Shown: positions 1 through 32,000 of the stretch, in pieces | Layout: every line of letters starts with the position of its first letter | Numbering within the stretch: position 1 is the first letter of the stretch | Source: Desulfocapsa sulfexigens DSM 10523 | GTDB lineage: Bacteria > Desulfobacterota > Desulfobulbia > Desulfobulbales > Desulfocapsaceae | DNA: 32,000 nucleotides | Direction: 5' to 3' | NCBI RefSeq assembly: GCF_000341395.1 | Contig: NC_020305.1 | Coordinates: forward strand, 4,752-36,751 | Notes under the pieces: model-generated | What the model saw: the letters and a program-made list of their open reading frames with translations, nothing else | What the model was told of the DNA's origin: nothing | The model's database searches: none | Position numbers and translations under genes: made by a program

Positions 1-1
1 A

Positions 2-199
2 CCTAATATCTTGACTTTTCAGCATCATATGGAGTACACAAAAAGGTATTTAATAGCCCTAATTAATTCCAGAAAAGATCTTATAGGATCAGAAATCACC
101 CAAATTGCACTAAATGGAATGAGTCAGGATTTGGATAGCAGTTATGCTGGAAGACTACTTTTGAAGTTCCTAGCCCAACACAGAAATTTAAATCAATAA
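2..199 (+). CDS. Possible 3-prime end of a hypothetical gene that starts upstream of the window
   Basis: The frame is open from the window edge (no stop before the listed ORF 11..199). No recognisable motifs. Confidence 0.3.
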   Translation, partial: PNILTFQHHMEYTKRYLIALINSRKDLIGSEITQIALNGMSQDLDSSYAGRLLLKFLAQHRNLNQ

Positions 200-236
200 A
201 GACCATCAACACATTTAATAGATCGAAGGAGAAATC

Positions 237-1175
237 ATGCCTGCTAAGCCTATCGTTGCAATCAAAGTTGGAGATCACCTTATACAGCCATGGATTGACA
301 GAATGACTCCATTGCTTCCGGAGTTTGACTTTATTTCATGGCATGATAATCCTGACCAGGATCTTGTAGAATACGTTATTGGCTGGTGTCCTGATGCTAG
401 GTGGATAAACGGCTTTCCAAATATTAAAGCTGTCGTTTCTGTGGGTTCGGGTGTAGATCATATCATTCACCTAGATGAATTAAAAGATACTATCCCAGTA
501 ATAAGGACAGTTTCAGACGATCTTATTCAAAGAGTGCGAGAGTTTGCAGCGCTTAGCGTTTTATCCTGGCATCGACAATTCCCTCAAATAATAGAAAATA
601 ATAGCATTAGAGAATGGAAAAGATTCTCAATGGAAACCTCTAGCTATTATAAAGTTGGTGTAATGGGCTATGGTTCTATGGGCAAAGCCGTTGCGGAAAC
701 ATTATCGTCACTTGGTTACAATGTTTCAGTTTGGGCAAATAGTAAGCGAGATCTTCCTTACAATTATTACTATGGACGGGACAGTCTTAGTAAATTCGCA
801 AAAGATTTGGACATCCTGATCTGCTTACTCCCACTAACCAATGAAACAGAGAACATCCTCAATGAAGAATTAATGAGAAGTATGAATCAGGGAGGATGTG
901 TTATTAATTTTGCAAGGGGAGCACATTTAGTAGATGATGACCTATTCAAAGTCTTAGATGATAGTCATTTATCAGCAGCCTACCTTGATGGATTTAGAGA
1001 AGAACCTCTTCCCTATAATTCCAAATTTCTTTCCCACGAGAAAGTAATCGTCACCTTTCATTCAGCAGGGTACATTTCACCTGACATTGGCCCTAAAGTT
1101 ATAGCTGCAAATATCCAAAAGTTTGAGCGTAATGAAACGCCATGGCCTATGTATAATAGAGAAAAAGGATTCTAA
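237..1175 (+). CDS. D-isomer-specific 2-hydroxyacid dehydrogenase, GhrA-like (glyoxylate/hydroxypyruvate reductase A family)
   Basis: 312 aa, the same length as E. coli GhrA. Rossmann motif GVMGYGSMGKAV, SVGSGVDHI, LLPLTNETENILN, catalytic-region motifs INFARGAHLVDDDL and VTFHSAG. RBS AAGGAGA lies upstream of the ATG. Confidence 0.9.
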   Translation: MPAKPIVAIKVGDHLIQPWIDRMTPLLPEFDFISWHDNPDQDLVEYVIGWCPDARWINGFPNIKAVVSVGSGVDHIIHLDELKDTIPVIRTVSDDLIQRVREFAALSVLSWHRQFPQIIENNSIREWKRFSMETSSYYKVGVMGYGSMGKAVAETLSSLGYNVSVWANSKRDLPYNYYYGRDSLSKFAKDLDILICLLPLTNETENILNEELMRSMNQGGCVINFARGAHLVDDDLFKVLDDSHLSAAYLDGFREEPLPYNSKFLSHEKVIVTFHSAGYISPDIGPKVIAANIQKFERNETPWPMYNREKGF

Positions 1176-1176
1176 T

Positions 1177-2082
1177 ATGGCTAATTGGCAGCTTCTAGTC
1201 CAAGCCCCTAGTACAGGTTTTCTACTTTCAGTTGTTGGAGTCGCTATAAGCCTTATTGGAACAACCGTAGGTATCTATACATTACTAAAGGTAAAAAAAG
1301 TAGTAAAGGCCCAGATTGAGGAGAGAAAGCTAACGCAAGAGTTGCTTGATGTAGATCAAATAGAGAAAGATCTAAGACGAGTTGTTTCTAAACTAATGCA
1401 GGTTAATGACCACGACTCGGTTTCGCTCGCTAACGCACTCTCACAACGTTTGGGGGCAATCCAGGGTACAAGGAGAGTAATTGATCATGGTGCATCAGCT
1501 TGCGGTTGTGCATCGGGCGATGCTGTTTCCATTAAAACTGGTTTTTTCTGTTCGACACATGTTGATGATTTCATAGAACAAAGCACCTCTCGTATTGACC
1601 TCATGACTGGTAGTACAAGGCTAATAGCAGGGTATTTTACTATGGACAAGATCAAACAGGCATGTGAACGTGGTGTCAAGGTCCGGATAGTTGGGCTATC
1701 CCCCGAGGCACCTGATGATATTTTATTAGATGCAGCAAAAACTGTCTCAAAGCCAGCCCCTGAAACAGCCGAAGACTATCGTAACCTTATAAAGGCAAAC
1801 CACAACGAAATTAGCAAGGTCGTAAACTCTTGGCCTGCACAAACAAAAGAACGATTTGAATACCGGGAGAATTTTGGTGTCCCCAGGGTATCTATTGCAA
1901 AATCAGATGATGTAATATGCTTAGGTTTCTTACAATTGTTTAGAGATGCCCAGCCTGAAAAAATCAACGATAGGCAATACATCAAGATTCCCCAAGATTC
2001 AGAGTTGGGAAGTGTAGTAATGAAACACTTTGAGCAGGGTTGGAGTGAAAGTAAGAAAATCATACCAGCAAAAAGCGGATAA
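1177..2082 (+). CDS. Membrane-anchored protein: N-terminal TM helix, coiled-coil linker, C-terminal domain with a PLD-like scaffold pattern but no HKD motif
   Basis: ATG at 1177 sits 1 nt after the stop of the upstream gene. TM segment GFLLSVVGVAISLIGTTVGIYTLL. STSRIDLMTGSTRLIAG...ACERGVKVRIVGLSP resembles the first strands of PLD-superfamily domains. I see no HxKxxxxD. Confidence 0.7.
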   Translation: MANWQLLVQAPSTGFLLSVVGVAISLIGTTVGIYTLLKVKKVVKAQIEERKLTQELLDVDQIEKDLRRVVSKLMQVNDHDSVSLANALSQRLGAIQGTRRVIDHGASACGCASGDAVSIKTGFFCSTHVDDFIEQSTSRIDLMTGSTRLIAGYFTMDKIKQACERGVKVRIVGLSPEAPDDILLDAAKTVSKPAPETAEDYRNLIKANHNEISKVVNSWPAQTKERFEYRENFGVPRVSIAKSDDVICLGFLQLFRDAQPEKINDRQYIKIPQDSELGSVVMKHFEQGWSESKKIIPAKSG

Positions 2083-2127
2083 CATAAATATTTCCTGTGG
2101 TTCTTCGCACTTTCTGAGGACAACATC

Positions 2128-3057
2128 ATGGCCAGTTTTGCATTTTTCTTGGATCCGCTTGATACTTTATCCTTAGACAAGGATTCAACCTTACAGATAA
2201 TAAAGCAAGGATATTTAAAAGGTCATGATGTCGCCGTATTTCATGATAAGGATCTAATAGTCCGAGATGGTGCTGTTATTATCAACTCAAGAATTATTGA
2301 TTTTACAGCAGAAACACTCTCGGCACAGGTTGATTGCAAAAAAGATATTACTGACTTCGATATACTTTTTGTTCGCAGGGACCCACCAGTAACCATTGAA
2401 TTCTACACTAGTTTAAGCATACTCTCATCAATCGAAGCTAATATCCCCTGTATAAACTCTCCTTCTTCTATTTTAACCTTTCCCGAAAAAATTGGGCCTA
2501 CCACCTTTAAACAACTACACCCTCCAACATTAATTTCCAGTAATCTTTCCGAAATCTATGACTTTAAAAAAGAACATGGAGCTGTCGTAGTAAAACCGTT
2601 ATACAATTACTGTGGAAATGGGGTTTATATTAGTTTACAAAATGATCGAAATTTCAACTCTATCCTCTCACTGTTCAAAATGAACAGTAATACGCCTATA
2701 TTATTGCAGAAATTCATAGAAGACGTTTCAGACGGCGACAGACGGATCATAATGCTAGGTGGTGAACCCGTAGGTGCCATAAACCGTAAGGCAAGCCCCA
2801 ATGATTTTAGATGCAATATGTTTGCTGGTGGAACCCCAACACTTCATAACCTATCGTCGACCGAATTAGAAATGTGTGCCCAAATAAGCCCGATACTGAC
2901 TGAAAGAGGTCTACATCTAGTTGGAATTGATATTATTGGCAACTATATAACAGAAATTAATACAACCGCACCTACAGGTATATTTCAAATTGCCGACCTT
3001 GGTGGCCCGAATCTATGTGCTACAATAATTGACTACGCAGAAACGCTAATAAAATGA
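2128..3057 (+). CDS. ATP-grasp ligase of the prokaryotic glutathione synthetase (GshB) family
   Basis: Collinear with E. coli GshB: DPLDTLSLDKDST, VRRDPP, VVKPLYNYCGNGVY, DGDRRIIMLGGEPVGAINR, NMFAGGT, LVGIDIIGNYITEINTTAPTG. Confidence 0.9.
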   Translation: MASFAFFLDPLDTLSLDKDSTLQIIKQGYLKGHDVAVFHDKDLIVRDGAVIINSRIIDFTAETLSAQVDCKKDITDFDILFVRRDPPVTIEFYTSLSILSSIEANIPCINSPSSILTFPEKIGPTTFKQLHPPTLISSNLSEIYDFKKEHGAVVVKPLYNYCGNGVYISLQNDRNFNSILSLFKMNSNTPILLQKFIEDVSDGDRRIIMLGGEPVGAINRKASPNDFRCNMFAGGTPTLHNLSSTELEMCAQISPILTERGLHLVGIDIIGNYITEINTTAPTGIFQIADLGGPNLCATIIDYAETLIK

Positions 3058-4124
3058 GCTATCCAACAAATACATCAGACATTGAGGTTCCATTTCTCAA
3101 AATTTCAGGCTCTCCCAAAGAAATGGGCCTAACTCATGGAGAAACATATCGTAATTTAATAGGAACTCTCTTCGAAATACGCCATGAATTACTCTTAAAA
3201 GGTGCCAAAGGATCTGATGAAAATAAAATTGAAGACATAGCGTATTCTTTCTGGAAATATATCAGCAATTTTGACAAGCCCTTAGCAATAGAATTGGAAT
3301 CAACAGCCAAAGCAGCGAATATTCTTCCATGGAAGCTGGTTGTTGCAGGTGGTTTCACTGATCTTATGGATGCGCTTTCAACTACTATTCATCCAGATTA
3401 TCATGAATGCACCGTTGCCATCGACCCTGCCAAAGGCTTCATCGCTGGAACATGGGACAGCCACCCCGAAGCAGGAGAAGCACTAATCCTGTTAGAACGA
3501 CACCCGAATAACGGCCCTGCAACTCTAGCCCTCACAACAGCTGGCTGGCCATGTCAACAAGGCCTCAATAGTTATGGTGTTGGATTTGCGATTACCAATC
3601 TCACCCCAAACAAATCTTCAAAACATGGCCTAGTTTATATTGCTGCTAATGCTTTCTTAGGAACAGCACAAAGTACATCTCACATCTTAAACCAGCTAAA
3701 AACAGAAACTTATTGCTCAGGCCATTCTTACATTGTTCTTGATAGAACTGGATCTGGTGCAATTATGGAAACAACCAACACCACAACTAATATTTTACAA
3801 ATTAACTCTCTCACCACCAAGGCTAATCATTACCTATCTGGGCCACAAAGCATTGATAACAACAGTAATTATCTCTACTATGACTACAGTATTTCACGTG
3901 AAAAGGAATTACATGAGAACATATCCCAAATGGCTAATGCACAAGATTTTCCTAGTTGCCTCTTTAATTCTCAGAAAGTCAATCGTACTGATAGTTCTCA
4001 GGTAGCTATCACTTGCGCACATTTTCTAATTTCGGTAATCGATAATACGATTTGGTACGCAAAAGGCCCTGCTCTTCCTCCTCTAAAATATCAGATGCTA
4101 TCAAAAACATTAAGTGACGAGTAA
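3054..4124 (+). CDS. Peptidase C45 / acyl-CoA:6-aminopenicillanic-acid acyltransferase-like Ntn hydrolase
   Basis: N-terminal GSPKEMGLTHGETYRNLI signature and a candidate nucleophile Cys in HECTVAIDP. About 350 aa, typical of the family. ATGA overlap with the upstream gene. Confidence 0.7.
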   Translation: MSYPTNTSDIEVPFLKISGSPKEMGLTHGETYRNLIGTLFEIRHELLLKGAKGSDENKIEDIAYSFWKYISNFDKPLAIELESTAKAANILPWKLVVAGGFTDLMDALSTTIHPDYHECTVAIDPAKGFIAGTWDSHPEAGEALILLERHPNNGPATLALTTAGWPCQQGLNSYGVGFAITNLTPNKSSKHGLVYIAANAFLGTAQSTSHILNQLKTETYCSGHSYIVLDRTGSGAIMETTNTTTNILQINSLTTKANHYLSGPQSIDNNSNYLYYDYSISREKELHENISQMANAQDFPSCLFNSQKVNRTDSSQVAITCAHFLISVIDNTIWYAKGPALPPLKYQMLSKTLSDE

Positions 4125-4125
4125 A

Positions 4126-5808
4126 ATGAAAATAGCAATTATATTCCCACCAATTTTTGACCCTTCAATGCCATACTTGGCACCTTTTCAGCTGAAATCT
4201 TACATAAAAAAGCGTAGACCTTCATGTGAAATAGATGTCTGCGACCTAAACATTCTTTTCTTTAATAGCATTGTAAATAACCCATACAAAAATTTTAACT
4301 ACAGTTTAAACAATACCTCGTCATATGAATCAATTATTACATGTGAAAGCAGTATCACAAGCGCGTTATCTAATTGGTCTCAAACCCATGGCGTTGAAAT
4401 AACAAGACAAAGTGCTGACTATTTTTTTGATACCAGCAATTCTGAAGGCTATGAATCATTTTTAGAAAATACGACACCATTTGAAAACTACCTAAGCAAC
4501 CTTATAATCAATCATATTGACATTCCAAAATATGATCTTTTCTTCTTCTCTATTACTTCTTATGAACAGCTCCTCCCCTCTTTAATCCTGTCTAAAATTG
4601 TAAAGTCGATGAACAAAACGACGAATATTTGCCTTGGGGGAAATATTATATCAAGAATTTTCAAAGGGCTCCTTAATAGTCCCCTGCTAACTTCTATTGA
4701 TTTCCTTGTCATTAAAGAAGGAGAACTACCTAGCGTAAATCTTGTCGATTATCTATCAAATCGTAAGCCTGGTAACCTAACCAATAGTCTCATTGAAGTT
4801 TCAACCAAAAAAGTTATCGACAGAACTCAGAAATCTAAAATTTTTGAAATAGACCAAATTCCTACTATTGAATTTAACGAAGAAGAGTTAGGCTTATATT
4901 TCTCACCTGAACCTGTGATACCAATTTCATTGGCTAGGGGTTGCAGCTGGGGAAAGTGTTCATATTGCGGCATTCACACGGTATGGGGTTCCGGATATCG
5001 AACAAAGCTCCCCATTAAACTTGCTAATGAAATTGAGAATCACAAAAGAAGGTATTCAACTAATAATTTCCGCTTAATTGACGAATCTCCTGCAATCAAA
5101 GACCTACTTAAACTCTCCGACGAACTAATCAGTAAAAACCTTGAAGTCAACATCGAAACTTATTTAAACCTAAGCTCAGCACTTTCAGATCGAGAAACAA
5201 CAAATACACTTTACGAAGCAGGATTCAACCAGCTATTTCTTGGAATTGAAAGTTTGAACAAGGAATTATTGACAGAAATTGGTAAATCCATAAATCACCC
5301 CAACCGGTATGCTGATTTACTTGAAAGTACACACGAAGCAGGGATATCAAACTATTCCTTCCTTATGGTTGGCCTACCTAATGATTCAATCAATAATGAA
5401 TTAGAAGTTGAGAAGTTTGTACTTTCAAATAGTGACATTGATACAATAGCTATTTCAAGCTTTATACCACTCAGCAACTCACCAATGTATTCAGACATCA
5501 GCTTTCAATCCAAACACGGTATCAAGTTTACACCCAGGGGGCCATTGACAACTAGGTGTGATTACAAAACAAATAACAGAGACGTCAGTGAAGAAACCAA
5601 TAATAGAGCCAAGGCAATGGCTAATCGGATCTTCATAGGACGAAGAGATCTCTGCCTCTCTAGCAATATCCCCTATGAATCCCGGTTTTATTTAATCAAT
5701 AAATTTGGAAACAATTGCTTTAAGGACTTAGCAAAAGCCACCAGTTTCAGTTTTAATGAACCTCTGATAAGTACAGAGCTAGACGGCAGGCTTACTGGCC
5801 TAAAATAA
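4126..5808 (+). CDS. B12-binding-domain (class B-like) radical SAM enzyme
   Basis: MKIAIIFPP N-terminus typical of the B12-binding-domain subgroup. Cluster motif ARGCSWGKCSYCG, FLGIESL, and a total length of about 560 aa. I prefer the ATG at 4126 to the GTG at 4114 in the ORF track. Confidence 0.85.
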   Translation: MKIAIIFPPIFDPSMPYLAPFQLKSYIKKRRPSCEIDVCDLNILFFNSIVNNPYKNFNYSLNNTSSYESIITCESSITSALSNWSQTHGVEITRQSADYFFDTSNSEGYESFLENTTPFENYLSNLIINHIDIPKYDLFFFSITSYEQLLPSLILSKIVKSMNKTTNICLGGNIISRIFKGLLNSPLLTSIDFLVIKEGELPSVNLVDYLSNRKPGNLTNSLIEVSTKKVIDRTQKSKIFEIDQIPTIEFNEEELGLYFSPEPVIPISLARGCSWGKCSYCGIHTVWGSGYRTKLPIKLANEIENHKRRYSTNNFRLIDESPAIKDLLKLSDELISKNLEVNIETYLNLSSALSDRETTNTLYEAGFNQLFLGIESLNKELLTEIGKSINHPNRYADLLESTHEAGISNYSFLMVGLPNDSINNELEVEKFVLSNSDIDTIAISSFIPLSNSPMYSDISFQSKHGIKFTPRGPLTTRCDYKTNNRDVSEETNNRAKAMANRIFIGRRDLCLSSNIPYESRFYLINKFGNNCFKDLAKATSFSFNEPLISTELDGRLTGLK

Positions 5809-6123
5809 CAAGATAAATAAATCTACGGAAAATAGAGTTGTTAACTGTTCAGCCGCAATCGCATAGCACTATATTTTGTAAACAGGAGCGTTAGGATTAC
5901 AATTTAAGTTTAAATCATGTGTTTCTTCCAAATAACCATTCTATTTTACCTTTCGTTATCTTAAGGTAAGGTCTCTGCGTAGGCACTGTCTTCAAATCTA
6001 AATCATCCTTCATACAAGCCTTCCAATGCAATTGATATTCATCTTGATATTCCACTCCTATTATGTTCTATGATTTATATGCCAACAATATCAACAATCA
6101 GAAGAATGATAAAAGGTGTATAA

Positions 6124-6756
6124 ATGATAGTGGCAATAGTTAACCAAAAAGGCGGCACGGGCAAAACCACGATAGCCGTCAACCTCGCTTTTGGAACCGC
6201 TAACGCAAAATATCCTACCGCCCTGGTCGATGCCGATACCCAGGCAACCTGTCTCCATTTTTATGGTAACCAGGACATAGAAAACCTTACCGTCTGTTCT
6301 GCCGGTGATGATGTCCGGGAAACGGTGCAACAGTTGAGCAAGGATCACCGCTTTGTTTTTATAGACACAGCCCCTCACGATAACGATTCCATGTACCTTG
6401 CCATGGTCACTGCTGATCTGATAATCATCCCCACCAGACCACGGCCCTTTGATCTTCACTCCTCGGAAAAGGTAGTGGAGATGCTCCGGAGTATCGAGAA
6501 CGAGTATGGCTACACGCCCTGCTATTTCCTCCTCAATCAAGTAAAACACGGTACCATTCTCGGCAGGGAAACCCTGGATTATATCCAGCACAACTTTGAA
6601 CTGCCTGTCCTGAAAACCCAGATCCATGATTATGAGATTTACGGACAGGCGCCATTATCCGGACAATCCGTATTCCTCTACGCACCCAAGCATAAAGCAG
6701 CTCAAGAGTTGAGAAACCTGCTGCGAGAGATGAACAAAATATACAAATCTCAATAA
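6124..6756 (+). CDS. parA: ParA/ParF-type (small, type Ib) partition ATPase
   Basis: Deviant Walker A VNQKGGTGKTT, 210 aa, followed by a small ribbon-helix-helix gene. Confidence 0.9.
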   Translation: MIVAIVNQKGGTGKTTIAVNLAFGTANAKYPTALVDADTQATCLHFYGNQDIENLTVCSAGDDVRETVQQLSKDHRFVFIDTAPHDNDSMYLAMVTADLIIIPTRPRPFDLHSSEKVVEMLRSIENEYGYTPCYFLLNQVKHGTILGRETLDYIQHNFELPVLKTQIHDYEIYGQAPLSGQSVFLYAPKHKAAQELRNLLREMNKIYKSQ

Positions 6757-6860
6757 TGATATATGACACATAAATATTATATATGTTTTATGGCATTTAA
6801 AACCCAACTATGATATATAAAATATAAATCATTCATATAATTATAGACAGGAGGTAATCC

Positions 6861-7130
6861 ATGGGCTTGCTCGACAGCACAGTGATGAAGCAGAAAAAAC
6901 CAATCAGCAAGAGCAGTGAAGAAATATTAGCTGCCAGGCGTAAAACCACTCCGACTGTAAAAGGCAAGGCCGGGAGACCTGCCAAGTACCCAAGAGATGA
7001 AAACACCAAGCGCATGAATGTGTTTATCCCTGGTGATATCCACAAACAGCTCAGACAGGCGAGTGTCGATTTGGATGCTTCGATGAATGAAATTATTGTT
7101 GATGCTTTACTGGCAAAGTTCAAGAAGTGA
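6861..7130 (+). CDS. ParG/CopG-like ribbon-helix-helix centromere-binding protein
   Basis: 89 aa. Lys/Arg-rich flexible N-terminus, then an RHH-like RMNVFIPGDIHKQLRQASVDLDASMNEIIVDALL. RBS GGAGG. Located downstream of parA. Confidence 0.7.
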   Translation: MGLLDSTVMKQKKPISKSSEEILAARRKTTPTVKGKAGRPAKYPRDENTKRMNVFIPGDIHKQLRQASVDLDASMNEIIVDALLAKFKK

Positions 7131-7350
7131 GGCACAGGGGGGACAATAAGATCCTGGCTACTATTGAACAAGTGGAGTGGGCCAGAAACATACTCTCCAT
7201 ACCGATACTATAACGAATATGCGGCGGAACACTTTAGAGAAGAAATTTAACAAAAACATATTTGTTTAGGTTTTTATTTTTAACACAAGAGAAATATGTT
7301 GAATATTATTTTACAACATGAAAAATTCACATCAACAGTTACATGTATCT

Positions 7351-10035
7351 TTACGACTCGTTCGTATCGTGTGCAGGTTTAAGATTAAACCTGCCATGAT
7401 CGTGTTTGTAACACACTATTTCAGCACGTAATTGATCACCCGCATCAAACTCTTCAAGTAATAACGCGCCAGCATCTTTAAGTTTATTAAATTCAGAAAT
7501 GTGTATCAAGCCAGTGCCTTCAATACCAAATTCAACGAACAGGCCGTATTTCTTTATCCCTGTTACCTGGCAGTCAACTACTCTACCAGGAGGATATTTT
7601 TTTTGTAATGTTTCCGTATCAGAAGTACTACTTGCCTTCTCTTTTAGTTTTTGGACATATTCTTTTGGTTCTGTAATATTGCAAAAATCATGAATTCTCT
7701 CTTCTGCTAATATAGCTTCAGGGTTTGCCAGATAACTATCTTTATATTCTTCTAAGTAAGATAGCAAAACTGAGGCATTATCAACTGATGAAGAGTATGA
7801 CATGTGTCCTTTACCTTTACTCCCAATTAATCTATCTGCTATATCTTCCGCAATGCGTGCATCTTTAAACCATACATCTTCAGAACACGTTGAAAGGTAA
7901 TCTAAATTTATGAGTAAATCCAGATGGACATGTCCAGATGGAGCAATTGAAATAAGGTCATCAATTGAAAATTGATTGATGTTTTGAGACTCAGTTGATA
8001 TACATCCCGCCTTGATTAGTTCAGATATTTCATCAGATAACCTTCTTTCGTCATGCCCATATGCTACTAGTTCATTAATGATTGTCGCGGTTTTATGATA
8101 CCCAAGCATCCCGCTTGGACCTTTAGTTCGATATTTTTTCTTTAACCAAGATAAAACTGACAACCTCGCAAAAGGATCTGGTATTATATCTTCTGGAAAA
8201 GATGCAAAAATATTTTTAACGAGGCTGTTAGCATCATTGTAGTACCTTCTGTTCCCGCGAAAAAGAACCCTGGTAACGATATGCTTTGGTAAAACATAAT
8301 CACCCTTTGCATGCCTTATTTTAAATATCTGGTCTTCATGAATGTGTCCACTTTTGCAAAAATCAAGAAAAATTTCCAACCCTTTTCTGATATTTGACCC
8401 AGCAATTCCTGAAACTATTCGCCTAAAAAGTGCATCATTTTGGAATAGTGAACGCAAAATACAAGCTAAATAATATGCTTGTTCAGATTGTGGATATTCA
8501 ACTCGAAATCCATTTGGAAGAACATAGGACAATGAATTCTCTTTCTCCGTATCCATTTCAGCGAGAGCAAGTTTGACTCTCTTGTAAAGAACATCCATGA
8601 ATAGTGGCGCATCAATTCGGAAGACTAAATCTTTGATGACTGTATCTAGTGGTGGTTCTGTTCTGTGGTGATCATATGTGGTGTCACGGATAGGTAGAAA
8701 TACTAGACATCTACATGTTTTTTGGAGCCATTTCGCTACATCAAACATTAGCAATTGGTCGTCTCGATTCCGTTTGTCACTATTATCAAGTGACACAATT
8801 AATAACTTTTGTCTCTCAGCACAAAAATGGCGAATACATGCATTCATAGTTGCATCTGTATCACCTTGCACTCTGATCAACTCATCCGCCAAAAGGCTTT
8901 TATATTTGTCTGAATACTCGTCAAAATAGGCCCCAGCACCTTTTTTAATTTTATTAAGCTCAACACTATATAATTTTTCTAAAAAAGGTAGACTGTCGAA
9001 ATCAATATCAGCGTTATGGTTCCTGAATTCATTAATTATCTCATTCTCCAACCAAGAATAAATCACCCCTCTTGAAAGAGGTGCCAGATTCATATTAATG
9101 GATATCCACACAGTTGATTCTTTAATTTCTTCAGGTAAGGAGACTTCCCTTAGATAATCAATGAATGTTGATTTTCCGCTCCCAACACCTCCAATAAGAA
9201 CTAATAATTGGTGGTGAAGTTTGTCGTTTGGTGTAAGAGTTCTCAACAGTTCACTTGGGTCTGTCGTTGAAATTTGATGAGCATCTGTGATACTTGGCGG
9301 ATTTGCTGCGCGGATTATTTTGTCAATCGGATCTACATGTCTGAGGCGCCTTGTTGATTTTACATAAGCTTTCTTAACAATGTTTTTTCTTTCCTCCTCT
9401 GATTCAGGGTTGAACAAATGCCGATACTCAAGTGCCAAAGTATTACCAAACGAATTTAGCTTCACTTCCTCATTTCTTACTGATCGTCCTCCTATAATGT
9501 TTGTAGGTCTCTTAAATTGAACATTGCCTCTCAATTTTTTTTGTTCTACATCAGAGAATTTTTCTAAATTTACCTTACAACCAAATGTAATCAATTTTGC
9601 GAGATTTGGATGAGATGCGTCTATTTCAGTATTAGAAATTTCTAGTAATATTGAACTGTCATCCCATGAGCCACAAATTGTACGTAATGAATTCGTTGCG
9701 ATTAATTTCTGACAAGGATTAAAATGAGAAGGAAAAAGTGAATTTATTTCACCTGCATATAGCCTTGCTTCACGAATAGCCTCTTCAAGGTTGTTATCCT
9801 CTGGATGTTTTGCTTCAATTACAAGAACAGGAAGGCCGTGTAAGATAACTATATAGTCCGGATAGTATAGTTTTTTTGCCCTTCCCTTGTCTATTTCAAG
9901 CTGCCTAATATCTGGCTTGGTTCTAAAGTCGCATGAAGAGTATCCTAACCCAACAGGTTGACTATTAGTAAGTAGTGGAAGAATGAACTTCTGCTCGACA
10001 TCGCTTTCATTCTTTATATCTTTCTCAGAAATCAT
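7351..10035 (-). CDS. 894-aa multidomain protein: N-terminal PD-(D/E)xK nuclease (HsdR-N-like), central P-loop NTPase (STAND/NACHT-like), helical region, C-terminal S1 OB-fold
   Basis: YYPDYIVILHGLPVLVIEAK gives D60 and E74-x-K76. Walker A GGVGSGKST at aa 282-290. Walker B-like LLIVSLDNSD at aa 411-420. S1 signature GRVVDCQVTGIKKYGLFVEFGIEGTGLIHISEF...GDQLRAEIVCYKHDHGRFNL at the C-terminus. AT-rich and monocistronic. Confidence 0.9.
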   Translation of the reverse strand: MISEKDIKNESDVEQKFILPLLTNSQPVGLGYSSCDFRTKPDIRQLEIDKGRAKKLYYPDYIVILHGLPVLVIEAKHPEDNNLEEAIREARLYAGEINSLFPSHFNPCQKLIATNSLRTICGSWDDSSILLEISNTEIDASHPNLAKLITFGCKVNLEKFSDVEQKKLRGNVQFKRPTNIIGGRSVRNEEVKLNSFGNTLALEYRHLFNPESEEERKNIVKKAYVKSTRRLRHVDPIDKIIRAANPPSITDAHQISTTDPSELLRTLTPNDKLHHQLLVLIGGVGSGKSTFIDYLREVSLPEEIKESTVWISINMNLAPLSRGVIYSWLENEIINEFRNHNADIDFDSLPFLEKLYSVELNKIKKGAGAYFDEYSDKYKSLLADELIRVQGDTDATMNACIRHFCAERQKLLIVSLDNSDKRNRDDQLLMFDVAKWLQKTCRCLVFLPIRDTTYDHHRTEPPLDTVIKDLVFRIDAPLFMDVLYKRVKLALAEMDTEKENSLSYVLPNGFRVEYPQSEQAYYLACILRSLFQNDALFRRIVSGIAGSNIRKGLEIFLDFCKSGHIHEDQIFKIRHAKGDYVLPKHIVTRVLFRGNRRYYNDANSLVKNIFASFPEDIIPDPFARLSVLSWLKKKYRTKGPSGMLGYHKTATIINELVAYGHDERRLSDEISELIKAGCISTESQNINQFSIDDLISIAPSGHVHLDLLINLDYLSTCSEDVWFKDARIAEDIADRLIGSKGKGHMSYSSSVDNASVLLSYLEEYKDSYLANPEAILAEERIHDFCNITEPKEYVQKLKEKASSTSDTETLQKKYPPGRVVDCQVTGIKKYGLFVEFGIEGTGLIHISEFNKLKDAGALLLEEFDAGDQLRAEIVCYKHDHGRFNLKPAHDTNES

Positions 10036-10258
10036 TCAATTTCCCTCGATTAAGCCTATTAATTGTTCATTTGGCAGTTTCAAAGTATACTAGCAATACA
10101 GTCATATCCATATATTCACATACATATGCCACAACATTCGAAGTCAACATATTTCCAACTCTCTATTTTAATCCAAAACAAAGATATTGAGGATATAGAC
10201 TGAGTTGGTAATACGGAAATAATGAATTAATTATTCCACTAGTTACATATTCAAACAT

Positions 10259-11554
10259 TTAAACATCCTCCCCCAGCCGCTCCCCAATAAAAACAGCTAA
10301 CATCCCCTCAACCATTCCAGGGGTCACCCCTGCCTCATCATATCGTTTCAGCACAATCGTGTTGCCGGTCGCCACTAGGTTCTCGCGGAATTCAGCCAAA
10401 AAAGCTTCTCTCTCCCCTTCCCCCATGGATTCATACCGTGACATGGCAAGTTCCTGTTTCTGCCTTTTTTCGGCTTCCTGGCCATCTTCCTGCTGTTTTT
10501 TAGCTATCCTCTCCTGGATAACAGCTTTTTGCTGTACTTCATACTCCACTTCAATAATTGATTCCTGCGGCTTCCATCCCTCTTCAATGGCCTTCCTGGC
10601 AATGCCTCCGACACTCTCCACCTTCTGGCCGCGCTTTCGCACCTTGTTTATATATTCTCTTGCCATCTGCAAGGCCGCCTTAATGTGATCATGGCCGTAC
10701 TCTTCCACCAGCTCCTGTGCTTTTTTCTCGGGAGAAATACCGAACTCCATGATCAGAATATCTTCCATGGAGGTCTGCCCTCCCCTGTCACTTATTCCTG
10801 GAAGCTCCATCTGCTGATAGCGTTTATTTTTGCTCCAGGTAAACTCAATCTCCTGTACCTTCCGTCCCTTCTTGATCTGGATAAAATCAAATTGAACATC
10901 GGTCTTGGCGGCTATATCCTTTTTGGCTGGCAACAGAACTTTTGATTTAAAATGACCAAACAGCCGGTATGTTCCTTCGGGAATGGCCAGATATTCACGG
11001 AGCCAGGAAAGCTCAACTCTTGCAGATTTGCGGTGATCCACATTGGCAAGCCCCTGGTTGTACTTGATGAACTGATAAATTCGCAGGGAGTAGTGATTTC
11101 TTAGACGAATGACCGCCCTTGCTTCTCCAAGGGTGGTGAAATTACCTTTCAGGGCAAGAAGAAACGGTTTGAGGGTCGGGTCAAAGCGTAATTCAACACA
11201 CCCTTTCCCTGGGATAATAGAGGCGGAAGAGCACCAGGTGGTTTTGTCGATCCGGCCATCTGCCTTTTCATCCGGATTGATCCAGCGAATAACCTTCTTC
11301 AGCAGCCCTTCTGTGGCCTCATCAAAACGAGCATAGAGATCATTGCGGCTGCCCCCCATGATATTGCAGAGTTCCCTGATGGATATCCGGTAGGGCTTGA
11401 AATCCTTATCACCTCGTTGGATCAGCGACAGCATATAGAGCACCAACCGCTGTTCGTTAATCTTCAATTGCGGCCATTGTGCTTCTATGAGCAGATCATT
11501 AGAGGCAGCTATCAGACCACCGCCCTCTTCCTTTTTGATCACCTCGTCAGTCAA
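10259..11554 (-). CDS. Plasmid replication initiator, Rep_3/RepB family
   Basis: N-terminal NDLLIEAQWPQLKINEQRLVLYMLSLIQ pattern typical of Rep_3 initiators. TTG start per the ORF track. Iterons lie immediately upstream. Confidence 0.85.
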   Translation of the reverse strand: MTDEVIKKEEGGGLIAASNDLLIEAQWPQLKINEQRLVLYMLSLIQRGDKDFKPYRISIRELCNIMGGSRNDLYARFDEATEGLLKKVIRWINPDEKADGRIDKTTWCSSASIIPGKGCVELRFDPTLKPFLLALKGNFTTLGEARAVIRLRNHYSLRIYQFIKYNQGLANVDHRKSARVELSWLREYLAIPEGTYRLFGHFKSKVLLPAKKDIAAKTDVQFDFIQIKKGRKVQEIEFTWSKNKRYQQMELPGISDRGGQTSMEDILIMEFGISPEKKAQELVEEYGHDHIKAALQMAREYINKVRKRGQKVESVGGIARKAIEEGWKPQESIIEVEYEVQQKAVIQERIAKKQQEDGQEAEKRQKQELAMSRYESMGEGEREAFLAEFRENLVATGNTIVLKRYDEAGVTPGMVEGMLAVFIGERLGEDV

Positions 11555-11635
11555 AGCAATACACCCTATTTACTTGTTAATTGTATGATTCTACTGTATC
11601 AGTAACACTTAAATACCGATGCTATCACCTGTCAA

Positions 11636-11967
11636 GAAAATAGTGATAGTTAGTTTCTGCACATCCGAGAATGGTGATAGTTAAGAAAGAATCAGGGAGT
11701 AATTACCCTCCAATCATTACGCTAATGGGCACATCCGAGAATGGTGATAGTTCATCCGAATTCGGTGATAGTTGAGAAAGAGTAAAGCAAACAATGCCCC
11801 TGTAACCCTTACTGGCAAGTACTTTACTGCCTATGTGTTCTCAATATCCATTCCCCCGAGAATAGTGATAGTTCATCCGAGAATGGTGATAATAACTCCG
11901 AGTTTAGTGATAGTTCATCCGAGTTTGGTGATAGTTAGTCCGAGAATGGTGATAGTTTGAGCAAAAT
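11636..11967. repeat. Iteron array (oriV): about nine copies of TCCGAGAATGGTGATAGTT
   Basis: Copies at 11636-11651 (partial), 11664-11682, 11734-11752 and 11755-11773. Five tandem copies with 21-bp phasing follow at 11865-11883, 11886-11904, 11907-11925, 11928-11946 and 11949-11967. Confidence 0.9.
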
Positions 11968-12060
11968 ATTCTTTATTTTTCATGTAATTACGTCACCTGT
12001 AATAACAACAAATAATACAAATATAAAAACAACAACATGGTCGGCAAGCCGCCCGCTCTT
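11968..12060. other. AT-rich stretch flanking the iterons (candidate DNA-unwinding element)
   Basis: A/T-dominated run (aataacaacaaataatacaaatataaaaacaacaac) directly after the tandem iterons. Confidence 0.5.
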
Positions 12061-12106
12061 TTTGCTGTCTGTTTTTTTATTTTTATAAATCAACAAAGGA
12101 GAGACA

Positions 12107-12328
12107 ATGGGACCACTAGGGGAACAATGTAAAAGGTGCTATTTCTTTGAAGAAGATGATTCAAGTAAAGTGTTTGGTCTGGGAGTGTGTATGAGGTTTC
12201 CTCCAGCAACACCCCCAGAAAATGATTTACGTCGTCCTGATGAGCCTGAAGTAGGAAGACATCCCTGGCGGCCAACAGTTGTACATAGGGAGAGGTGGTG
12301 TGGCGAATACAAAATTGGTGATAAATGA
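12107..12328 (+). CDS. Small Cys-containing hypothetical protein (CxxC ... WCGEY)
   Basis: 73 aa. RBS AAGGAGAG. CKRC and the WCGEY motif are reminiscent of small conserved phage/plasmid proteins. Function unknown. Confidence 0.55.
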   Translation: MGPLGEQCKRCYFFEEDDSSKVFGLGVCMRFPPATPPENDLRRPDEPEVGRHPWRPTVVHRERWCGEYKIGDK

Positions 12329-12346
12329 TAATCTTGAACAGTATAG

Positions 12347-12865
12347 TCAATTAGTCCATCTCAGAACCTTCTTTCCCTGAGTAATAACATTCTCCAGCTT
12401 GAAGGAATCAGATCCAGCGCACCAGTCATGAGTTTTCTTCCCCCCGTTATATCCATCAACAGCCAGGCCATTCTTCACCAGGATGGCCCCCAGGTCTTTC
12501 CCGTCAAATTCTACGTCGGCAATGATCCTGAAATACTTCCCCCGGCCAACTTTGTGGAGATTGATCTGTTTTGCTGACCTAAGCAGAGAGCGAACCATTT
12601 TTTTAGCCTGTCGGGCTTTTTCCAGTTCAGCCGGACATCCTGCTTTCATTTCTGGAGTATCGATCCCCCTGATCCGGATCATCATGTCGCTACCTATGAT
12701 AGGATGAACTCCTGGAATGTTTACGGTGATAGTATCCCCATCATAGTTTTTCACATAATGTACGCCTTTAAAACTACCGTAAGTGTGATCCTTTTTTGCT
12801 CCGTTAACACTTATTGGTAGAAAAACGAGGGCTAATAGAAAACAAACAAACTTTACTGTGCGCAT
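12347..12865 (-). CDS. Secreted thermonuclease (staphylococcal nuclease, SNase) homolog
   Basis: Signal peptide MRTVKFVCFLLALVFLPISVNG. SNase motifs DGDTITV and IRIRGIDTPE. Confidence 0.85.
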   Translation of the reverse strand: MRTVKFVCFLLALVFLPISVNGAKKDHTYGSFKGVHYVKNYDGDTITVNIPGVHPIIGSDMMIRIRGIDTPEMKAGCPAELEKARQAKKMVRSLLRSAKQINLHKVGRGKYFRIIADVEFDGKDLGAILVKNGLAVDGYNGGKKTHDWCAGSDSFKLENVITQGKKVLRWTN

Positions 12866-12922
12866 ATATTATGTTACCATTTTAGTATAGATGTTTTAAA
12901 AAACCATCAAGAAGGGGCTCAA

Positions 12923-13360
12923 ATGAGACATTACAGCACGATTCTAAGGGAAGAAAGGGAAAAAGCCGATTTGTCACGAAGGGCTGTAGCGAAGGTTGCA
13001 GGTATCTCCGAGGGGCACTTGCGTTTTCTGGAAAGAGGGGATCGGGATACAAAACCGGCAACTCTTCGTAAGTTGGCCCTGGCTATCGGCATAGATGAGC
13101 GGGAGTTGATGGAGTCCTGGTTAAAGGAAAATATGCCGGCAATGGATTATTCCGATCTGGCTGCACGTCTTCCAAAAGGAATTGATGTGGCCCAGCTCGA
13201 AGAAATGTATCAGATTCCGGAGGCAAAACAGATTCTTCAGGAAGCGGAGCTGATCACGGCGAGTCAATTCAAGAATATCAGTGCCTCTGAGTTGTTCAGG
13301 ATCCGAGGGGCTCTCCGCAACTGCCTTGGTTTTATCCGTGAACTTGAGAACAACACGTAA
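12923..13360 (+). CDS. XRE-family helix-turn-helix transcriptional regulator
   Basis: LSRRAVAKVAGISEGHLRFLERGDR HTH_3 pattern. 145 aa. Confidence 0.8.
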   Translation: MRHYSTILREEREKADLSRRAVAKVAGISEGHLRFLERGDRDTKPATLRKLALAIGIDERELMESWLKENMPAMDYSDLAARLPKGIDVAQLEEMYQIPEAKQILQEAELITASQFKNISASELFRIRGALRNCLGFIRELENNT

Positions 13361-13474
13361 TAATTGATATTATTCTTGTTTGAAATGTATCATTATGTTA
13401 GGAAAAAGTTTGAATAAAGTGGCGTCCACATATAAGATATTGGAAGTCATTTTCATTGAAATGGAGAATTTTGA

Positions 13475-13735
13475 ATGAGTCAGGCATCGTCCCAGACAAA
13501 TTTTTGGGAACTTTTTATACGGCTGGAATTTAATGAAAGCGAAAGGCCCAAAGAAGGGTGGAAGGTTTTGGAGAGGACCCCTCAGGGCTTGAAGGAAATA
13601 ACAACCCGTCGCAACAAGGCCGTTAAGTTTAAACAGATAAAGGATCTATTCGCCTGGATCAAGGAAAACAGAACAGGGTATGCGGTCAATGTTAATTGCT
13701 TCGATTACGGAGGGCGGTTAACCCTTCGGCAATAA
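13475..13735 (+). CDS. Hypothetical protein
   Basis: 86 aa with RBS GGAGA. No recognisable motifs. Confidence 0.5.
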   Translation: MSQASSQTNFWELFIRLEFNESERPKEGWKVLERTPQGLKEITTRRNKAVKFKQIKDLFAWIKENRTGYAVNVNCFDYGGRLTLRQ

Positions 13736-13737
13736 AG

Positions 13738-13769
13738 AGAGGGGTGGTTGCTGGAACAACCACCCCTCT
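13738..13769 (+). other. Perfect 13-bp stem hairpin between the 86-aa ORF and the primase gene
   Basis: agaggggtggttg (13738-13750) pairs with caaccacccctct (13757-13769) around a 6-nt loop. No U-tract follows. Confidence 0.6.
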
Positions 13770-13781
13770 GAGGTTGTTCGA

Positions 13782-16760
13782 ATGAATGATTTTGAAGAGA
13801 TCAAGCGGGCTGCTGATCTAAAAGCAATCATTTTATCCGAAACGGGTCTCCAGATGGGAAAAAACCATCTGGAGTCATGTCCGTTTTGTGACGGCCATGA
13901 TTGCTTCAGTATAAACACGAAGAAGGAGCAGTACAAGTGTTTTCAGTGTGACACTGGCGGAGACATCTTTGATTTTATAGCAAAATATCATGGTGTTACT
14001 GAGCGTGAAGCCCTTCTCAAAGCTGCGGATCTGGTCGGCCACACCCTCTCTCAACACAAAAAGTCCGCAAGACTGAGCAAAAACGATAAACTTTTGCTCT
14101 CGGCTGCAGAATATTATCATCACCACATGCTGACCAACGGTGCCAAAAAGTACCTGATGGATCAGCGCGGCCATTCCATGGAAACCCTGGAACGTATGAA
14201 GGTGGGGTGGACTGATGGTAAGTTGCTTTTCAACCTGCAGGAACAGGGATTCACAATCGATGAAATCCTGGAATCAGGGCTGGCCCGGGCTGATAAAAAG
14301 AACCCCGGTCGCCACTATGATTTTTTCGGAAAAGGGCTGGCAATCTTCCCTCACTTCGAGAATGGCCGAGCCCTTCACTTCACCATTAAAGATCCCGAGA
14401 AAAAGCGGCCTTCCTACCAGCTCCCCGCAACACAGCGTCACAAGAAGTGGCGATTCTACAACCAGGATGCCCTTTTCAGATATGATGAATTGATTCTGGT
14501 TGAAGGGGAAAACGACACCCTTTCTGTCCTCGATTCAGGTGTCCGCCAGGTCATAGGGATGACTGGCCAGATATCGGAAGAGCAGATAAAGAGCCTGGCT
14601 GCACACTGCAAGAGCAAAAAACATCTCTACCTCTGGATGGACAACGACTTTGACCACTCAAAGCCGTATACAAAAGGGTATGGCTATATTCGCAAAATCT
14701 CCGAAAGCCTGCCGGGGGTTAATATCCGTATCTTTGTTTATCCTGGAAATTTCAATGATCCGGACGAATACCTGCAGCACCTCGCAAGAGACAAGCGCCG
14801 CAATGCAATCTGCCAGCTCCGCATAGAATCGGTTGATTATATCACCTGGGAAATTCTCCAGGCCGAAGCCAAAGCAACATTGGAAGATAAGGTTGAACAC
14901 CTCAATCAGTTCAACCTCTTTCAGCAGATCAGCCAGCGCTCCCACATCGAGCAACAGGTTTATATCGAGAAACTTGAGGAGTTGGGCCTCAACCTGAAAT
15001 CAATCCATCAGGAACTGGAAACCGGTGGCGGTCTTCGCCAGCGGATCACAGAATATCTGGAAAACCTCAATAGCAAACGGGATGCAAATCCAAACAGTAT
15101 TGCCGATCTGATCCACGATCATTTCAGCGATGGTGGTCGTTTTTTCAGGGATGATGACGACAAGGTTTATCTGATGTGGCATCACAATATCTATGAAGTG
15201 TCCACCAATCGTCCCTTCAATGCCCTTATCAAAAGAGAAACAGGGTTATTACCCACGGAGCAGCCGGGCCGCTCTGTCTGGGAGTCCCTTGCTTCAGAAG
15301 GGTATAATTCGGGACGGAAAATTGATCTCGGTGGGTGGTTGCACACGGATCGCGGTGCCGATACGGTTTATATCAACCTCAACAGCTCCAATAATATCAT
15401 CATAAAGATCACGCCGACGGCTATCGAAGAGATCCAGAATGGATTGAACCAGGATCATATTCTTTTGCAGAGTTCCAGCAAAATAAAACCATTCAACTAC
15501 CTGCCGGAAACAACTATTGAGGAGGCTGTCTCCGAATTGCGGAAGCTGCTTTTCGATAATCTCTCCTGCGAAACTACCCAAAAGTATCTCCTGCTCTGCT
15601 GGTTTATTTCAACTTTTGTTTCTGATTTCAGTCCCCATGTGGCCCCATTGCTGAAAGCTGCAGGGGAAACCGCCTCCGGCAAGACCACCGCTGCCAGGCT
15701 TCTCGAGTATCTTCTCTATGGTGATGAGCACCTGGGTGAAATATCCGTTGCTGGTGCCTATGCGGACGCCAGCCAGAACCCCATGCTGGTGATTGATAAC
15801 CTTGAAAATCAGGACATCAAACAGGAAATGCTCAAATTTCTACTTCTGGTGGCGACCAGGGGGAGCAAGGTCAAGAGGAAGGGCGGTACAGAATCTGGAG
15901 TTACCGAAGAGAGTCCGAAAGCCCTGGTCATGGTGACGGCCATCGAACCCTTTGTTAAATCCGAGCTCATAAACCGGACATTTGAAATCAGCTTTGCCAA
16001 ACAATATCACAATGAAGGGTTTATTGATGATGAAGTGACCCGGCAGATCCTCAAAAAACGAGACATCATTCTTTCCGGTCTGCTCAAGCTCATTCAAAAA
16101 GAAATCCTGCCCAACCTGAAAAAGAGAACTGCCTATATTACAGCCCTGAATGTCGATCATAAAGGCCACAGCAAGGATAGAATGAACGCTTATCTGGCCT
16201 TGATGATGCTTATTTTAGATAGAACCCTGAATTATTGGGATGTGGGGCTCCACTTAAAGGCACCTGATATCTGGCACAACTGGATAACCACCCAGGACCA
16301 GTTGGCCCGGGAACATGAAGTCAGCTCAAACGATATTCTAAAGCTGCTTGACGGCCTGATCCGGGAGTACCGGCTCCGGATGAACGAACAGGAACTCCGG
16401 CCCCAATGTGTTTACGGGTATGAGGAAGAAGTTTATCAGTATACCCACCCGGAATACGGCATATCAATCACCAGGACACTCCCTAAATTTATCGATGATA
16501 ACAGGGAACACACAGAGGCCTTTATTGAGTTTGAGGCCACCAGCAAAGATTTGACCTATGCCTTTACCCGTTTTTGCAAGAATAACGGATTGGCCAACCC
16601 CTATTCCTCAGCTGCTATTTTCGGTTCACGACTCAAGAATGACCGGAAATTATTAGTCAAGGGAGGCTGGGAGCTGGTTACAAAGGAGGACAATGGAACC
16701 TATTTCAAGGTTGTCAGAGGTCAAAGATATCTCAGATTTCGGCATCGTCTTATCAGATAA
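13782..16760 (+). CDS. DNA primase (CHC2 zinc finger plus TOPRIM) fused to a large C-terminal P-loop domain (primase-helicase-like)
   Basis: CPFCDGHDCFSINTKKEQYKCFQCDTGGDIFDF zinc finger. TOPRIM LILVEGENDTLSV and LWMDNDFD. Walker A GETASGKTT and Walker B-like MLVIDNLEN in the C-terminal half. Confidence 0.9.
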   Translation: MNDFEEIKRAADLKAIILSETGLQMGKNHLESCPFCDGHDCFSINTKKEQYKCFQCDTGGDIFDFIAKYHGVTEREALLKAADLVGHTLSQHKKSARLSKNDKLLLSAAEYYHHHMLTNGAKKYLMDQRGHSMETLERMKVGWTDGKLLFNLQEQGFTIDEILESGLARADKKNPGRHYDFFGKGLAIFPHFENGRALHFTIKDPEKKRPSYQLPATQRHKKWRFYNQDALFRYDELILVEGENDTLSVLDSGVRQVIGMTGQISEEQIKSLAAHCKSKKHLYLWMDNDFDHSKPYTKGYGYIRKISESLPGVNIRIFVYPGNFNDPDEYLQHLARDKRRNAICQLRIESVDYITWEILQAEAKATLEDKVEHLNQFNLFQQISQRSHIEQQVYIEKLEELGLNLKSIHQELETGGGLRQRITEYLENLNSKRDANPNSIADLIHDHFSDGGRFFRDDDDKVYLMWHHNIYEVSTNRPFNALIKRETGLLPTEQPGRSVWESLASEGYNSGRKIDLGGWLHTDRGADTVYINLNSSNNIIIKITPTAIEEIQNGLNQDHILLQSSSKIKPFNYLPETTIEEAVSELRKLLFDNLSCETTQKYLLLCWFISTFVSDFSPHVAPLLKAAGETASGKTTAARLLEYLLYGDEHLGEISVAGAYADASQNPMLVIDNLENQDIKQEMLKFLLLVATRGSKVKRKGGTESGVTEESPKALVMVTAIEPFVKSELINRTFEISFAKQYHNEGFIDDEVTRQILKKRDIILSGLLKLIQKEILPNLKKRTAYITALNVDHKGHSKDRMNAYLALMMLILDRTLNYWDVGLHLKAPDIWHNWITTQDQLAREHEVSSNDILKLLDGLIREYRLRMNEQELRPQCVYGYEEEVYQYTHPEYGISITRTLPKFIDDNREHTEAFIEFEATSKDLTYAFTRFCKNNGLANPYSSAAIFGSRLKNDRKLLVKGGWELVTKEDNGTYFKVVRGQRYLRFRHRLIR

Positions 16761-16861
16761 CAGGAAGGAGTGGTGGTTTGTGTTGCAGGGTCTTTTATTT
16801 TATTATGCAATGTCGCATAATGTTTGAAAGGGGTTGTGATAAGCCACTAAAAGGTGAGTGT

Positions 16862-17172
16862 GGTGCAGGTGAGGGGTGCAAGTCTAGGGCAGGTGCAAGA
16901 TCAAAAAACAAAATCCGGCATTGATCATGGTCGTATTTACCACCATTAAGCAAGAGGGAAAATTTATGGAGCATTTTCTCAGTACCTATGACCCTTGCAC
17001 CACTTTCTTTATAAATATTTTTTATTTTAAAGGGTTAATGATGGTGCAGCCGGGGTGCAGGTTCGGGTGCATCGATGGTGCAGCAGTGGTGCAAGCTCCT
17101 TGGGGTGGTTTCAGTTGCACCACGATAAAACAACACTGTTTCAGTTAGATAGTAACAGGGTGCAAGGGTGCA
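16862..17172. repeat. Cluster of 12 GGTGCA hexamers (10 forward, 2 reverse) around an AT-rich core
   Basis: Forward copies at 16862, 16875, 16892, 17043, 17054, 17066, 17077, 17088, 17159 and 17167. Reverse TGCACC at 16996 and 17116. AT-rich tract at 17004-17040. Confidence 0.85.
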
Positions 17173-17332
17173 GGTAAAGAAGATGCTTTCACAAATTCCA
17201 TTTTAAAGGGGTATTTGCATGATTATTATCATTTATAAGCTAAGAATGATTTAGATGATTCAAATCATTTTTATGAAAAGAATCTTCAGAAAAAAAATTT
17301 TTCTCTATAAATAGGGTGTCTGGAGGCGCAAA

Positions 17333-18364
17333 ATGAAGGGTTTTAGAAAAATCACCAAACGGCTATTTGGTAGAAAAAGTGCCAATCAGGCTGATTTTGG
17401 CATCATCGACGGAGAGGTGACGGATAATTGCGGTTCTATAGGGGAAGCCGTTGCTTTTGAAACGGAATTGGCGGAGTTTGAAGGTAAAACTATTGGGAAT
17501 CATAGCAATAGTTTTGGAAGAGAAGCGGAGTTCATTGAACCGGATCCACCAGCCGACGAGTTTAGGGAGCCGGTTCCGCCTGCGGAGCAAATTAATCCCG
17601 ATGAATGGGAGATACCGGAACCGTATCTTATCTATTTATCGGCCACCGGAAAGGCGAAAAGAACCATCCAGGAGTATCGCTGGGAATTGCTCTGGTGGAA
17701 CAGGCAGACCGCTCTTGCAAGGCTCACCCTCCAGGACATGGAAGGGATCATTCACAAGGTGCATCCTTCCACGGCCCGGCGAAAGGTTGCGGCAATCCGC
17801 TCTTTTGCGAAATGGCAGCTCCGGGAAGGTTCCGGACGGCTGCATGGTGAGGTAAGCCAGGTCATACTGCCAAAGACACCTTCCAGGATACCCAAGGACA
17901 GAGGAACGGATGAATTTATGGATTTGTCCAGGTGTGCCGTGGATCTGGTACGGGCCGGAGACAGAAGAGGGGTGTGGATTGGGCTTATGGGCTGCTGCGG
18001 CCTGCGGATCTCCGAGATACAGACCGCGGAACCGGCACCGGGTAAAACGATAAAGGTCATCGGGAAGGGAGACAAGGAAAGACAGATCCCTGCTCCGGCC
18101 TGGTTAATTGAAGCCCTGGGCTGTGACACATATAAGAGATGTTGGAAGAAGGGACGGCATCTGATCTGGTCTGAACTCAAAAAAATGGGGATCAGGAAAC
18201 CCCACAGCCTGAGACACACCTTTGCCAGCGAATTACGAAGAAAGGGTTATCCATTGGAAGAAATCAAAGTGTTGCTCGGACATAGCAAACTGGACACCAC
18301 TATGATCTATGCCAACGTAGCCCTGCCAAACGATATCACATCGAGGTTGGGGGTGGAGCATTGA
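17333..18364 (+). CDS. Tyrosine recombinase/integrase (XerC/D-like)
   Basis: C-terminal catalytic region HSLRHTFASELRRKGYPLEEIKVLLGHSKLDTTMIYANV, and RISE in GLRISEI. Confidence 0.9.
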   Translation: MKGFRKITKRLFGRKSANQADFGIIDGEVTDNCGSIGEAVAFETELAEFEGKTIGNHSNSFGREAEFIEPDPPADEFREPVPPAEQINPDEWEIPEPYLIYLSATGKAKRTIQEYRWELLWWNRQTALARLTLQDMEGIIHKVHPSTARRKVAAIRSFAKWQLREGSGRLHGEVSQVILPKTPSRIPKDRGTDEFMDLSRCAVDLVRAGDRRGVWIGLMGCCGLRISEIQTAEPAPGKTIKVIGKGDKERQIPAPAWLIEALGCDTYKRCWKKGRHLIWSELKKMGIRKPHSLRHTFASELRRKGYPLEEIKVLLGHSKLDTTMIYANVALPNDITSRLGVEH

Positions 18365-18930
18365 GAAAAACACTCGTATGTTTTTTGATCGTCTTCCACG
18401 GTTCGGTGCTGGCTGCAGAGCCTGAAAATCCGGCAATCCCTGAATGGCATCTGGCAAAATCGACCATGAAAGAATGTTATGACGGCTGGGATGTGGAGGT
18501 GACGGTTTCCGGAGGATATGAAACCCGGTATTACGAGAATGGCCCGGTGGATGGGCCTTTCGGTAACGCCGTTTTAACGGTACCGCTCTATTCCAGAAAA
18601 GAACGGCTCTCCCGGCAGCAATCGATAAACAAGGAGATCGAGCATGTTGCAGAGCTGTATGCTGATTTTGAAGAACAGAGCGCTTCCTATATGGCGCTTT
18701 CAGAAGAGAAGGGCTTGCTCAAAAAAGTGATGATAGACACTGGAGCACAGGGGATCACGGCCTATTACGATCTGATGAAGGAAATCGAGAAGGCCCGGGC
18801 AAAGCGGAACAGCGCGGCACGAAAGATTATGATGATTCTGGAGAACTGTGGATATGTGGAAGCAGATAAAGTTGCTGGGCCGGGATCGGCTCTTGGCGGA
18901 AGAGATCAGACCACGCCTCAAGGAGGGTAG
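18361..18930 (+). CDS. Secreted hypothetical protein
   Basis: TTG start overlapping the integrase stop. Signal-like MRKTLVCFLIVFHGSVLAAEP. Confidence 0.55.
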   Translation: MRKTLVCFLIVFHGSVLAAEPENPAIPEWHLAKSTMKECYDGWDVEVTVSGGYETRYYENGPVDGPFGNAVLTVPLYSRKERLSRQQSINKEIEHVAELYADFEEQSASYMALSEEKGLLKKVMIDTGAQGITAYYDLMKEIEKARAKRNSAARKIMMILENCGYVEADKVAGPGSALGGRDQTTPQGG

Positions 18931-19669
18931 GGGCTTTGTCCTTACCGGCACCCATGGTGCAGGAAAAACCGCTATTCTGGAATGGATCAGCGTATTTCTG
19001 AAAAAAGATGTAACAACCATCAGTGCAGAGTGGACCGTCAAGGAAATGCTGGTCCAGATGTGCCTGGATTGGGCGGTGGAGGTCAGGGACGATGAAGGGG
19101 CAACCAGAGGCAAGACAAAATGGCAAGTGGCATGGATGGAACGGGCACTCCTGAAGGAGACCGATAAATGGTTAATCGTGGACGATATCCAGAAAGTGAC
19201 CCCCACCAAACTCCGAAGATTAAAACTGTTCCGGGATCGTGTGCGGATAATAGCCGCCGGAGTCCCGCCATTCCGACAGGAAGAACTGAAACGGCTCCTG
19301 TGGGGACTGCCGGCAATCCAGGTAAAACCCTTACCCACAGATGTCATGAACAGGATTGCCATAGCTGCAGCTCCTGTTCTGGAGTCACGAACACCAATAG
19401 GTGAGGCTGTCCATGCTTCCAGAGGGATACCTGGTCAATTGATTCATGCCCTGAGGGGTGAGGTTACCCCGGAGGCAAGAAAGGTGAGTGGGGAGGAGAT
19501 AGACCTCTCCCCACTGATCCTGATCGGCCTGGCCGGAGTGATGATAACCCGATATGTTGCCATCGGCCTTGAATCCACTTCTTTGTATATGCTTGGTGGT
19601 TTGGGTATGGGAATAGGTCTGATAGTGAGATTTTATCTATTCCGGGGGATGGAGGCACAGCGAAGATGA
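18848..19669 (+). CDS. AAA+-type P-loop ATPase with two C-terminal transmembrane helices
   Basis: Walker A GTHGAGKTA and Walker B WLIVDDIQ. C-terminal hydrophobic segments LILIGLAGVMITRYVAIGL and LGGLGMGIGLIVRFYLF. The start could be the GTG at 18848 or the ATG at 18854. Confidence 0.7.
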   Translation: MDMWKQIKLLGRDRLLAEEIRPRLKEGRGFVLTGTHGAGKTAILEWISVFLKKDVTTISAEWTVKEMLVQMCLDWAVEVRDDEGATRGKTKWQVAWMERALLKETDKWLIVDDIQKVTPTKLRRLKLFRDRVRIIAAGVPPFRQEELKRLLWGLPAIQVKPLPTDVMNRIAIAAAPVLESRTPIGEAVHASRGIPGQLIHALRGEVTPEARKVSGEEIDLSPLILIGLAGVMITRYVAIGLESTSLYMLGGLGMGIGLIVRFYLFRGMEAQRR

Positions 19670-20529
19670 CCGGGCCAACACATATTGCCATAGCCCTTTC
19701 AATAGGCATGGTTGCCGGGGCCTCAAAAGTGCATCTGGGTCTGATCGCTGCAGGGGCGATACTTCCGGATCTGGATCACCCGCAGTCTTTTATCGGGCGT
19801 GTTTTCTTTCCGATTTCGATACCACTGAACCAATGGCTGGGACATCGAGGGGCCTTTCATTCCTTTTGGCTCTGGCTCCTGGTGTGTCTGGGTGGGTACT
19901 TCTGGACACCGGCATTTTTTCTTGGAGCAGGGGCGATTCTCCATATCTTGGCAGACTGCGGGACCGTTTCCGGAGTCCGGGCTCTGTCGCCCTGGTCGCA
20001 AAAGCTCTTTGTGGTCTTTCGCAGGTCCTGGAGAATCAAAAGCGGATCACCGCATGAAATACTGGTGCTCATATGTTTCGGGATGATCGCCTGGGGAGGC
20101 GGGTATATGGGAGCCGTGGGCGGTATCCGGGCCATGATCGGCCACGTCACCGGCGCACCCAAGATTATGATGGAGGAGTTTATCTCCAAGGGGCTGACGA
20201 AATGCAAGGTAAAAGGAAAATTCCGCTGGAACACCGGAGAGATTGAGGAAGGAGAATGGCTGATTATCGGCACAGAAGGGCAGACCGGCCTGGCAATGCG
20301 GGGCAAAGACAAGCTTATCCATATACCCAAGGACGGGAAGTTTCTAAAGGCAAGGTTGAAACCGTGTCCCAACAAATCAACCTGGGAACTGGTCCAGCTC
20401 AAGGGGTGGGCTGAGACTGAAAAAGATGTTTATTTCATGGATGGAAAAAAATGGCATATAGCACAAGAGGGAGAAGTGGTCTGGGGCCAGATTTTGGGCG
20501 ACAAGATCGAACTGGAGAGTCTTTTGTAA
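19666..20529 (+). CDS. Membrane-bound metal-dependent hydrolase (YdjM/DUF457-like) with an extra soluble C-terminal domain of about 120 aa
   Basis: MTGPTHIAIAL...ILPDLDHPQS...HRGAFHS...HILADC histidine-rich TM pattern. The start overlaps the upstream stop (ATGA). Confidence 0.7.
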   Translation: MTGPTHIAIALSIGMVAGASKVHLGLIAAGAILPDLDHPQSFIGRVFFPISIPLNQWLGHRGAFHSFWLWLLVCLGGYFWTPAFFLGAGAILHILADCGTVSGVRALSPWSQKLFVVFRRSWRIKSGSPHEILVLICFGMIAWGGGYMGAVGGIRAMIGHVTGAPKIMMEEFISKGLTKCKVKGKFRWNTGEIEEGEWLIIGTEGQTGLAMRGKDKLIHIPKDGKFLKARLKPCPNKSTWELVQLKGWAETEKDVYFMDGKKWHIAQEGEVVWGQILGDKIELESLL

Positions 20530-20654
20530 TCTTCGCCCCCTTGGGAGAAAGGGTTATTGAAATGATCTTTTTTCAGGGAGAAAAGGGCGAAGCTGTTAAG
20601 AGGGCCAGGGTGTATGCTCCGGCTGGTAATTTTAAGATAGTGGAGAGATGAGGT

Positions 20655-20927
20655 ATGACAAAGAAGGAACTTGTTGAAGAAGTGGCAAAAGATGCGAAAA
20701 TCAGCCAGGCGGCAGCATTGCTGGCGGTTGATTCCATGACCAGGAATATAATGAAGGGATTGAAAAAGGGAGATCATGTTTCCTTGGTTGGTTTTGGCCG
20801 GTTTTCGGTGAAAGAGCGAGCGGCCAGGAAGGGGAGGAATCCGCAGACTGGTAAAGAAATCCAGATCCAAGCCCGAAAGGTTGTTAGGTTTACACCTGGT
20901 CAGCCATTGAAAGATGCCGTTAATTAA
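20655..20927 (+). CDS. hup: HU-family nucleoid-associated DNA-binding protein
   Basis: MTKKELVEEVA...GDHVSLVGFGRFSVKERAARKGRNPQTGKEIQIQARKVVRFTPGQPLKDAV is a canonical HU/IHF signature. 90 aa. Confidence 0.95.
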   Translation: MTKKELVEEVAKDAKISQAAALLAVDSMTRNIMKGLKKGDHVSLVGFGRFSVKERAARKGRNPQTGKEIQIQARKVVRFTPGQPLKDAVN

Positions 20928-20941
20928 AAGAGGCTAAGGCT

Positions 20942-21229
20942 ATGTGTAGAGGAGATGTTGAGATATCATGTAATGACTATGACGAGTTGTTGAAGTGGGC
21001 AACGAAGTGGAATAAAGACCTTGCACAGAGCATTGAGCAAATCAGAATTGTAAAAAATAATAAAGAGGGGCACAAAACTGTTTTTCTTAGAAAAGAGGAC
21101 ATTACCAAGGAAGAAGCTGAAGCGTTTCTTGAATCACTGATGGAATCAGAGATATACGCCTATGATGAGAAAAGCTTAAAATACTTTTCTCATCTTGTTG
21201 AGGCATGGCGGCCTCTCGCTGAAGAATAA
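20942..21229 (+). CDS. Hypothetical acidic protein
   Basis: 95 aa, with an RBS-like aagagg upstream. No recognisable motifs. Confidence 0.5.
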   Translation: MCRGDVEISCNDYDELLKWATKWNKDLAQSIEQIRIVKNNKEGHKTVFLRKEDITKEEAEAFLESLMESEIYAYDEKSLKYFSHLVEAWRPLAEE

Positions 21230-21276
21230 TTGGTGTGGATACGCTAGATTCCCTTTGAACCGCTGCTGATGGATAC

Positions 21277-21385
21277 AAACTTCCAGCTTCGACCATGTGC
21301 CCAGAAACGACATCTAGCCCAGATTCAGGTTAAAACTGTCACGGCTTTTACCACTTCCCGCTTTAGTTAGATAGAGTATCCGGGC
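21277..21385 (+). repeat. Short (~109 bp) copy of the GC-rich structured element
   Basis: It aligns in three blocks to 23851-23875, about 24066-24093 and about 24176-24240. For example, ggttaaaactgtcacggcttttaccacttcccgctt matches ggttaaaactgtcacggcttttgcatcttcccgctt. Confidence 0.8.
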
Positions 21386-21408
21386 AACAAACAAATATCA
21401 GTCTTGGT

Positions 21409-22017
21409 TCATTTATCTTTTTGGAATAATGCCATACCATCAGTACCTTTTGGTATGAATGCAACGTTTTCTGACAACTCTTCGTGCTCAATCTCAACTA
21501 CAGCTAAATAACCTGTATCCAATGTTAGCTTTTCCCAGACAGGAAAATATGGTGCTAATTCTGCGTAATTGCCAATTCTATCCGTAAGATATTGATACAT
21601 ATCCCTTGACGGTAGAATCAGAAGACCTCCTTCAAGAACATTTTCAAGTAGTCCAATGGCAAGCTTATTTACCGCCCTGTGGCTTGAAGAAATATTACCA
21701 GTTTCCCATTCTACAGCAAAATATTTACCGTTATTCAATTTAAGGACGGCATCAACCGGACCTGGTTTTATTCGAGCCCCAAGAGCCATCGGATGTTCTA
21801 ATATCCAACCCTGTTCTTCCAAGTGTATCATACAATTTGTTTTTATTGGCTTTACGCCATTTCCCTTTTTCACGGGATTCAGGGTGAATATGTCAGAATC
21901 GGGTGGCCATGAAACCTTTTTTATTGCATGATAAACATCGTGGAGCAGTGTTTCCAGCTCATCACTTTTTGGAAATGAACCCTTTGAAATTAAAACTTCA
22001 GTCCTCAATATTTTCAT
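21409..22017 (-). CDS. Type II restriction endonuclease, BamHI family
   Basis: Collinear motif matches to R.BamHI as I remember it: EWETGNISSSHRAVNKLAIGL (BamHI EFETGNISSAHRSMNKLLLGL), QYLTDRIGNYAELAPYF (YYLTDRVTNFEELEPYF) and FIPKGTDGM (LIPKGSDGM). Confidence 0.9.
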   Translation of the reverse strand: MKILRTEVLISKGSFPKSDELETLLHDVYHAIKKVSWPPDSDIFTLNPVKKGNGVKPIKTNCMIHLEEQGWILEHPMALGARIKPGPVDAVLKLNNGKYFAVEWETGNISSSHRAVNKLAIGLLENVLEGGLLILPSRDMYQYLTDRIGNYAELAPYFPVWEKLTLDTGYLAVVEIEHEELSENVAFIPKGTDGMALFQKDK

Positions 22018-22237
22018 CTAGAATATCCTTTACCTTTTTTATCATTATATGAGGTTGCTCGTTTAATGCTTCGGCAATCTGTAATATTGATGTAAGAGAT
22101 GGTTGCCTTAGTCCACGCTCAAGAAGTGAGATAAAAGTTCTGTCTAGGTTTCCCATCAAAGCTAGTTTTTCCTGTGAAATTCCACGTGCATTCCTGATTT
22201 CCTTGAGAACCTTTCCGTAAACTTCTTCTGGTTTCAT
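21998..22237 (-). CDS. Controller (C) protein of the R-M system, XRE-type HTH
   Basis: MKPEEVYGKVLKEIRNARGISQEKLALMGNLDRTFISLLERG. GGAGGG RBS 6 nt upstream of the ATG at 22237. Overlaps the start of the endonuclease gene, as in C-R operons. Confidence 0.85.
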   Translation of the reverse strand: MKPEEVYGKVLKEIRNARGISQEKLALMGNLDRTFISLLERGLRQPSLTSILQIAEALNEQPHIMIKKVKDILDENIED

Positions 22238-22278
22238 ATGAATCCCTCCAAATATAATATGGGCCAACTTACTCTCTT

Positions 22279-22306
22279 GACCGCACTTGGTCGACGGACT
22301 ATAGTC
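22279..22306 (-). promoter_or_regulatory. Candidate C-box operator
   Basis: GACTATAGTC (22297-22306) and GACCGCACTTGGTC (22279-22292) lie 42-70 nt upstream of the C gene. Read on the minus strand they give GACTATAGTCCGTCGACC..GGTC, resembling GACT..AGTC C-boxes. Confidence 0.6.
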
Positions 22307-22383
22307 TGCAAAGGTAAGGTTTGACTTTGTTTAACAAGTAGGGTTCAGTTGGAACAAATAAGAGAAATAACCAGGAAATTATA

Positions 22384-23637
22384 ATGAAAAGACAGAATGC
22401 ATTTTTTGAAGCACTTGGCGTTGATGCAACAAATAGTAAGGAGGTAACGCGACTTGCTGTAATTAGCGGCATTTCCGTTAAAAAACTTCGTTACTACAAT
22501 GAACATCACCTGATGCCCTCTGGCACTGAGTTGGAGAAGATCATAGAAACAACCAATGTAACTAAGTTGAAGCTTATGTTGAAACTTGGTTGTGTTGATC
22601 ATAATGTTGCAGGAATGCTAAGTGAACATGCTGATGAAATTATTACTCTTTTTGAAAAAGAGAAAAAACAAACAAAAGCCAAAAAAAGATTACAGCCTGT
22701 CTTTGAAACAAATCTAGGAAAGCTTTATCACGGTAATTGTATTGAAGTCCTGATGCAGATGCCAAGCAATAGCGTTGATATGGTCTTTGCAGATCCACCG
22801 TTTAATCTGAACAAATTGTATCCCTCTAACATAAATGATGACTTAAAGGCTGAACAGTATCTGGATTGGTGTGAAGATTGGATAGACGAATGTGTGAGGG
22901 TCCTAAAGTTTGGCGGAGCGTTTTTATTATGGAATTTGCCAAAATGGAATTCTGCTTTATCTAATTTTCTGAATGATAGATTAACTTTCAGGCATTGGAT
23001 TGCTACCGACATCAAATATAGATTACCGATTAAAGGTAGACTGTATCCTGCACACTATTCTTTGCTGTATTATATAAACGGAGACAAGCCTAAAACATTC
23101 CATCCTGATAGGTTGCCAATGCAGGTATGTCCAAAATGTAGTGGTGATCTGAAAGATTATGGTGGCTATAAAGCAAAAATGAATCCAGCTGGAGTTAATA
23201 TGTCTGATATCTGGATTGATATTCCACCAGTCCGTCATAATAAATATAAGCGTCGCGAGGGGGCCAACGAACTATCACTTAAACTGCTCGATAGAATAGT
23301 GGAAATGAGCACCGATGAGGGAGACATTGTCTTTGATCCTTTTGGTGGTTCAGGTACTACCTACATGGCCTCTGAATTGAAAAAACGTAAATGGATTGGG
23401 TGTGAAATCGGCCCAGTTGATGATATTGTTAACAGGTTTGACCACATCAACGAAGAGAGGGAAATTCTAAATAATTATCGTGATAATTTAAATAGTTTAT
23501 TTCCAAAGCAGATCTTAAAAAAAAGAGAAAAGGAAGGGCTATGGACCTGTGAATCTGTCAGAAGTAAAGCTGCATTAAAAATGTCTACAACTACCTACAC
23601 AGAAAACTCCATTCCCCAGCTTGCAAAGACCAAATGA
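22384..23637 (+). CDS. DNA methyltransferase (beta-class N4-cytosine/N6-adenine), cognate to the BamHI-like endonuclease
   Basis: Motif IV FADPPFN precedes motif I FDPFGGSGTT (beta-class order). 417 aa. Divergent from the C-R operon, as in the BamHI system. Confidence 0.9.
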   Translation: MKRQNAFFEALGVDATNSKEVTRLAVISGISVKKLRYYNEHHLMPSGTELEKIIETTNVTKLKLMLKLGCVDHNVAGMLSEHADEIITLFEKEKKQTKAKKRLQPVFETNLGKLYHGNCIEVLMQMPSNSVDMVFADPPFNLNKLYPSNINDDLKAEQYLDWCEDWIDECVRVLKFGGAFLLWNLPKWNSALSNFLNDRLTFRHWIATDIKYRLPIKGRLYPAHYSLLYYINGDKPKTFHPDRLPMQVCPKCSGDLKDYGGYKAKMNPAGVNMSDIWIDIPPVRHNKYKRREGANELSLKLLDRIVEMSTDEGDIVFDPFGGSGTTYMASELKKRKWIGCEIGPVDDIVNRFDHINEEREILNNYRDNLNSLFPKQILKKREKEGLWTCESVRSKAALKMSTTTYTENSIPQLAKTK

Positions 23638-23850
23638 TTACAGGTTATACACAATCCGAGGTACGGAAAGTCCCCCCCGCACCCGCTCCGGCACGTCCTT
23701 TGCGTTTGTCTGCCCCGGTCGGCTGCAGCCCGGCAAACTGCCGCCGGTCTTCCGCTGCGCCCAGCTCAGCCAGCAAAGGCCCCGCCTCCACTCCTTCCGT
23801 GCAGGCTGCAGCGCTCCAGCTCCGCTTCAAGCCGGATCCCCGGTATCCCC

Positions 23851-24364
23851 AAGTTTCCAGCTTCGGCAGTGCACCTGGCAAAACAACACGCCAGGAGCCC
23901 TGCCTCTGTGCGTTCTGGTGGTAGACTCACCACCTGCTTAGTGTGGTGTCCACCGGCACATATTTTATAGCAGGCACAAAAAAATACTGCGCCCGCTATA
24001 AAAATGTGCGGAGGCCACACCCGATCCCGATCCGTGGCAGATCCAGGATCCTTTCTCCGGCCACGCACCCAGAAACTACACCTGGGAGCCTGTCCGGTAC
24101 CGGCTTTGGTGAGTAAGCCCAAGTCCTGCCTAAAGTGGTGTCCACCGCAAAAGCGCGGAGGCCACACCTGACACGGATTCCGGTTAAAACTGTCACGGCT
24201 TTTGCATCTTCCCGCTTCAATTAAATGGAGTTTCAGGGGCAAAAGCTCACGCCAGTTTTACCGGTAAGTGTCCGCTTGCGCGAATCACAGTGGACGCGGG
24301 ATACTGCCCCGCTTATGCCCCGGCCCGGTAAGTCAGATATGGGCAGGCATTCCGGGCCGGGGTA
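23851..24364 (+). repeat. Long copy A of the GC-rich hairpin-dense non-coding element
   Basis: Reverse-complement match to 30411-30926 with about 10 substitutions and 1 indel over about 514 bp, aligned by hand block by block. Confidence 0.95.
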
Positions 24365-24430
24365 TCTTTGGCCTGCGGCGCATGATAGAGGATCACTCCG
24401 GCCAGCACCGCCCCAGCCACCCGCCAGCAC

Positions 24431-24553
24431 AACCCCAAAACACAAACCGCCATAGCCCACCTGGTGCTGCAATGCAAGGTCGGTTGTCCAGTAGGGCACT
24501 CCACCTTGCATTGCAGCACCAGGCAGGCTTAAAGACATGGCGGTTTTGGGGTT
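24431..24553. repeat. Long palindrome: perfect 21-bp inverted repeat nested in a second, imperfect one
   Basis: cctggtgctgcaatgcaaggt (24460-24480) pairs with accttgcattgcagcaccagg (24503-24523). The outer arms are aaccccaaaacacaaaccgccat and atggcggttttggggtt. Confidence 0.9.
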
Positions 24554-24736
24554 GCACTGTCGGGTTTGGCTTAGGGGCTCTTGCTTCTCCCGGCCTCCGT
24601 TCTGAAAGTTTGGCGTTGCACGCTCTGAAAAAGACAGATACCTCCGGTGGGGGGTTCCCTCTCAGGTTTGGCCAAAGTCCGTGCCAGTTCCGCCTGTCCC
24701 AGGGTATGTTTTTACTGTTTAGTACGCACTGTTTCC

Positions 24737-24764
24737 TTGCAATATGCGCCCTGTTTGGTATAAT
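24737..24764 (+). promoter_or_regulatory. Near-consensus sigma-70 promoter with extended -10
   Basis: TTGCAA (24737-24742), a 16-nt spacer, then TGgTATAAT (TATAAT at 24759-24764). No credible CDS lies downstream for about 440 nt. Confidence 0.55.
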
Positions 24765-24770
24765 TATGTA

Positions 24771-25070
24771 AGCTAAAATATTTATTATATCAGGTGGTTT
24801 TATGGTTTCTTTCCCCTCCCGCACTTTGGCGCGTTGCTGGGCTGTTGCCTGTGGTGTCCCGGTTGCAGAGGCTGGGGCCGTTGTCTCCGGTCGCCCTGGG
24901 GCCTGGTCCTCGGTTCCCGGCCCTGCCGTCCAGGTTTCCTGCATGTTTTGCCATCGTTTGGGGCGGTGCGGCGGTTCACCTGGCGGTACCGGTTGCCGTT
25001 TCAAGCCCTCCCGCTGGTGGCCGGATCCGCGCTCCGGGCTGCCGGTTCAGCTCTCTCTTTTTCAATAAAA
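24771..25070 (+). ncRNA. Candidate ~300-nt GC-rich, A-poor non-coding transcript
   Basis: It lies downstream of the promoter above. All three forward frames and one reverse frame are open, which is a compositional artefact. CCGGTT(G/C) motifs recur at about 24859, 24989 and 25041. It ends near ctctctttttc. No family assignment is possible by eye. Confidence 0.25.
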
Positions 25071-25175
25071 AAGTAACGAAAAGGTGTAAATAAACCTGTA
25101 CTTTGTGCGTCCTTTTATGTTAAAATTACATAAAGAGTAAGGGAAAGGCCCTTGCCACATATTTTTTTGTACAGA

Positions 25176-25196
25176 GTGCGTACATTTAGTACGCAC
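25176..25196. promoter_or_regulatory. Palindromic operator GTGCGTAC-N5-GTACGCAC
   Basis: Perfect 8-bp inverted repeat just upstream of the RBS of the gene at 25213. The 12-mer TTTAGTACGCAC recurs at 24718-24729, next to the -35 of the upstream promoter. Confidence 0.55.
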
Positions 25197-25212
25197 AGCA
25201 AAGGAGGTTTTT

Positions 25213-25515
25213 ATGAATATGGCACACGAAATTACTCCGGAACAAATCACCCCTCGCTTTATCGCCGCCCTGGTCAAATGGCAGAAGAAAGGCCGCAGAT
25301 CCGTAGACGTCAAGATCCCGCCTCTTTGGTTTGACGAGGAAGGGGCTGTTTGTACCGTCTGGTGCTACGACAGCGATTTAATGGAAGGTCGCTTTGTTAC
25401 AAAAATTTCCGAGATCCCCACTACAAAACAGCTTGCCGAATCAAAGCGCCTGGCAATCGAAAAAGAAAGGGCCGAATTGCGGCAGAGATTAGCAGAAATG
25501 GAGGGCGAAAAATGA
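25213..25515 (+). CDS. Hypothetical protein (first gene of the recombination module)
   Basis: 100 aa with a strong RBS AAGGAGG. Coiled-coil-like C-terminus. Confidence 0.6.
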   Translation: MNMAHEITPEQITPRFIAALVKWQKKGRRSVDVKIPPLWFDEEGAVCTVWCYDSDLMEGRFVTKISEIPTTKQLAESKRLAIEKERAELRQRLAEMEGEK

Positions 25516-26372
25516 AATTACCGATCATTCAATCACCCCAGCTCGTAAAGCAAACAGAAATAGCCCTGGCCTATGCCCTTTTTCAACGGGAAAGGCACGG
25601 TAAACGGCTGGAACAGGTTGTTTTAGCCCCTGAAAACAAGCGGGGATACCTTGGGGTGTCTTCAATTTCCACCCCGCCGTGTGTGCTGTATTACTCGCTG
25701 ACAAACGAGCCCAAGGAAGAAACGGATCTTCCTTCCCGCTTTGGATTTGATACCGGCCATATTTTAGAAGGATACGTTCTGGATCTGCTCCAGGCCGAGG
25801 AACGCCAGGGGGAATTATCCTGGCCGTATCTTCTCGCCCCTAGTGGGGTTATTAAGGGCCATTTTGATGGCAGGACGAAAAATCTTATGCAGGATGGGGC
25901 TTGTATTATCGAGGTGAAGGCCACCGGGGGGTATTCGTTCAACAAAAAAATAGAGGAAGGTGCAGACAACGGGCATATCGAACAGGCATTCGTTTACGCA
26001 GTCGGCAGCTCCTCCCCCTATTTCGTTATAATTTACTGCAATCGTGAAGCAAAGAAAAGCACTCCTTTTTATGCGGTGTTTGGTTTTCATATTCCGGACA
26101 TGATAGCGGCAAAAAAGGCGGTTCAGGATCTGTTCGCAGAAAGATTCGATCCCGTTTTGTTATCCCTGCACCATGAATTACGGCCGGATCAGCCGGAAAA
26201 ACCCCGTTGGGAGTTCGGCCCCAGGGGCTGGCGGTGCCGCCCCGATTCTTCGTACTTCACTAAAGGCGGGAAGGAAAATTTTACCGTTGGCTATTGCTCT
26301 TACCGGGGAACCTGTCCGGAAGGGCTGGCGTACCGCGAAATCGAAGAGGAAAGAAAGGTCGCAGCGGCATAA
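25512..26372 (+). CDS. PD-(D/E)xK exonuclease, RecB/Cas4-like, with C-terminal cysteines
   Basis: I prefer the ATG at 25512, which overlaps the upstream stop. HFDGR...IIEVKAT (D...ExK) and QAFVY (QxxxY). Cysteines at PPCVLYY, WRCRP and GYCSYRGTCP suggest an Fe-S cluster. Confidence 0.75.
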   Translation: MKLPIIQSPQLVKQTEIALAYALFQRERHGKRLEQVVLAPENKRGYLGVSSISTPPCVLYYSLTNEPKEETDLPSRFGFDTGHILEGYVLDLLQAEERQGELSWPYLLAPSGVIKGHFDGRTKNLMQDGACIIEVKATGGYSFNKKIEEGADNGHIEQAFVYAVGSSSPYFVIIYCNREAKKSTPFYAVFGFHIPDMIAAKKAVQDLFAERFDPVLLSLHHELRPDQPEKPRWEFGPRGWRCRPDSSYFTKGGKENFTVGYCSYRGTCPEGLAYREIEEERKVAAA

Positions 26373-26380
26373 ATAAAAGC

Positions 26381-26408
26381 GTCGCCCTGGGCATTGCCCC
26401 AGGGCGAC
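26381..26408 (+). other. 11-bp perfect GC-rich hairpin between the nuclease and ATPase genes
   Basis: gtcgccctggg (26381-26391) pairs with cccagggcgac (26398-26408). No U-tract follows. Confidence 0.5.
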
Positions 26409-26428
26409 AGCACAGCGAGGCACAGATT

Positions 26429-27325
26429 ATGACTCTCTTTCAAAAAGCAGAACGAAAAAAAGCAAAACTCCGGCTCTCAATCGACGGGCCGAGCGGATCC
26501 GGGAAAACCCACTCCGGTTTACTGGTGGCCGGTGGCCTGGTACCGGATGGAAAAATATTTTTAATTGATACTGAGCGCGACAGCGCAACCCTGGAAACCG
26601 GAAAGCCGGGCATTCCTGATTTTTTCCACGCCCCCCTTACCCCACCGTTTACCCCGGCAAAGTATCGGGAATACATCGAGGCCGCAACTACGGAAGGGGC
26701 GGACGTAATTATAATTGATTCACTCTCTCATGCCTGGTCAGGCTCCGGGGGCGTGCTGGACATGCACGACACCGCAAGCAAGGCACAGCGGGGCGGGAAC
26801 AGCTGGGCCGCCTGGCGGGAAGTGACCCCGGAACACAACGCCCTGGTCGATGCAATTTTACAGGCCCCCTGCCATATCGTTTGCACTATGCGGACAAAAA
26901 CAGCATGGGAAGTGGTGGAAACCAGCAACGGCAAGAAGGCCCCGCAGAAAATAGGCCTCAAACCGGAACAGCGGGAAGGTATGGAATACGAGTTTACCCT
27001 TGTTCTGGATCTTGCCCTTGAAGGCCATATTGCAACGGCCAGCAAAGACCGAACATCCCTTTTCGATGGAAAACACTTTGTGCCTGGTATCGGAACTGGT
27101 GAAGAGTTGGCCGAGTGGTTGAACACTGGCCGGGATCCGGAAGAGATCAGCGCAGCAGCTCTCAAAAAACTGAAAGCTGCTGTCTCCAAAATTAAGGCCG
27201 TGCCCCATCTGGAAAACTGGTGGAAGGCGCATAGACCCGAGGCCGACAGACTGACCCCTGATGATCGGGAATGCCTGGTTACCCATTGTGCCGCCAGAAA
27301 AGAAAAGTTAATCGAAGAAGAATAA
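26429..27325 (+). CDS. AAA_24 / Sak4-like RecA-fold ATPase (phage recombination family)
   Basis: I prefer the ATG at 26429. KAKLRLSIDGPSGSGKTHSGL Walker A near the N-terminus, VIIIDSLSHAW Walker B, about 300 aa. Confidence 0.8.
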   Translation: MTLFQKAERKKAKLRLSIDGPSGSGKTHSGLLVAGGLVPDGKIFLIDTERDSATLETGKPGIPDFFHAPLTPPFTPAKYREYIEAATTEGADVIIIDSLSHAWSGSGGVLDMHDTASKAQRGGNSWAAWREVTPEHNALVDAILQAPCHIVCTMRTKTAWEVVETSNGKKAPQKIGLKPEQREGMEYEFTLVLDLALEGHIATASKDRTSLFDGKHFVPGIGTGEELAEWLNTGRDPEEISAAALKKLKAAVSKIKAVPHLENWWKAHRPEADRLTPDDRECLVTHCAARKEKLIEEE

Positions 27326-27364
27326 AGAATATGGGGCGGGCAAACCGCCCCTGGAGGTGATAAG

Positions 27365-27595
27365 ATGATGGTTTATGACGTATTATTCAAACGCGGAGAA
27401 AATGAGGGCAAGGGAATCTGGATGAAATGTGGTATTGTCCTGCAGAAACCAAACGGCAAAATGAGCCTGAAACTTGATACTGTGCCGGTCGGTGGTGATT
27501 TTGACGGCTGGATGGTAATATCAGAGCGCAGGCAGAACAACAGCGAACAAGACAACGTGCCGGAGATCCCGCAGGGGCAGGACGTACCATTTTAG
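27365..27595 (+). CDS. Small protein with an SSB-like C-terminal tip (..QGQDVPF)
   Basis: 76 aa with RBS GGAGGTG. The beta-rich N-terminal half could be a mini OB fold. The C-terminus resembles the SSB DDDIPF tail. Confidence 0.55.
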   Translation: MMVYDVLFKRGENEGKGIWMKCGIVLQKPNGKMSLKLDTVPVGGDFDGWMVISERRQNNSEQDNVPEIPQGQDVPF

Positions 27596-27606
27596 AGGAA
27601 GAGACC

Positions 27607-27927
27607 ATGGAGCAGATACCGCTTGATGAATATATAGCAGGAGTTGAAACCCTGGTGCCGCTGGCCCAGGGTGACACCGGAGGAGCCAGGGTTGCCGCCC
27701 AGGTACTTTTATCCGCCTATAACGGAGAGGATTACCAGCTCAACATTGTTGATTTGGGACTCCTGGACGAAAAGCATTACCAGGCAGCGTTGGCTGTGAT
27801 CCGGGGGAGGACAGAACTCCGGGCCGAACCTCACACCCTGATTTTTGATGGGGATAAGATATTCAAAACGTTGTGGCAGGACTGGAAGGGGTATCATGTC
27901 CAGCGACGAAGCCAGCTTTACGAGTAA
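27607..27927 (+). CDS. Hypothetical protein
   Basis: 106 aa, RBS GAGGAAGAG, same strand and tight spacing with the module. Confidence 0.6.
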   Translation: MEQIPLDEYIAGVETLVPLAQGDTGGARVAAQVLLSAYNGEDYQLNIVDLGLLDEKHYQAALAVIRGRTELRAEPHTLIFDGDKIFKTLWQDWKGYHVQRRSQLYE

Positions 27928-28210
27928 AACGCGGCATGTTTTCTGTTGCTTACACCGGGCAGGGTATTCTCCTGCCCGGATAATCTGTTTCTGTTTAGGC
28001 GGCACTACTTATATTTAGGAATAAGGTAACATCTACATATCGCATTCCATGTTTCCTTGCCGTTGGATTCATTCTCAACAGTGTGATAAATATGCTTGTG
28101 TAACCATTTATTGCGCTTACACTGAATCGGCCACCGACTTTCTATTTTACCCTTCTTGATATATGTTATGATGGAAAATACTAAACAAATTATTGCATAG
28201 GAGATACATT

Positions 28211-28654
28211 ATGAAAAAGGTAATCTTCATAGTAAGTATATTGGCAATGCTTACGGTATCAGCAATAGCACGTACTTGGTATGATGAAGATGGTAATGTA
28301 ATTTCTGGTTCAATATCATCCGATGGCGTTTTCCTTACAGAGAAAGAAATTGCAGAAATTGAGGCAAAAGAAGCTGAAGCTCGAAGAAAACTGTCTGAAT
28401 CCACGGTTACTACCAAGAAGACTAAAGAAAGAAATTATACCTCTCCATCTTCTGGTAATTTCACTCGATCTTATAGTTCAGTAAAGGCTTGTTATGATAT
28501 AGCTGCTATGGCCCACCTGACTGCTATCAGGGATTCGTCTGTCAAAGAATCCAATTATGAGCATGGTGTGGCGACAATAGAGTTTAAAAGTGGTAGGATG
28601 GTTAACTATACTTGCCTTGACAATGTTCTCATGTTTACGGAAATACACAAATAA
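28211..28654 (+). CDS. Secreted hypothetical protein (AT-rich cargo)
   Basis: ATG at 28211 with an AGGAG RBS. Signal peptide MKKVIFIVSILAMLTVSAIA. Confidence 0.6.
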   Translation: MKKVIFIVSILAMLTVSAIARTWYDEDGNVISGSISSDGVFLTEKEIAEIEAKEAEARRKLSESTVTTKKTKERNYTSPSSGNFTRSYSSVKACYDIAAMAHLTAIRDSSVKESNYEHGVATIEFKSGRMVNYTCLDNVLMFTEIHK

Positions 28655-28911
28655 TTACAAAATCAATGGCTATTTAAATGCGGTTTCTCGGGAGTGAGCA
28701 CAATCCTGAGACAACCACCCAAAGTAGCACGATGTTATTGTAATGATTACCGGCCGTTTGAATAACCAGTGGAAATCTTATTGATTCCATCAAATTTTTA
28801 TATATTAACTTACTACCGTATCAACGAACCATCACTCAAGTTGAGTCTGCATTGAATTCCTGTCAGATGCCTTACTGGAGAGAGTAACACAAACGAAGGT
28901 TTACGTTACCA

Positions 28912-28942
28912 CCCGGCCCGGATCTCCGAGCCGGGCTTTTTT
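28912..28942 (+). terminator. Rho-independent terminator
   Basis: cccggcccgg / ccgagccggg stem with one mismatch and loop atct, followed by cTTTTTT. Confidence 0.65.
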
Positions 28943-29123
28943 AGCTGTTATTCGGTAACGAAACTCAGTAAAGTAATCTAAGTAATGTTTTGAACCAGTT
29001 TTACGGGTTGCGTTACCATTTTGAGCAGACATCGAGGGTGCCGCCGGTCAGATCCGGACAAAAAACCTTCTCCCGGGTTGTGCCGGCAGCTGTTATGGAT
29101 AAGTAAAGTTATGAGGTAACGAA

Positions 29124-29675
29124 ATGAAAATAGGATACGCCCGAGTGAGCACCGGGGATCAAAACCCTGAGCTGCAGATCGACGCATTAGAAAAAGCAGG
29201 CTGTGAAAAAATATACACCGACAAAATCAGTGGAGCCAAAACGGACAGGCCAAACCTGAAAGATGCCCTGGGATATGTGCGGAAGGGTGATTGTCTGGTT
29301 GTCTGGCGGCTGGATCGTTTGGGCCGGAGCCTGAAACATCTGATAGAGGTTGTGGAAGGGCTGGAAGCCCAGGGAACGGGGTTTATTTCTTTGCAGGAAG
29401 GATTTGACACTACTTCCAGCGGCGGCAAGCTGGTTTTCCAGATTTTTGGAGCGCTGGCCGAATTTGAACGAAACCTGATCCGGGAGCGGACAAAGGCCGG
29501 ACTGGAGGCAGCCAGGGCCAGGGGCAGGGTAGGAGGAAGAAAGGCCAAGCTGGACAGTGACCAGGTGGGCACACTCAAGGCCATGCACGAAAGCCGGAAG
29601 CATACCATCAAAGAGATATGCTCTGTTTTTGGAATCTCGAAGCCGACTTTTTACAGATATCTGGAGGCTGAGTAA
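29124..29675 (+). CDS. Small serine recombinase (resolvase/invertase family)
   Basis: MKIGYARVSTGDQNPELQ with the catalytic Ser, VVWRLDRLGRS, GALAEFERNLIRERT, and the C-terminal HTH IKEICSVFGISKPTFYRYL. 183 aa. Confidence 0.95.
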   Translation: MKIGYARVSTGDQNPELQIDALEKAGCEKIYTDKISGAKTDRPNLKDALGYVRKGDCLVVWRLDRLGRSLKHLIEVVEGLEAQGTGFISLQEGFDTTSSGGKLVFQIFGALAEFERNLIRERTKAGLEAARARGRVGGRKAKLDSDQVGTLKAMHESRKHTIKEICSVFGISKPTFYRYLEAE

Positions 29676-30013
29676 TGGAACTGACAGAAAAAGATGCAGC
29701 TATTGCCTATGCAAAGGCATGGAATGCACTGGATTGCAGTGATTTTCTCGAATTGCTGGCTGATGACTGCACCTACGAATCTCAATGGGTAACCAGCGCA
29801 CTGGAAGGTAAGGAGGCAATCTCAAAATATCTTACCGGAAAAATGAAAACGGTAAAAACCGGGGGAGGGGCAACTGTACGTGCGGAACATGCACTTACCA
29901 CTGTTCCCGCATTTTTAAGAGAGGAAGGTCGCGATTGTGTCGTGTTAACCCAATGTATTGAGAAAGAAGTACAGGTTGCCATTCTTTTCGAAGTTGCAGA
30001 TGGAAAAATCTAA
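29675..30013 (+). CDS. NTF2/SnoaL-like fold protein
   Basis: 112 aa. AIAYAKAWNALDCSDFLELLADDCTYES is a typical SnoaL-like N-terminus. The ATG overlaps the recombinase stop. Confidence 0.6.
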   Translation: MELTEKDAAIAYAKAWNALDCSDFLELLADDCTYESQWVTSALEGKEAISKYLTGKMKTVKTGGGATVRAEHALTTVPAFLREEGRDCVVLTQCIEKEVQVAILFEVADGKI

Positions 30014-30410
30014 AGATATGATTGCTGTGCGCCGGAATTTTACCAGCCACAGGTAACTGGAGGCTGAATAAATAATTGATTTAATGGTGCTCATTTACAG
30101 TGAGCACCCATCTAGAAAATACTCAAAAAGTTTGCCCACTTTTCAAAGTGGCCGCCGGAGGCATCTGGAAGCAGTAAAAGTGGTTTTTTGTTGTGAGAAA
30201 GTTTTGCCAAAAACTTTTTTTGGAACAAAAAACCAACACGCCCCTCATCATTAAGAAAAATAGGTTCAGTCAAGTAAAAAAAGTTCCACTGAATTTGATT
30301 GAAAATCTATCCCTCGGTTGATCGATCAGGGATATTGAAACACTCTTTTTTTACTTTACTGGTTCTATTTTTTTTAATAGCCCCGCCGGGTCTTTTTCCG
30401 GCGGGAAACT

Positions 30411-30926
30411 TACCCCGGCCCGGAACACCTTGCCCAGATCTGACTTACCGGGCCGGGGCATAAGCGGGGCAGTATCCCGCGTCCACTGTGATTCGCGCAA
30501 GCGGACACTTACCGGTAAAACTGGCGTGAGCTTTTGCCCCTGAAACTCCATTTAATTGAAGCGGGAAGATGCAAAAGCCGTGACAGTTTTAACCGGAATC
30601 CGTGTCAGGTGTGGCCTCCGCGCTTTTGCGGTGGACACCACTTTAGGCAGGACTTGGGCTTACTCACCAAAGCCGGTACCGGACAGGCTCCCAGGTGTAG
30701 TTTCTGGGTGCGTGGCCGGAGAAAGGATCCTGGATCTGCCACGGATCGGGATCAGGTGTGGCCTCCGCACATTTTTATAGCGGGCGCAGTATTTTTTTGT
30801 GCCTGCTATAAAATATGTGCCGGTGGACACCACACTAAGCAGGTGGTGAATCTACAACCAGAGCGCACAGAGGCAGGGCTCCTGGCGTGTTGTTTTGCCA
30901 GGTGCACTGCCGAAGCTGGAAACCTT
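30411..30926 (-). repeat. Long copy B of the GC-rich hairpin-dense element (inverted relative to copy A)
   Basis: See copy A. Several 60-nt blocks are identical. The differences cluster in the terminal hairpin loop and near 30850-30870. Confidence 0.95.
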
Positions 30927-30929
30927 CAG

Positions 30930-31113
30930 GTAAGGGATCAACAAGAAGTTACGATCTTCGATCTGGCAATATTAACGTGTAAATGAGTATTGTGTTTGAA
31001 TGCATAAGCAGAAAGAAGAAAACAAGAAGAGACCTCCTGTGGTAGAATTAGCTTAGGAGCTGACCGTGACAGCATAAAGCCGCACAGAATCATTAGCCAC
31101 AAGGAGGTCTCTT
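30930..31113 (+). ncRNA. Candidate IS110 bridge RNA / structured 5-prime non-coding end
   Basis: A 15-bp stem with one bulge: agagacctcctgtgg (31028-31042) pairs with ccacaaggaggtctct (31097-31112). It encloses about 54 nt and sequesters the RBS. IS110-group elements are reported to encode the bridge RNA upstream of the recombinase. Confidence 0.4.
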
Positions 31114-32000
31114 ATGAACAGTATGCATTATATTGGATTTGACATCCACAAAAAGGTTATCAGTTTCTGTGAAAAGCGGATTGATGGAACTACTGTGGAT
31201 CAAGGAATGATTCGAGCCACGCGAGACAGTTTAACTGATTGGGTTGCAAAACGAGAAACCTCTTGGGTTGGTGCAATGGAAGCCACTCTGTTTACCGGGT
31301 GGATATACGATTACCTGCTACCATATGCCCAGGAACTAAAAGTTGCTCACCCTGAGATGCTCAAGGCAATAACAGCCGCCAAGAAAAAAAATGACGCGGC
31401 CGATGCGGAGAAGATCGCAGATTTGCTTCGCTGCAACCTCCTCCCTGAATGCTACATGGCCCCGGAGGAACATCGCAACCTACGTCGCATTCTCCGTTAC
31501 CGGAACCTTTTAGTCAGAGAAGCGGCAAAGATGAAGACCAAGACTGCCACCCTTTTGATGGAAGTGGGAGCGGAGTATAACAAACGACGCCTTCACGGGA
31601 GTAAATATTTTCAGGAACTGCTCAGTACCCTGGAATATGTACCCGAATCGGTACTCAACCTTCTACAGATGAGCCGAAGCAGCATGGAATTCTTTGACAG
31701 AATGCAGAAATCACTTATCAGTGCACTTGGCAATAATCCGCAGATCAGTCAACGAGTTGAGTTATTAAGGAGTATCCGGGGTATTGGTGAGGTAACAGCT
31801 CTTACCTGGGTGCTTGAAATCGGAGATGTTTATCGATTTGGCCGTATCAACCAGGCGGTCAGTTACTGTGGACTATGTAGCGCACAGAAAGAATCAGCAG
31901 GGAAAGAGATTCGAGGACCGCTATCCAAGAAACGGAATAAACATTTACAGACCGTACTGATTGAGGCTGCCAAACTGGCGCCGCACTGGAACCCTCAATT
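31114..32000 (+). CDS. IS110-family DEDD transposase/recombinase (3-prime truncated by the window edge)
   Basis: My own translation: MNSMHYIGFDIHKKVISF..AMEATLFTGW..KKKNDAADAEKIADLLR..LLRSIRGIGEVTALTWVLEIGDVYRF..SYCGLCSAQKESAGKEIRGPLSKKRNKHL. It is absent from the ORF track because there is no stop within the window. Confidence 0.9.
   Translation, partial: MNSMHYIGFDIHKKVISFCEKRIDGTTVDQGMIRATRDSLTDWVAKRETSWVGAMEATLFTGWIYDYLLPYAQELKVAHPEMLKAITAAKKKNDAADAEKIADLLRCNLLPECYMAPEEHRNLRRILRYRNLLVREAAKMKTKTATLLMEVGAEYNKRRLHGSKYFQELLSTLEYVPESVLNLLQMSRSSMEFFDRMQKSLISALGNNPQISQRVELLRSIRGIGEVTALTWVLEIGDVYRFGRINQAVSYCGLCSAQKESAGKEIRGPLSKKRNKHLQTVLIEAAKLAPHWNPQ

What the first reader, a model, noticed from the sequence alone, without database searches (positions are those of the whole stretch)
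237..5808. AT-rich five-gene operon: dehydrogenase, membrane PLD-like protein, GshB-type ligase, C45 Ntn-hydrolase and B12 radical SAM enzyme
Five same-strand genes are packed with gaps of 1 nt or a 4-bp overlap, except for a 45-nt gap before the ATP-grasp gene, so they are probably co-transcribed. They form a low-GC island next to the plasmid partition genes. The enzyme set does not correspond to any pathway I can name. It contains a 2-hydroxyacid dehydrogenase, an ATP-grasp peptide/depsipeptide-type ligase, a Cys-Ntn acyltransferase/hydrolase and a class-B radical SAM enzyme. Formally it echoes VanH-VanA-VanX logic (make a hydroxy acid, ligate it, hydrolyse a competing product), but with different families for the ligase and hydrolase. 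Together with a membrane-anchored PLD-like protein, it could make or remodel a small peptide-like metabolite or envelope component. It could also be a signal-plus-effector type conflict system.
Basis: partly seen in the sequence, partly recalled or inferred. Interest (0 to 1): 0.75.

Follow-up and report, generated by a model that had tools for sequence, protein, structure and literature searches.

The report
Mobile metabolite operon with tethered PLD-fold protein
A rare, horizontally mobile six-gene operon (not five; the window cuts off the first gene) pairs enzymes that make and break peptide-like bonds with a membrane-anchored protein whose PLD-type domain has lost the usual catalytic motif and is elsewhere fused to immune effector domains, so it may be an undescribed metabolite-based conflict system, but its function is unproven.

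Summary
Five co-directional genes lie at the stated coordinates with the stated spacing, in low-GC DNA next to parA, on the 36.7-kb Desulfocapsa sulfexigens plasmid. Four family calls are confirmed. The "PLD-like" protein (g2) has a PLD fold but no HxKx4D motif.

Corrections and additions:
- The operon has six genes. Window 2-199 is the 3' end of a class-I glutamine amidotransferase gene that precedes the dehydrogenase in relatives.
- The genes co-occur. Seven other distinct loci (38-82% identity) keep the set, including one with the radical SAM gene inverted.
- Three variants (B, C, D) swap the accessory enzymes.
- The dehydrogenase and g2 are adjacent in all 13 distinct loci.
- The cluster sits on plasmids, integrative elements or beside defence genes. 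It is very rare: one hit among 185,579 species genomes, none in 72,556 plasmids.
- g2 relatives occur fused to TIR and caspase domains.

No profile library (Pfam, NCBIfam, PADLOC) or searchable paper describes this set.

Best reading (confidence 0.4): the enzymes make and trim a small anionic peptide or hydroxy-acid metabolite, which a membrane-tethered PLD-fold receptor/effector reads in a conflict system.

Rivals: antimetabolite biosynthesis, membrane-lipid remodelling, catabolism, RiPP maturation.

The parts
2..199 (+). 3' end (last 65 codons) of a class-I glutamine amidotransferase gene, the first gene of the operon, cut by the window start
   Evidence: Translation aligns with the C-termini of the GATases that precede the dehydrogenase in L001, L003 and L005, with the Q-x-H-x-E motif invariant. 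Full-length relatives keep the G-[IV]-C-F-G-H-Q nucleophile elbow.
237..1175 (+). D-isomer-specific 2-hydroxyacid dehydrogenase, GhrA-like (g1)
   Evidence: PF02826 E = 1e-37. Best NCBIfam hit is GhrA at 173 bits, below its cut-off of 403. PDB GhrA E = 1e-43. The GxGxxG motif and the Arg/Glu/His residues are conserved across all cluster types. It lies immediately upstream of g2 in all 13 distinct loci.
1177..2082 (+). g2: single-pass membrane protein with an N-terminal TM helix (about residues 13-35), a long helical stalk to about residue 108, and a cytoplasmic non-HKD PLD-fold domain
   Evidence: No Pfam, NCBIfam or PADLOC hit. AF2 model pLDDT 80. Foldseek: TrmBL2 2e-9, Nuc 5e-7, FAM83A pseudo-PLD, PssA, Zucchini. 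No HxKx4D in 19 homologues; R237-x-S239-x4-D244-x5-GFLQ253 instead. The family is rare, with 93 clusters among 1.84e9 representatives. Relatives are fused to TIR and caspase domains.
2128..3057 (+). GshB-type ATP-grasp ligase (g3)
   Evidence: PF02955 E = 4.5e-57 and PF02951 E = 2.4e-18. PRK05246 scores 291.4 against a cut-off of 272, but TIGR01380 scores 287.8 against 299.05. E. coli GshB (1gsa) E = 1e-37, with the KDS, RxDPP, GDxR, RxNxxAGG and TEIN motifs kept.
3054..4124 (+). C45-family autoproteolytic Cys-Ntn acyltransferase/hydrolase (g4)
   Evidence: PF03417 E = 9e-17. NF040521 scores 133 bits against a cut-off of 85. The H-E-C-[TS] site (candidate nucleophile Cys about residue 117) and many other motifs are invariant in 9 loci. 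No relative in the PDB by sequence.
4126..5808 (+). Cobalamin-dependent-type (class B) radical SAM enzyme with a CX4CX2C cluster motif (g5)
   Evidence: PF04055 E = 6e-15. All NCBIfam hits are B12-rSAM families, the best being TIGR03975 at 97.7 bits, below its cut-off of 281.85. AF2 model pLDDT 92.4. The top Foldseek hits are all solved cobalamin rSAMs (CysS, OxsB, TsrM, MgmA, TokK), aligned full length. C273, C278 and C281 are invariant in 17 homologues.

Best explanation
The region is the cargo operon of a small iteron plasmid. It is a rare, horizontally mobile six-gene module: GATase, D-2-hydroxyacid dehydrogenase, g2, GshB-type ligase, C45 Ntn hydrolase and B12-type radical SAM enzyme.

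Proposed working (inferred, not shown):
1. The dehydrogenase supplies a D-2-hydroxy or 2-oxo acid building block.
2. The GshB-type ligase uses ATP to join a small amino or hydroxy acid to the carboxylate of a gamma-glutamyl-type partner.
3. The radical SAM enzyme modifies an unactivated carbon, most likely by methylation.
4. The two Cys-nucleophile amidases (C45 and the class-I GATase) trim or turn over the product.

The result would be a small, anionic, peptide-like metabolite whose level is set by synthesis against hydrolysis.

g2 is probably a dimeric single-pass membrane protein. Its cytoplasmic PLD-fold domain has lost the catalytic His and Lys but keeps a pocket lined with invariant Arg, Asp, Gln and His. 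I propose it is the receptor for this metabolite or a precursor, and that it converts binding into a membrane event.

The whole would act in biological conflict, either as phage defence by abortive infection or in competition between mobile elements. Homologous PLD-fold domains fused to TIR or caspase modules would be alternative outputs of the same sensor.
For: Shown:
- The gene set is conserved. Type A (all six genes) occurs in the window and in L001, L003/4, L005/6, L011, L012 and L013 at 38-82% identity. L009 keeps the set but with the rSAM inverted and convergent.
- The system is modular. Type B has DH, g2, rSAM, a second B12-rSAM, an AstE/AspA-type deacylase and a PhzF or amino-acid racemase. 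Type C has C45, a 2OG-Fe(II) oxygenase, DH and g2. Type D has DH, g2 and C45 convergent with GshB-like, an unknown protein and a PEP-utilising enzyme.
- DH and g2 are always adjacent, with a gap of -1 to 9 nt in 10 of 11 measured loci. Their pairwise identities co-vary (r = 0.94).
- All accessory enzymes act on amino acids or amide bonds, and their catalytic residues are intact.
- g2 has a PLD fold without HKD. Close relatives carry caspase-like N-termini (P0115, P0116; E about 1e-33 to the g2 profile). A more distant relative carries a TIR domain (P0162; TIR E = 1e-20).
- Context is mobile or defence-related:
  - This plasmid also carries a BamHI restriction-modification pair and an HSDR_N/S1 gene of the same low GC3.
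  - L001 lies beside conjugation (T4SS) genes.
  - L003 directly abuts a CTD10-MC6-DUF2326 ABC three-component system.
  - L005 lies beside SNF2, DUF3800, a methylase and a restriction enzyme.
  - L007/L008 lie next to three serine recombinases.
  - L016 lies beside a Dsr1-like SIR2 gene.
  - The P0039 contig carries an integrase and an IS element.
- Distribution is patchy: Desulfobulbaceae, a Flavobacteriales MAG, a Bacteroidota-like contig and a probably archaeal contig.
Against: - No experiment or known homologue links any of these proteins to defence. PADLOC gives no hit.
- Six enzymes is a lot for making a signal; known signalling defence systems use one synthase.
- The neighbourhoods of the TIR and caspase fusions could not be examined, so it is unknown whether they accompany similar enzymes.
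- Many wider g2-family members carry R-x-H-x4-D, with a His at the canonical Lys position. The domain may therefore be a variant enzyme rather than a sensor. The many invariant polar residues fit either reading.
- The best Foldseek hit to non-catalytic TrmBL2 has a poor rmsd (12 Å) and is helped by the long helix.
- Several loci (L009, L013, L015) sit among ordinary housekeeping-type genes.
- The defence-island association is anecdotal and was not tested statistically.
Confidence: 0.4

Rival explanations
1. It is a biosynthetic gene cluster for a secreted small-peptide antimetabolite or other specialised metabolite. This would resemble the ATP-grasp dipeptide and tripeptide 'Trojan horse' antibiotics such as bacilysin, dapdiamide, tabtoxin or phosphinothricin tripeptide. 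g2 would act as a self-protection, scaffolding or export-associated protein rather than a sensor-effector.
For: - The enzyme classes are those of such clusters: ATP-grasp ligase, amidotransferase, dehydrogenase, a C-H functionalising rSAM or 2OG oxygenase, a racemase and a deacylase.
- Modular swapping of tailoring enzymes between types A-D is typical of natural-product clusters.
- The second rSAM of type B is most similar to PhpK-type P-methyltransferases (145 bits).
- Such clusters are also mobile and patchily distributed.
Against: - No transporter or exporter is conserved in any type.
- The only constant partner of the dehydrogenase is g2, not a biosynthetic enzyme.
- TIR and caspase fusions of the g2 domain are not expected for a biosynthetic accessory protein.
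- No NCBIfam equivalog from any known antibiotic pathway reaches its cut-off.
Confidence: 0.22
2. It is a membrane-lipid or envelope remodelling module. g2 would be a variant PLD-superfamily phosphatidyl transferase, like PssA, cardiolipin synthase or MitoPLD. It would attach the hydroxy acid made by the adjacent dehydrogenase (later extended and trimmed by the ligase, hydrolases and rSAM) to a phospholipid, creating a new head group that changes surface properties.
For: - g2 is N-terminally membrane-anchored with a single PLD-fold domain. By my recollection this is the architecture of MitoPLD/Zucchini. PssA and Zucchini are among the fold matches.
- The dehydrogenase that would make the hydroxyl nucleophile is always adjacent to g2 and co-varies with it.
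- Wider family members keep a His in the motif region, and the G-x-x-N/Q half-motif is kept.
- Some B12-rSAM relatives act in lipid biosynthesis (TIGR04072, HpnJ and HpnR among the hits).
- Envelope-modifying genes are common plasmid cargo (general knowledge).
Against: - The nucleophilic His and the Lys of HKD are absent in all 19 close homologues, replaced by Arg and Ser.
- No CDP-diacylglycerol or other lipid-metabolism gene is conserved nearby.
- Soluble TIR- and caspase-fused relatives without a TM segment do not fit a lipid transferase.
- The positive-inside rule places the domain in the cytoplasm on a roughly 70-residue stalk.
Confidence: 0.15
3. It is a catabolic or detoxification cassette for an N-acyl or gamma-glutamyl amino-acid derivative, for example a D-amino-acid, sulfonate (cysteate-like) or antibiotic-like compound, carried as a niche-adaptive trait. 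g2 would be a membrane-associated binding or regulatory protein.
For: - Hydrolases dominate the accessory set: C45, a GATase/C26-like enzyme and an AstE/AspA deacylase.
- The racemase in L008 is closest to cysteate racemase CuyB (91.5 bits). A PLP enzyme downstream in L012 is closest to D-cysteate sulfo-lyase CuyA (354 bits). Both are below their cut-offs.
- The dehydrogenase is GhrA-like.
- The host is a sulfur-disproportionating bacterium (PMC3739170).
Against: - No uptake transporter or regulator is conserved.
- An ATP-consuming ligase and a B12 radical SAM enzyme are atypical for catabolism.
- The CuyA-like and CuyB-like genes each occur in only one locus.
- The fusions of the g2 domain are unexplained by this reading.
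Confidence: 0.1
4. It is a RiPP or protein-modification system. The B12 radical SAM enzyme C-methylates a ribosomal peptide or a protein (possibly g2 itself), and the ligase and hydrolases process it.
For: The best NCBIfam hit of the rSAM is TIGR03975, the RiPP-maturation radical SAM C-methyltransferase family (97.7 bits). GshB and RimK relatives can extend protein C-termini (RimK hits).
Against: - The TIGR03975 score is far below its cut-off of 281.85.
- No conserved small ORF lies within 800 nt of ten type A and B loci, and the operon has no room inside it (gaps of 45 nt or less).
- The g2 C-terminal tails are not conserved.
- Types C and D lack the rSAM altogether.
Confidence: 0.05
5. It is a chance juxtaposition of unrelated genes on a mosaic plasmid.
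For: The plasmid is compositionally mosaic.
Against: The same genes in the same order recur in at least seven other distinct loci at 38-82% identity, plus a rearranged locus that keeps the set. Pairwise identities of the families are correlated, with r up to 0.94.
Confidence: 0.01

Closest known systems
Signal-plus-sensor-effector anti-phage systems (CBASS, Pycsar, Thoeris, type III CRISPR ancillary effectors)
   Same: The logic I propose is the same: operon-encoded enzymes make a small molecule that a dedicated sensor domain reads. The sensor is joined to interchangeable effectors (TM segment, TIR, caspase-like protease), as with SAVED, CARF, STING and SLOG domains (comparison from general knowledge). 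Both are mobile, patchily distributed and sit next to other defence genes.
   Different: There is no nucleotide cyclase, TIR synthase or Cas10. The enzymes are a hydroxyacid dehydrogenase, a GshB-type ligase, Cys amidases and a B12 radical SAM enzyme, so any signal would not be a cyclic nucleotide. The putative sensor has a PLD fold, which is not a known sensor family in these systems. There are no PADLOC hits, and defence activity is untested.
VanH-VanA-VanX glycopeptide-resistance operon
   Same: It combines a D-2-hydroxyacid dehydrogenase, an ATP-grasp ligase and a hydrolase in a mobile operon. The dehydrogenase belongs to the same superfamily as VanH.
   Different: - VanH models score 54 bits or less against cut-offs of 540 or more.
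- The ligase is GshB-type, not Ddl/VanA-type.
- The hydrolase is a C45 Cys-Ntn enzyme, not the M15 zinc dipeptidase VanX.
- There is no VanRS regulator.
- The ligase and hydrolase are absent in type B.
Glutathione synthase GshB; also glutathionylspermidine synthetase/amidase as a ligase-plus-Cys-amidase pair
   Same: g3 aligns end to end with E. coli GshB (E = 1e-37), keeps all the ATP-grasp and substrate-loop motifs, and passes one of the two NCBIfam equivalog cut-offs. Pairing a ligase with a Cys-nucleophile amidase recalls the synthetase and amidase halves of Gss (from general knowledge).
   Different: It fails the TIGR01380 cut-off. No gshA is in the operon. It sits on a plasmid in a six-gene module with unrelated enzymes. 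Identity to E. coli GshB is only about 30%. The substrate is unknown.
TrmB/TrmBL2 effector-binding domain and FAM83 DUF1669 (non-catalytic PLD-fold domains); MitoPLD/Zucchini and Nuc (single-HKD PLD enzymes)
   Same: g2 has the PLD fold preceded by a long helix, as in TrmBL2 (best Foldseek E = 2e-9). Like TrmB and FAM83 it lacks HKD. Like MitoPLD (architecture from my knowledge) it is N-terminally membrane-anchored with a single PLD domain.
   Different: No sequence-level similarity to any solved structure. There is a TM helix in place of TrmB's DNA-binding domain. It has its own invariant signature: TG[SR]T, TVxxPAP and PRxSx4Dx5GFLQ.
Class B (cobalamin-dependent) radical SAM methyltransferases (CysS, TokK, TsrM, MgmA, PoyB/C-type TIGR03975)
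   Same: The full-length predicted fold matches all solved members, and every NCBIfam hit is to a B12-rSAM family.
   Different: No family cut-off is reached. The cluster motif is CX4CX2C rather than CX3CX2C. The substrate is unknown. Pfam finds no B12-binding domain in this sequence itself.

Membership tests
VanHAX-type resistance operon | VanH-type D-lactate dehydrogenase | tested here: not met
   vanH_gen scores 53.9 bits against a cut-off of 540. The best hit is instead GhrA at 173 bits.
VanHAX-type resistance operon | Ddl/VanA-type D-Ala-D-X ligase and M15 D,D-dipeptidase VanX | tested here: not met
   The ligase hits the GSH-S and RimK families only. The hydrolase is C45 (PF03417, NF040521).
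Glutathione synthase (GshB) | Score above the curated equivalog cut-offs | tested here: inconclusive
   PRK05246 scores 291.4 against 272 (passes). TIGR01380 scores 287.8 against 299.05 (fails).
Glutathione synthase (GshB) | Conserved ATP-grasp and substrate-loop motifs of E. coli GshB | tested here: met
   The alignment to 1gsa keeps KDS, RxDPP, GDxR, RxNxxAGG and TEINxTxPT. The roles of these residues are recalled from the literature and were not tested.
Glutathione synthase (GshB) | Catalyses gamma-Glu-Cys + Gly to glutathione | not testable with these tools
   Needs an enzyme assay. The context (no gshA, a mobile six-gene module) argues for a different substrate.
PLD superfamily (HKD enzymes) | PLD alpha/beta fold | tested here: met
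   AF2 model pLDDT 80. Foldseek matches Nuc (E = 5e-7, TM 0.63 on the target), NucT, PssA, Zucchini and PLD3. There are weak PF13091 hits in the L015 and L016 orthologues.
PLD superfamily (HKD enzymes) | HxKxxxxD catalytic motif | tested here: not met
   Absent from all 19 homologues. The aligned positions are the invariant R237, S239 (18 of 19) and D244.
C45 autoproteolytic Ntn acyltransferase/hydrolase | Family profile above cut-off and a conserved internal Cys nucleophile | tested here: met
   NF040521 scores 133.1 bits against 85. H-E-C-[TS] is invariant in 9 loci.
C45 autoproteolytic Ntn acyltransferase/hydrolase | Self-cleavage that exposes an N-terminal Cys | not testable with these tools
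   Needs analysis of the purified protein.
Class B cobalamin-dependent radical SAM | N-terminal Rossmann-type cobalamin domain fused to a radical SAM barrel | tested here: met
   AF2 model pLDDT 92.4. The top 13 Foldseek hits are CysS, OxsB, TsrM, MgmA and TokK over 500-650 aligned columns. PF02310 is recorded for homologues P0005-P0007.
Class B cobalamin-dependent radical SAM | Canonical CX3CX2C [4Fe-4S] motif | tested here: not met
   The motif is C273-x4-C278-x2-C281, invariant in 17 homologues. Three Cys are still available for a cluster.
Class B cobalamin-dependent radical SAM | Binds cobalamin and methylates its substrate | not testable with these tools
   Needs biochemistry. AprD4, which by my recollection has the same fold but does not use cobalamin, is also among the hits.
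RiPP biosynthetic cluster | A precursor-peptide gene next to the maturase | tested here: not met
   No small ORF (18-130 aa) is conserved within 800 nt of ten loci at E <= 1e-3. Very short or divergent precursors could be missed.
Known anti-phage defence systems (PADLOC-DB v2) | A match to any component model | tested here: not met
   The only hit for the five proteins is a non-significant one (E = 0.006) for the dehydrogenase. Type D partners and g2 fusions hit only through the TIR part.
Cyclic-nucleotide signalling defence (CBASS, Pycsar, Thoeris) | A CD-NTase, cyclase or TIR signal synthase in the operon | tested here: not met
   None of the operon proteins belongs to these families.

The most novel reading that the evidence does not exclude
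This would be the founding example of a metabolite-signalling immune system whose messenger is not a nucleotide. A small peptide or hydroxy-acid conjugate would be made by a GshB-type ligase, a 2-hydroxyacid dehydrogenase and a B12 radical SAM enzyme (or an oxygenase), and degraded by C45 and GATase amidases. It would be read by a previously unrecognised PLD-fold sensor domain that evolution has coupled to a membrane anchor, TIR or caspase effectors.
Probability: 0.25. Interest if true: 0.9.

Novelty: categorically new. Interest (0 to 1): 0.72.

Why it matters
If the proposed reading is right, it would add a new chemical class of messenger and a new sensor fold to prokaryotic immunity. Until now that field has been dominated by nucleotide-derived signals and by SAVED, CARF, STING and SLOG sensors.

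It would also assign a role to a protein family with no annotation: about 93 clusters at 50% identity among 1.84 billion representatives.

Even under the rival readings the operon is of interest. It would encode either an unknown modified peptide-like metabolite made with a GshB paralogue and a non-canonical (CX4CX2C) B12 radical SAM enzyme, or a new phospholipid head-group pathway.

The system is directly testable. It is compact at about 6.5 kb. It exists in a cultured, sequenced strain (DSM 10523). Its natural variants, in which an rSAM is replaced by a 2OG oxygenase or a PEP-utilising enzyme, offer built-in comparative experiments.

Tried and rejected
- **Nucleotide searches.** Megablast of the cluster and of the rest of the window against 72,556 plasmids and 5,426 E. 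coli genomes found nothing. The source plasmid itself seems to be absent from, or masked in, the collections.
- **Protein searches against plasmids.** tblastn found no g2, no C45, and only 22-26% identical radical SAM genes.
- **Collection scans.** The rSAM profile found nothing in 185,579 species genomes. The g2 profile found one MAG. One metagenome scan returned one locus. Two viral-contig scans returned none, so there is no sign of phage carriage.
- **PADLOC.** Uninformative on operon proteins, type D partners and g2 fusions.
- **PDB by sequence.** No hit for C45, for the g2 profile (only spurious designed armadillo repeats) or for the 483-aa type D protein.
- **Promoter/terminator scan.** No more sites than shuffled sequence.
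- **RiPP precursor.** The search for conserved small ORFs was negative.
- **Literature.** Ten searches on combinations of the enzyme names, defence terms and PLD/TrmB sensors returned nothing relevant. The genome paper does not discuss the plasmid genes.
- **Rejected ideas.** Membership in VanHAX (families differ). Housekeeping glutathione synthesis (mobile context, no gshA). Phosphonate biosynthesis (no PEP mutase in any locus, although PhpK-like hits appear in type B). Chance juxtaposition.

Full report
**1. What is in the window**

The window is the 36,751-bp plasmid of Desulfocapsa sulfexigens DSM 10523. The radical SAM, g2 and C45 proteins are each 100% identical to the database proteins that NCBI names for this plasmid. 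The genome paper gives the plasmid as CP003986 (PMC3739170).

The gaps are 1 nt, 45 nt, a 4-bp overlap and 1 nt.

Profile searches confirm four of the five families:
- A D-2-hydroxyacid dehydrogenase. Its best hit is GhrA at 173 bits, below the cut-off.
- A GshB-type ATP-grasp ligase. It passes PRK05246 (291 against 272) but not TIGR01380 (288 against 299).
- A C45 autoproteolytic Ntn enzyme (133 bits against 85).
- A radical SAM protein whose NCBIfam hits are all B12-binding families. The best is TIGR03975 at 98 bits, far below its cut-off.

The cluster has GC 0.386 and GC3 0.31-0.35. The plasmid backbone genes (parA, rep3, primase, integrase) have GC3 of about 0.55. The BamHI restriction-modification pair and an 894-aa HSDR_N/P-loop/S1 gene share the low-GC signature. 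The cluster is therefore acquired cargo, alongside other defence-type cargo.

**2. A sixth gene**

Window positions 2-199 translate to a 65-residue C-terminus. It aligns with the class-I glutamine amidotransferases that precede the dehydrogenase in related loci, and the Q-x-H-x-E motif is invariant. Full-length relatives keep the catalytic Cys elbow G-[IV]-C-F-G-H-Q. The operon has six genes, and its start and promoter lie outside the window.

**3. The co-occurrence test**

The radical SAM protein has only about 17 full-length relatives at 38-71% identity among 5.8 billion clusters. Their neighbourhoods, together with those of g2 and C45 relatives, fall into four architectures.

| Type | Gene content | Loci |
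|---|---|---|
| A | GATase, DH, g2, GshB-like, C45, rSAM | window, L001, L003/4, L005/6, L011, L012, L013; L009 has the rSAM inverted and convergent |
| B | DH, g2, rSAM, second B12-rSAM, AstE/AspA-type deacylase, PhzF isomerase or amino-acid racemase | L007/8, L010, L014 |
| C | C45, 2OG-Fe(II) oxygenase, DH, g2 | L015 (a Flavobacteriales MAG; the contig ends inside C45) |
| D | DH, g2, C45 convergent with GshB-like, an unknown 444-483-aa protein and a PEP-synthase-like enzyme | L016/17 and the P0039 contig |

- In L009 the neighbouring genes (DUF2551, CofC) suggest an archaeon.
- The type B second gene is a remote but clear g2 homologue (hhalign probability 98.7%, 260 columns).
- Across loci the families' pairwise identities are correlated: DH with g2 r = 0.94, DH with C45 0.92, C45 with rSAM 0.87.
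- DH and g2 are adjacent on the same strand in all 13 distinct loci. The gap is -1 to 9 nt in 10 of the 11 loci measured.

Chance juxtaposition is excluded. The constant core is DH plus g2. Everything else is a swappable set of enzymes directed at amino acids and amide bonds, plus one C-H-activating enzyme (the rSAM in anaerobe-type loci, a 2OG oxygenase in the Flavobacteriales MAG).

**4. The enzymes look active**

- The GshB-like protein aligns end to end with E. coli GshB and keeps its motifs.
- C45 has an invariant H-E-C-[TS] site and many other invariant motifs.
- The DH keeps GxGxxG and the Arg/Glu/His residues in all types.
- The rSAM model (pLDDT 92.4) matches, over its full length, every solved cobalamin-dependent radical SAM enzyme: CysS, OxsB, TsrM, MgmA and TokK. 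Its cluster motif is the unusual C-x4-C-x2-C, invariant in 17 homologues.
- No conserved small ORF that could be a RiPP precursor flanks ten loci.

**5. The key unknown, g2**

- It has no hit in Pfam, NCBIfam or PADLOC.
- The AlphaFold2 model (pLDDT 80) has an N-terminal TM helix, with Lys/Arg after it so the C-terminus is cytoplasmic. A long helical stalk to about residue 108 follows, then an alpha/beta domain.
- Foldseek assigns that domain to the PLD fold. Matches include the non-catalytic TrmBL2, TrmB and FAM83A, and the catalytic Nuc, NucT, PssA, Zucchini and PLD3.
- None of 19 homologues has HxKx4D. The aligned positions are the invariant R237, S239 and D244, followed by G250-F-L-Q253. 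Other invariant polar residues include T144, T147, D185, T189, Y201, W219, Y229, R256, Q259, R266 and H284.
- A full HMMER scan of 1.84 billion representatives finds only 93 family members. About two thirds have an N-terminal hydrophobic segment.
- Some members have other N- or C-terminal modules:
  - P0115 has a caspase domain (E = 6e-6).
  - P0116 has an N-terminus matching annotated caspase-family proteins by tblastn.
  - P0113 has a weak AbiEii-like nucleotidyltransferase hit.
  - P0162 has a TIR domain (E = 1e-20).
  - The fusions keep the family signature (PRVxxVRSDxxxxxGF, TVxPxxP).
- Caveat: many wider family members have R-x-H-x4-D, and type B has P-x-H-x4-D. A variant catalytic activity cannot be excluded.

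**6. Context**

The cluster lies:
- on this plasmid (window);
- beside conjugation genes (L001);
- directly abutting a CTD10-MC6-DUF2326 ABC three-component system, whose last gene overlaps the GATase start (L003);
- beside SNF2, DUF3800, a methylase and a restriction enzyme (L005);
- next to three serine recombinases (L007/8);
- beside a Dsr1-like SIR2-DUF4020 gene (L016/17; NF041818 at 291 bits, below cut-off);
- next to integrase fragments and an ISL3 transposase (the P0039 contig).

Other loci (L009, L013, L015) sit among ordinary genes. The family is absent from 72,556 plasmids, from E. coli genomes and from viral contigs. It occurs in one of 185,579 species representatives.

**7. Interpretation**

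Shown:
- A real, conserved, rare, mobile and modular operon.
- Active-looking enzymes of amino-acid, amide and hydroxy-acid chemistry.
- A membrane-tethered non-HKD PLD-fold protein strictly coupled to the dehydrogenase.
- Fusions of that domain to TIR and caspase modules.

Inferred (confidence about 0.4): the enzymes set the level of a small anionic peptide-like metabolite. g2 binds it and produces a membrane-level output in a conflict system.

Rivals:
- A biosynthetic cluster for a peptide antimetabolite (0.22).
- Phospholipid head-group remodelling by a variant PLD transferase (0.15).
- Catabolism or detoxification (0.10).
- A RiPP or protein-modification system (0.05).

The VanHAX analogy is only formal. 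Ten literature searches and the Pfam, NCBIfam and PADLOC profile libraries gave no description of this gene set, so by what these tools can reach it is undescribed.

Noticed in passing
window 7351-10035 (- strand): An 894-aa protein with an HSDR_N (type I restriction R-subunit N-terminal) domain, a Walker-A-like GGVGSGKST motif and a C-terminal S1 RNA-binding domain. Its GC3 is very low (0.28), like the operon and the BamHI pair. It may be a stand-alone defence gene. There is no significant PADLOC hit.
   Followed up: partly
window 21409-22017 (-) and 22384-23637 (+): A BamHI-family restriction endonuclease (PF02923, E = 2e-87) lies divergent from an N6/N4 DNA methylase. This is a type II restriction-modification pair with the same low GC3 as the operon.
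   Followed up: partly
window 11732-11957: 21-bp tandem repeats (2 copies, then about 5 copies) lie just upstream of the Rep3 initiator gene (10259-11554, - strand). These are presumably the plasmid's iterons and origin.
   Followed up: no
window 4126-5808, protein residues 273-281: The radical SAM cluster motif is C-x4-C-x2-C (RGCSWGKCSYCG), not the canonical C-x3-C-x2-C. It is invariant in all 17 homologues.
   Followed up: partly
L015 1041-1673: In the Flavobacteriales MAG variant, a 2OG-Fe(II) oxygenase (HalD-like) sits between C45 and the dehydrogenase and there is no radical SAM gene. This may be an aerobic replacement for the anaerobic C-H-activating enzyme. A PfkB kinase follows g2 after a 490-bp gap.
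   Followed up: partly
L009 16-1113 (+) and 1298-7173 (-): This locus is probably archaeal (neighbours DUF2551, CofC, aIF-2B-like). It keeps all six genes, but the radical SAM gene is inverted and convergent. A PP-loop (NAD synthase, QueC or Asn synthase-like) gene lies upstream of the GATase.
   Followed up: partly
L003 2453-5371: A CTD10-MC6-DUF2326 ABC three-component system lies directly upstream on the same strand. The end of its last gene overlaps the GATase start by 11 nt, so the two may be co-transcribed.
   Followed up: no
L016 10705-14196 (-): A 1163-aa SIR2_2-DUF4020 protein resembling the anti-phage sirtuin Dsr1 (NF041818, 291 bits, below its cut-off of 1400) lies next to the type D cluster.
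   Followed up: no
L012 7148-8269 and L008 11635-12360: A PLP enzyme closest to D-cysteate sulfo-lyase CuyA (354 bits) follows the type A cluster in L012. The type B racemase in L008 is closest to cysteate racemase CuyB (91.5 bits). Both are below their cut-offs. Together they hint at a D-amino acid with an anionic beta-substituent as a substrate or by-product.
   Followed up: no
L001 5404-5952: The GATase called in this locus is only 182 aa and lacks the first ~66 residues present in its relatives. This is either a miscalled start or a truncated gene. A PhzF-family isomerase gene lies just upstream (4357-5142).
   Followed up: no
window 26294-27325: An AAA_24 ATPase lies on the plasmid. The type A cluster in L001 is also flanked by AAA_24 and SSB genes, so the two may share a mobile-element replication module.
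   Followed up: no
whole window: Neither the plasmid collection nor the species-genome scan returned the source plasmid itself, although it is a public complete sequence (CP003986). The collections seem to have it removed or masked, so 'no match' results slightly understate its presence.
   Followed up: no

Follow-up and report, generated by a model that had tools for sequence, protein, structure and literature searches.

A plasmid-encoded nuclease–NTPase–S1 protein of Desulfocapsa sulfexigens is a candidate stand-alone defence or mobile-element conflict protein

The window analysed here is a stretch of 32,000 nucleotides of Desulfocapsa sulfexigens DSM 10523 (contig NC_020305.1, positions 4,752 to 36,751), which matches the 36.7-kb plasmid of this organism. 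On its minus strand it carries an open reading frame of 894 codons for amino acids, at the place where an earlier note, made from the letters of the DNA alone, had put it; the ORF list agrees. The product is identical to AGF80099.1/WP_015405781.1, from the D. sulfexigens DSM 10523 plasmid, and bears the GenBank name 'ribosomal protein S1', a misannotation. The features of the locus and of the protein, in window coordinates, are the following.

6124–6756, plus strand: ParA partition ATPase (Pfam AAA_31, CbiA, ParA), convergent with the nuclease–NTPase–S1 gene
6861–7130, after ParA: small ParG-like ORF (ORF list)
7351–10035, minus strand: the whole 894-aa ORF, with its stop codon at 7351–7353
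7375–7593, minus strand: C-terminal S1 OB-fold domain, residues 815–887 (Pfam, NCBIfam, PDB profile, Foldseek)
7636–8115, minus strand: helical and winged-helix region, residues 641–800 (38% mean pairwise identity; secondary structure of the model)
8116–8601, minus strand: helical lid-like region, residues 479–640, as conserved as the NTPase core (55% mean pairwise identity)
8602–9225, minus strand: P-loop NTPase core of the STAND/ORC-Cdc6/KAP-like AAA+ class, residues 271–478 (conservation, AF2, Foldseek, Pfam of relatives)
8776–8805, minus strand: Walker B strand and extension LLIVSLDNSD, residues 411–420 (D417, N418 and D420 invariant)
9166–9192, minus strand: Walker A GGVGSGKST, residues 282–290 (G282, V284–K288 and T290 invariant)
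9226–9630, minus strand: unannotated segment, residues 136–270, its C-terminal half conserved among the 36 relatives
9631–10035, minus strand: HsdR-N-type PD-(D/E)xK endonuclease domain, residues 1–135 (Pfam, invariant residues, EcoR124I alignment, Foldseek)
9808–9858, minus strand: catalytic motif D60 ... E74-A-K76 (PDYIVILHGLPVLVIEAK), invariant in 36/36 relatives
10042–10047, minus strand: Shine-Dalgarno-like GAGGGA, 6 nt 5' of the ATG, read from the sequence
10259–11554, minus strand: Rep3-type replication initiator, upstream of the ORF (Pfam Rep3_N E=3.5e-29, Rep3_C E=2.3e-18)
11732–11957: iterons, near the Rep3 initiator

The gene thus sits, as had been proposed, between a partition module (ParA and the ParG-like ORF) and a replication module (the Rep3 initiator with its iterons). 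Two further descriptions of the locus did not hold. The gene had been called AT-rich within flanks of ~50% GC; its GC content is indeed 35–38%, but the left flank (positions 1–6000) is equally AT-rich, at 35–42%, and only the rep side reaches 47–49%. It had also been called monocistronic, which is unsupported as stated: the same strand carries rep 223 bp upstream, the gap between them has no predicted terminator-like site, and promoter-like matches around the gene occurred at chance level.

Pfam matches, residue conservation and an AF2 model of the full protein (pLDDT 84.9, pTM 0.76) agree that the three-part architecture is real, with an HSDR_N nuclease, a P-loop NTPase and a C-terminal S1 domain. 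Conservation was read from 36 full-length relatives, 43–75% identical to the 894-aa protein. At the N-terminus, HSDR_N matches residues 43–120 (E=4e-10, above the Pfam gathering score), and a helix motif, ESDVEQ (residues 10–15), is invariant. D60, E74 and K76, named beforehand as the core of an HsdR-N-like PD-(D/E)xK nuclease, have their counterparts in the D...ELK catalytic motif of the HsdR of EcoR124I (aligned over its residues 150–245), which, together with their invariance and the Pfam match, confirms that assignment. Foldseek adds weak matches to the nuclease domains of HsdR, DrdV and BpuSI (E 0.02–0.07). The equivalent motif, DY..hEAK, is kept in 11/11 distant plasmid variants, and a search of distant relatives for exchanged N-terminal effectors found none, DY..EAK being retained in all 11.

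The segment behind the nuclease, residues 136–270, includes eleven invariant positions (P177, G182, G183, N194, F196, G197, F208, N209, P210, R216 and Y224). It is modelled with a pLDDT of ~80–90 in the full-length protein, and residues 173–257 drop to 31–46 when they are modelled without the body. According to the model, then, this segment is probably an interface packing against the NTPase body.

In the NTPase core, R422, just after the Walker B extension, R450, at the end of beta-4, and R473 are invariant in the 36 relatives, in addition to the Walker residues. The Pfam P-loop match on the 894-aa protein itself is weak (AAA_29, residues 278–302), and no STAND Pfam model passes its threshold there; on this protein the STAND class is reached at the level of the fold only. 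Relatives match AAA_22, AAA_16, KAP_NTPase and nSTAND_NTPase5, of which AAA_22 and KAP_NTPase reach Pfam thresholds. Foldseek places the central part with Cdc6/ORC, CED-4, Apaf-1, NRC3 and RADAR RdrA, at probability 1.0 and with E-values of 1e-5 to 1e-3, modest even at their best (about 1e-5). Because of these structural matches and of the Pfam matches of the relatives, the label 'STAND/KAP-like' is reasonable, and the resemblance to STAND or KAP NTPases that had been suggested from the motifs stands as a statement of class. KAP_NTPase itself goes undetected on the 894-aa protein; in one distant relative (L008) it reaches 28.7 bits, above its cut-off of 20, and in others it is weak. A viral KAP protein is among the Foldseek matches. 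Many KAP members typically have transmembrane segments inserted in the NTPase domain; the AF2 model has a soluble-looking helical insert at residues 322–406. The Pfam scan of the 894-aa protein returned no helicase domain (ResIII/DEAD plus Helicase_C), and it is reasonable, with the Foldseek and Pfam matches, to regard the NTPase as a putative switch rather than a motor.

Residues 479–800, ~320 aa, are modelled as mostly helical, with beta-hairpins of the winged-helix type and, at residues 649–697, a run of H-H-H-beta-beta elements. Within this body, residues 641–800 are the most variable part, with a mean pairwise identity of 38% as against 54–55% in the nuclease, the NTPase and the lid, and entropy peaks at residues 761–820. 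Residues 641–800 are therefore, on sequence grounds, a candidate sensor or interaction surface. No repeat family of the TPR, WD40 or LRR sensor type was found in the Pfam scan of the protein. The C-terminal S1 OB-fold, predicted in advance, is well attested: Pfam S1 matches residues 814–850 above the gathering score (E=3e-5), the model shows a 73-aa OB barrel at residues 815–887, NCBIfam matches CvfD/GSP13 and the rpsA domain, Foldseek matches GSP13, and a profile search matches S1 proteins of the PDB with E=5e-29. Y830, F833 and R/K882 are each conserved in 34/36 relatives.

Such single-domain matches were all that Pfam and NCBIfam scans of the 894-aa protein gave; neither scan returned a named system. 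In databases the family goes by 'ribosomal protein S1' or by 'type I restriction endonuclease'. Taken at their word, the names would describe a housekeeping protein of RNA or DNA metabolism or an orphan type I R subunit, with the names themselves and the matches to the rpsA and hsdR models in their favour. The first is contradicted by a single S1 domain, where rpsA has four to six, and by an rpsA score of 35.7 bits against a cut-off of 524; the second, by an hsdR score of 18.7 bits against a cut-off of 284.55 and by the missing SF2 helicase motor. A conserved HsdM/HsdS partner is also lacking: the window has no adjacent hsdM or hsdS, N6_Mtase accounts for 3/148 neighbours of relatives in batch A2 and is not among the families listed for batch A3, and at the sole locus where an entire type I operon occurs, that operon includes a complete HsdR of its own. 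As the distribution is, in addition, sporadic and mobile, we give the database names next to no chance of being correct. Searches with the sequence and its profile against the PDB, and with Foldseek against the PDB and BFVD, did not find the whole architecture in any solved or viral structure, and the literature searched contained no description of a nuclease–NTPase–S1 architecture and no mention of six family accessions.

The central module is found in 1,067 clusters at 50% identity, spread sporadically over more than ten phyla, with bacteria of the candidate phyla radiation (CPR) among them. Across the family the nuclease and the NTPase are constant and the C-terminal tail varies: among 267 relatives, 207 end in S1, 6 in an RRM, 2 in a cold-shock domain (CSD) and 52 in no tail at all, the last retaining nuclease, NTPase and helical body. 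The RRM-tailed forms fall inside the close S1 subfamily (43–44% identity), and the CSD-tailed forms sit on distant branches. Judged from these comparisons, the S1 domain is an add-on module, exchangeable for RRM or CSD. Because three unrelated single-stranded nucleic-acid-binding folds swap at one position, binding of single-stranded nucleic acid at the C-terminal end is supported; because 52/267 relatives are tail-less, S1 is not the sole or universal sensor of the family. Of the logic that the earlier note had proposed, effector, NTPase and sensor in that order, the three parts and their order stand and S1 as the only sensor does not. The census found no separate S1, CSD or RRM gene beside tail-less forms, with the exception of a Chondrinema plasmid, where one small S1 protein is encoded 2.7 kb upstream of a tail-less form.

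The same observations bear on where a signal would be read. Conceivably the variable winged-helix/helical body (residues 641–800) would be the sensor and would read a foreign protein, in the manner of Avs, and the tail would merely tether the protein to RNA or ssDNA, for instance to bring it to invader DNA that is being transcribed or replicated, or to tune its threshold. The variability of this region and the loss of the tail with everything else kept fit this proposal, as does the fact that phage proteins are what most of the characterised STAND sensors of bacteria recognise, according to the main text of a 2026 STAND survey (PMC12803255). On the other hand, the region is only ~160–320 aa long and has no repeats, whereas that text gives the sensors of defence STANDs as at least 400 aa, and the independent gain of three tail folds at one position suggests that, in the lineages concerned, the binding of nucleic acid is central to function. 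On balance we find sensing by the body alone unlikely.

Turning to gene neighbourhoods, no conserved partner gene emerged from 48 loci with 287 flanking genes, the commonest neighbour family being ResIII (9/287). The contexts are variable and rich in mobile-element and defence genes, not conserved core-genome positions: members usually lie in prophages, integrative elements or plasmids, or beside restriction systems. Among their neighbours are restriction enzymes of types I and IV, MADS proteins, CapP, PbeA, a dCTPase and a ThsB-like TIR protein, and many others are ordinary metabolic genes; the PADLOC census of neighbours counts per family, not per protein, and so gives lower bounds, with no enrichment statistic or matched control. 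The 74%-identical relative has a Prim-Pol gene on one side and, on the other, a full type I RM operon with an integrase alongside; one relative forms the terminal cargo of a P2-like prophage, another comes after P2-like terminase and portal genes, and the loci of others carry TIR+DUF87, Fic/NERD/Mrr or ICE genes. A tblastn search of 50,697 phage genomes found no family member; carriage by phages is therefore not common.

On plasmids, from which 31 records carry relatives, several members resemble the D. sulfexigens gene in their surroundings. In Phaeobacter pP51_d the member is beside RepA, ParA and a RelE toxin-antitoxin pair, in A. baumannii pCUVET596 it is directly downstream of rep, in a Shewanella plasmid it is between two repB genes, and in the Chondrinema plasmid it follows parA. 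These settings, with the rep and par neighbours in the window, would suit a role in plasmid biology rather than against phages, in which the protein would exclude or degrade competing plasmids or serve as an addiction or stability module tied to the replication and partition region. However, most members are chromosomal or in prophages or integrative elements, without rep or par nearby, no antitoxin-like partner was seen, and on a small plasmid, which has little other DNA, accessory cargo will often end up close to rep in any case. We regard such a role as quite unlikely to be the explanation.

PADLOC v2 gave no defence-system match for the 894-aa protein, only fragments of P-loop or HsdR-N models with E-values of 0.007 or worse, and there is therefore no homology support for defence. 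In PADLOC v2, NCBIfam and the PDB the protein matches no named defence system and, beyond single domains, no housekeeping protein. The earlier note had held that full-length homology to a housekeeping protein or to a named system, or a core-genome context, would speak against its proposal; the computations found neither.

Comparison with described systems is nonetheless instructive. The protein resembles Avs/AVAST in uniting on one chain a PD-(D/E)xK-type nuclease at the N-terminus (in Avs, for example, of the Mrr or Cap4 type), a STAND-class NTPase and a C-terminal recognition end, in its helical and winged-helix domains, in its carriage by mobile elements and defence islands and in its sporadic distribution. 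It differs in that the NTPase of the family scores nearer to AAA_22, AAA_16 and KAP_NTPase than to NACHT or NB-ARC, in that a helical/winged-helix body and a small OB fold take the place of a TPR-like repeat sensor, and in a tail that points to nucleic acid as the ligand, in place of the phage proteins that Avs recognise. Since it has no TPR, WD40 or LRR sensor and no Avs or other STAND profile of PADLOC matches it, the protein is not an Avs member. The main text of the STAND survey (589 clades; PMC12803255) gives TPR, WD40 and FGE as sensor types and does not mention S1, OB fold or HsdR.

Other systems share single traits. EcoR124I HsdR has the homologous endonuclease domain, but couples it to an SF2 translocase and works with HsdM and HsdS, whereas our protein would have a switch-type NTPase, not a helicase. 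RADAR RdrA and ORC/Cdc6 AAA+ proteins are the best Foldseek matches of NTPase, lid and winged-helix body, a similarity at fold level only (10–12% identity and, for the query as a whole, a TM-score of about 0.2); RdrA is a ring-forming defence ATPase whose partner deaminase, RdrB, is a separate protein, and neither a nuclease nor an S1 domain is fused to RdrA. DARNA/PD-T7-3, an abortive-infection system active as a higher-order oligomer, is also a single protein, with a C-terminal domain that binds ssDNA as the activating signal (bioRxiv 10.64898/2026.02.22.705581). We rejected it as a match, as its sequence and fold are unrelated (HEPN RNase and helical domain, ~456 aa, no NTPase).

The order of nuclease, STAND-like P-loop NTPase and C-terminal OB fold is found in SAMD9/SAMD9L and bacterial 'Avs9', antiviral or cell-killing proteins in some of which the OB fold is modularly lost (PMC12680541). 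Thus the claim that a system with an S1 end is undescribed survives only in part: no named system matches, but the order of domains has this precedent. The likeness is one of logic, with no sequence similarity detected; those proteins have an AlbA_2 RNase as effector, along with SIR2 and TPR, and ~1,400–1,600 aa (PMC12680541), and AlbA_2, SIR2 and TPR are absent from the Pfam scan of ours. CoCoNuT type IV restriction systems fuse restriction-type NTPase and PD-(D/E)xK components to cold-shock-like OB folds, but are multi-gene, with a McrBC-derived GTPase, coiled coils and other NTPase and nuclease families, and are themselves known computationally (PMC11090510).

These last two systems raise the question of the substrate. 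The nuclease may cut RNA, not DNA, with the tail delivering mRNA, tRNA or rRNA to the PD-(D/E)xK site and activation halting translation. S1, RRM and CSD are mainly RNA binders, the CSD-like OB folds of CoCoNuTs have been interpreted as a sign of RNA targeting (PMC11090510), and the domain order of SAMD9/Avs9 accompanies tRNA cleavage or cell killing (PMC12680541). Nevertheless, the closest relatives of the nuclease in sequence and structure (HsdR, DrdV, BpuSI) all come from restriction enzymes, in which they are the DNA endonuclease domains, and tail-less relatives keep the same nuclease. RNA cleavage is, in our estimate, very unlikely, slightly more so than the plasmid role.

Taken together, domain content and family distribution make it credible that the product is a protein of the nuclease-plus-STAND-like kind that acts alone in defence or in mobile-element conflict, and we infer for it a defence role on a DNA substrate, with oligomerisation and a nucleic-acid ligand for the tail, as follows. 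The N-terminal PD-(D/E)xK endonuclease would be the effector, most likely acting on DNA, and at rest it would be held off by the NTP-binding switch, the lid and the winged-helix domains. The S1 tail would bind single-stranded nucleic acid, with RNA as the likeliest ligand and ssDNA as a possible one, and the variable winged-helix/helical region together with the tail would sense an infection-specific cue, such as foreign transcripts in abundance, intermediates of replication or transfer, or a foreign protein bound to these. Once detected, the cue would lead to nucleotide-dependent oligomerisation, and the oligomer would unite the single-site nuclease domains, so that double-strand cuts would destroy the invader DNA or abort the infection. 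That the gene is a defence protein or, more broadly, a mobile-element conflict protein working in this manner seems to us somewhat probable. The stricter proposal, a receptor whose direct trigger, through S1, RRM or CSD, would be single-stranded nucleic acid (foreign RNA being the likeliest) and not a phage protein, with a DNA-cutting nuclease oligomer, we hold to be rather doubtful, if less so than sensing by the body alone.

Nearly all characterised bacterial STAND-type immune proteins read phage proteins through large repeat sensors. One nuclease–NTPase chassis bearing an S1, an RRM, a cold-shock domain or no tail would therefore be a natural experiment on the reading of nucleic acids by such switches and, if direct switching by nucleic acid were true, a prokaryotic counterpart of nucleic-acid-sensing NTPase receptors, with plug-in ligand modules on one chassis. 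The catalogue of defence would gain a compact single-gene system of ~2.7 kb, and the two misleading database names would be corrected for more than a thousand protein clusters. Finally, the recurrent siting beside plasmid replication and partition genes points to a possible role in plasmid–plasmid competition.

The gene is an open reading frame with a GAGGGA Shine-Dalgarno-like element, read from the sequence, 6 nt 5' of its start codon, and its product matches AGF80099.1/WP_015405781.1, encoded on the 36.7-kb Desulfocapsa sulfexigens DSM 10523 plasmid, at 100% identity. The ORF proposed in the earlier note is confirmed. The following features were assigned to it:

Window 7351-10035, minus strand: whole ORF, 894 aa, ATG start (ORF call)
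Residues 43-120, minus strand: HSDR_N (Pfam, E=4e-10, above gathering score)
Window 9265-9519 (residues 173-257), minus strand: conserved motif segment without Pfam annotation (alignment, model)
Residues 278-302, minus strand: P-loop, weak match (Pfam)
Residues 814-850, minus strand: S1 (Pfam, E=3e-5, above gathering score)

Public names of family proteins are misleading. This protein is called 'ribosomal protein S1' in GenBank and 'type I restriction endonuclease' in RefSeq, and JGI names one relative 'energy-coupling factor transporter ATP-binding protein EcfA2'. The first name is ruled out by the single S1 domain and an rpsA score of 35.7 bits, where the cut-off is 524, and the second by the absence of an SF2 motor, an hsdR score of 18.7 bits against 284.55 and the lack of conserved HsdM/S partners. 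The protein clearly belongs to neither family, and we regard a housekeeping or type I reading as extremely improbable.

The gene does lie, as had been described, between the partition and replication modules of the plasmid:

6124-6756: ParA
6861-7130: small ParG-like ORF
10259-11554, same strand as the gene: Rep3 initiator
11732-11773 (2 copies) and 11856-11957 (about 5 copies): 21-bp tandem repeats upstream of the Rep3 gene, most likely iterons of the plasmid origin

Two other parts of that description did not hold. The gene (GC 35-38%) does not stand out as AT-rich from flanks of 50% GC, since the left flank (1-6000) is equally low at 35-42% and only the rep side reaches 47-49%. Nor can it be called monocistronic as stated, because rep precedes it on the same strand at a distance of 223 bp and no terminator-like site was predicted in that gap; promoter-like matches around the gene occur at chance frequency. 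In composition the plasmid is a mosaic: from about 14 kb onwards, blocks at 14-20.5 kb and 23.5-27.9 kb rise to 45-59% GC. We also observed a low-GC plus-strand cluster at 2128-5808, which may be a plasmid-borne peptide-modification or small-molecule cassette, and, just past the origin, a staphylococcal-nuclease-like gene divergent from a regulator gene:

2128-3057, plus strand: glutathione-synthetase-like ATP-grasp protein
3054-4124, plus strand: acyl-CoA:6-APA acyltransferase-like protein
4114-5808, plus strand: 564-aa radical SAM protein
12347-12865, minus strand: staphylococcal-nuclease-like protein with a hydrophobic signal-like N-terminus
12923-13360, plus strand: HTH_3 regulator
13782-16760, plus strand: 992-aa primase-like protein with DnaG zinc ribbon and Toprim
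17333-18364, plus strand: tyrosine recombinase, after the primase-like gene

The N-terminal domain had been read as an HsdR-N-like PD-(D/E)xK core, and this is supported by the Pfam assignment and by two alignments. The proposed catalytic trio D60, E74 and K76 is invariant among 36 full-length relatives (43-75% identity). When a profile built on the first 272 residues was aligned with EcoR124I HsdR, the match covered chain residues 150-245 of the endonuclease domain, and the trio fell on the D...ELK motif with which this match opens. The full-length AlphaFold2 model, computed from the 36-sequence alignment, is confident (mean pLDDT 84.9, pTM 0.76) and forms an alpha/beta nuclease domain from residues 1-135 that is still confident when modelled alone. 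The nearest structures to this isolated domain are EcoR124I HsdR, DrdV and BpuSI, at weak E-values (0.02-0.07), so that the predicted fold agrees with the Pfam assignment rather than proving it independently. All three are DNA endonuclease domains of restriction enzymes; that the substrate is RNA instead is very unlikely. No swapped N-terminal effector was found in 11 distant plasmid variants: a DY...EAK motif is kept in 11/11, near residue 60 (95 in the relative L101), even in variants beyond Pfam HSDR_N detection.

The central P-loop NTPase was corroborated by invariant motifs and by the predicted structure, which agree with the proposed STAND-like class. In Walker A, G282 and V284-K288/T290 are invariant across the 36 relatives, as are the Walker B D417, followed by N418, D420 and R422, and several arginines, among them R450 and R473. 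As to the proposed KAP likeness, Pfam KAP_NTPase does not detect this protein; a distant relative (L008) scores 28.7 bits against a gathering score of 20, other relatives match weakly, and the Foldseek hits include a viral KAP protein. In the model, a five-stranded P-loop core (~271-478), whose strands 2 and 3 are separated by a helical insert, is followed by a lid-like region of helices, winged-helix type elements (helix-helix-helix-hairpin, e.g. 649-697) and an OB barrel (815-887). Foldseek matched the central body to archaeal and eukaryotic Cdc6/ORC, CED-4, Apaf-1, the plant NLR NRC3, Tn7 TnsC and the RADAR ATPase RdrA in the PDB (probabilities about 1.0, E-values 9e-6 to 1e-3), while no PDB entry matched the whole architecture. 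Nuclease and NTPase are joined by a helical segment (136-270) in which residues 173-257 carry the motif LGG..V.NE...NSFG...LFNP, with P177, G182, G183, N194, F196, G197, F208-P210, R216 and Y224 invariant. Because this motif is strikingly conserved and its pLDDT falls to 31-46 without the body, against ~80-90 in the full-length model, we infer that it is an interface packing on the NTPase body.

At the C-terminus, the proposed S1 OB-fold is confirmed by Pfam, by the modelled barrel and by Foldseek matches in the PDB to GSP13 and ribosomal S1 domains; the S1 aromatics Y830 and F833, as well as R/K882, are each kept in 34/36 relatives. The tail is exchangeable while nuclease and NTPase stay constant. 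In a local census of 267 relatives with complete C-termini, 207 carried S1, 6 RRM and 2 CSD, and 52 had no recognisable tail. The relative P0133 ends in a tandem RRM (Pfam E=2.7e-27), the plasmid proteins L006 and L010 in cold-shock domains, and tail-less forms are ~815 aa long. At 43-44% identity to the query, RRM forms fall within the close S1 subfamily; tail-less forms occupy a tier at 26-33%, and CSD forms are the most distant (~22%). These are three unrelated folds at the same position whose common property is binding of single-stranded nucleic acid, and their exchange supports the earlier idea of a C-terminal end that would engage RNA or ssDNA. The tail cannot be the sole sensor, because about a fifth of the family is tail-less. 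Within the body, variation is highest in the winged-helix/helical region 641-800 (38% mean pairwise identity vs 54-55% for nuclease, NTPase and lid), a candidate alternative or cooperating sensor surface. A body that senses protein, with the tail merely a tether, is in our view unlikely. In a Chondrinema plasmid, a tail-less member (L099:3329-5746) lies 2.7 kb downstream of a separate 193-aa S1-domain protein (L099:56-637), a single case that could be coincidence or a split arrangement. In the Acidobacteriota locus L020 the main match stops near residue 776 and an RRM is called as a separate downstream ORF (L020:12551-12967), which points to a frameshift, a faulty assembly or a gene that is truly split.

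Full-length relatives (~885 aa) number in the hundreds, with 758 matches among the candidates scored, and a query with residues 200-800 against 1.84 billion cluster representatives retrieved 1,067 clusters at E<=1e-3, of which 203 passed E<=1e-30. In a scan of one genome per species, relatives occurred in alpha-, beta-, gamma- and delta-Proteobacteria, Bacteroidota, Clostridia, Planctomycetota, Verrucomicrobiota, Acidobacteriota, Spirochaetes, Lentisphaerota, Melainabacteria and, within the candidate phyla radiation, Parcubacteria and Saccharibacteria. Such a sporadic distribution is typical of genes that move horizontally. No family match was found in 50,697 phage genomes.

At all loci inspected, neighbours differ from one locus to the next. 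One relative, flanked by gpD and integrase, is terminal cargo of a P2-like prophage, and another directly follows P2-like terminase and portal genes, the cos-proximal hotspot of PMC9122126. A 74%-identical relative has a Prim-Pol/D5 primase on one side and a complete HsdM-HsdS-HsdR operon on the other, with an integrase adjoining. Elsewhere relatives adjoin TIR and DUF87 genes, or Fic, NERD and Mrr genes, or lie in ICE-like DNA with RadC, DUF932, SSB and IS110, or share an island with resolvase, Rep, GIY-YIG and PLD genes in Saccharibacteria. A census of 48 genomic loci, three flanking genes on each side, revealed no conserved partner gene among 287 ORFs (commonest Pfam family ResIII, 9/287). 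PADLOC matches of neighbours at E<=1e-10 included DrmD/BrxH-class SNF2 helicases, type IV and type I restriction enzymes, PbeA, MADS proteins, CapP, dCTPase and a ThsB-like TIR protein. The flanks also contain many genes of ordinary metabolism, and the census has no matched control; it backs a defence or mobile setting, in a supportive, non-quantitative way. SRAP (SOS-response-associated peptidase) genes, whose products act on ssDNA lesions, recur near members (2/148 neighbours in A2, one census batch, and two plasmid loci, L098:6536-7216 and L100:2116-2568).

In at least five plasmids rep or par genes directly adjoin the relative: Phaeobacter pP51_d (L007), A. baumannii pCUVET596 (L010), a Shewanella plasmid (L096), the Chondrinema plasmid (L099) and the window. 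Both in pCUVET596 and in the window, the family gene comes after rep and shares its strand. This adjacency leaves room for a role in plasmid competition or stability, which we consider quite unlikely, and may simply be where cargo sits on small replicons.

We lean, by a little over even odds, towards a stand-alone defence or conflict protein borne by mobile elements. In this mechanism a STAND/ORC/KAP-like nucleotide-dependent switch would keep a restriction-type nuclease inactive until the variable C-terminal third, S1 tail included, detects an infection-specific cue; detection would drive oligomerisation, uniting single-site nuclease domains to cut DNA. Oligomerisation is proposed by analogy, because CED-4/Apaf-1, Avs and RdrA work in this way and because the nuclease domains would need pairing: those of type I and type IIG/IIL enzymes must be brought together for double-strand cleavage.

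PADLOC v2 yielded no named system, the protein's matches being confined to P-loop or HsdR-N fragments. Another single-protein system, the ssDNA-activated DARNA/PD-T7-3, is a HEPN protein and unrelated. Closest in logic are nuclease-bearing Avs proteins, but the protein has neither an Avs profile match nor a repeat sensor, two of the defining features tested. SAMD9/9L and bacterial Avs9 (PMC12680541) share the domain order nuclease, STAND-like NTPase, OB fold. A 2026 STAND survey (PMC12803255) describes, in its main text, sensors that are mostly TPR-like, WD40 or FGE-like, and mentions there neither S1, OB nor HsdR. Searches of the literature by accession and architecture keyword found no description of the family. 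This type of chassis is already familiar; the small exchangeable tail, predicted to bind single-stranded nucleic acid, together with this NTPase clade, appears to be undescribed in the literature searched. The family is large, unnamed and misannotated, with a clear hypothesis that would be cheap to test, although novel defence candidates have by now become common.

Follow-up and report, generated by a model that had tools for sequence, protein, structure and literature searches.

A BamHI-family restriction-modification cassette probably inserted into a pre-existing hairpin-repeat array of a Desulfocapsa plasmid

Introduction

How does a restriction-modification (R-M) cassette come to lie between two copies of the same GC-rich element? 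The question is raised by a plasmid of Desulfocapsa sulfexigens DSM 10523, in which a BamHI-like cassette is preceded by a short copy and followed by a long copy of such an element. The first-pass annotation had read this arrangement as capture or exchange of the cassette by recombination at the repeat, and had predicted its ready loss by the same means. Such a reading would have suggested a simple, testable gain and loss route for a defence cassette. Furuta, Abe and Kobayashi (2010; PMC2853133) sorted the direct repeats around R-M units into the classes of site-specific recombination, long target duplication and chance insertion between repeated sequences. The window analysed here is the whole stretch of 32,000 nucleotides, and the features of the locus are collected in Table 1.

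Table 1. Features around the cassette, in window coordinates.
Feature	Position	Strand	Support
HU-family DNA-binding protein gene	20655..20927	+	Pfam Bac_DNA_binding 1e-32
orf95, AT-rich orphan between HU and short copy	20942..21229	+	GC3 0.385
Short copy: half hairpin unit, 5' arm CTGTCACGGCTTTTAC and loop, 3' arm lost	21281..21385	+	match to 24176-24238
Restriction endonuclease R, BamHI/OkrAI family	21409..22017	-	Pfam PF02923 BamHI 1.7e-87
Controller (C) protein, small HTH regulator overlapping R start	21998..22240	-	Pfam HTH_3 2.6e-13
Divergent control region, C-box-like palindromes GACCGCACTTGGTC and GGACTATAGTC	22277..22306		read from sequence
DNA methyltransferase M (N4/N6 class), 417 aa	22384..23637	+	Pfam PF01555 N6_N4_Mtase 2e-38
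Diverged 'c1-like' hairpin unit, 37 nt after M stop	23674..23798	+	R1 38.3 bits, E ~1e-7
Long copy A, 512-nt composite	23853..24364	+	98.4% identical over 513 nt to inverted 30411-30923
149-nt near-perfect hairpin after long copy A	24419..24565	+	MFE -98.6 kcal/mol, z -11.6
Long copy B, inverted duplicate of A	30411..30923	-	core unit 30511-30600(-), R1 66.2 bits

The plasmid and its relatives

The Rep3 initiator and the 21-bp iterons of the window indicate that it is the greater part of a Rep3/iteron plasmid of ~37 kb. The backbone genes (GC3 0.53-0.60) run in the order primase, integrase, AAA_22, YdjM and HU, and the DnaG-type primase is encoded by the plasmid itself. No relaxase or T4SS gene was seen within the window, which also carries an IS110 transposase that is 93% identical to a Desulfocapsa MAG transposase, a match that points to a probable Desulfobulbales host.

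When the region 20600-25200 was compared by blastn with PLSDB plasmids and GenBank phages, the M gene was the sole match. No close relative was found in PLSDB by tblastn of the backbone proteins, and protein-guided scans of IMG/VR found nothing. The closest related plasmid, L090, shares the backbone order of the window, lacks the R-M genes and is ~66% identical to the window in its backbone DNA.

The HU gene is the last conserved backbone gene ahead of a non-coding hairpin region. In L090, it is followed directly by ~1 kb of GC-rich non-coding DNA, a region in which seven copies of CTGTCACGGCnnTTGC are found at <=2 mismatches (~0 expected) and several hairpin units stand in direct orientation with no cargo between them. 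Positions 24190-24983 of the window are collinear with 7021-5516 of L090 through a unit, the two arms of the giant hairpin (L090 6659-6600 at 77% and 6345-6305 at 86%) and the orf88 homologue. It had been predicted that an empty site would hold a single intact copy of the element; L090 holds several, though at ~66% DNA identity this distant plasmid provides a weak test. The cargo beside the units differs between two other relatives, L095 and L099, and in the latter, two direct units bracket a three-gene block. The unit-adjacent cargo of the relatives comprises toxin-antitoxin and small-gene blocks, and their module next to the units carries ArdC. In L094 and L098, the backbone or the module is present, with no detectable units.

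In the window, the AT-rich orf95 intervenes after HU. It has no Pfam or NCBIfam match, and its homologues among 5.8 billion proteins amount to itself only; it is probably a separate piece of foreign cargo. The similarity between the DNA downstream of orf95 and that downstream of HU in L090 is not significant, its score being reached by 683 of 1000 shuffles.

The R-C-M cassette

The cassette is a genuine R-C-M unit of the BamHI/OkrAI family, and the earlier description of it was confirmed, by Pfam matches for all three genes and, as to its AT-richness, by a GC of 0.37-0.39. Residues 2-159 of R align to positions 1-157 of the 157 of the BamHI model, and R has 3302 homologues, including OkrAI at 59% identity. 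A 79-aa C gene occupies the identical position in the homologous cassettes L004, L007 and L009, and a 417-aa M homologue in the same divergent arrangement is present in L004 and L007. The palindromes between C and M (22280-22306), which resemble the operators of C proteins and are putative C-boxes, are overlapped by a promoter-like site for M (TTGACC-17-TATAGT, 10/12 matches). The unit measures 2.2 kb with no transposase inside. Its GC3 is only 0.30-0.34 against the 0.53-0.60 of the backbone and it is, therefore, foreign; together with the absence of R-M from L090, this upholds the earlier claim that the cassette was inserted. There are nine GGATCC sites in the window, and avoidance is not obvious.

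The closest homologues of the cassette, with R 75-76% identical in amino acids, lie in unrelated metagenomic contexts, and their DNA homology is limited to the genes (21418-23562). No conserved flanks were found beyond the stop codons of the homologous cassettes, and no conserved crossover core was seen at the cassette edges. L004, which has both flanks on its contig, carries neither the hairpin element nor flanking repeats; the contig of L009 ends at the R stop and does not include the R-side flank.

The hairpin unit

The element that surrounds the cassette is built from a hairpin unit of ~90-115 nt whose arms, CTGTCACGGCCyTTGC on the 5' side and GCAArGGCCGCGCCAG on the 3' side, enclose a loop that varies (30-190 nt); the arms share the forms CTGTCACGGCC.TTGC and GCAA.GGCCGCGCCAG. 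Three related metagenomic plasmids keep the unit with compensatory changes: in the alignment, the arms are conserved and the outer stems show compensation. The stem keeps conserved T.C and A.C mismatches, and its G.U pairs occur on one strand only. In an alignment fitted to the model and holding only nine distinct sequences from four plasmids, 90.8% of the cells are paired and 9 of the 17 pairs change on both sides, and none of 500 shuffles reached the covariation score; when the alignment is slid by one to three columns, pairing drops to 32-49%.

The model of this unit, R1, finds units outside its building set in L090, L095 and L099. In the window, it finds 23674-23798, 24176-24265 and 30511-30600. 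The score of the first is not independent, since this sequence is in the seed alignment of the model. Its loop (23730-23748) agrees at 18 of 19 positions (E 0.02) with the loop of the unit that comes first after HU in L090, and this one 19-nt match is suggestive of orthology between the two units. The unit at 23674-23798, which the first-pass annotation had missed, is the true right-hand neighbour of the cassette.

No match at the gathering threshold of Rfam 15 was obtained across the whole window, and at E-value thresholds the segments 21200-21450 and 23600-25250 gave only chance matches to miRNA-type hairpins. No copies of the unit were found outside the plasmid family, and the hairpin-unit family itself is undescribed.

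The copies on either side of the cassette

A 109-bp match in three blocks had been reported between the short copy and long copy A. The 63-bp block is solid: 21322-21384 and 24176-24238 are identical at 53 of 63 positions (84.1%) in the same orientation, with E = 3.5e-14 for the whole window, and the block contains the family-wide motif CTGTCACGGC..TT.C. The remaining two are marginal, yet collinear. Block 2 (21287-21315 against 24055-24083) is identical at 22 of 29 positions, a score reached by 8 of 1000 dinucleotide shuffles. Block 1 (21281-21291 against 23855-23865), an 11-mer sharing 5 nt with block 2, is supported only by where it lies, 2 nt in from the left edge (23853) of the long repeat; 17 of 1000 shuffles did as well as the chain of the two. 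Between the copies, which lie 2.85 kb apart, the longest exact run is 22 bp. A 22-mer core, GGTTAAAACTGTCACGGCTTTT, had no matches in 185,579 species genomes or IMG/VR. A lone metagenome match to it was dismissed as chance, as it lies inside a coding gene with unrelated flanks.

As claimed earlier, the match ends close to the endonuclease gene, 23 nt from its stop codon at 21409. It also holds that the cassette lies between two copies of the element; the downstream copy, however, does not abut the cassette, as the long repeat begins 216 nt past the M stop and the solid matching block 539 nt past it. Nor is the short copy a small intact element. Having lost its 3' arm, it scores 0 bits against R1 (66 bits for the long copies), and its folding z of -0.5 and -0.1, compared with -4.8 for the long-copy core, indicates no excess folding. 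The ~40 nt ahead of its arm resemble the start of the modules of the long copy. With a GC of 0.486, it forms, together with its 5' flank (0.47-0.49), a backbone-like island between two AT-rich inserts.

Long copy A contains internal repeats. Two paralogous modules, both containing a GGTGTCCACCG...GCGGAGGCCACACC hairpin, precede the core unit at 24176-24265 (66.2 bits against R1), after which come two further hairpins; the folding z of long copy A is -7.2 (+ strand) and -6.7 (- strand). Together with its inverted duplicate, long copy B, it brackets a 6-kb gene module, and in sample SRR25712206 the contigs assembled from short reads are broken at both copies. A MITE or transposon reading of these 512-nt copies was rejected, since their ends, TTTCCAGCTTCGG... 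and ...CCGGGCCGGGGTA, are not mutual inverted repeats; no target-site duplication is shared by the flanks of A and B. An IS110 insertion was likewise discarded as the cause of the outer boundary of copy B, for comparison with five related IS copies places the left end of the IS at ~30994, ~70 nt beyond the repeat edge at 30923. The serine recombinase, which is closest to Gin, was considered as an invertase acting on A and B and set aside, as a conserved res-like site of its own lies at 28880-29010. The sole Hin/Gin-type site (..AAACC NN GGTTT..) falls within this res-like region, at 28880-28905, upstream of the recombinase gene; none occurs in copy A or B. Beyond the giant hairpin, the A-poor stretch 24805-25060 was considered as a non-coding leader; it is probably coding, because its 88-aa translation is kept in L092 across many nucleotide differences.

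Origin of the flanking repeats

The cassette is probably a chance insertion of AT-rich cargo into a hairpin-repeat array that was already present. This reading starts from the foreign composition of the cassette, the array in the relatives, the broken short copy and L004, where the element is absent. In this plasmid family, HU would be followed by a GC-rich non-coding array of hairpin units; a very large hairpin would come next, and after it a promoter and then a small A-poor gene. Two AT-rich foreign pieces, orf95 and the self-regulated R-C-M cassette, would have landed in the first part of the array, leaving the cassette with the short copy, a unit cut down to its 5' half, on its left and the unit 23674-23798 on its right. 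Long copy A, 55 nt past the latter, would be an expanded composite around another unit. We infer the order of these events and their mechanism, which was probably illegitimate recombination. The direct repeats would be a by-product, since the insertion went into an array; their presence at the locus is independent of R-M, because L090, the sole R-M-free relative found, has them. As no close relative with an empty site was found and L090 is only ~66% identical, the pre-insertion state of this very plasmid is also one that we infer.

Capture or exchange by recombination at the repeat, as claimed earlier, is not borne out: L090 has several copies, the left copy is truncated and the identity is 84% over 63 bp. 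Both target duplication and repeat-mediated capture are less likely than chance insertion. The predicted ready loss of the cassette fares no better. With an exact run of 22 bp within 63 bp at 84% identity, and one of the copies, 2.85 kb apart, being broken, loss through the repeats is expected to be rare. The run is at or below the minimum of ~23-27 bp that RecA needs for efficient exchange in E. coli. Post-segregational killing by the R-M system would also oppose deletion. What stands against chance insertion is that the short copy, at 84% with the loop counted in, is much closer to the core of the long copy than the units of L090 are to each other. This closeness suggests a more recent duplication, which could be linked to the insertion event. 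The 3' arm that the short copy has lost does not turn up at the right junction either, so that a clean insertion into a single unit is not the full explanation.

Even in its most defensible form, the earlier idea is unlikely: here, the block of orf95, unit fragment and R-M would have been swapped in from another family member by homologous exchange between related plasmids within the array, with crossovers in the conserved backbone or units and removal by the same route. The backbone-like GC island between the AT-rich inserts would agree with such an exchange, the units conserved across the family could supply the homology, and the differing cargo of L095 and L099 points the same way. However, no donor or alternative allele was found in PLSDB, IMG/VR, the species genomes or metagenomes, the units of different plasmids share only ~20-nt arms, which are too short and diverged for efficient exchange, and the left copy is truncated. 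A long target duplication after the model of the Kobayashi laboratory, in which insertion into a single unit duplicates ~60-100 bp and the copies later diverge, is highly unlikely. There are direct repeats, the left one ends 23 nt from the R stop, and R-M insertions with duplications >30 bp are documented in several phyla (PMC2853133); the documented repeats, though, are near-identical and abut the insert on both sides, as in a case of 44/46 (PMC2853133). Here, the identity is 84%, the right match lies 539 nt from M, separated from it by another unit and two hairpin modules, the 3' arm is missing from the left copy, and the R-M-free L090 has several units instead of one.

The units might instead be folded-strand recombination sites of the XerC/D-like tyrosine recombinase, resembling in principle integron attC or the attP of CTX phage, with orf95 and R-M as site-specific cassettes. 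This is distinctly unlikely, although the order is cassette-like, orf95 being followed by a half-unit and R-M by a unit 37 nt on. The three-gene block of L099 between two direct units, the covariation-supported stem with its conserved mismatches and one-sided G.U pairs, and the recombinase gene kept in the backbones of the window, L090, L094 and L095 argue in the same direction. Against these stand the units of L090, which lie side by side without cargo, and L094, which has the recombinase and no detectable unit. Against the integron-integrase model TIGR02249 (cut-off 265), the recombinase reaches 42.6 bits, and its best match, XerC at 95 bits, is also under the XerC cut-off. The cassette edges lack a conserved crossover core, a half-unit is not an expected product, and R-M carries its own divergent promoters. 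Improbable, too, is the broader idea that the unit is an undescribed strand-specific folded element serving as a docking or recombination hotspot for accessory cargo (R-M, orf95 and the blocks of the relatives); such a hotspot may be analogous in principle to attC/Xer hairpin sites, with a different sequence and possibly a different recombinase. That the short match is chance similarity or the conserved 3' UTR of the cassette has a negligible probability, even though two of its three blocks are statistically marginal. For the 63-bp core, this is already refuted by its E value and the family motif, and in the homologous cassettes similarity does not extend past the R stop codon, which disposes of the 3' UTR that had been named as a possible refuter.

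Comparison with known systems

The cassette resembles the BamHI/OkrAI R-M systems with a C protein in its match to the full BamHI model, its identity to OkrAI, the adjacent N4/N6-family M, the M-C-R arrangement shared with homologues, the HTH C gene that overlaps the R start and diverges from M, and the palindromic, C-box-like sequences between C and M. GGATCC recognition and the activity of the enzymes of the window are predicted from sequence.

As GC-rich intergenic hairpins present in multiple copies and both orientations, the units are reminiscent of REP/BIME repeats and of the ssi and leading-region hairpins of plasmids; to the latter, ArdC in the adjacent module of the relatives and the plasmid-borne DnaG-type primase add a further likeness. 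In contrast to both, the units seem restricted to one plasmid family, and no relaxase or T4SS was seen in the window. With integron attC and other folded-hairpin sites, the units share imperfect inverted repeats, structure conserved above sequence, a variable centre, conserved unpaired or mismatched bases, direct orientation beside variable cargo and a XerC/D-like gene nearby. Unlike attC, they lack the R''/R' core (RYYYAAC / GTTRRRY), and they are also found back-to-back with no cargo between them. The recombinase does not pass the integron-integrase model and the cargo brings its own promoters; the likeness would be one of resemblance only.

What is worth keeping is a Desulfobulbales plasmid family with a conserved, structured hairpin unit absent from Rfam, beside which foreign cargo accumulates, as well as the 98%-identical 512-bp inverted pair that brackets a 6-kb recombination module. 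Should the units have a function, be it in recombination, in priming or as RNA elements, this would help to explain the shuffling of accessory genes in these poorly known plasmids.

With the repeat-flanked R-M units of Furuta et al. (PMC2853133), the cassette has in common a compact, low-GC unit of <20 kb, direct repeats >30 bp and no transposase inside. It differs from their target-duplication class, in which the repeats are near-identical and abutting, in having unequal and asymmetric repeats at 84% identity. It agrees with their third class, as the units are multi-copy and present also in the R-M-free loci L090, L095 and L099. Because its unequal, asymmetric repeats belong to a multi-copy array that exists without R-M, the case fits chance insertion and not target duplication. 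For R-M biology it is thus an ordinary one, since an R-M unit between pre-existing repeats is a category already described.

Plasmid backbone and foreign genes

The stretch is most of a plasmid, and its proteins are on record from a contig of 36,751 nt. A Rep3-type initiator gene adjoins an iteron cluster, which is likely the vegetative origin. The other genes include those for ParA, a DnaG-type primase, an XerC/D-like tyrosine recombinase, an AAA_22 ATPase, a YdjM-like protein and an HU protein. The R-C-M cassette (R endonuclease, C controller, M methyltransferase) is foreign, since its GC3 is 0.30-0.34 against 0.53-0.60 in the backbone genes Rep, primase, YdjM, exonuclease and AAA_24; the insertion of a foreign cassette, as proposed in the first-pass annotation, is thus upheld. 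The 3302 homologues of R include OkrAI (59% identity), and identity in the nearest reaches 75-76%. The small gene orf95, just upstream, has a GC3 of 0.385 and no homologue in the protein search, and is probably foreign as well.

In the nearest cassette homologues (loci L004-L009), the DNA similarity is confined to 21418-23562, and the neighbours are unrelated phage-like or BrxR-linked genes. No similarity was found past the stop codons of these cassettes, and this rules out that the short GC-rich match beside R is a conserved cassette 3' UTR, the reading that had been named as fatal to a role at the cassette boundary. No flanking repeats were seen around L004, which has both flanks on its contig; the contig of L009 stops at the R stop codon and leaves the R-side flank off.

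Beyond the R-M genes, several other foreign inserts make the plasmid a mosaic. The left end of an IS110-family element, which runs past the window end, was placed by comparison with five related copies. Its transposase (DEDD_Tnp_IS110 and Transposase_20 domains) shares 93% identity with a Desulfocapsa MAG copy, and the remaining close relatives are all from Desulfobulbales; the host is therefore probably a member of that order. A conserved stem, AGAGACCTCCTGTGG...CCACAAGGAGGTCTCT, spans the ribosome-binding site. AT-rich genes were also observed at 7351-10035, 28193-28654 and 29675-30013 (GC3 0.28-0.35 against about 0.55 in the backbone), one of them encoding an 894-aa protein with an HSDR_N and an S1 domain.

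Features of the plasmid stretch and their coordinates
Feature	Position	Strand	Remarks
Rep3-type initiator	10259-11554	minus	Rep3_N, 3.5e-29
Iterons	11659-11960		at least seven, 21-bp, CCGAGAATGGTGATAGTT-type
orf95	20942-21229		
Short copy (half-unit)	21281-21385		GC 0.486 island
R, BamHI family	21409-22017	minus	whole Pfam BamHI model, 1.7e-87
C, HTH_3 protein	21998-22240	minus	Pfam
M, N4/N6 methyltransferase	22384-23637	plus	Pfam
Diverged unit	23674-23798		37 nt past M stop; covariance model, 38 bits
Long copy A	23853-24364		
Core unit	24176-24265		folding z -4.8
Giant hairpin	24419-24565		149 nt, near-perfect; -98.6 kcal/mol, z -11.6
Promoter-like site, strong	24737-24764		TTGCAA-16-TATAAT
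orf88	24802-25068		88 aa
Module exonuclease gene	25512-26372		
res-like site	28880-29010		upstream of serine recombinase gene
Long copy B	30411-30923		inverted
IS110 element	about 30994-32000		transposase gene start 31114

The hairpin unit

Related metagenomic plasmids were reached via homologues of the module exonuclease gene, the most useful being L090 (GCA_027031405.1, contig JALVQT010000206.1). In L090, CTGTCACGGCnnTTGC occurs in seven copies with at most two mismatches (about 0 expected), counted over roughly 1 kb of non-coding DNA after HU and another non-coding stretch close to the primase gene. An alignment of these copies with the window core gives a common architecture: a variable outer stem, the 5' arm CTGTCACGGCCyTTGC, a loop, and the 3' arm GCAArGGCCGCGCCAG. 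Both arms are conserved and the loop varies in sequence and length. The inner stem co-varies (TTTT/AAAA, CCTT/AAGG, CCCT/AGGG), and the outer stems are wholly different sequences with their complementarity kept.

A covariance model seeded with six units found non-seed units in L090, in L095 and twice in L099. Among the ten best matches, in an alignment fitted to the model and holding nine distinct sequences from four plasmids, 90.8% of the cells are paired and both-side changes occur in 9 of 17 pairs. The covariation score was equalled by none of 500 shuffles, and sliding the pairings by 1-3 columns left 32-49% paired. By its shared architecture, its covariation and the recovery of non-seed units, the unit is a structured element conserved across this family of plasmids, which is little known and whose hairpin element is hitherto undescribed. 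The units at L099 1177-1291 and 2620-2728 and at L095 4919-5032 are highly similar, about 110 nt long, and stand as GC islands (0.61-0.68) in AT-richer DNA; they have a common inner sub-hairpin, GCGGGAAAAAGACCTCCCGC.

Short copy and long copies

Of the 109-bp match earlier described in three blocks, one block is solid: 21322-21384 matches 24176-24238 at 53 of 63 positions (E 3.5e-14 against the whole window). The other two are marginal. Block 2 (21287-21315 against 24055-24083, 22/29 identical) was equalled in 8 of 1000 dinucleotide shuffles. Block 1, an 11-mer overlapping it, is of note solely for its position, 2 nt in from the long repeat's left edge. They are ambiguous because the 5' part of the short copy resembles the starts of two modules at once, paralogues with which the long copy opens (about 23853 and about 24052 onwards).

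The solid block is the 5' arm and loop of a single hairpin, the core unit. In the short copy these are kept, and AT-rich sequence running into the R stop stands in place of the 3' arm. It scores 0 bits against the covariance model, where the long copies score 66, and it has no excess folding. Since it is closer to the long-copy core, loop included, than the L090 units are to each other, it is a paralogue of fairly recent date, one that could have arisen in connection with the insertion. It ends 23 nt from the R stop, in agreement with the first-pass annotation. The claim that the cassette lies between direct copies is confirmed in part: copies are present on both sides, but the long repeat starts 216 nt, and the solid block 539 nt, past the M stop.

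Long copy A is 98.4% identical to its inverted twin over 513 nt. Copy A consists of hairpins in a chain, its folding z being -7.2 (plus strand) and -6.7 (minus strand), and it has no match in Rfam. Two paralogous hairpins, GGTGTCCACCG ... GCGGAGGCCACACC, lie within the long copy at 23933-24031 and 24125-24178, the former with a 54-nt AT-rich hairpin nested in its loop. Both are missing from the short copy, and are either long-copy insertions or short-copy deletions.

The array downstream of HU

The backbone of L090 follows the same order as the window (primase, integrase, AAA_22, YdjM, HU). L090 carries neither R-M nor orf95, and about 1 kb of GC-rich non-coding DNA directly follows its HU stop codon. 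Window 24190-24983 is collinear with L090 7021-5516, taking in a unit, the giant hairpin's left arm, its right arm and the small A-poor gene in that order, so the HU-downstream architecture is common to both plasmids. In the window, the order is HU, orf95, half-unit, R-C-M, unit, two extra hairpin modules, core unit, giant hairpin, promoter and orf88. The loop of the diverged unit past M is identical to that of the first L090 unit at 18 of 19 positions, which is suggestive only.

L090 has the giant hairpin with conserved arms and in an enlarged form of about 410 nt (6263-6676). Candidate roles are single-strand promoter, priming signal and cruciform. The promoter-like site lies just downstream. 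The coding strand of orf88 is nearly adenine-free (12 A in 256 nt), and its protein is conserved in L092 despite many nucleotide differences, seemingly synonymous. The A-poor ORFs that occupy this position in L090 and L093 are much longer, at up to about 590 nt. The predicted product consists almost wholly of F, L, S, C, W, P, R, V, A and G.

A probably invertible module

The 512-nt inverted repeats A and B (98%) enclose a 6-kb module of orf88, a 100-aa gene, an exonuclease-like gene, AAA_24, DUF7673, a serine recombinase and SnoaL. In L090, the module has the opposite orientation relative to the backbone and is enclosed by another inverted repeat (1-99 against 5697-5795, 99%). Short-read contigs end at repeats A and B. 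Inversion of the module by homologous recombination looks likely. The serine recombinase is nearer to the Gin invertase (1.7e-50) than to gamma-delta resolvase (about 1e-30). Its res-like site, kept in four plasmids, comprises a dyad, GTAACACAAACGAAGGTTTACGTTAC, followed by a terminator-like hairpin and, after it, more subsites containing GTAAC/GTTAC.

Origin of the cassette locus

The first-pass annotation had favoured capture of the cassette by recombination at the repeat, and predicted a single intact copy in a relative without R-M. The L090 locus has several direct units instead, which speaks against both, and a close empty-site relative was found in none of the collections searched. Neither that mechanism nor the instability foreseen through repeat-mediated deletion is supported. 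RecA-dependent recombination in E. coli has a minimal efficient segment of about 23-27 bp. The short copy and the long core lie 2.85 kb apart and are 84% identical over 63 bp, in which no exact run exceeds 22 bp; the pair is therefore expected to be a poor substrate for such recombination.

A site-specific or hotspot role of the units for cargo is possible, if unlikely, because cargo adjoins units in several relatives and the backbone includes a tyrosine recombinase, both in the window and in those relatives where the backbone is covered (L090, L094, L095). In L099, three small genes lie between two direct units, and in L095 a unit is followed by a BrnT-family toxin-antitoxin pair. However, L090 has units without cargo between them, L094 has the recombinase and no detectable unit, and the plasmid recombinase is not an integron integrase. 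Target duplication is unlikely, as the geometry does not suit it: the cases of Furuta et al. have near-identical repeats, e.g. 44/46, abutting the insert (PMC2853133), whereas the repeat here is diverged and its solid block is far from M.

Read most simply, the hairpin array was there first and AT-rich cargo was inserted into it, an event in which one unit would have been damaged. The finding is ordinary, one more example of a known pattern, and its setting is a little-known family of plasmids. [quoted passage not shown] (PMC2853133).

Follow-up and report, generated by a model that had tools for sequence, protein, structure and literature searches.

The window analysed here (the whole stretch of 32,000 nucleotides of DNA) covers the greater part of an environmental, circular Rep_3 plasmid of roughly 35-40 kb, whose host is probably a Desulfobulbales-like bacterium and in which two inverted copies of a non-coding leader element lie between a large unique segment and a small unique segment of 6 kb. 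The explanation that we consider probable is that the small segment is flipped by homologous recombination between the leader copies and that the serine recombinase which it encodes is a resolvase.

A repeat search of the window yielded a single inverted pair, with arms of 510 nt that are 97% complementary without gaps and lie 6051 nt apart (Table 1). By gapped alignment the arms are 98.4% identical across 513 columns. The inverted repeats of about 514 bp and 98% identity reported in a preliminary description of this DNA are thus real, with coordinates within 2-3 nt of ours. Of the differences counted there, the single indel (1 nt, at 24345) stands, but the substitutions number seven (23913, 23920, 23926, 24022, 24339, 24348 and 24349) instead of about ten. 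All of them are confined to about 170 nt at the outer end and 26 nt at the inner end, and identity is unbroken over the 316 nt from 24023 to 24338. Arm A is composed of unit 1 (23851-24045), unit 2 (24046-24170), the H3 hairpin and a GC-rich hairpin. The arms are non-coding, as reading frames are disrupted between homologs, and a tRNA search found none. An independent short-read assembly (run SRR25712206) breaks exactly at the arms, which supports the repeat: one Logan unitig corresponds to window positions 24309-30467 at 99.97% with inverted ends, and another stops at position 23882, 30 nt inside arm A, as expected where a k=31 graph breaks at a repeat.

Table 1. Features of the plasmid discussed in the text (window coordinates).
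Feature	Position	Strand	Basis or remark
Xer/integron-like tyrosine recombinase	17333-18364		conserved backbone gene
Third, degenerate partial leader copy	21240-21406	+	direct orientation to arm A
Leader outer extension	23675-23850	+	beside arm A only; homology to copies elsewhere
Inverted-repeat arm A	23853-24362	+	repeat search and gapped alignment; non-coding by frames broken between homologs
H3 "bubble" hairpin	24180-24264	+	alignment fold; covariance model R1 matches
GC-rich hairpin, arm inner end	24317-24362	+	11-bp stem, 23-nt loop
Long imperfect hairpin	24400-24590	+	about 190 nt, just inside arm A; fold z-score -5.8; L012 palindrome arms
Sigma-70-like promoter reading into the operon	24737-24764	+	consensus match only: TTGCAA, 16 nt, TG-n-TATAAT
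Adenine-depleted ORF, first operon gene	24802-25068	+	88 aa, 6% A
Conserved small-segment core	25213-27927	+	domain search; 88.7% identity to relative over 3.9 kb
100-aa protein	25213-25515	+	conserved core
Cas4/PD-(D/E)XK-like exonuclease	25512-26372	+	conserved core
AAA_24 ATPase	26429-27325	+	conserved core
76-aa protein	27365-27595	+	conserved core
DUF7673 protein	27607-27927	+	conserved core
26-bp palindrome GTAACACAAACG-AA-GGTTTACGTTAC, candidate crossover site (site I)	28884-28909	+	0 expected by chance
Small serine recombinase	29124-29675	+	183 aa; Pfam Resolvase + HTH_7
SnoaL_2/NTF2-like protein	29675-30013	+	Pfam; no counterpart in relatives
Inverted-repeat arm B	30414-30923	-	repeat search and alignment; 98.4% identity with arm A

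The arms correspond to the upstream portion (~510 nt) of a GC-rich, multi-hairpin leader of about 0.9 kb, which precedes a conserved operon encoding the adenine-depleted small ORF, the 100-aa protein, the PD-(D/E)XK exonuclease, the AAA_24 ATPase, DUF7673 and the serine recombinase. The putative promoter of this operon scores 10 of 12 consensus matches and has an extended -10 element. Differences between homologs of the adenine-depleted ORF fall mostly at the third codon position (24/24/41 by position), and a related family of 113-116 aa gives 25/21/71. The outer extension, the long hairpin, the promoter and the adenine-depleted ORF all adjoin arm A and are missing from arm B. The genes between the arms, which include an ORF of 147 aa with a signal-peptide-like sequence, agree with the earlier account (a recombination-type module, the 147-aa ORF, Resolvase/HTH_7 and SnoaL_2), and the SnoaL_2 gene belongs to the variable cargo carried by the small segment. 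The third leader copy and arm A flank a BamHI restriction-modification cassette, and a fourth, diverged copy is found just outside the window; the outer extension is 73-79% identical to this fourth copy and to copies on the closest related plasmid. The earlier reading had missed the third and fourth copies as well as the continuation of the element past both ends of arm A.

The preliminary description had also pointed to a conserved GC hairpin where the arms end on the inner side, with most of the inner-end substitutions in its loop, and had taken this as a sign of selection on structure. The hairpin is present and its loop holds four of the eight A/B differences, but its stem is invariant across copies, apart from a single mismatched position in one of the relative's arms, and therefore gives no covariation evidence. 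The argument from this hairpin is weak as put forward, and gene conversion, too, normally leaves differences clustered at both ends of a repeat; the outer difference at 23920 disrupts a predicted stem pair. Compensatory changes do occur in two other hairpins of the element. The stems of H3 covary and flank a conserved internal loop in which GTCACGGC faces GCTCACGC, with compensatory changes in 8 of the 18 pairs of the alignment fold; H3 has a mirror copy at 30512-30596 (- strand) and a weak copy at 21326-21406 (+ strand). The long hairpin, which changes in a compensatory manner between the window and the relative, is outside the repeat in the window plasmid but within both arms of the relative plasmid, and reaches about 410 nt in JALVQT010000206.

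IncQ origins carry ssiA and ssiB, one per strand. By analogy, the inverted pair could be selected as folded single-stranded DNA, acting as a DnaG-type priming signal or as an Frpo-like promoter, with the hairpin element needed on both strands and inversion as a by-product. In agreement with such a role, which we nevertheless regard as unlikely, H3 is found on both strands in the window, in the relative and in JALVQT010000206, where two extra copies adjoin the primase gene, and the window plasmid likewise encodes a DnaG-like primase. The second arms have neither promoter nor downstream genes on their own strand and are therefore not simply duplicated leaders. The long imperfect hairpins stand upstream of a GC-rich, early-type operon that begins with ArdC in distant relatives, as in plasmid leading regions (PMC11541004, PMC13478746). 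Unlike the Frpo/ssi single-strand promoters and priming signals of such regions (PMC11541004), the hairpins appear, as judged from sequence, to lack a clear -35/-10 in the stem, where matches are weak and judged by eye, and searches of the window yielded no relaxase, oriT or transfer genes. Strand preference is not separable from base composition, and the hairpins are absent from more distant relatives with the same operon. Furthermore, comparison with PLSDB, which presumably includes the F, R100 and ColIb plasmids bearing known Frpo/ssi sequences, revealed no similarity at the DNA level.

Another reading, which we find rather improbable, is that each arm is a gene for a structured non-coding RNA ending at the GC hairpin. 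Each strand folds much more stably than shuffled controls (z = -6.8 and -7.4) and the GC hairpin is followed by TATCTTT, resembling a weak terminator, but the arm has no promoter-like site upstream, no Rfam family matched the arms even at E up to 10, and the copies of the element have no fixed 5' or 3' limits. The covariation in H3 fits RNA and folded DNA equally.

A search of related plasmids for the bracketed architecture, suggested earlier, found it in two, with different repeat boundaries in each. The closest relative, JAHIUA010000059.1, is a MAG plasmid of 37.5 kb, circular by a 113-nt end overlap, with a small segment of 4.85 kb that is 88.7% identical to that of the window over 3.9 kb. 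Its arms are 98% identical over at least 244 nt and include, in addition, a core of about 90% identity. Their longest identical run is 138 nt, shorter than the k=141 in the MAG contig record name, so that unique k-mers should fix the orientation. The order is YdjM-HU (+), arm (+), small segment (+) in the window and YdjM-HU (+), arm (+), small segment (-) in JAHIUA010000059.1. JALVQT010000206, whose arms are 99% identical over at least 99 nt, has the orientation of JAHIUA010000059.1, and JAANSX012308204 that of the window. An inversion between the arms has therefore occurred in the lineage, given the orientation of the window in its assembly, where the 316 identical nt of the arms would allow a short-read assembler to take either path; no contig spanning a whole arm of the window plasmid was present in the collections searched. 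The proposal that the 6-kb segment can flip thus gains support from the closest relative. Every resolved assembly of the relative that extends across an arm places the small segment against the same backbone flank, in one orientation; these assemblies thus give no sign of flip-flop within a population. Gene content differs between the small segment of the window and that of JALVQT010000206, indicating a history of more than one simple inversion.

The other part of that proposal, a recombinase-driven route, is not borne out. Hin/Gin/Cin/Pin systems have a 26-bp crossover site at each border of the segment, the two being inverted relative to each other; the phage P1 C segment has inverted repeats of about 0.6 kb, Salmonella hin is inside its own invertible segment, and the phage Mu G segment is also invertible. 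A switch of this type, with sites inside the arms, would suit a recombinase whose gene is inside the bracketed segment and which is closest to the Gin invertase by PDB scores (174 bits, against 108 for gamma-delta resolvase and 102 for Tn3 resolvase). However, the only hix/gix-like 26-bp site (site I) is internal to the segment and outside the arms, and no second site was found in the window with up to 3 mismatches, a result for the window itself, beyond which the plasmid continues with the remainder of the IS110 element and the sequence as far as copy C. A scan of the arms for WAAACCNNGGTTTW gave no match. The site is followed by half-site-like repeats at 28957-29016, and this single site with direct, resolvase-like accessory repeats precedes the recombinase gene at each locus in every relative, including those without inverted repeats. 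As the repeat boundaries also vary between plasmids, we hold a Gin-type switch to be very unlikely. The recombinase is most likely a plasmid multimer resolvase, predicted to act at its own single res-like site, and not the invertase.

Slightly less credible still is that the copies are sites or modules for the Xer/integron-like tyrosine recombinase, which would exchange and invert cargo in the manner of the pdif modules known from Acinetobacter Rep_3 plasmids. Its gene belongs to the conserved backbone, the BamHI cassette is bracketed by direct partial copies, the relative carries a 1.6-kb AP2/cpYpsA insertion between imperfect direct repeats of unit 2 (about 100 bp), and the cargo between HU and the arm is different in every plasmid compared. 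Yet the homology break-points differ at every junction, which argues against a common crossover point, some relatives have the integrase but neither the hairpin element nor the inverted repeats, and no core-type site was identified. The composite element offered earlier as an alternative, that is a composite transposon or terminal-inverted-repeat element mobilising the 6-kb module, seems extremely improbable, despite the discrete gene set between the repeats and an IS110-family element about 50 bp beyond arm B. The flanks (GGTATCCCC on one side and CAGGTAAGG on the other) do not form a target-site duplication, there is no transposase in or between the arms, homology to relatives extends past the outer end of arm A without a break, the three plasmids do not share their inner or outer repeat boundaries, and the module occupies the same backbone in relatives without repeats. 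Three collection scans found no case in which a unit delimited by the arms, with the same ends and flanked by duplications, occurs at unrelated sites.

We therefore return to recombination between the repeats, rather than the encoded serine recombinase, as the probable mechanism of inversion. The small segment would flip by reciprocal homologous recombination in the 316 identical nt at the core of the arms, gene conversion would keep the arms alike, and the exonuclease and AAA_24 proteins encoded in the segment may assist.

Several known systems resemble this arrangement in part. The yeast 2-micron plasmid has 599-bp inverted repeats that contain the FRT targets of the FLP tyrosine recombinase. 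Like it, the window plasmid is a small circle that has inverted repeats of about 0.5 kb and carries a recombinase gene in one of its unique segments; unlike it, the recombinase is of the serine family, its one candidate site falls outside the repeats, and copy-number amplification is not indicated. The beta recombinase of pSM19035 is a small serine recombinase that resolves or inverts with an HU-type cofactor, its gene and six site being inside the repeats and hence duplicated. The window plasmid shares with pSM19035 long inverted repeats on a bacterial plasmid and a small serine recombinase, and itself encodes an HU protein, but its recombinase gene and site are single-copy in the small segment. 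For the long inverted repeats and beta recombinase of pSM19035 and other inc18 plasmids, see reference 26 of PMC2441792.

The closest parallels are chloroplast IR/LSC/SSC genomes and Halobacterium pNRC100, in which the small segment occurs both ways between long inverted repeats. The window plasmid differs from them in its short arms (0.5 kb, against 0.7 kb or more in the relative), which are non-coding, hairpin-rich DNA instead of rRNA or gene blocks and have boundaries that shift between close relatives. As in these systems, two inverted repeats divide the circle into large and small unique segments, the arms appear to evolve in concert, no dedicated site-specific recombinase would be needed, and both orientations of the small segment occur, here between close relatives. 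The plasmid would accordingly be a further case of the repeat-mediated inversion isomerism already known (for pNRC100, see PMC1447603).

A repeat search of the window returned a single long inverted pair, the arms of which (arm A, 23853-24362, plus strand; arm B, 30414-30923, minus strand; 510 nt) were 97% complementary when compared ungapped and 98.4% identical with gaps, and were separated by a spacer of 6051 nt. The two arms differ by seven substitutions (23913, 23920, 23926, 24022, 24339, 24348 and 24349) and by a single-nucleotide indel at 24345, with an uninterrupted identity of 316 nt between 24023 and 24338; the repeat had been located and described essentially correctly in the preliminary description. 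In an independent short-read assembly of run SRR25712206, one Logan unitig corresponds to window 24309-30467 at 99.97% identity and has inverted ends, and a second unitig of 25 kb stops at window 23882, 30 nt within arm A. The repeat is therefore not an assembly artefact.

Relatives were found by scanning genome and metagenome collections for two arm sequences, first a 34-mer and afterwards a 20-mer, and further ones by tracing homologs of the exonuclease and 88-aa ORF to their source contigs, the outcome being a small family. The metagenome pattern scan yielded five loci, two of which (L004 and L007) were chance 20-mer matches. Pattern scans and a protein-based scan of viral contigs found nothing, and neither the arm nor 22 kb of the window had a DNA match in PLSDB or INPHARED. 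The closest relative of the plasmid, JAHIUA010000059.1 (hereafter the relative), comes from a MAG labelled Proteobacteria; its contig of 37,643 bp has a 113-nt end overlap and so closes into a full circle of about 37.5 kb. The same plasmid was also present in ERZ27247128 and JAHIWD010000098, and in Ga0180007 and Ga0180008, where its large and small segments lie on separate contigs.

The bracketed architecture, for which a search of related plasmids had been proposed, was found in the relative and in JALVQT010000206.1. The small segment of the relative is 88.7% identical to that of the window over 3.9 kb and has inverted arms on both sides, which consist of a core about 90% alike together with the long hairpin and about 100 nt beyond it (244 nt at 98%). 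In JALVQT010000206.1, arms of at least 99 nt that are 99% identical enclose a 5.6-kb segment in which the core genes and the recombinase recur, and the repeat takes in the end of an adenine-depleted gene. In the window, the relative and JALVQT010000206, two long inverted repeats split the circular replicon into two unique segments, and the repeat boundaries are different in all three. The distant members GBSed_10000404, CAZKBZ010000014 and Ga0208901_1000815 have the same operon with ArdC before it, and scans of two of these three detected no inverted repeats. Since the close relatives are bracketed and the scanned distant members have no repeats, the paired architecture is conserved in one sub-lineage. 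A composite transposon, which the preliminary description had offered as the alternative reading of a repeat-bracketed module, is extremely unlikely, as there is no transposase in or between the arms, the flanks carry no target-site duplication and the ends differ among the plasmids.

The orientation of the small segment was compared between plasmids. The HU-side arm is oriented alike to the YdjM-HU genes in both plasmids (19483-20903 and 24034-24570 of the window each match the plus strand of L008, a sequence of the relative), and it adjoins the 88-aa-ORF/exonuclease end of the segment in the window and the recombinase end in the relative, the backbone order being otherwise collinear. Therefore, the two plasmids as assembled differ by precisely the inversion expected from recombination between the arms. 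JALVQT010000206 has the orientation of the relative and JAANSX012308204 that of the window. The longest identical run between the arms of the relative is 138 nt, against a k of 141 in the record name of the MAG contig, and its orientation should therefore rest on unique k-mers. That of the window is as assembled, no public contig spanning a whole arm, of which 316 identical nt are common to both copies. The opposite orientation in the window, as assembled, and in the relative is what the proposal that the 6-kb segment flips would predict. Flip-flop inside a population is a prediction and not a result, because the segment lies the same way round in every resolved assembly of the relative and the arms of the window are unspanned.

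Regarding the enzyme, the preliminary description had named homologous recombination or a recombinase as the agent of flipping, and a serine recombinase is encoded within the segment. Its best PDB matches were to Gin (E = 1.7e-50, 174 bits), compared with 108 bits for gamma-delta resolvase, and it is far nearer to the Gin invertase than to the gamma-delta or Tn3 resolvases, which places it in the invertase subfamily. However, the sole crossover-type site is a perfect palindrome of 26 bp, asymmetric at its AA centre (GTAACACAAACG-AA-GGTTTACGTTAC, 28884-28909; none expected by chance) and situated 215 bp upstream of the recombinase start codon, that is, one site internal to the segment instead of the two inverted sites of about 26 bp at the borders that Hin or Gin would use. 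Such switches also have a Fis-dependent enhancer in or near the recombinase gene, Fis sites being too degenerate for recognition by sequence. Scans of the arms gave no hix/gix-like crossover sites. A 10-mer shared by the arm and the recombinase upstream region (CCAGTTTTAC) was considered as a site and rejected, being at chance level with about 30 matches expected by estimate. The palindrome is followed by a terminator-like hairpin and then by half-site-like repeats, three direct and one inverted, which may be sub-sites, and the same palindrome and repeat positions precede the gene in the window, in JALVQT010000206 and in the repeat-less CAZKBZ010000014. Each recombinase-bearing locus has exactly one crossover-type site and no second one, which for the available sequence amounts to a single site in each plasmid monomer, although some of this plasmid lies beyond the window. 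Inversion driven by the serine recombinase, to which its similarity to Gin would point, is hence very unlikely with a single candidate site, none in the arms and the same site retained where there are no repeats. The recombinase and its site would most economically be read as a plasmid multimer-resolution system, a resolvase plus res.

Comparison with the relatives revealed that arm A is only the middle part of a longer conserved non-coding leader, at about 23675-24590, that precedes the operon of the small segment, and that arm B contains only the part from unit 1 to the GC hairpin. Homologous copies of the arms have frameshifts and stops in every frame and the arms are therefore non-coding; a protein encoded by the arm or the outer extension was rejected for this reason. 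A third, degenerate copy of the leader is found at 21240-21406, in the same direction as arm A and on the opposite side of the BamHI cassette. A fourth, diverged copy occupies positions 1-290 of the 25-kb unitig (L009), 1.2 kb left of the window start and in arm B orientation. It comprises the outer extension and unit 1, is 78.5% identical to the window's over 284 nt and, by eye, is nearly identical to the version of the relative, so that the window's plasmid has two 'alleles' of the element. In the relative, leader unit 2 carries a 1.6-kb insertion (JAHIUA010000059.1 3395-5240) encoding AP2-domain and circularly permuted YpsA/SLOG proteins and bounded by imperfect direct repeats of about 100 bp.

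Features of the window and of related loci (window positions unless a locus is named)
Feature	Position	Remarks
Rep_3 initiator	10259-11554	minus strand
21-bp iterons	11662-11978	CATCCGAGAATGGTGATAGTT-like, 7 copies or more; precede the Rep_3 initiator gene
Other backbone genes		ParA, 992-aa DnaG-type primase, Xer/integron-like tyrosine recombinase, AAA_22, YdjM, HU
BamHI restriction-modification pair	21409-23637	immediately left of arm A
Leader, outer extension	23675-23850	
Leader, units 1 and 2	23851-24045, 24046-24170	paralogous; common hairpin GGTGTCCACCG…GCGGAGGCCACACC
H3 'bubble' hairpin	24180-24264	85 nt
GC hairpin	24317-24362	
Long imperfect hairpin	24400-24590	about 190 nt; within small segment, between arm and operon promoter
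Promoter-like site	24737-24764	strong; followed by operon
Adenine-depleted gene, window	24802-25068	
Adenine-depleted gene, L012 (JALVQT010000206.1)	5697-6038	minus strand
Adenine-depleted gene, L015 (CAZKBZ010000014)	8027-8377	
Adenine-depleted gene, locus L018	5331-6190	
Adenine-depleted gene, locus L019	5116-5361	
Adenine-depleted gene, locus L025	343-606	
Small-segment genes		88-aa ORF, 100-aa protein, Cas4/PD-(D/E)XK-like exonuclease, AAA_24 ATPase, 76-aa protein, DUF7673 protein, signal-peptide-like 147-aa ORF, 183-aa serine recombinase, SnoaL_2 protein
IS110-family element	30975-32000	left end at about 30975; transposase (NF033542, 163 bits) from 31114, cut by window end

Folding of the arm was far better than that of shuffled controls on both strands (z = -6.8 and -7.4). 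The antisense strand folds better than the sense strand, an advantage ascribed to base composition because the antisense shuffles also fold better, and a strand preference of the hairpins was rejected accordingly. It had been proposed that the inner-end changes, most of which fall in the loop of the GC hairpin while the stem is preserved, reflect selection on structure. The pattern itself was confirmed, four of the eight differences between the arms falling in the loop, which is variable in the relatives too, and the stem being invariant except for one mismatch in one of the relative's arms; this invariance means that the hairpin provides no covariation evidence. Among the outer differences between the arms, the G/T at 23920 disrupts a predicted stem pair. 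Gene-conversion tracts likewise leave differences clustered at both repeat ends. The predicted fold of H3 is better supported by covariation than that of the GC hairpin: its consensus has 18 pairs in six copies from three plasmids, and in 8 of the 18 both sides have changed with pairing kept. The covarying pairs enclose invariant internal-loop motifs, GTCACG and CGCC, and a covariance model built from these copies detected two more in JALVQT010000206, next to the primase gene and on the other strand. The apical stem of the long hairpin shows five fully compensated pair changes between the window and the relative. The length of this hairpin is about 190 nt in the window and about 410 nt in JALVQT010000206 (6263-6676), and it is inside it that the ends of the relative's circular contig meet.

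The covarying fold may be that of RNA or of single-stranded DNA, on either strand. That the arms are non-coding RNA genes is quite improbable, for all their conserved folding: no Rfam 15 covariance model matched at the gathering score, relaxing E to 10 added only chance-level miRNA-hairpin matches, and a tRNA/tmRNA scan was negative. Very improbable, too, is the use of the arm copies as tyrosine recombinase sites in the style of pdif modules; the backbone does encode a tyrosine recombinase. Inspection by eye revealed no integron attC-like core sites, and no perfect telomere-resolution palindrome in the long hairpin. We consider it unlikely that the hairpin element is functionally needed on both strands, for example as ssi/Frpo-like signals. 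No similarity match to ssi or Frpo was obtained in PLSDB, which includes the F, R100 and ColIb plasmids, in distant mode. Frpo/ssi elements are recognised by similarity to known ones and by a hairpin that lies downstream of oriT, on the transferred strand, and has -35, -10 and UP elements in its stem (PMC11541004). The long hairpin is present, its stem has a weak promoter match by eye (TTGCAT/TTGCAA-N17-18-TAAA(A/G)) and none at the scan threshold, and no oriT or relaxase was identified. In its full form, this reading would make the arms more than substrates of recombination: they would be hairpin modules of a new class, cis-acting, active as single strands and required on both plasmid strands. 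The module would be formed by the long hairpin and the conserved 'bubble' hairpin with its GTCACG loop. Coupled to it would be an early operon that begins with genes almost adenine-free on the coding strand, and the two together would serve as an establishment or replication-priming device in a plasmid lineage of sulfate-reducer-like bacteria, flipping being a side effect; we give it only a small chance of being right.

The first gene or genes of the operon contain 2-9% A on the coding strand, against 26-31% in the neighbouring genes, and their products are small proteins in which A, V, G, S, P, R, L, F, C and W predominate. These ORFs are real genes, because differences between homologs are mainly at third codon positions (e.g. 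25/21/71) and indels are in frame. A search of 1.8 billion proteins gave only 15 cluster representatives at E ≤ 0.001, a tiny family from which no function could be derived. Together with the hairpin element, these genes are the parts of the system that could be new.

The window is plasmid-like, and the iterons upstream of the initiator gene are probably the vegetative origin. Short-repeat arrays of the GGTGCA(G/A)G type lie at 16850-17170, between the primase and tyrosine-recombinase genes, and are kept in JALVQT010000206 (11160-11600); they may serve for protein binding or mark an origin-like region. An 894-aa protein adjoining the replication initiator gene (7351-10035, minus strand) unites an N-terminal HsdR-N-type nuclease with a C-terminal S1 RNA-binding domain, an unusual pairing. 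The plasmid also bears a gene cluster at 237-5808 encoding a 2-hydroxyacid dehydrogenase, a 319-aa protein without assignment, a glutathione-synthetase-like ATP-grasp protein, an acyl-CoA:6-APA acyltransferase-like protein and a radical SAM protein, which may form a small-molecule or peptide-modification pathway. Between HU and the arm there seems to be a hot-spot for cargo, as the slot is filled with different defence genes in each relative: in the window, the BamHI-type pair bounded by direct partial leader copies (21240-21406 and arm A), and in the relative, SNF2/DUF4391/methylase/ResIII endonuclease genes and a trypsin-like protease. On the other side, truncation of arm B by the IS110 element was considered and rejected, the left end of the element lying about 50 bp past the arm. 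Its left non-coding end of about 135 bp would be the location of a bridge RNA, and homologs of its transposase carry the names Desulfobulbaceae or Desulfocapsa in public records.

Arm A is 98.4% identical to arm B and 73-88% identical to the arms of the relative, as in concerted evolution; within-plasmid likeness is 98% for the inner arms of the relative and 99% for the arms of JALVQT010000206. Taken together, we regard it as fairly likely that the arms are recombining copies of the non-coding leader, that homologous recombination and gene conversion maintain their likeness and bring about inversion of the small segment, and that the serine recombinase resolves plasmid multimers. The exonuclease and AAA_24 ATPase pair of the small segment (the ATPase matches phrog_1366, with a weak Sak4-like match) may assist this recombination.

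A recombinase located within a repeat-bounded segment thus need not be its invertase, an attractive link that is corrected here. The plasmids form a small lineage from uncultured hosts in which the layout is kept while the boundaries of the repeats shift, and in which close relatives, as assembled, show the difference that the predicted inversion would leave; they offer a natural system in which to study inversion and repeat maintenance on a small replicon. They also bring two further features to attention, a conserved hairpin element that occurs on both strands and protein-coding genes in which adenine is avoided. In practice, short-read assemblies of such plasmids will break at the arms or choose an orientation arbitrarily.

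Few bacterial plasmids are known with the layout of chloroplast genomes or of the 2-micron circle. The Hin/Gin switches, the 2-micron FLP/FRT system and the beta/six system of pSM19035 look alike, yet the system described here differs from each of them. In these three, the target of the recombinase lies in or at the repeats; in the present plasmids, no recombinase target is found inside the inverted repeats. The closer likeness is to chloroplast genomes and to Halobacterium pNRC100 (PMC1447603), in which, as is probable here, isomerism proceeds via the repeats.
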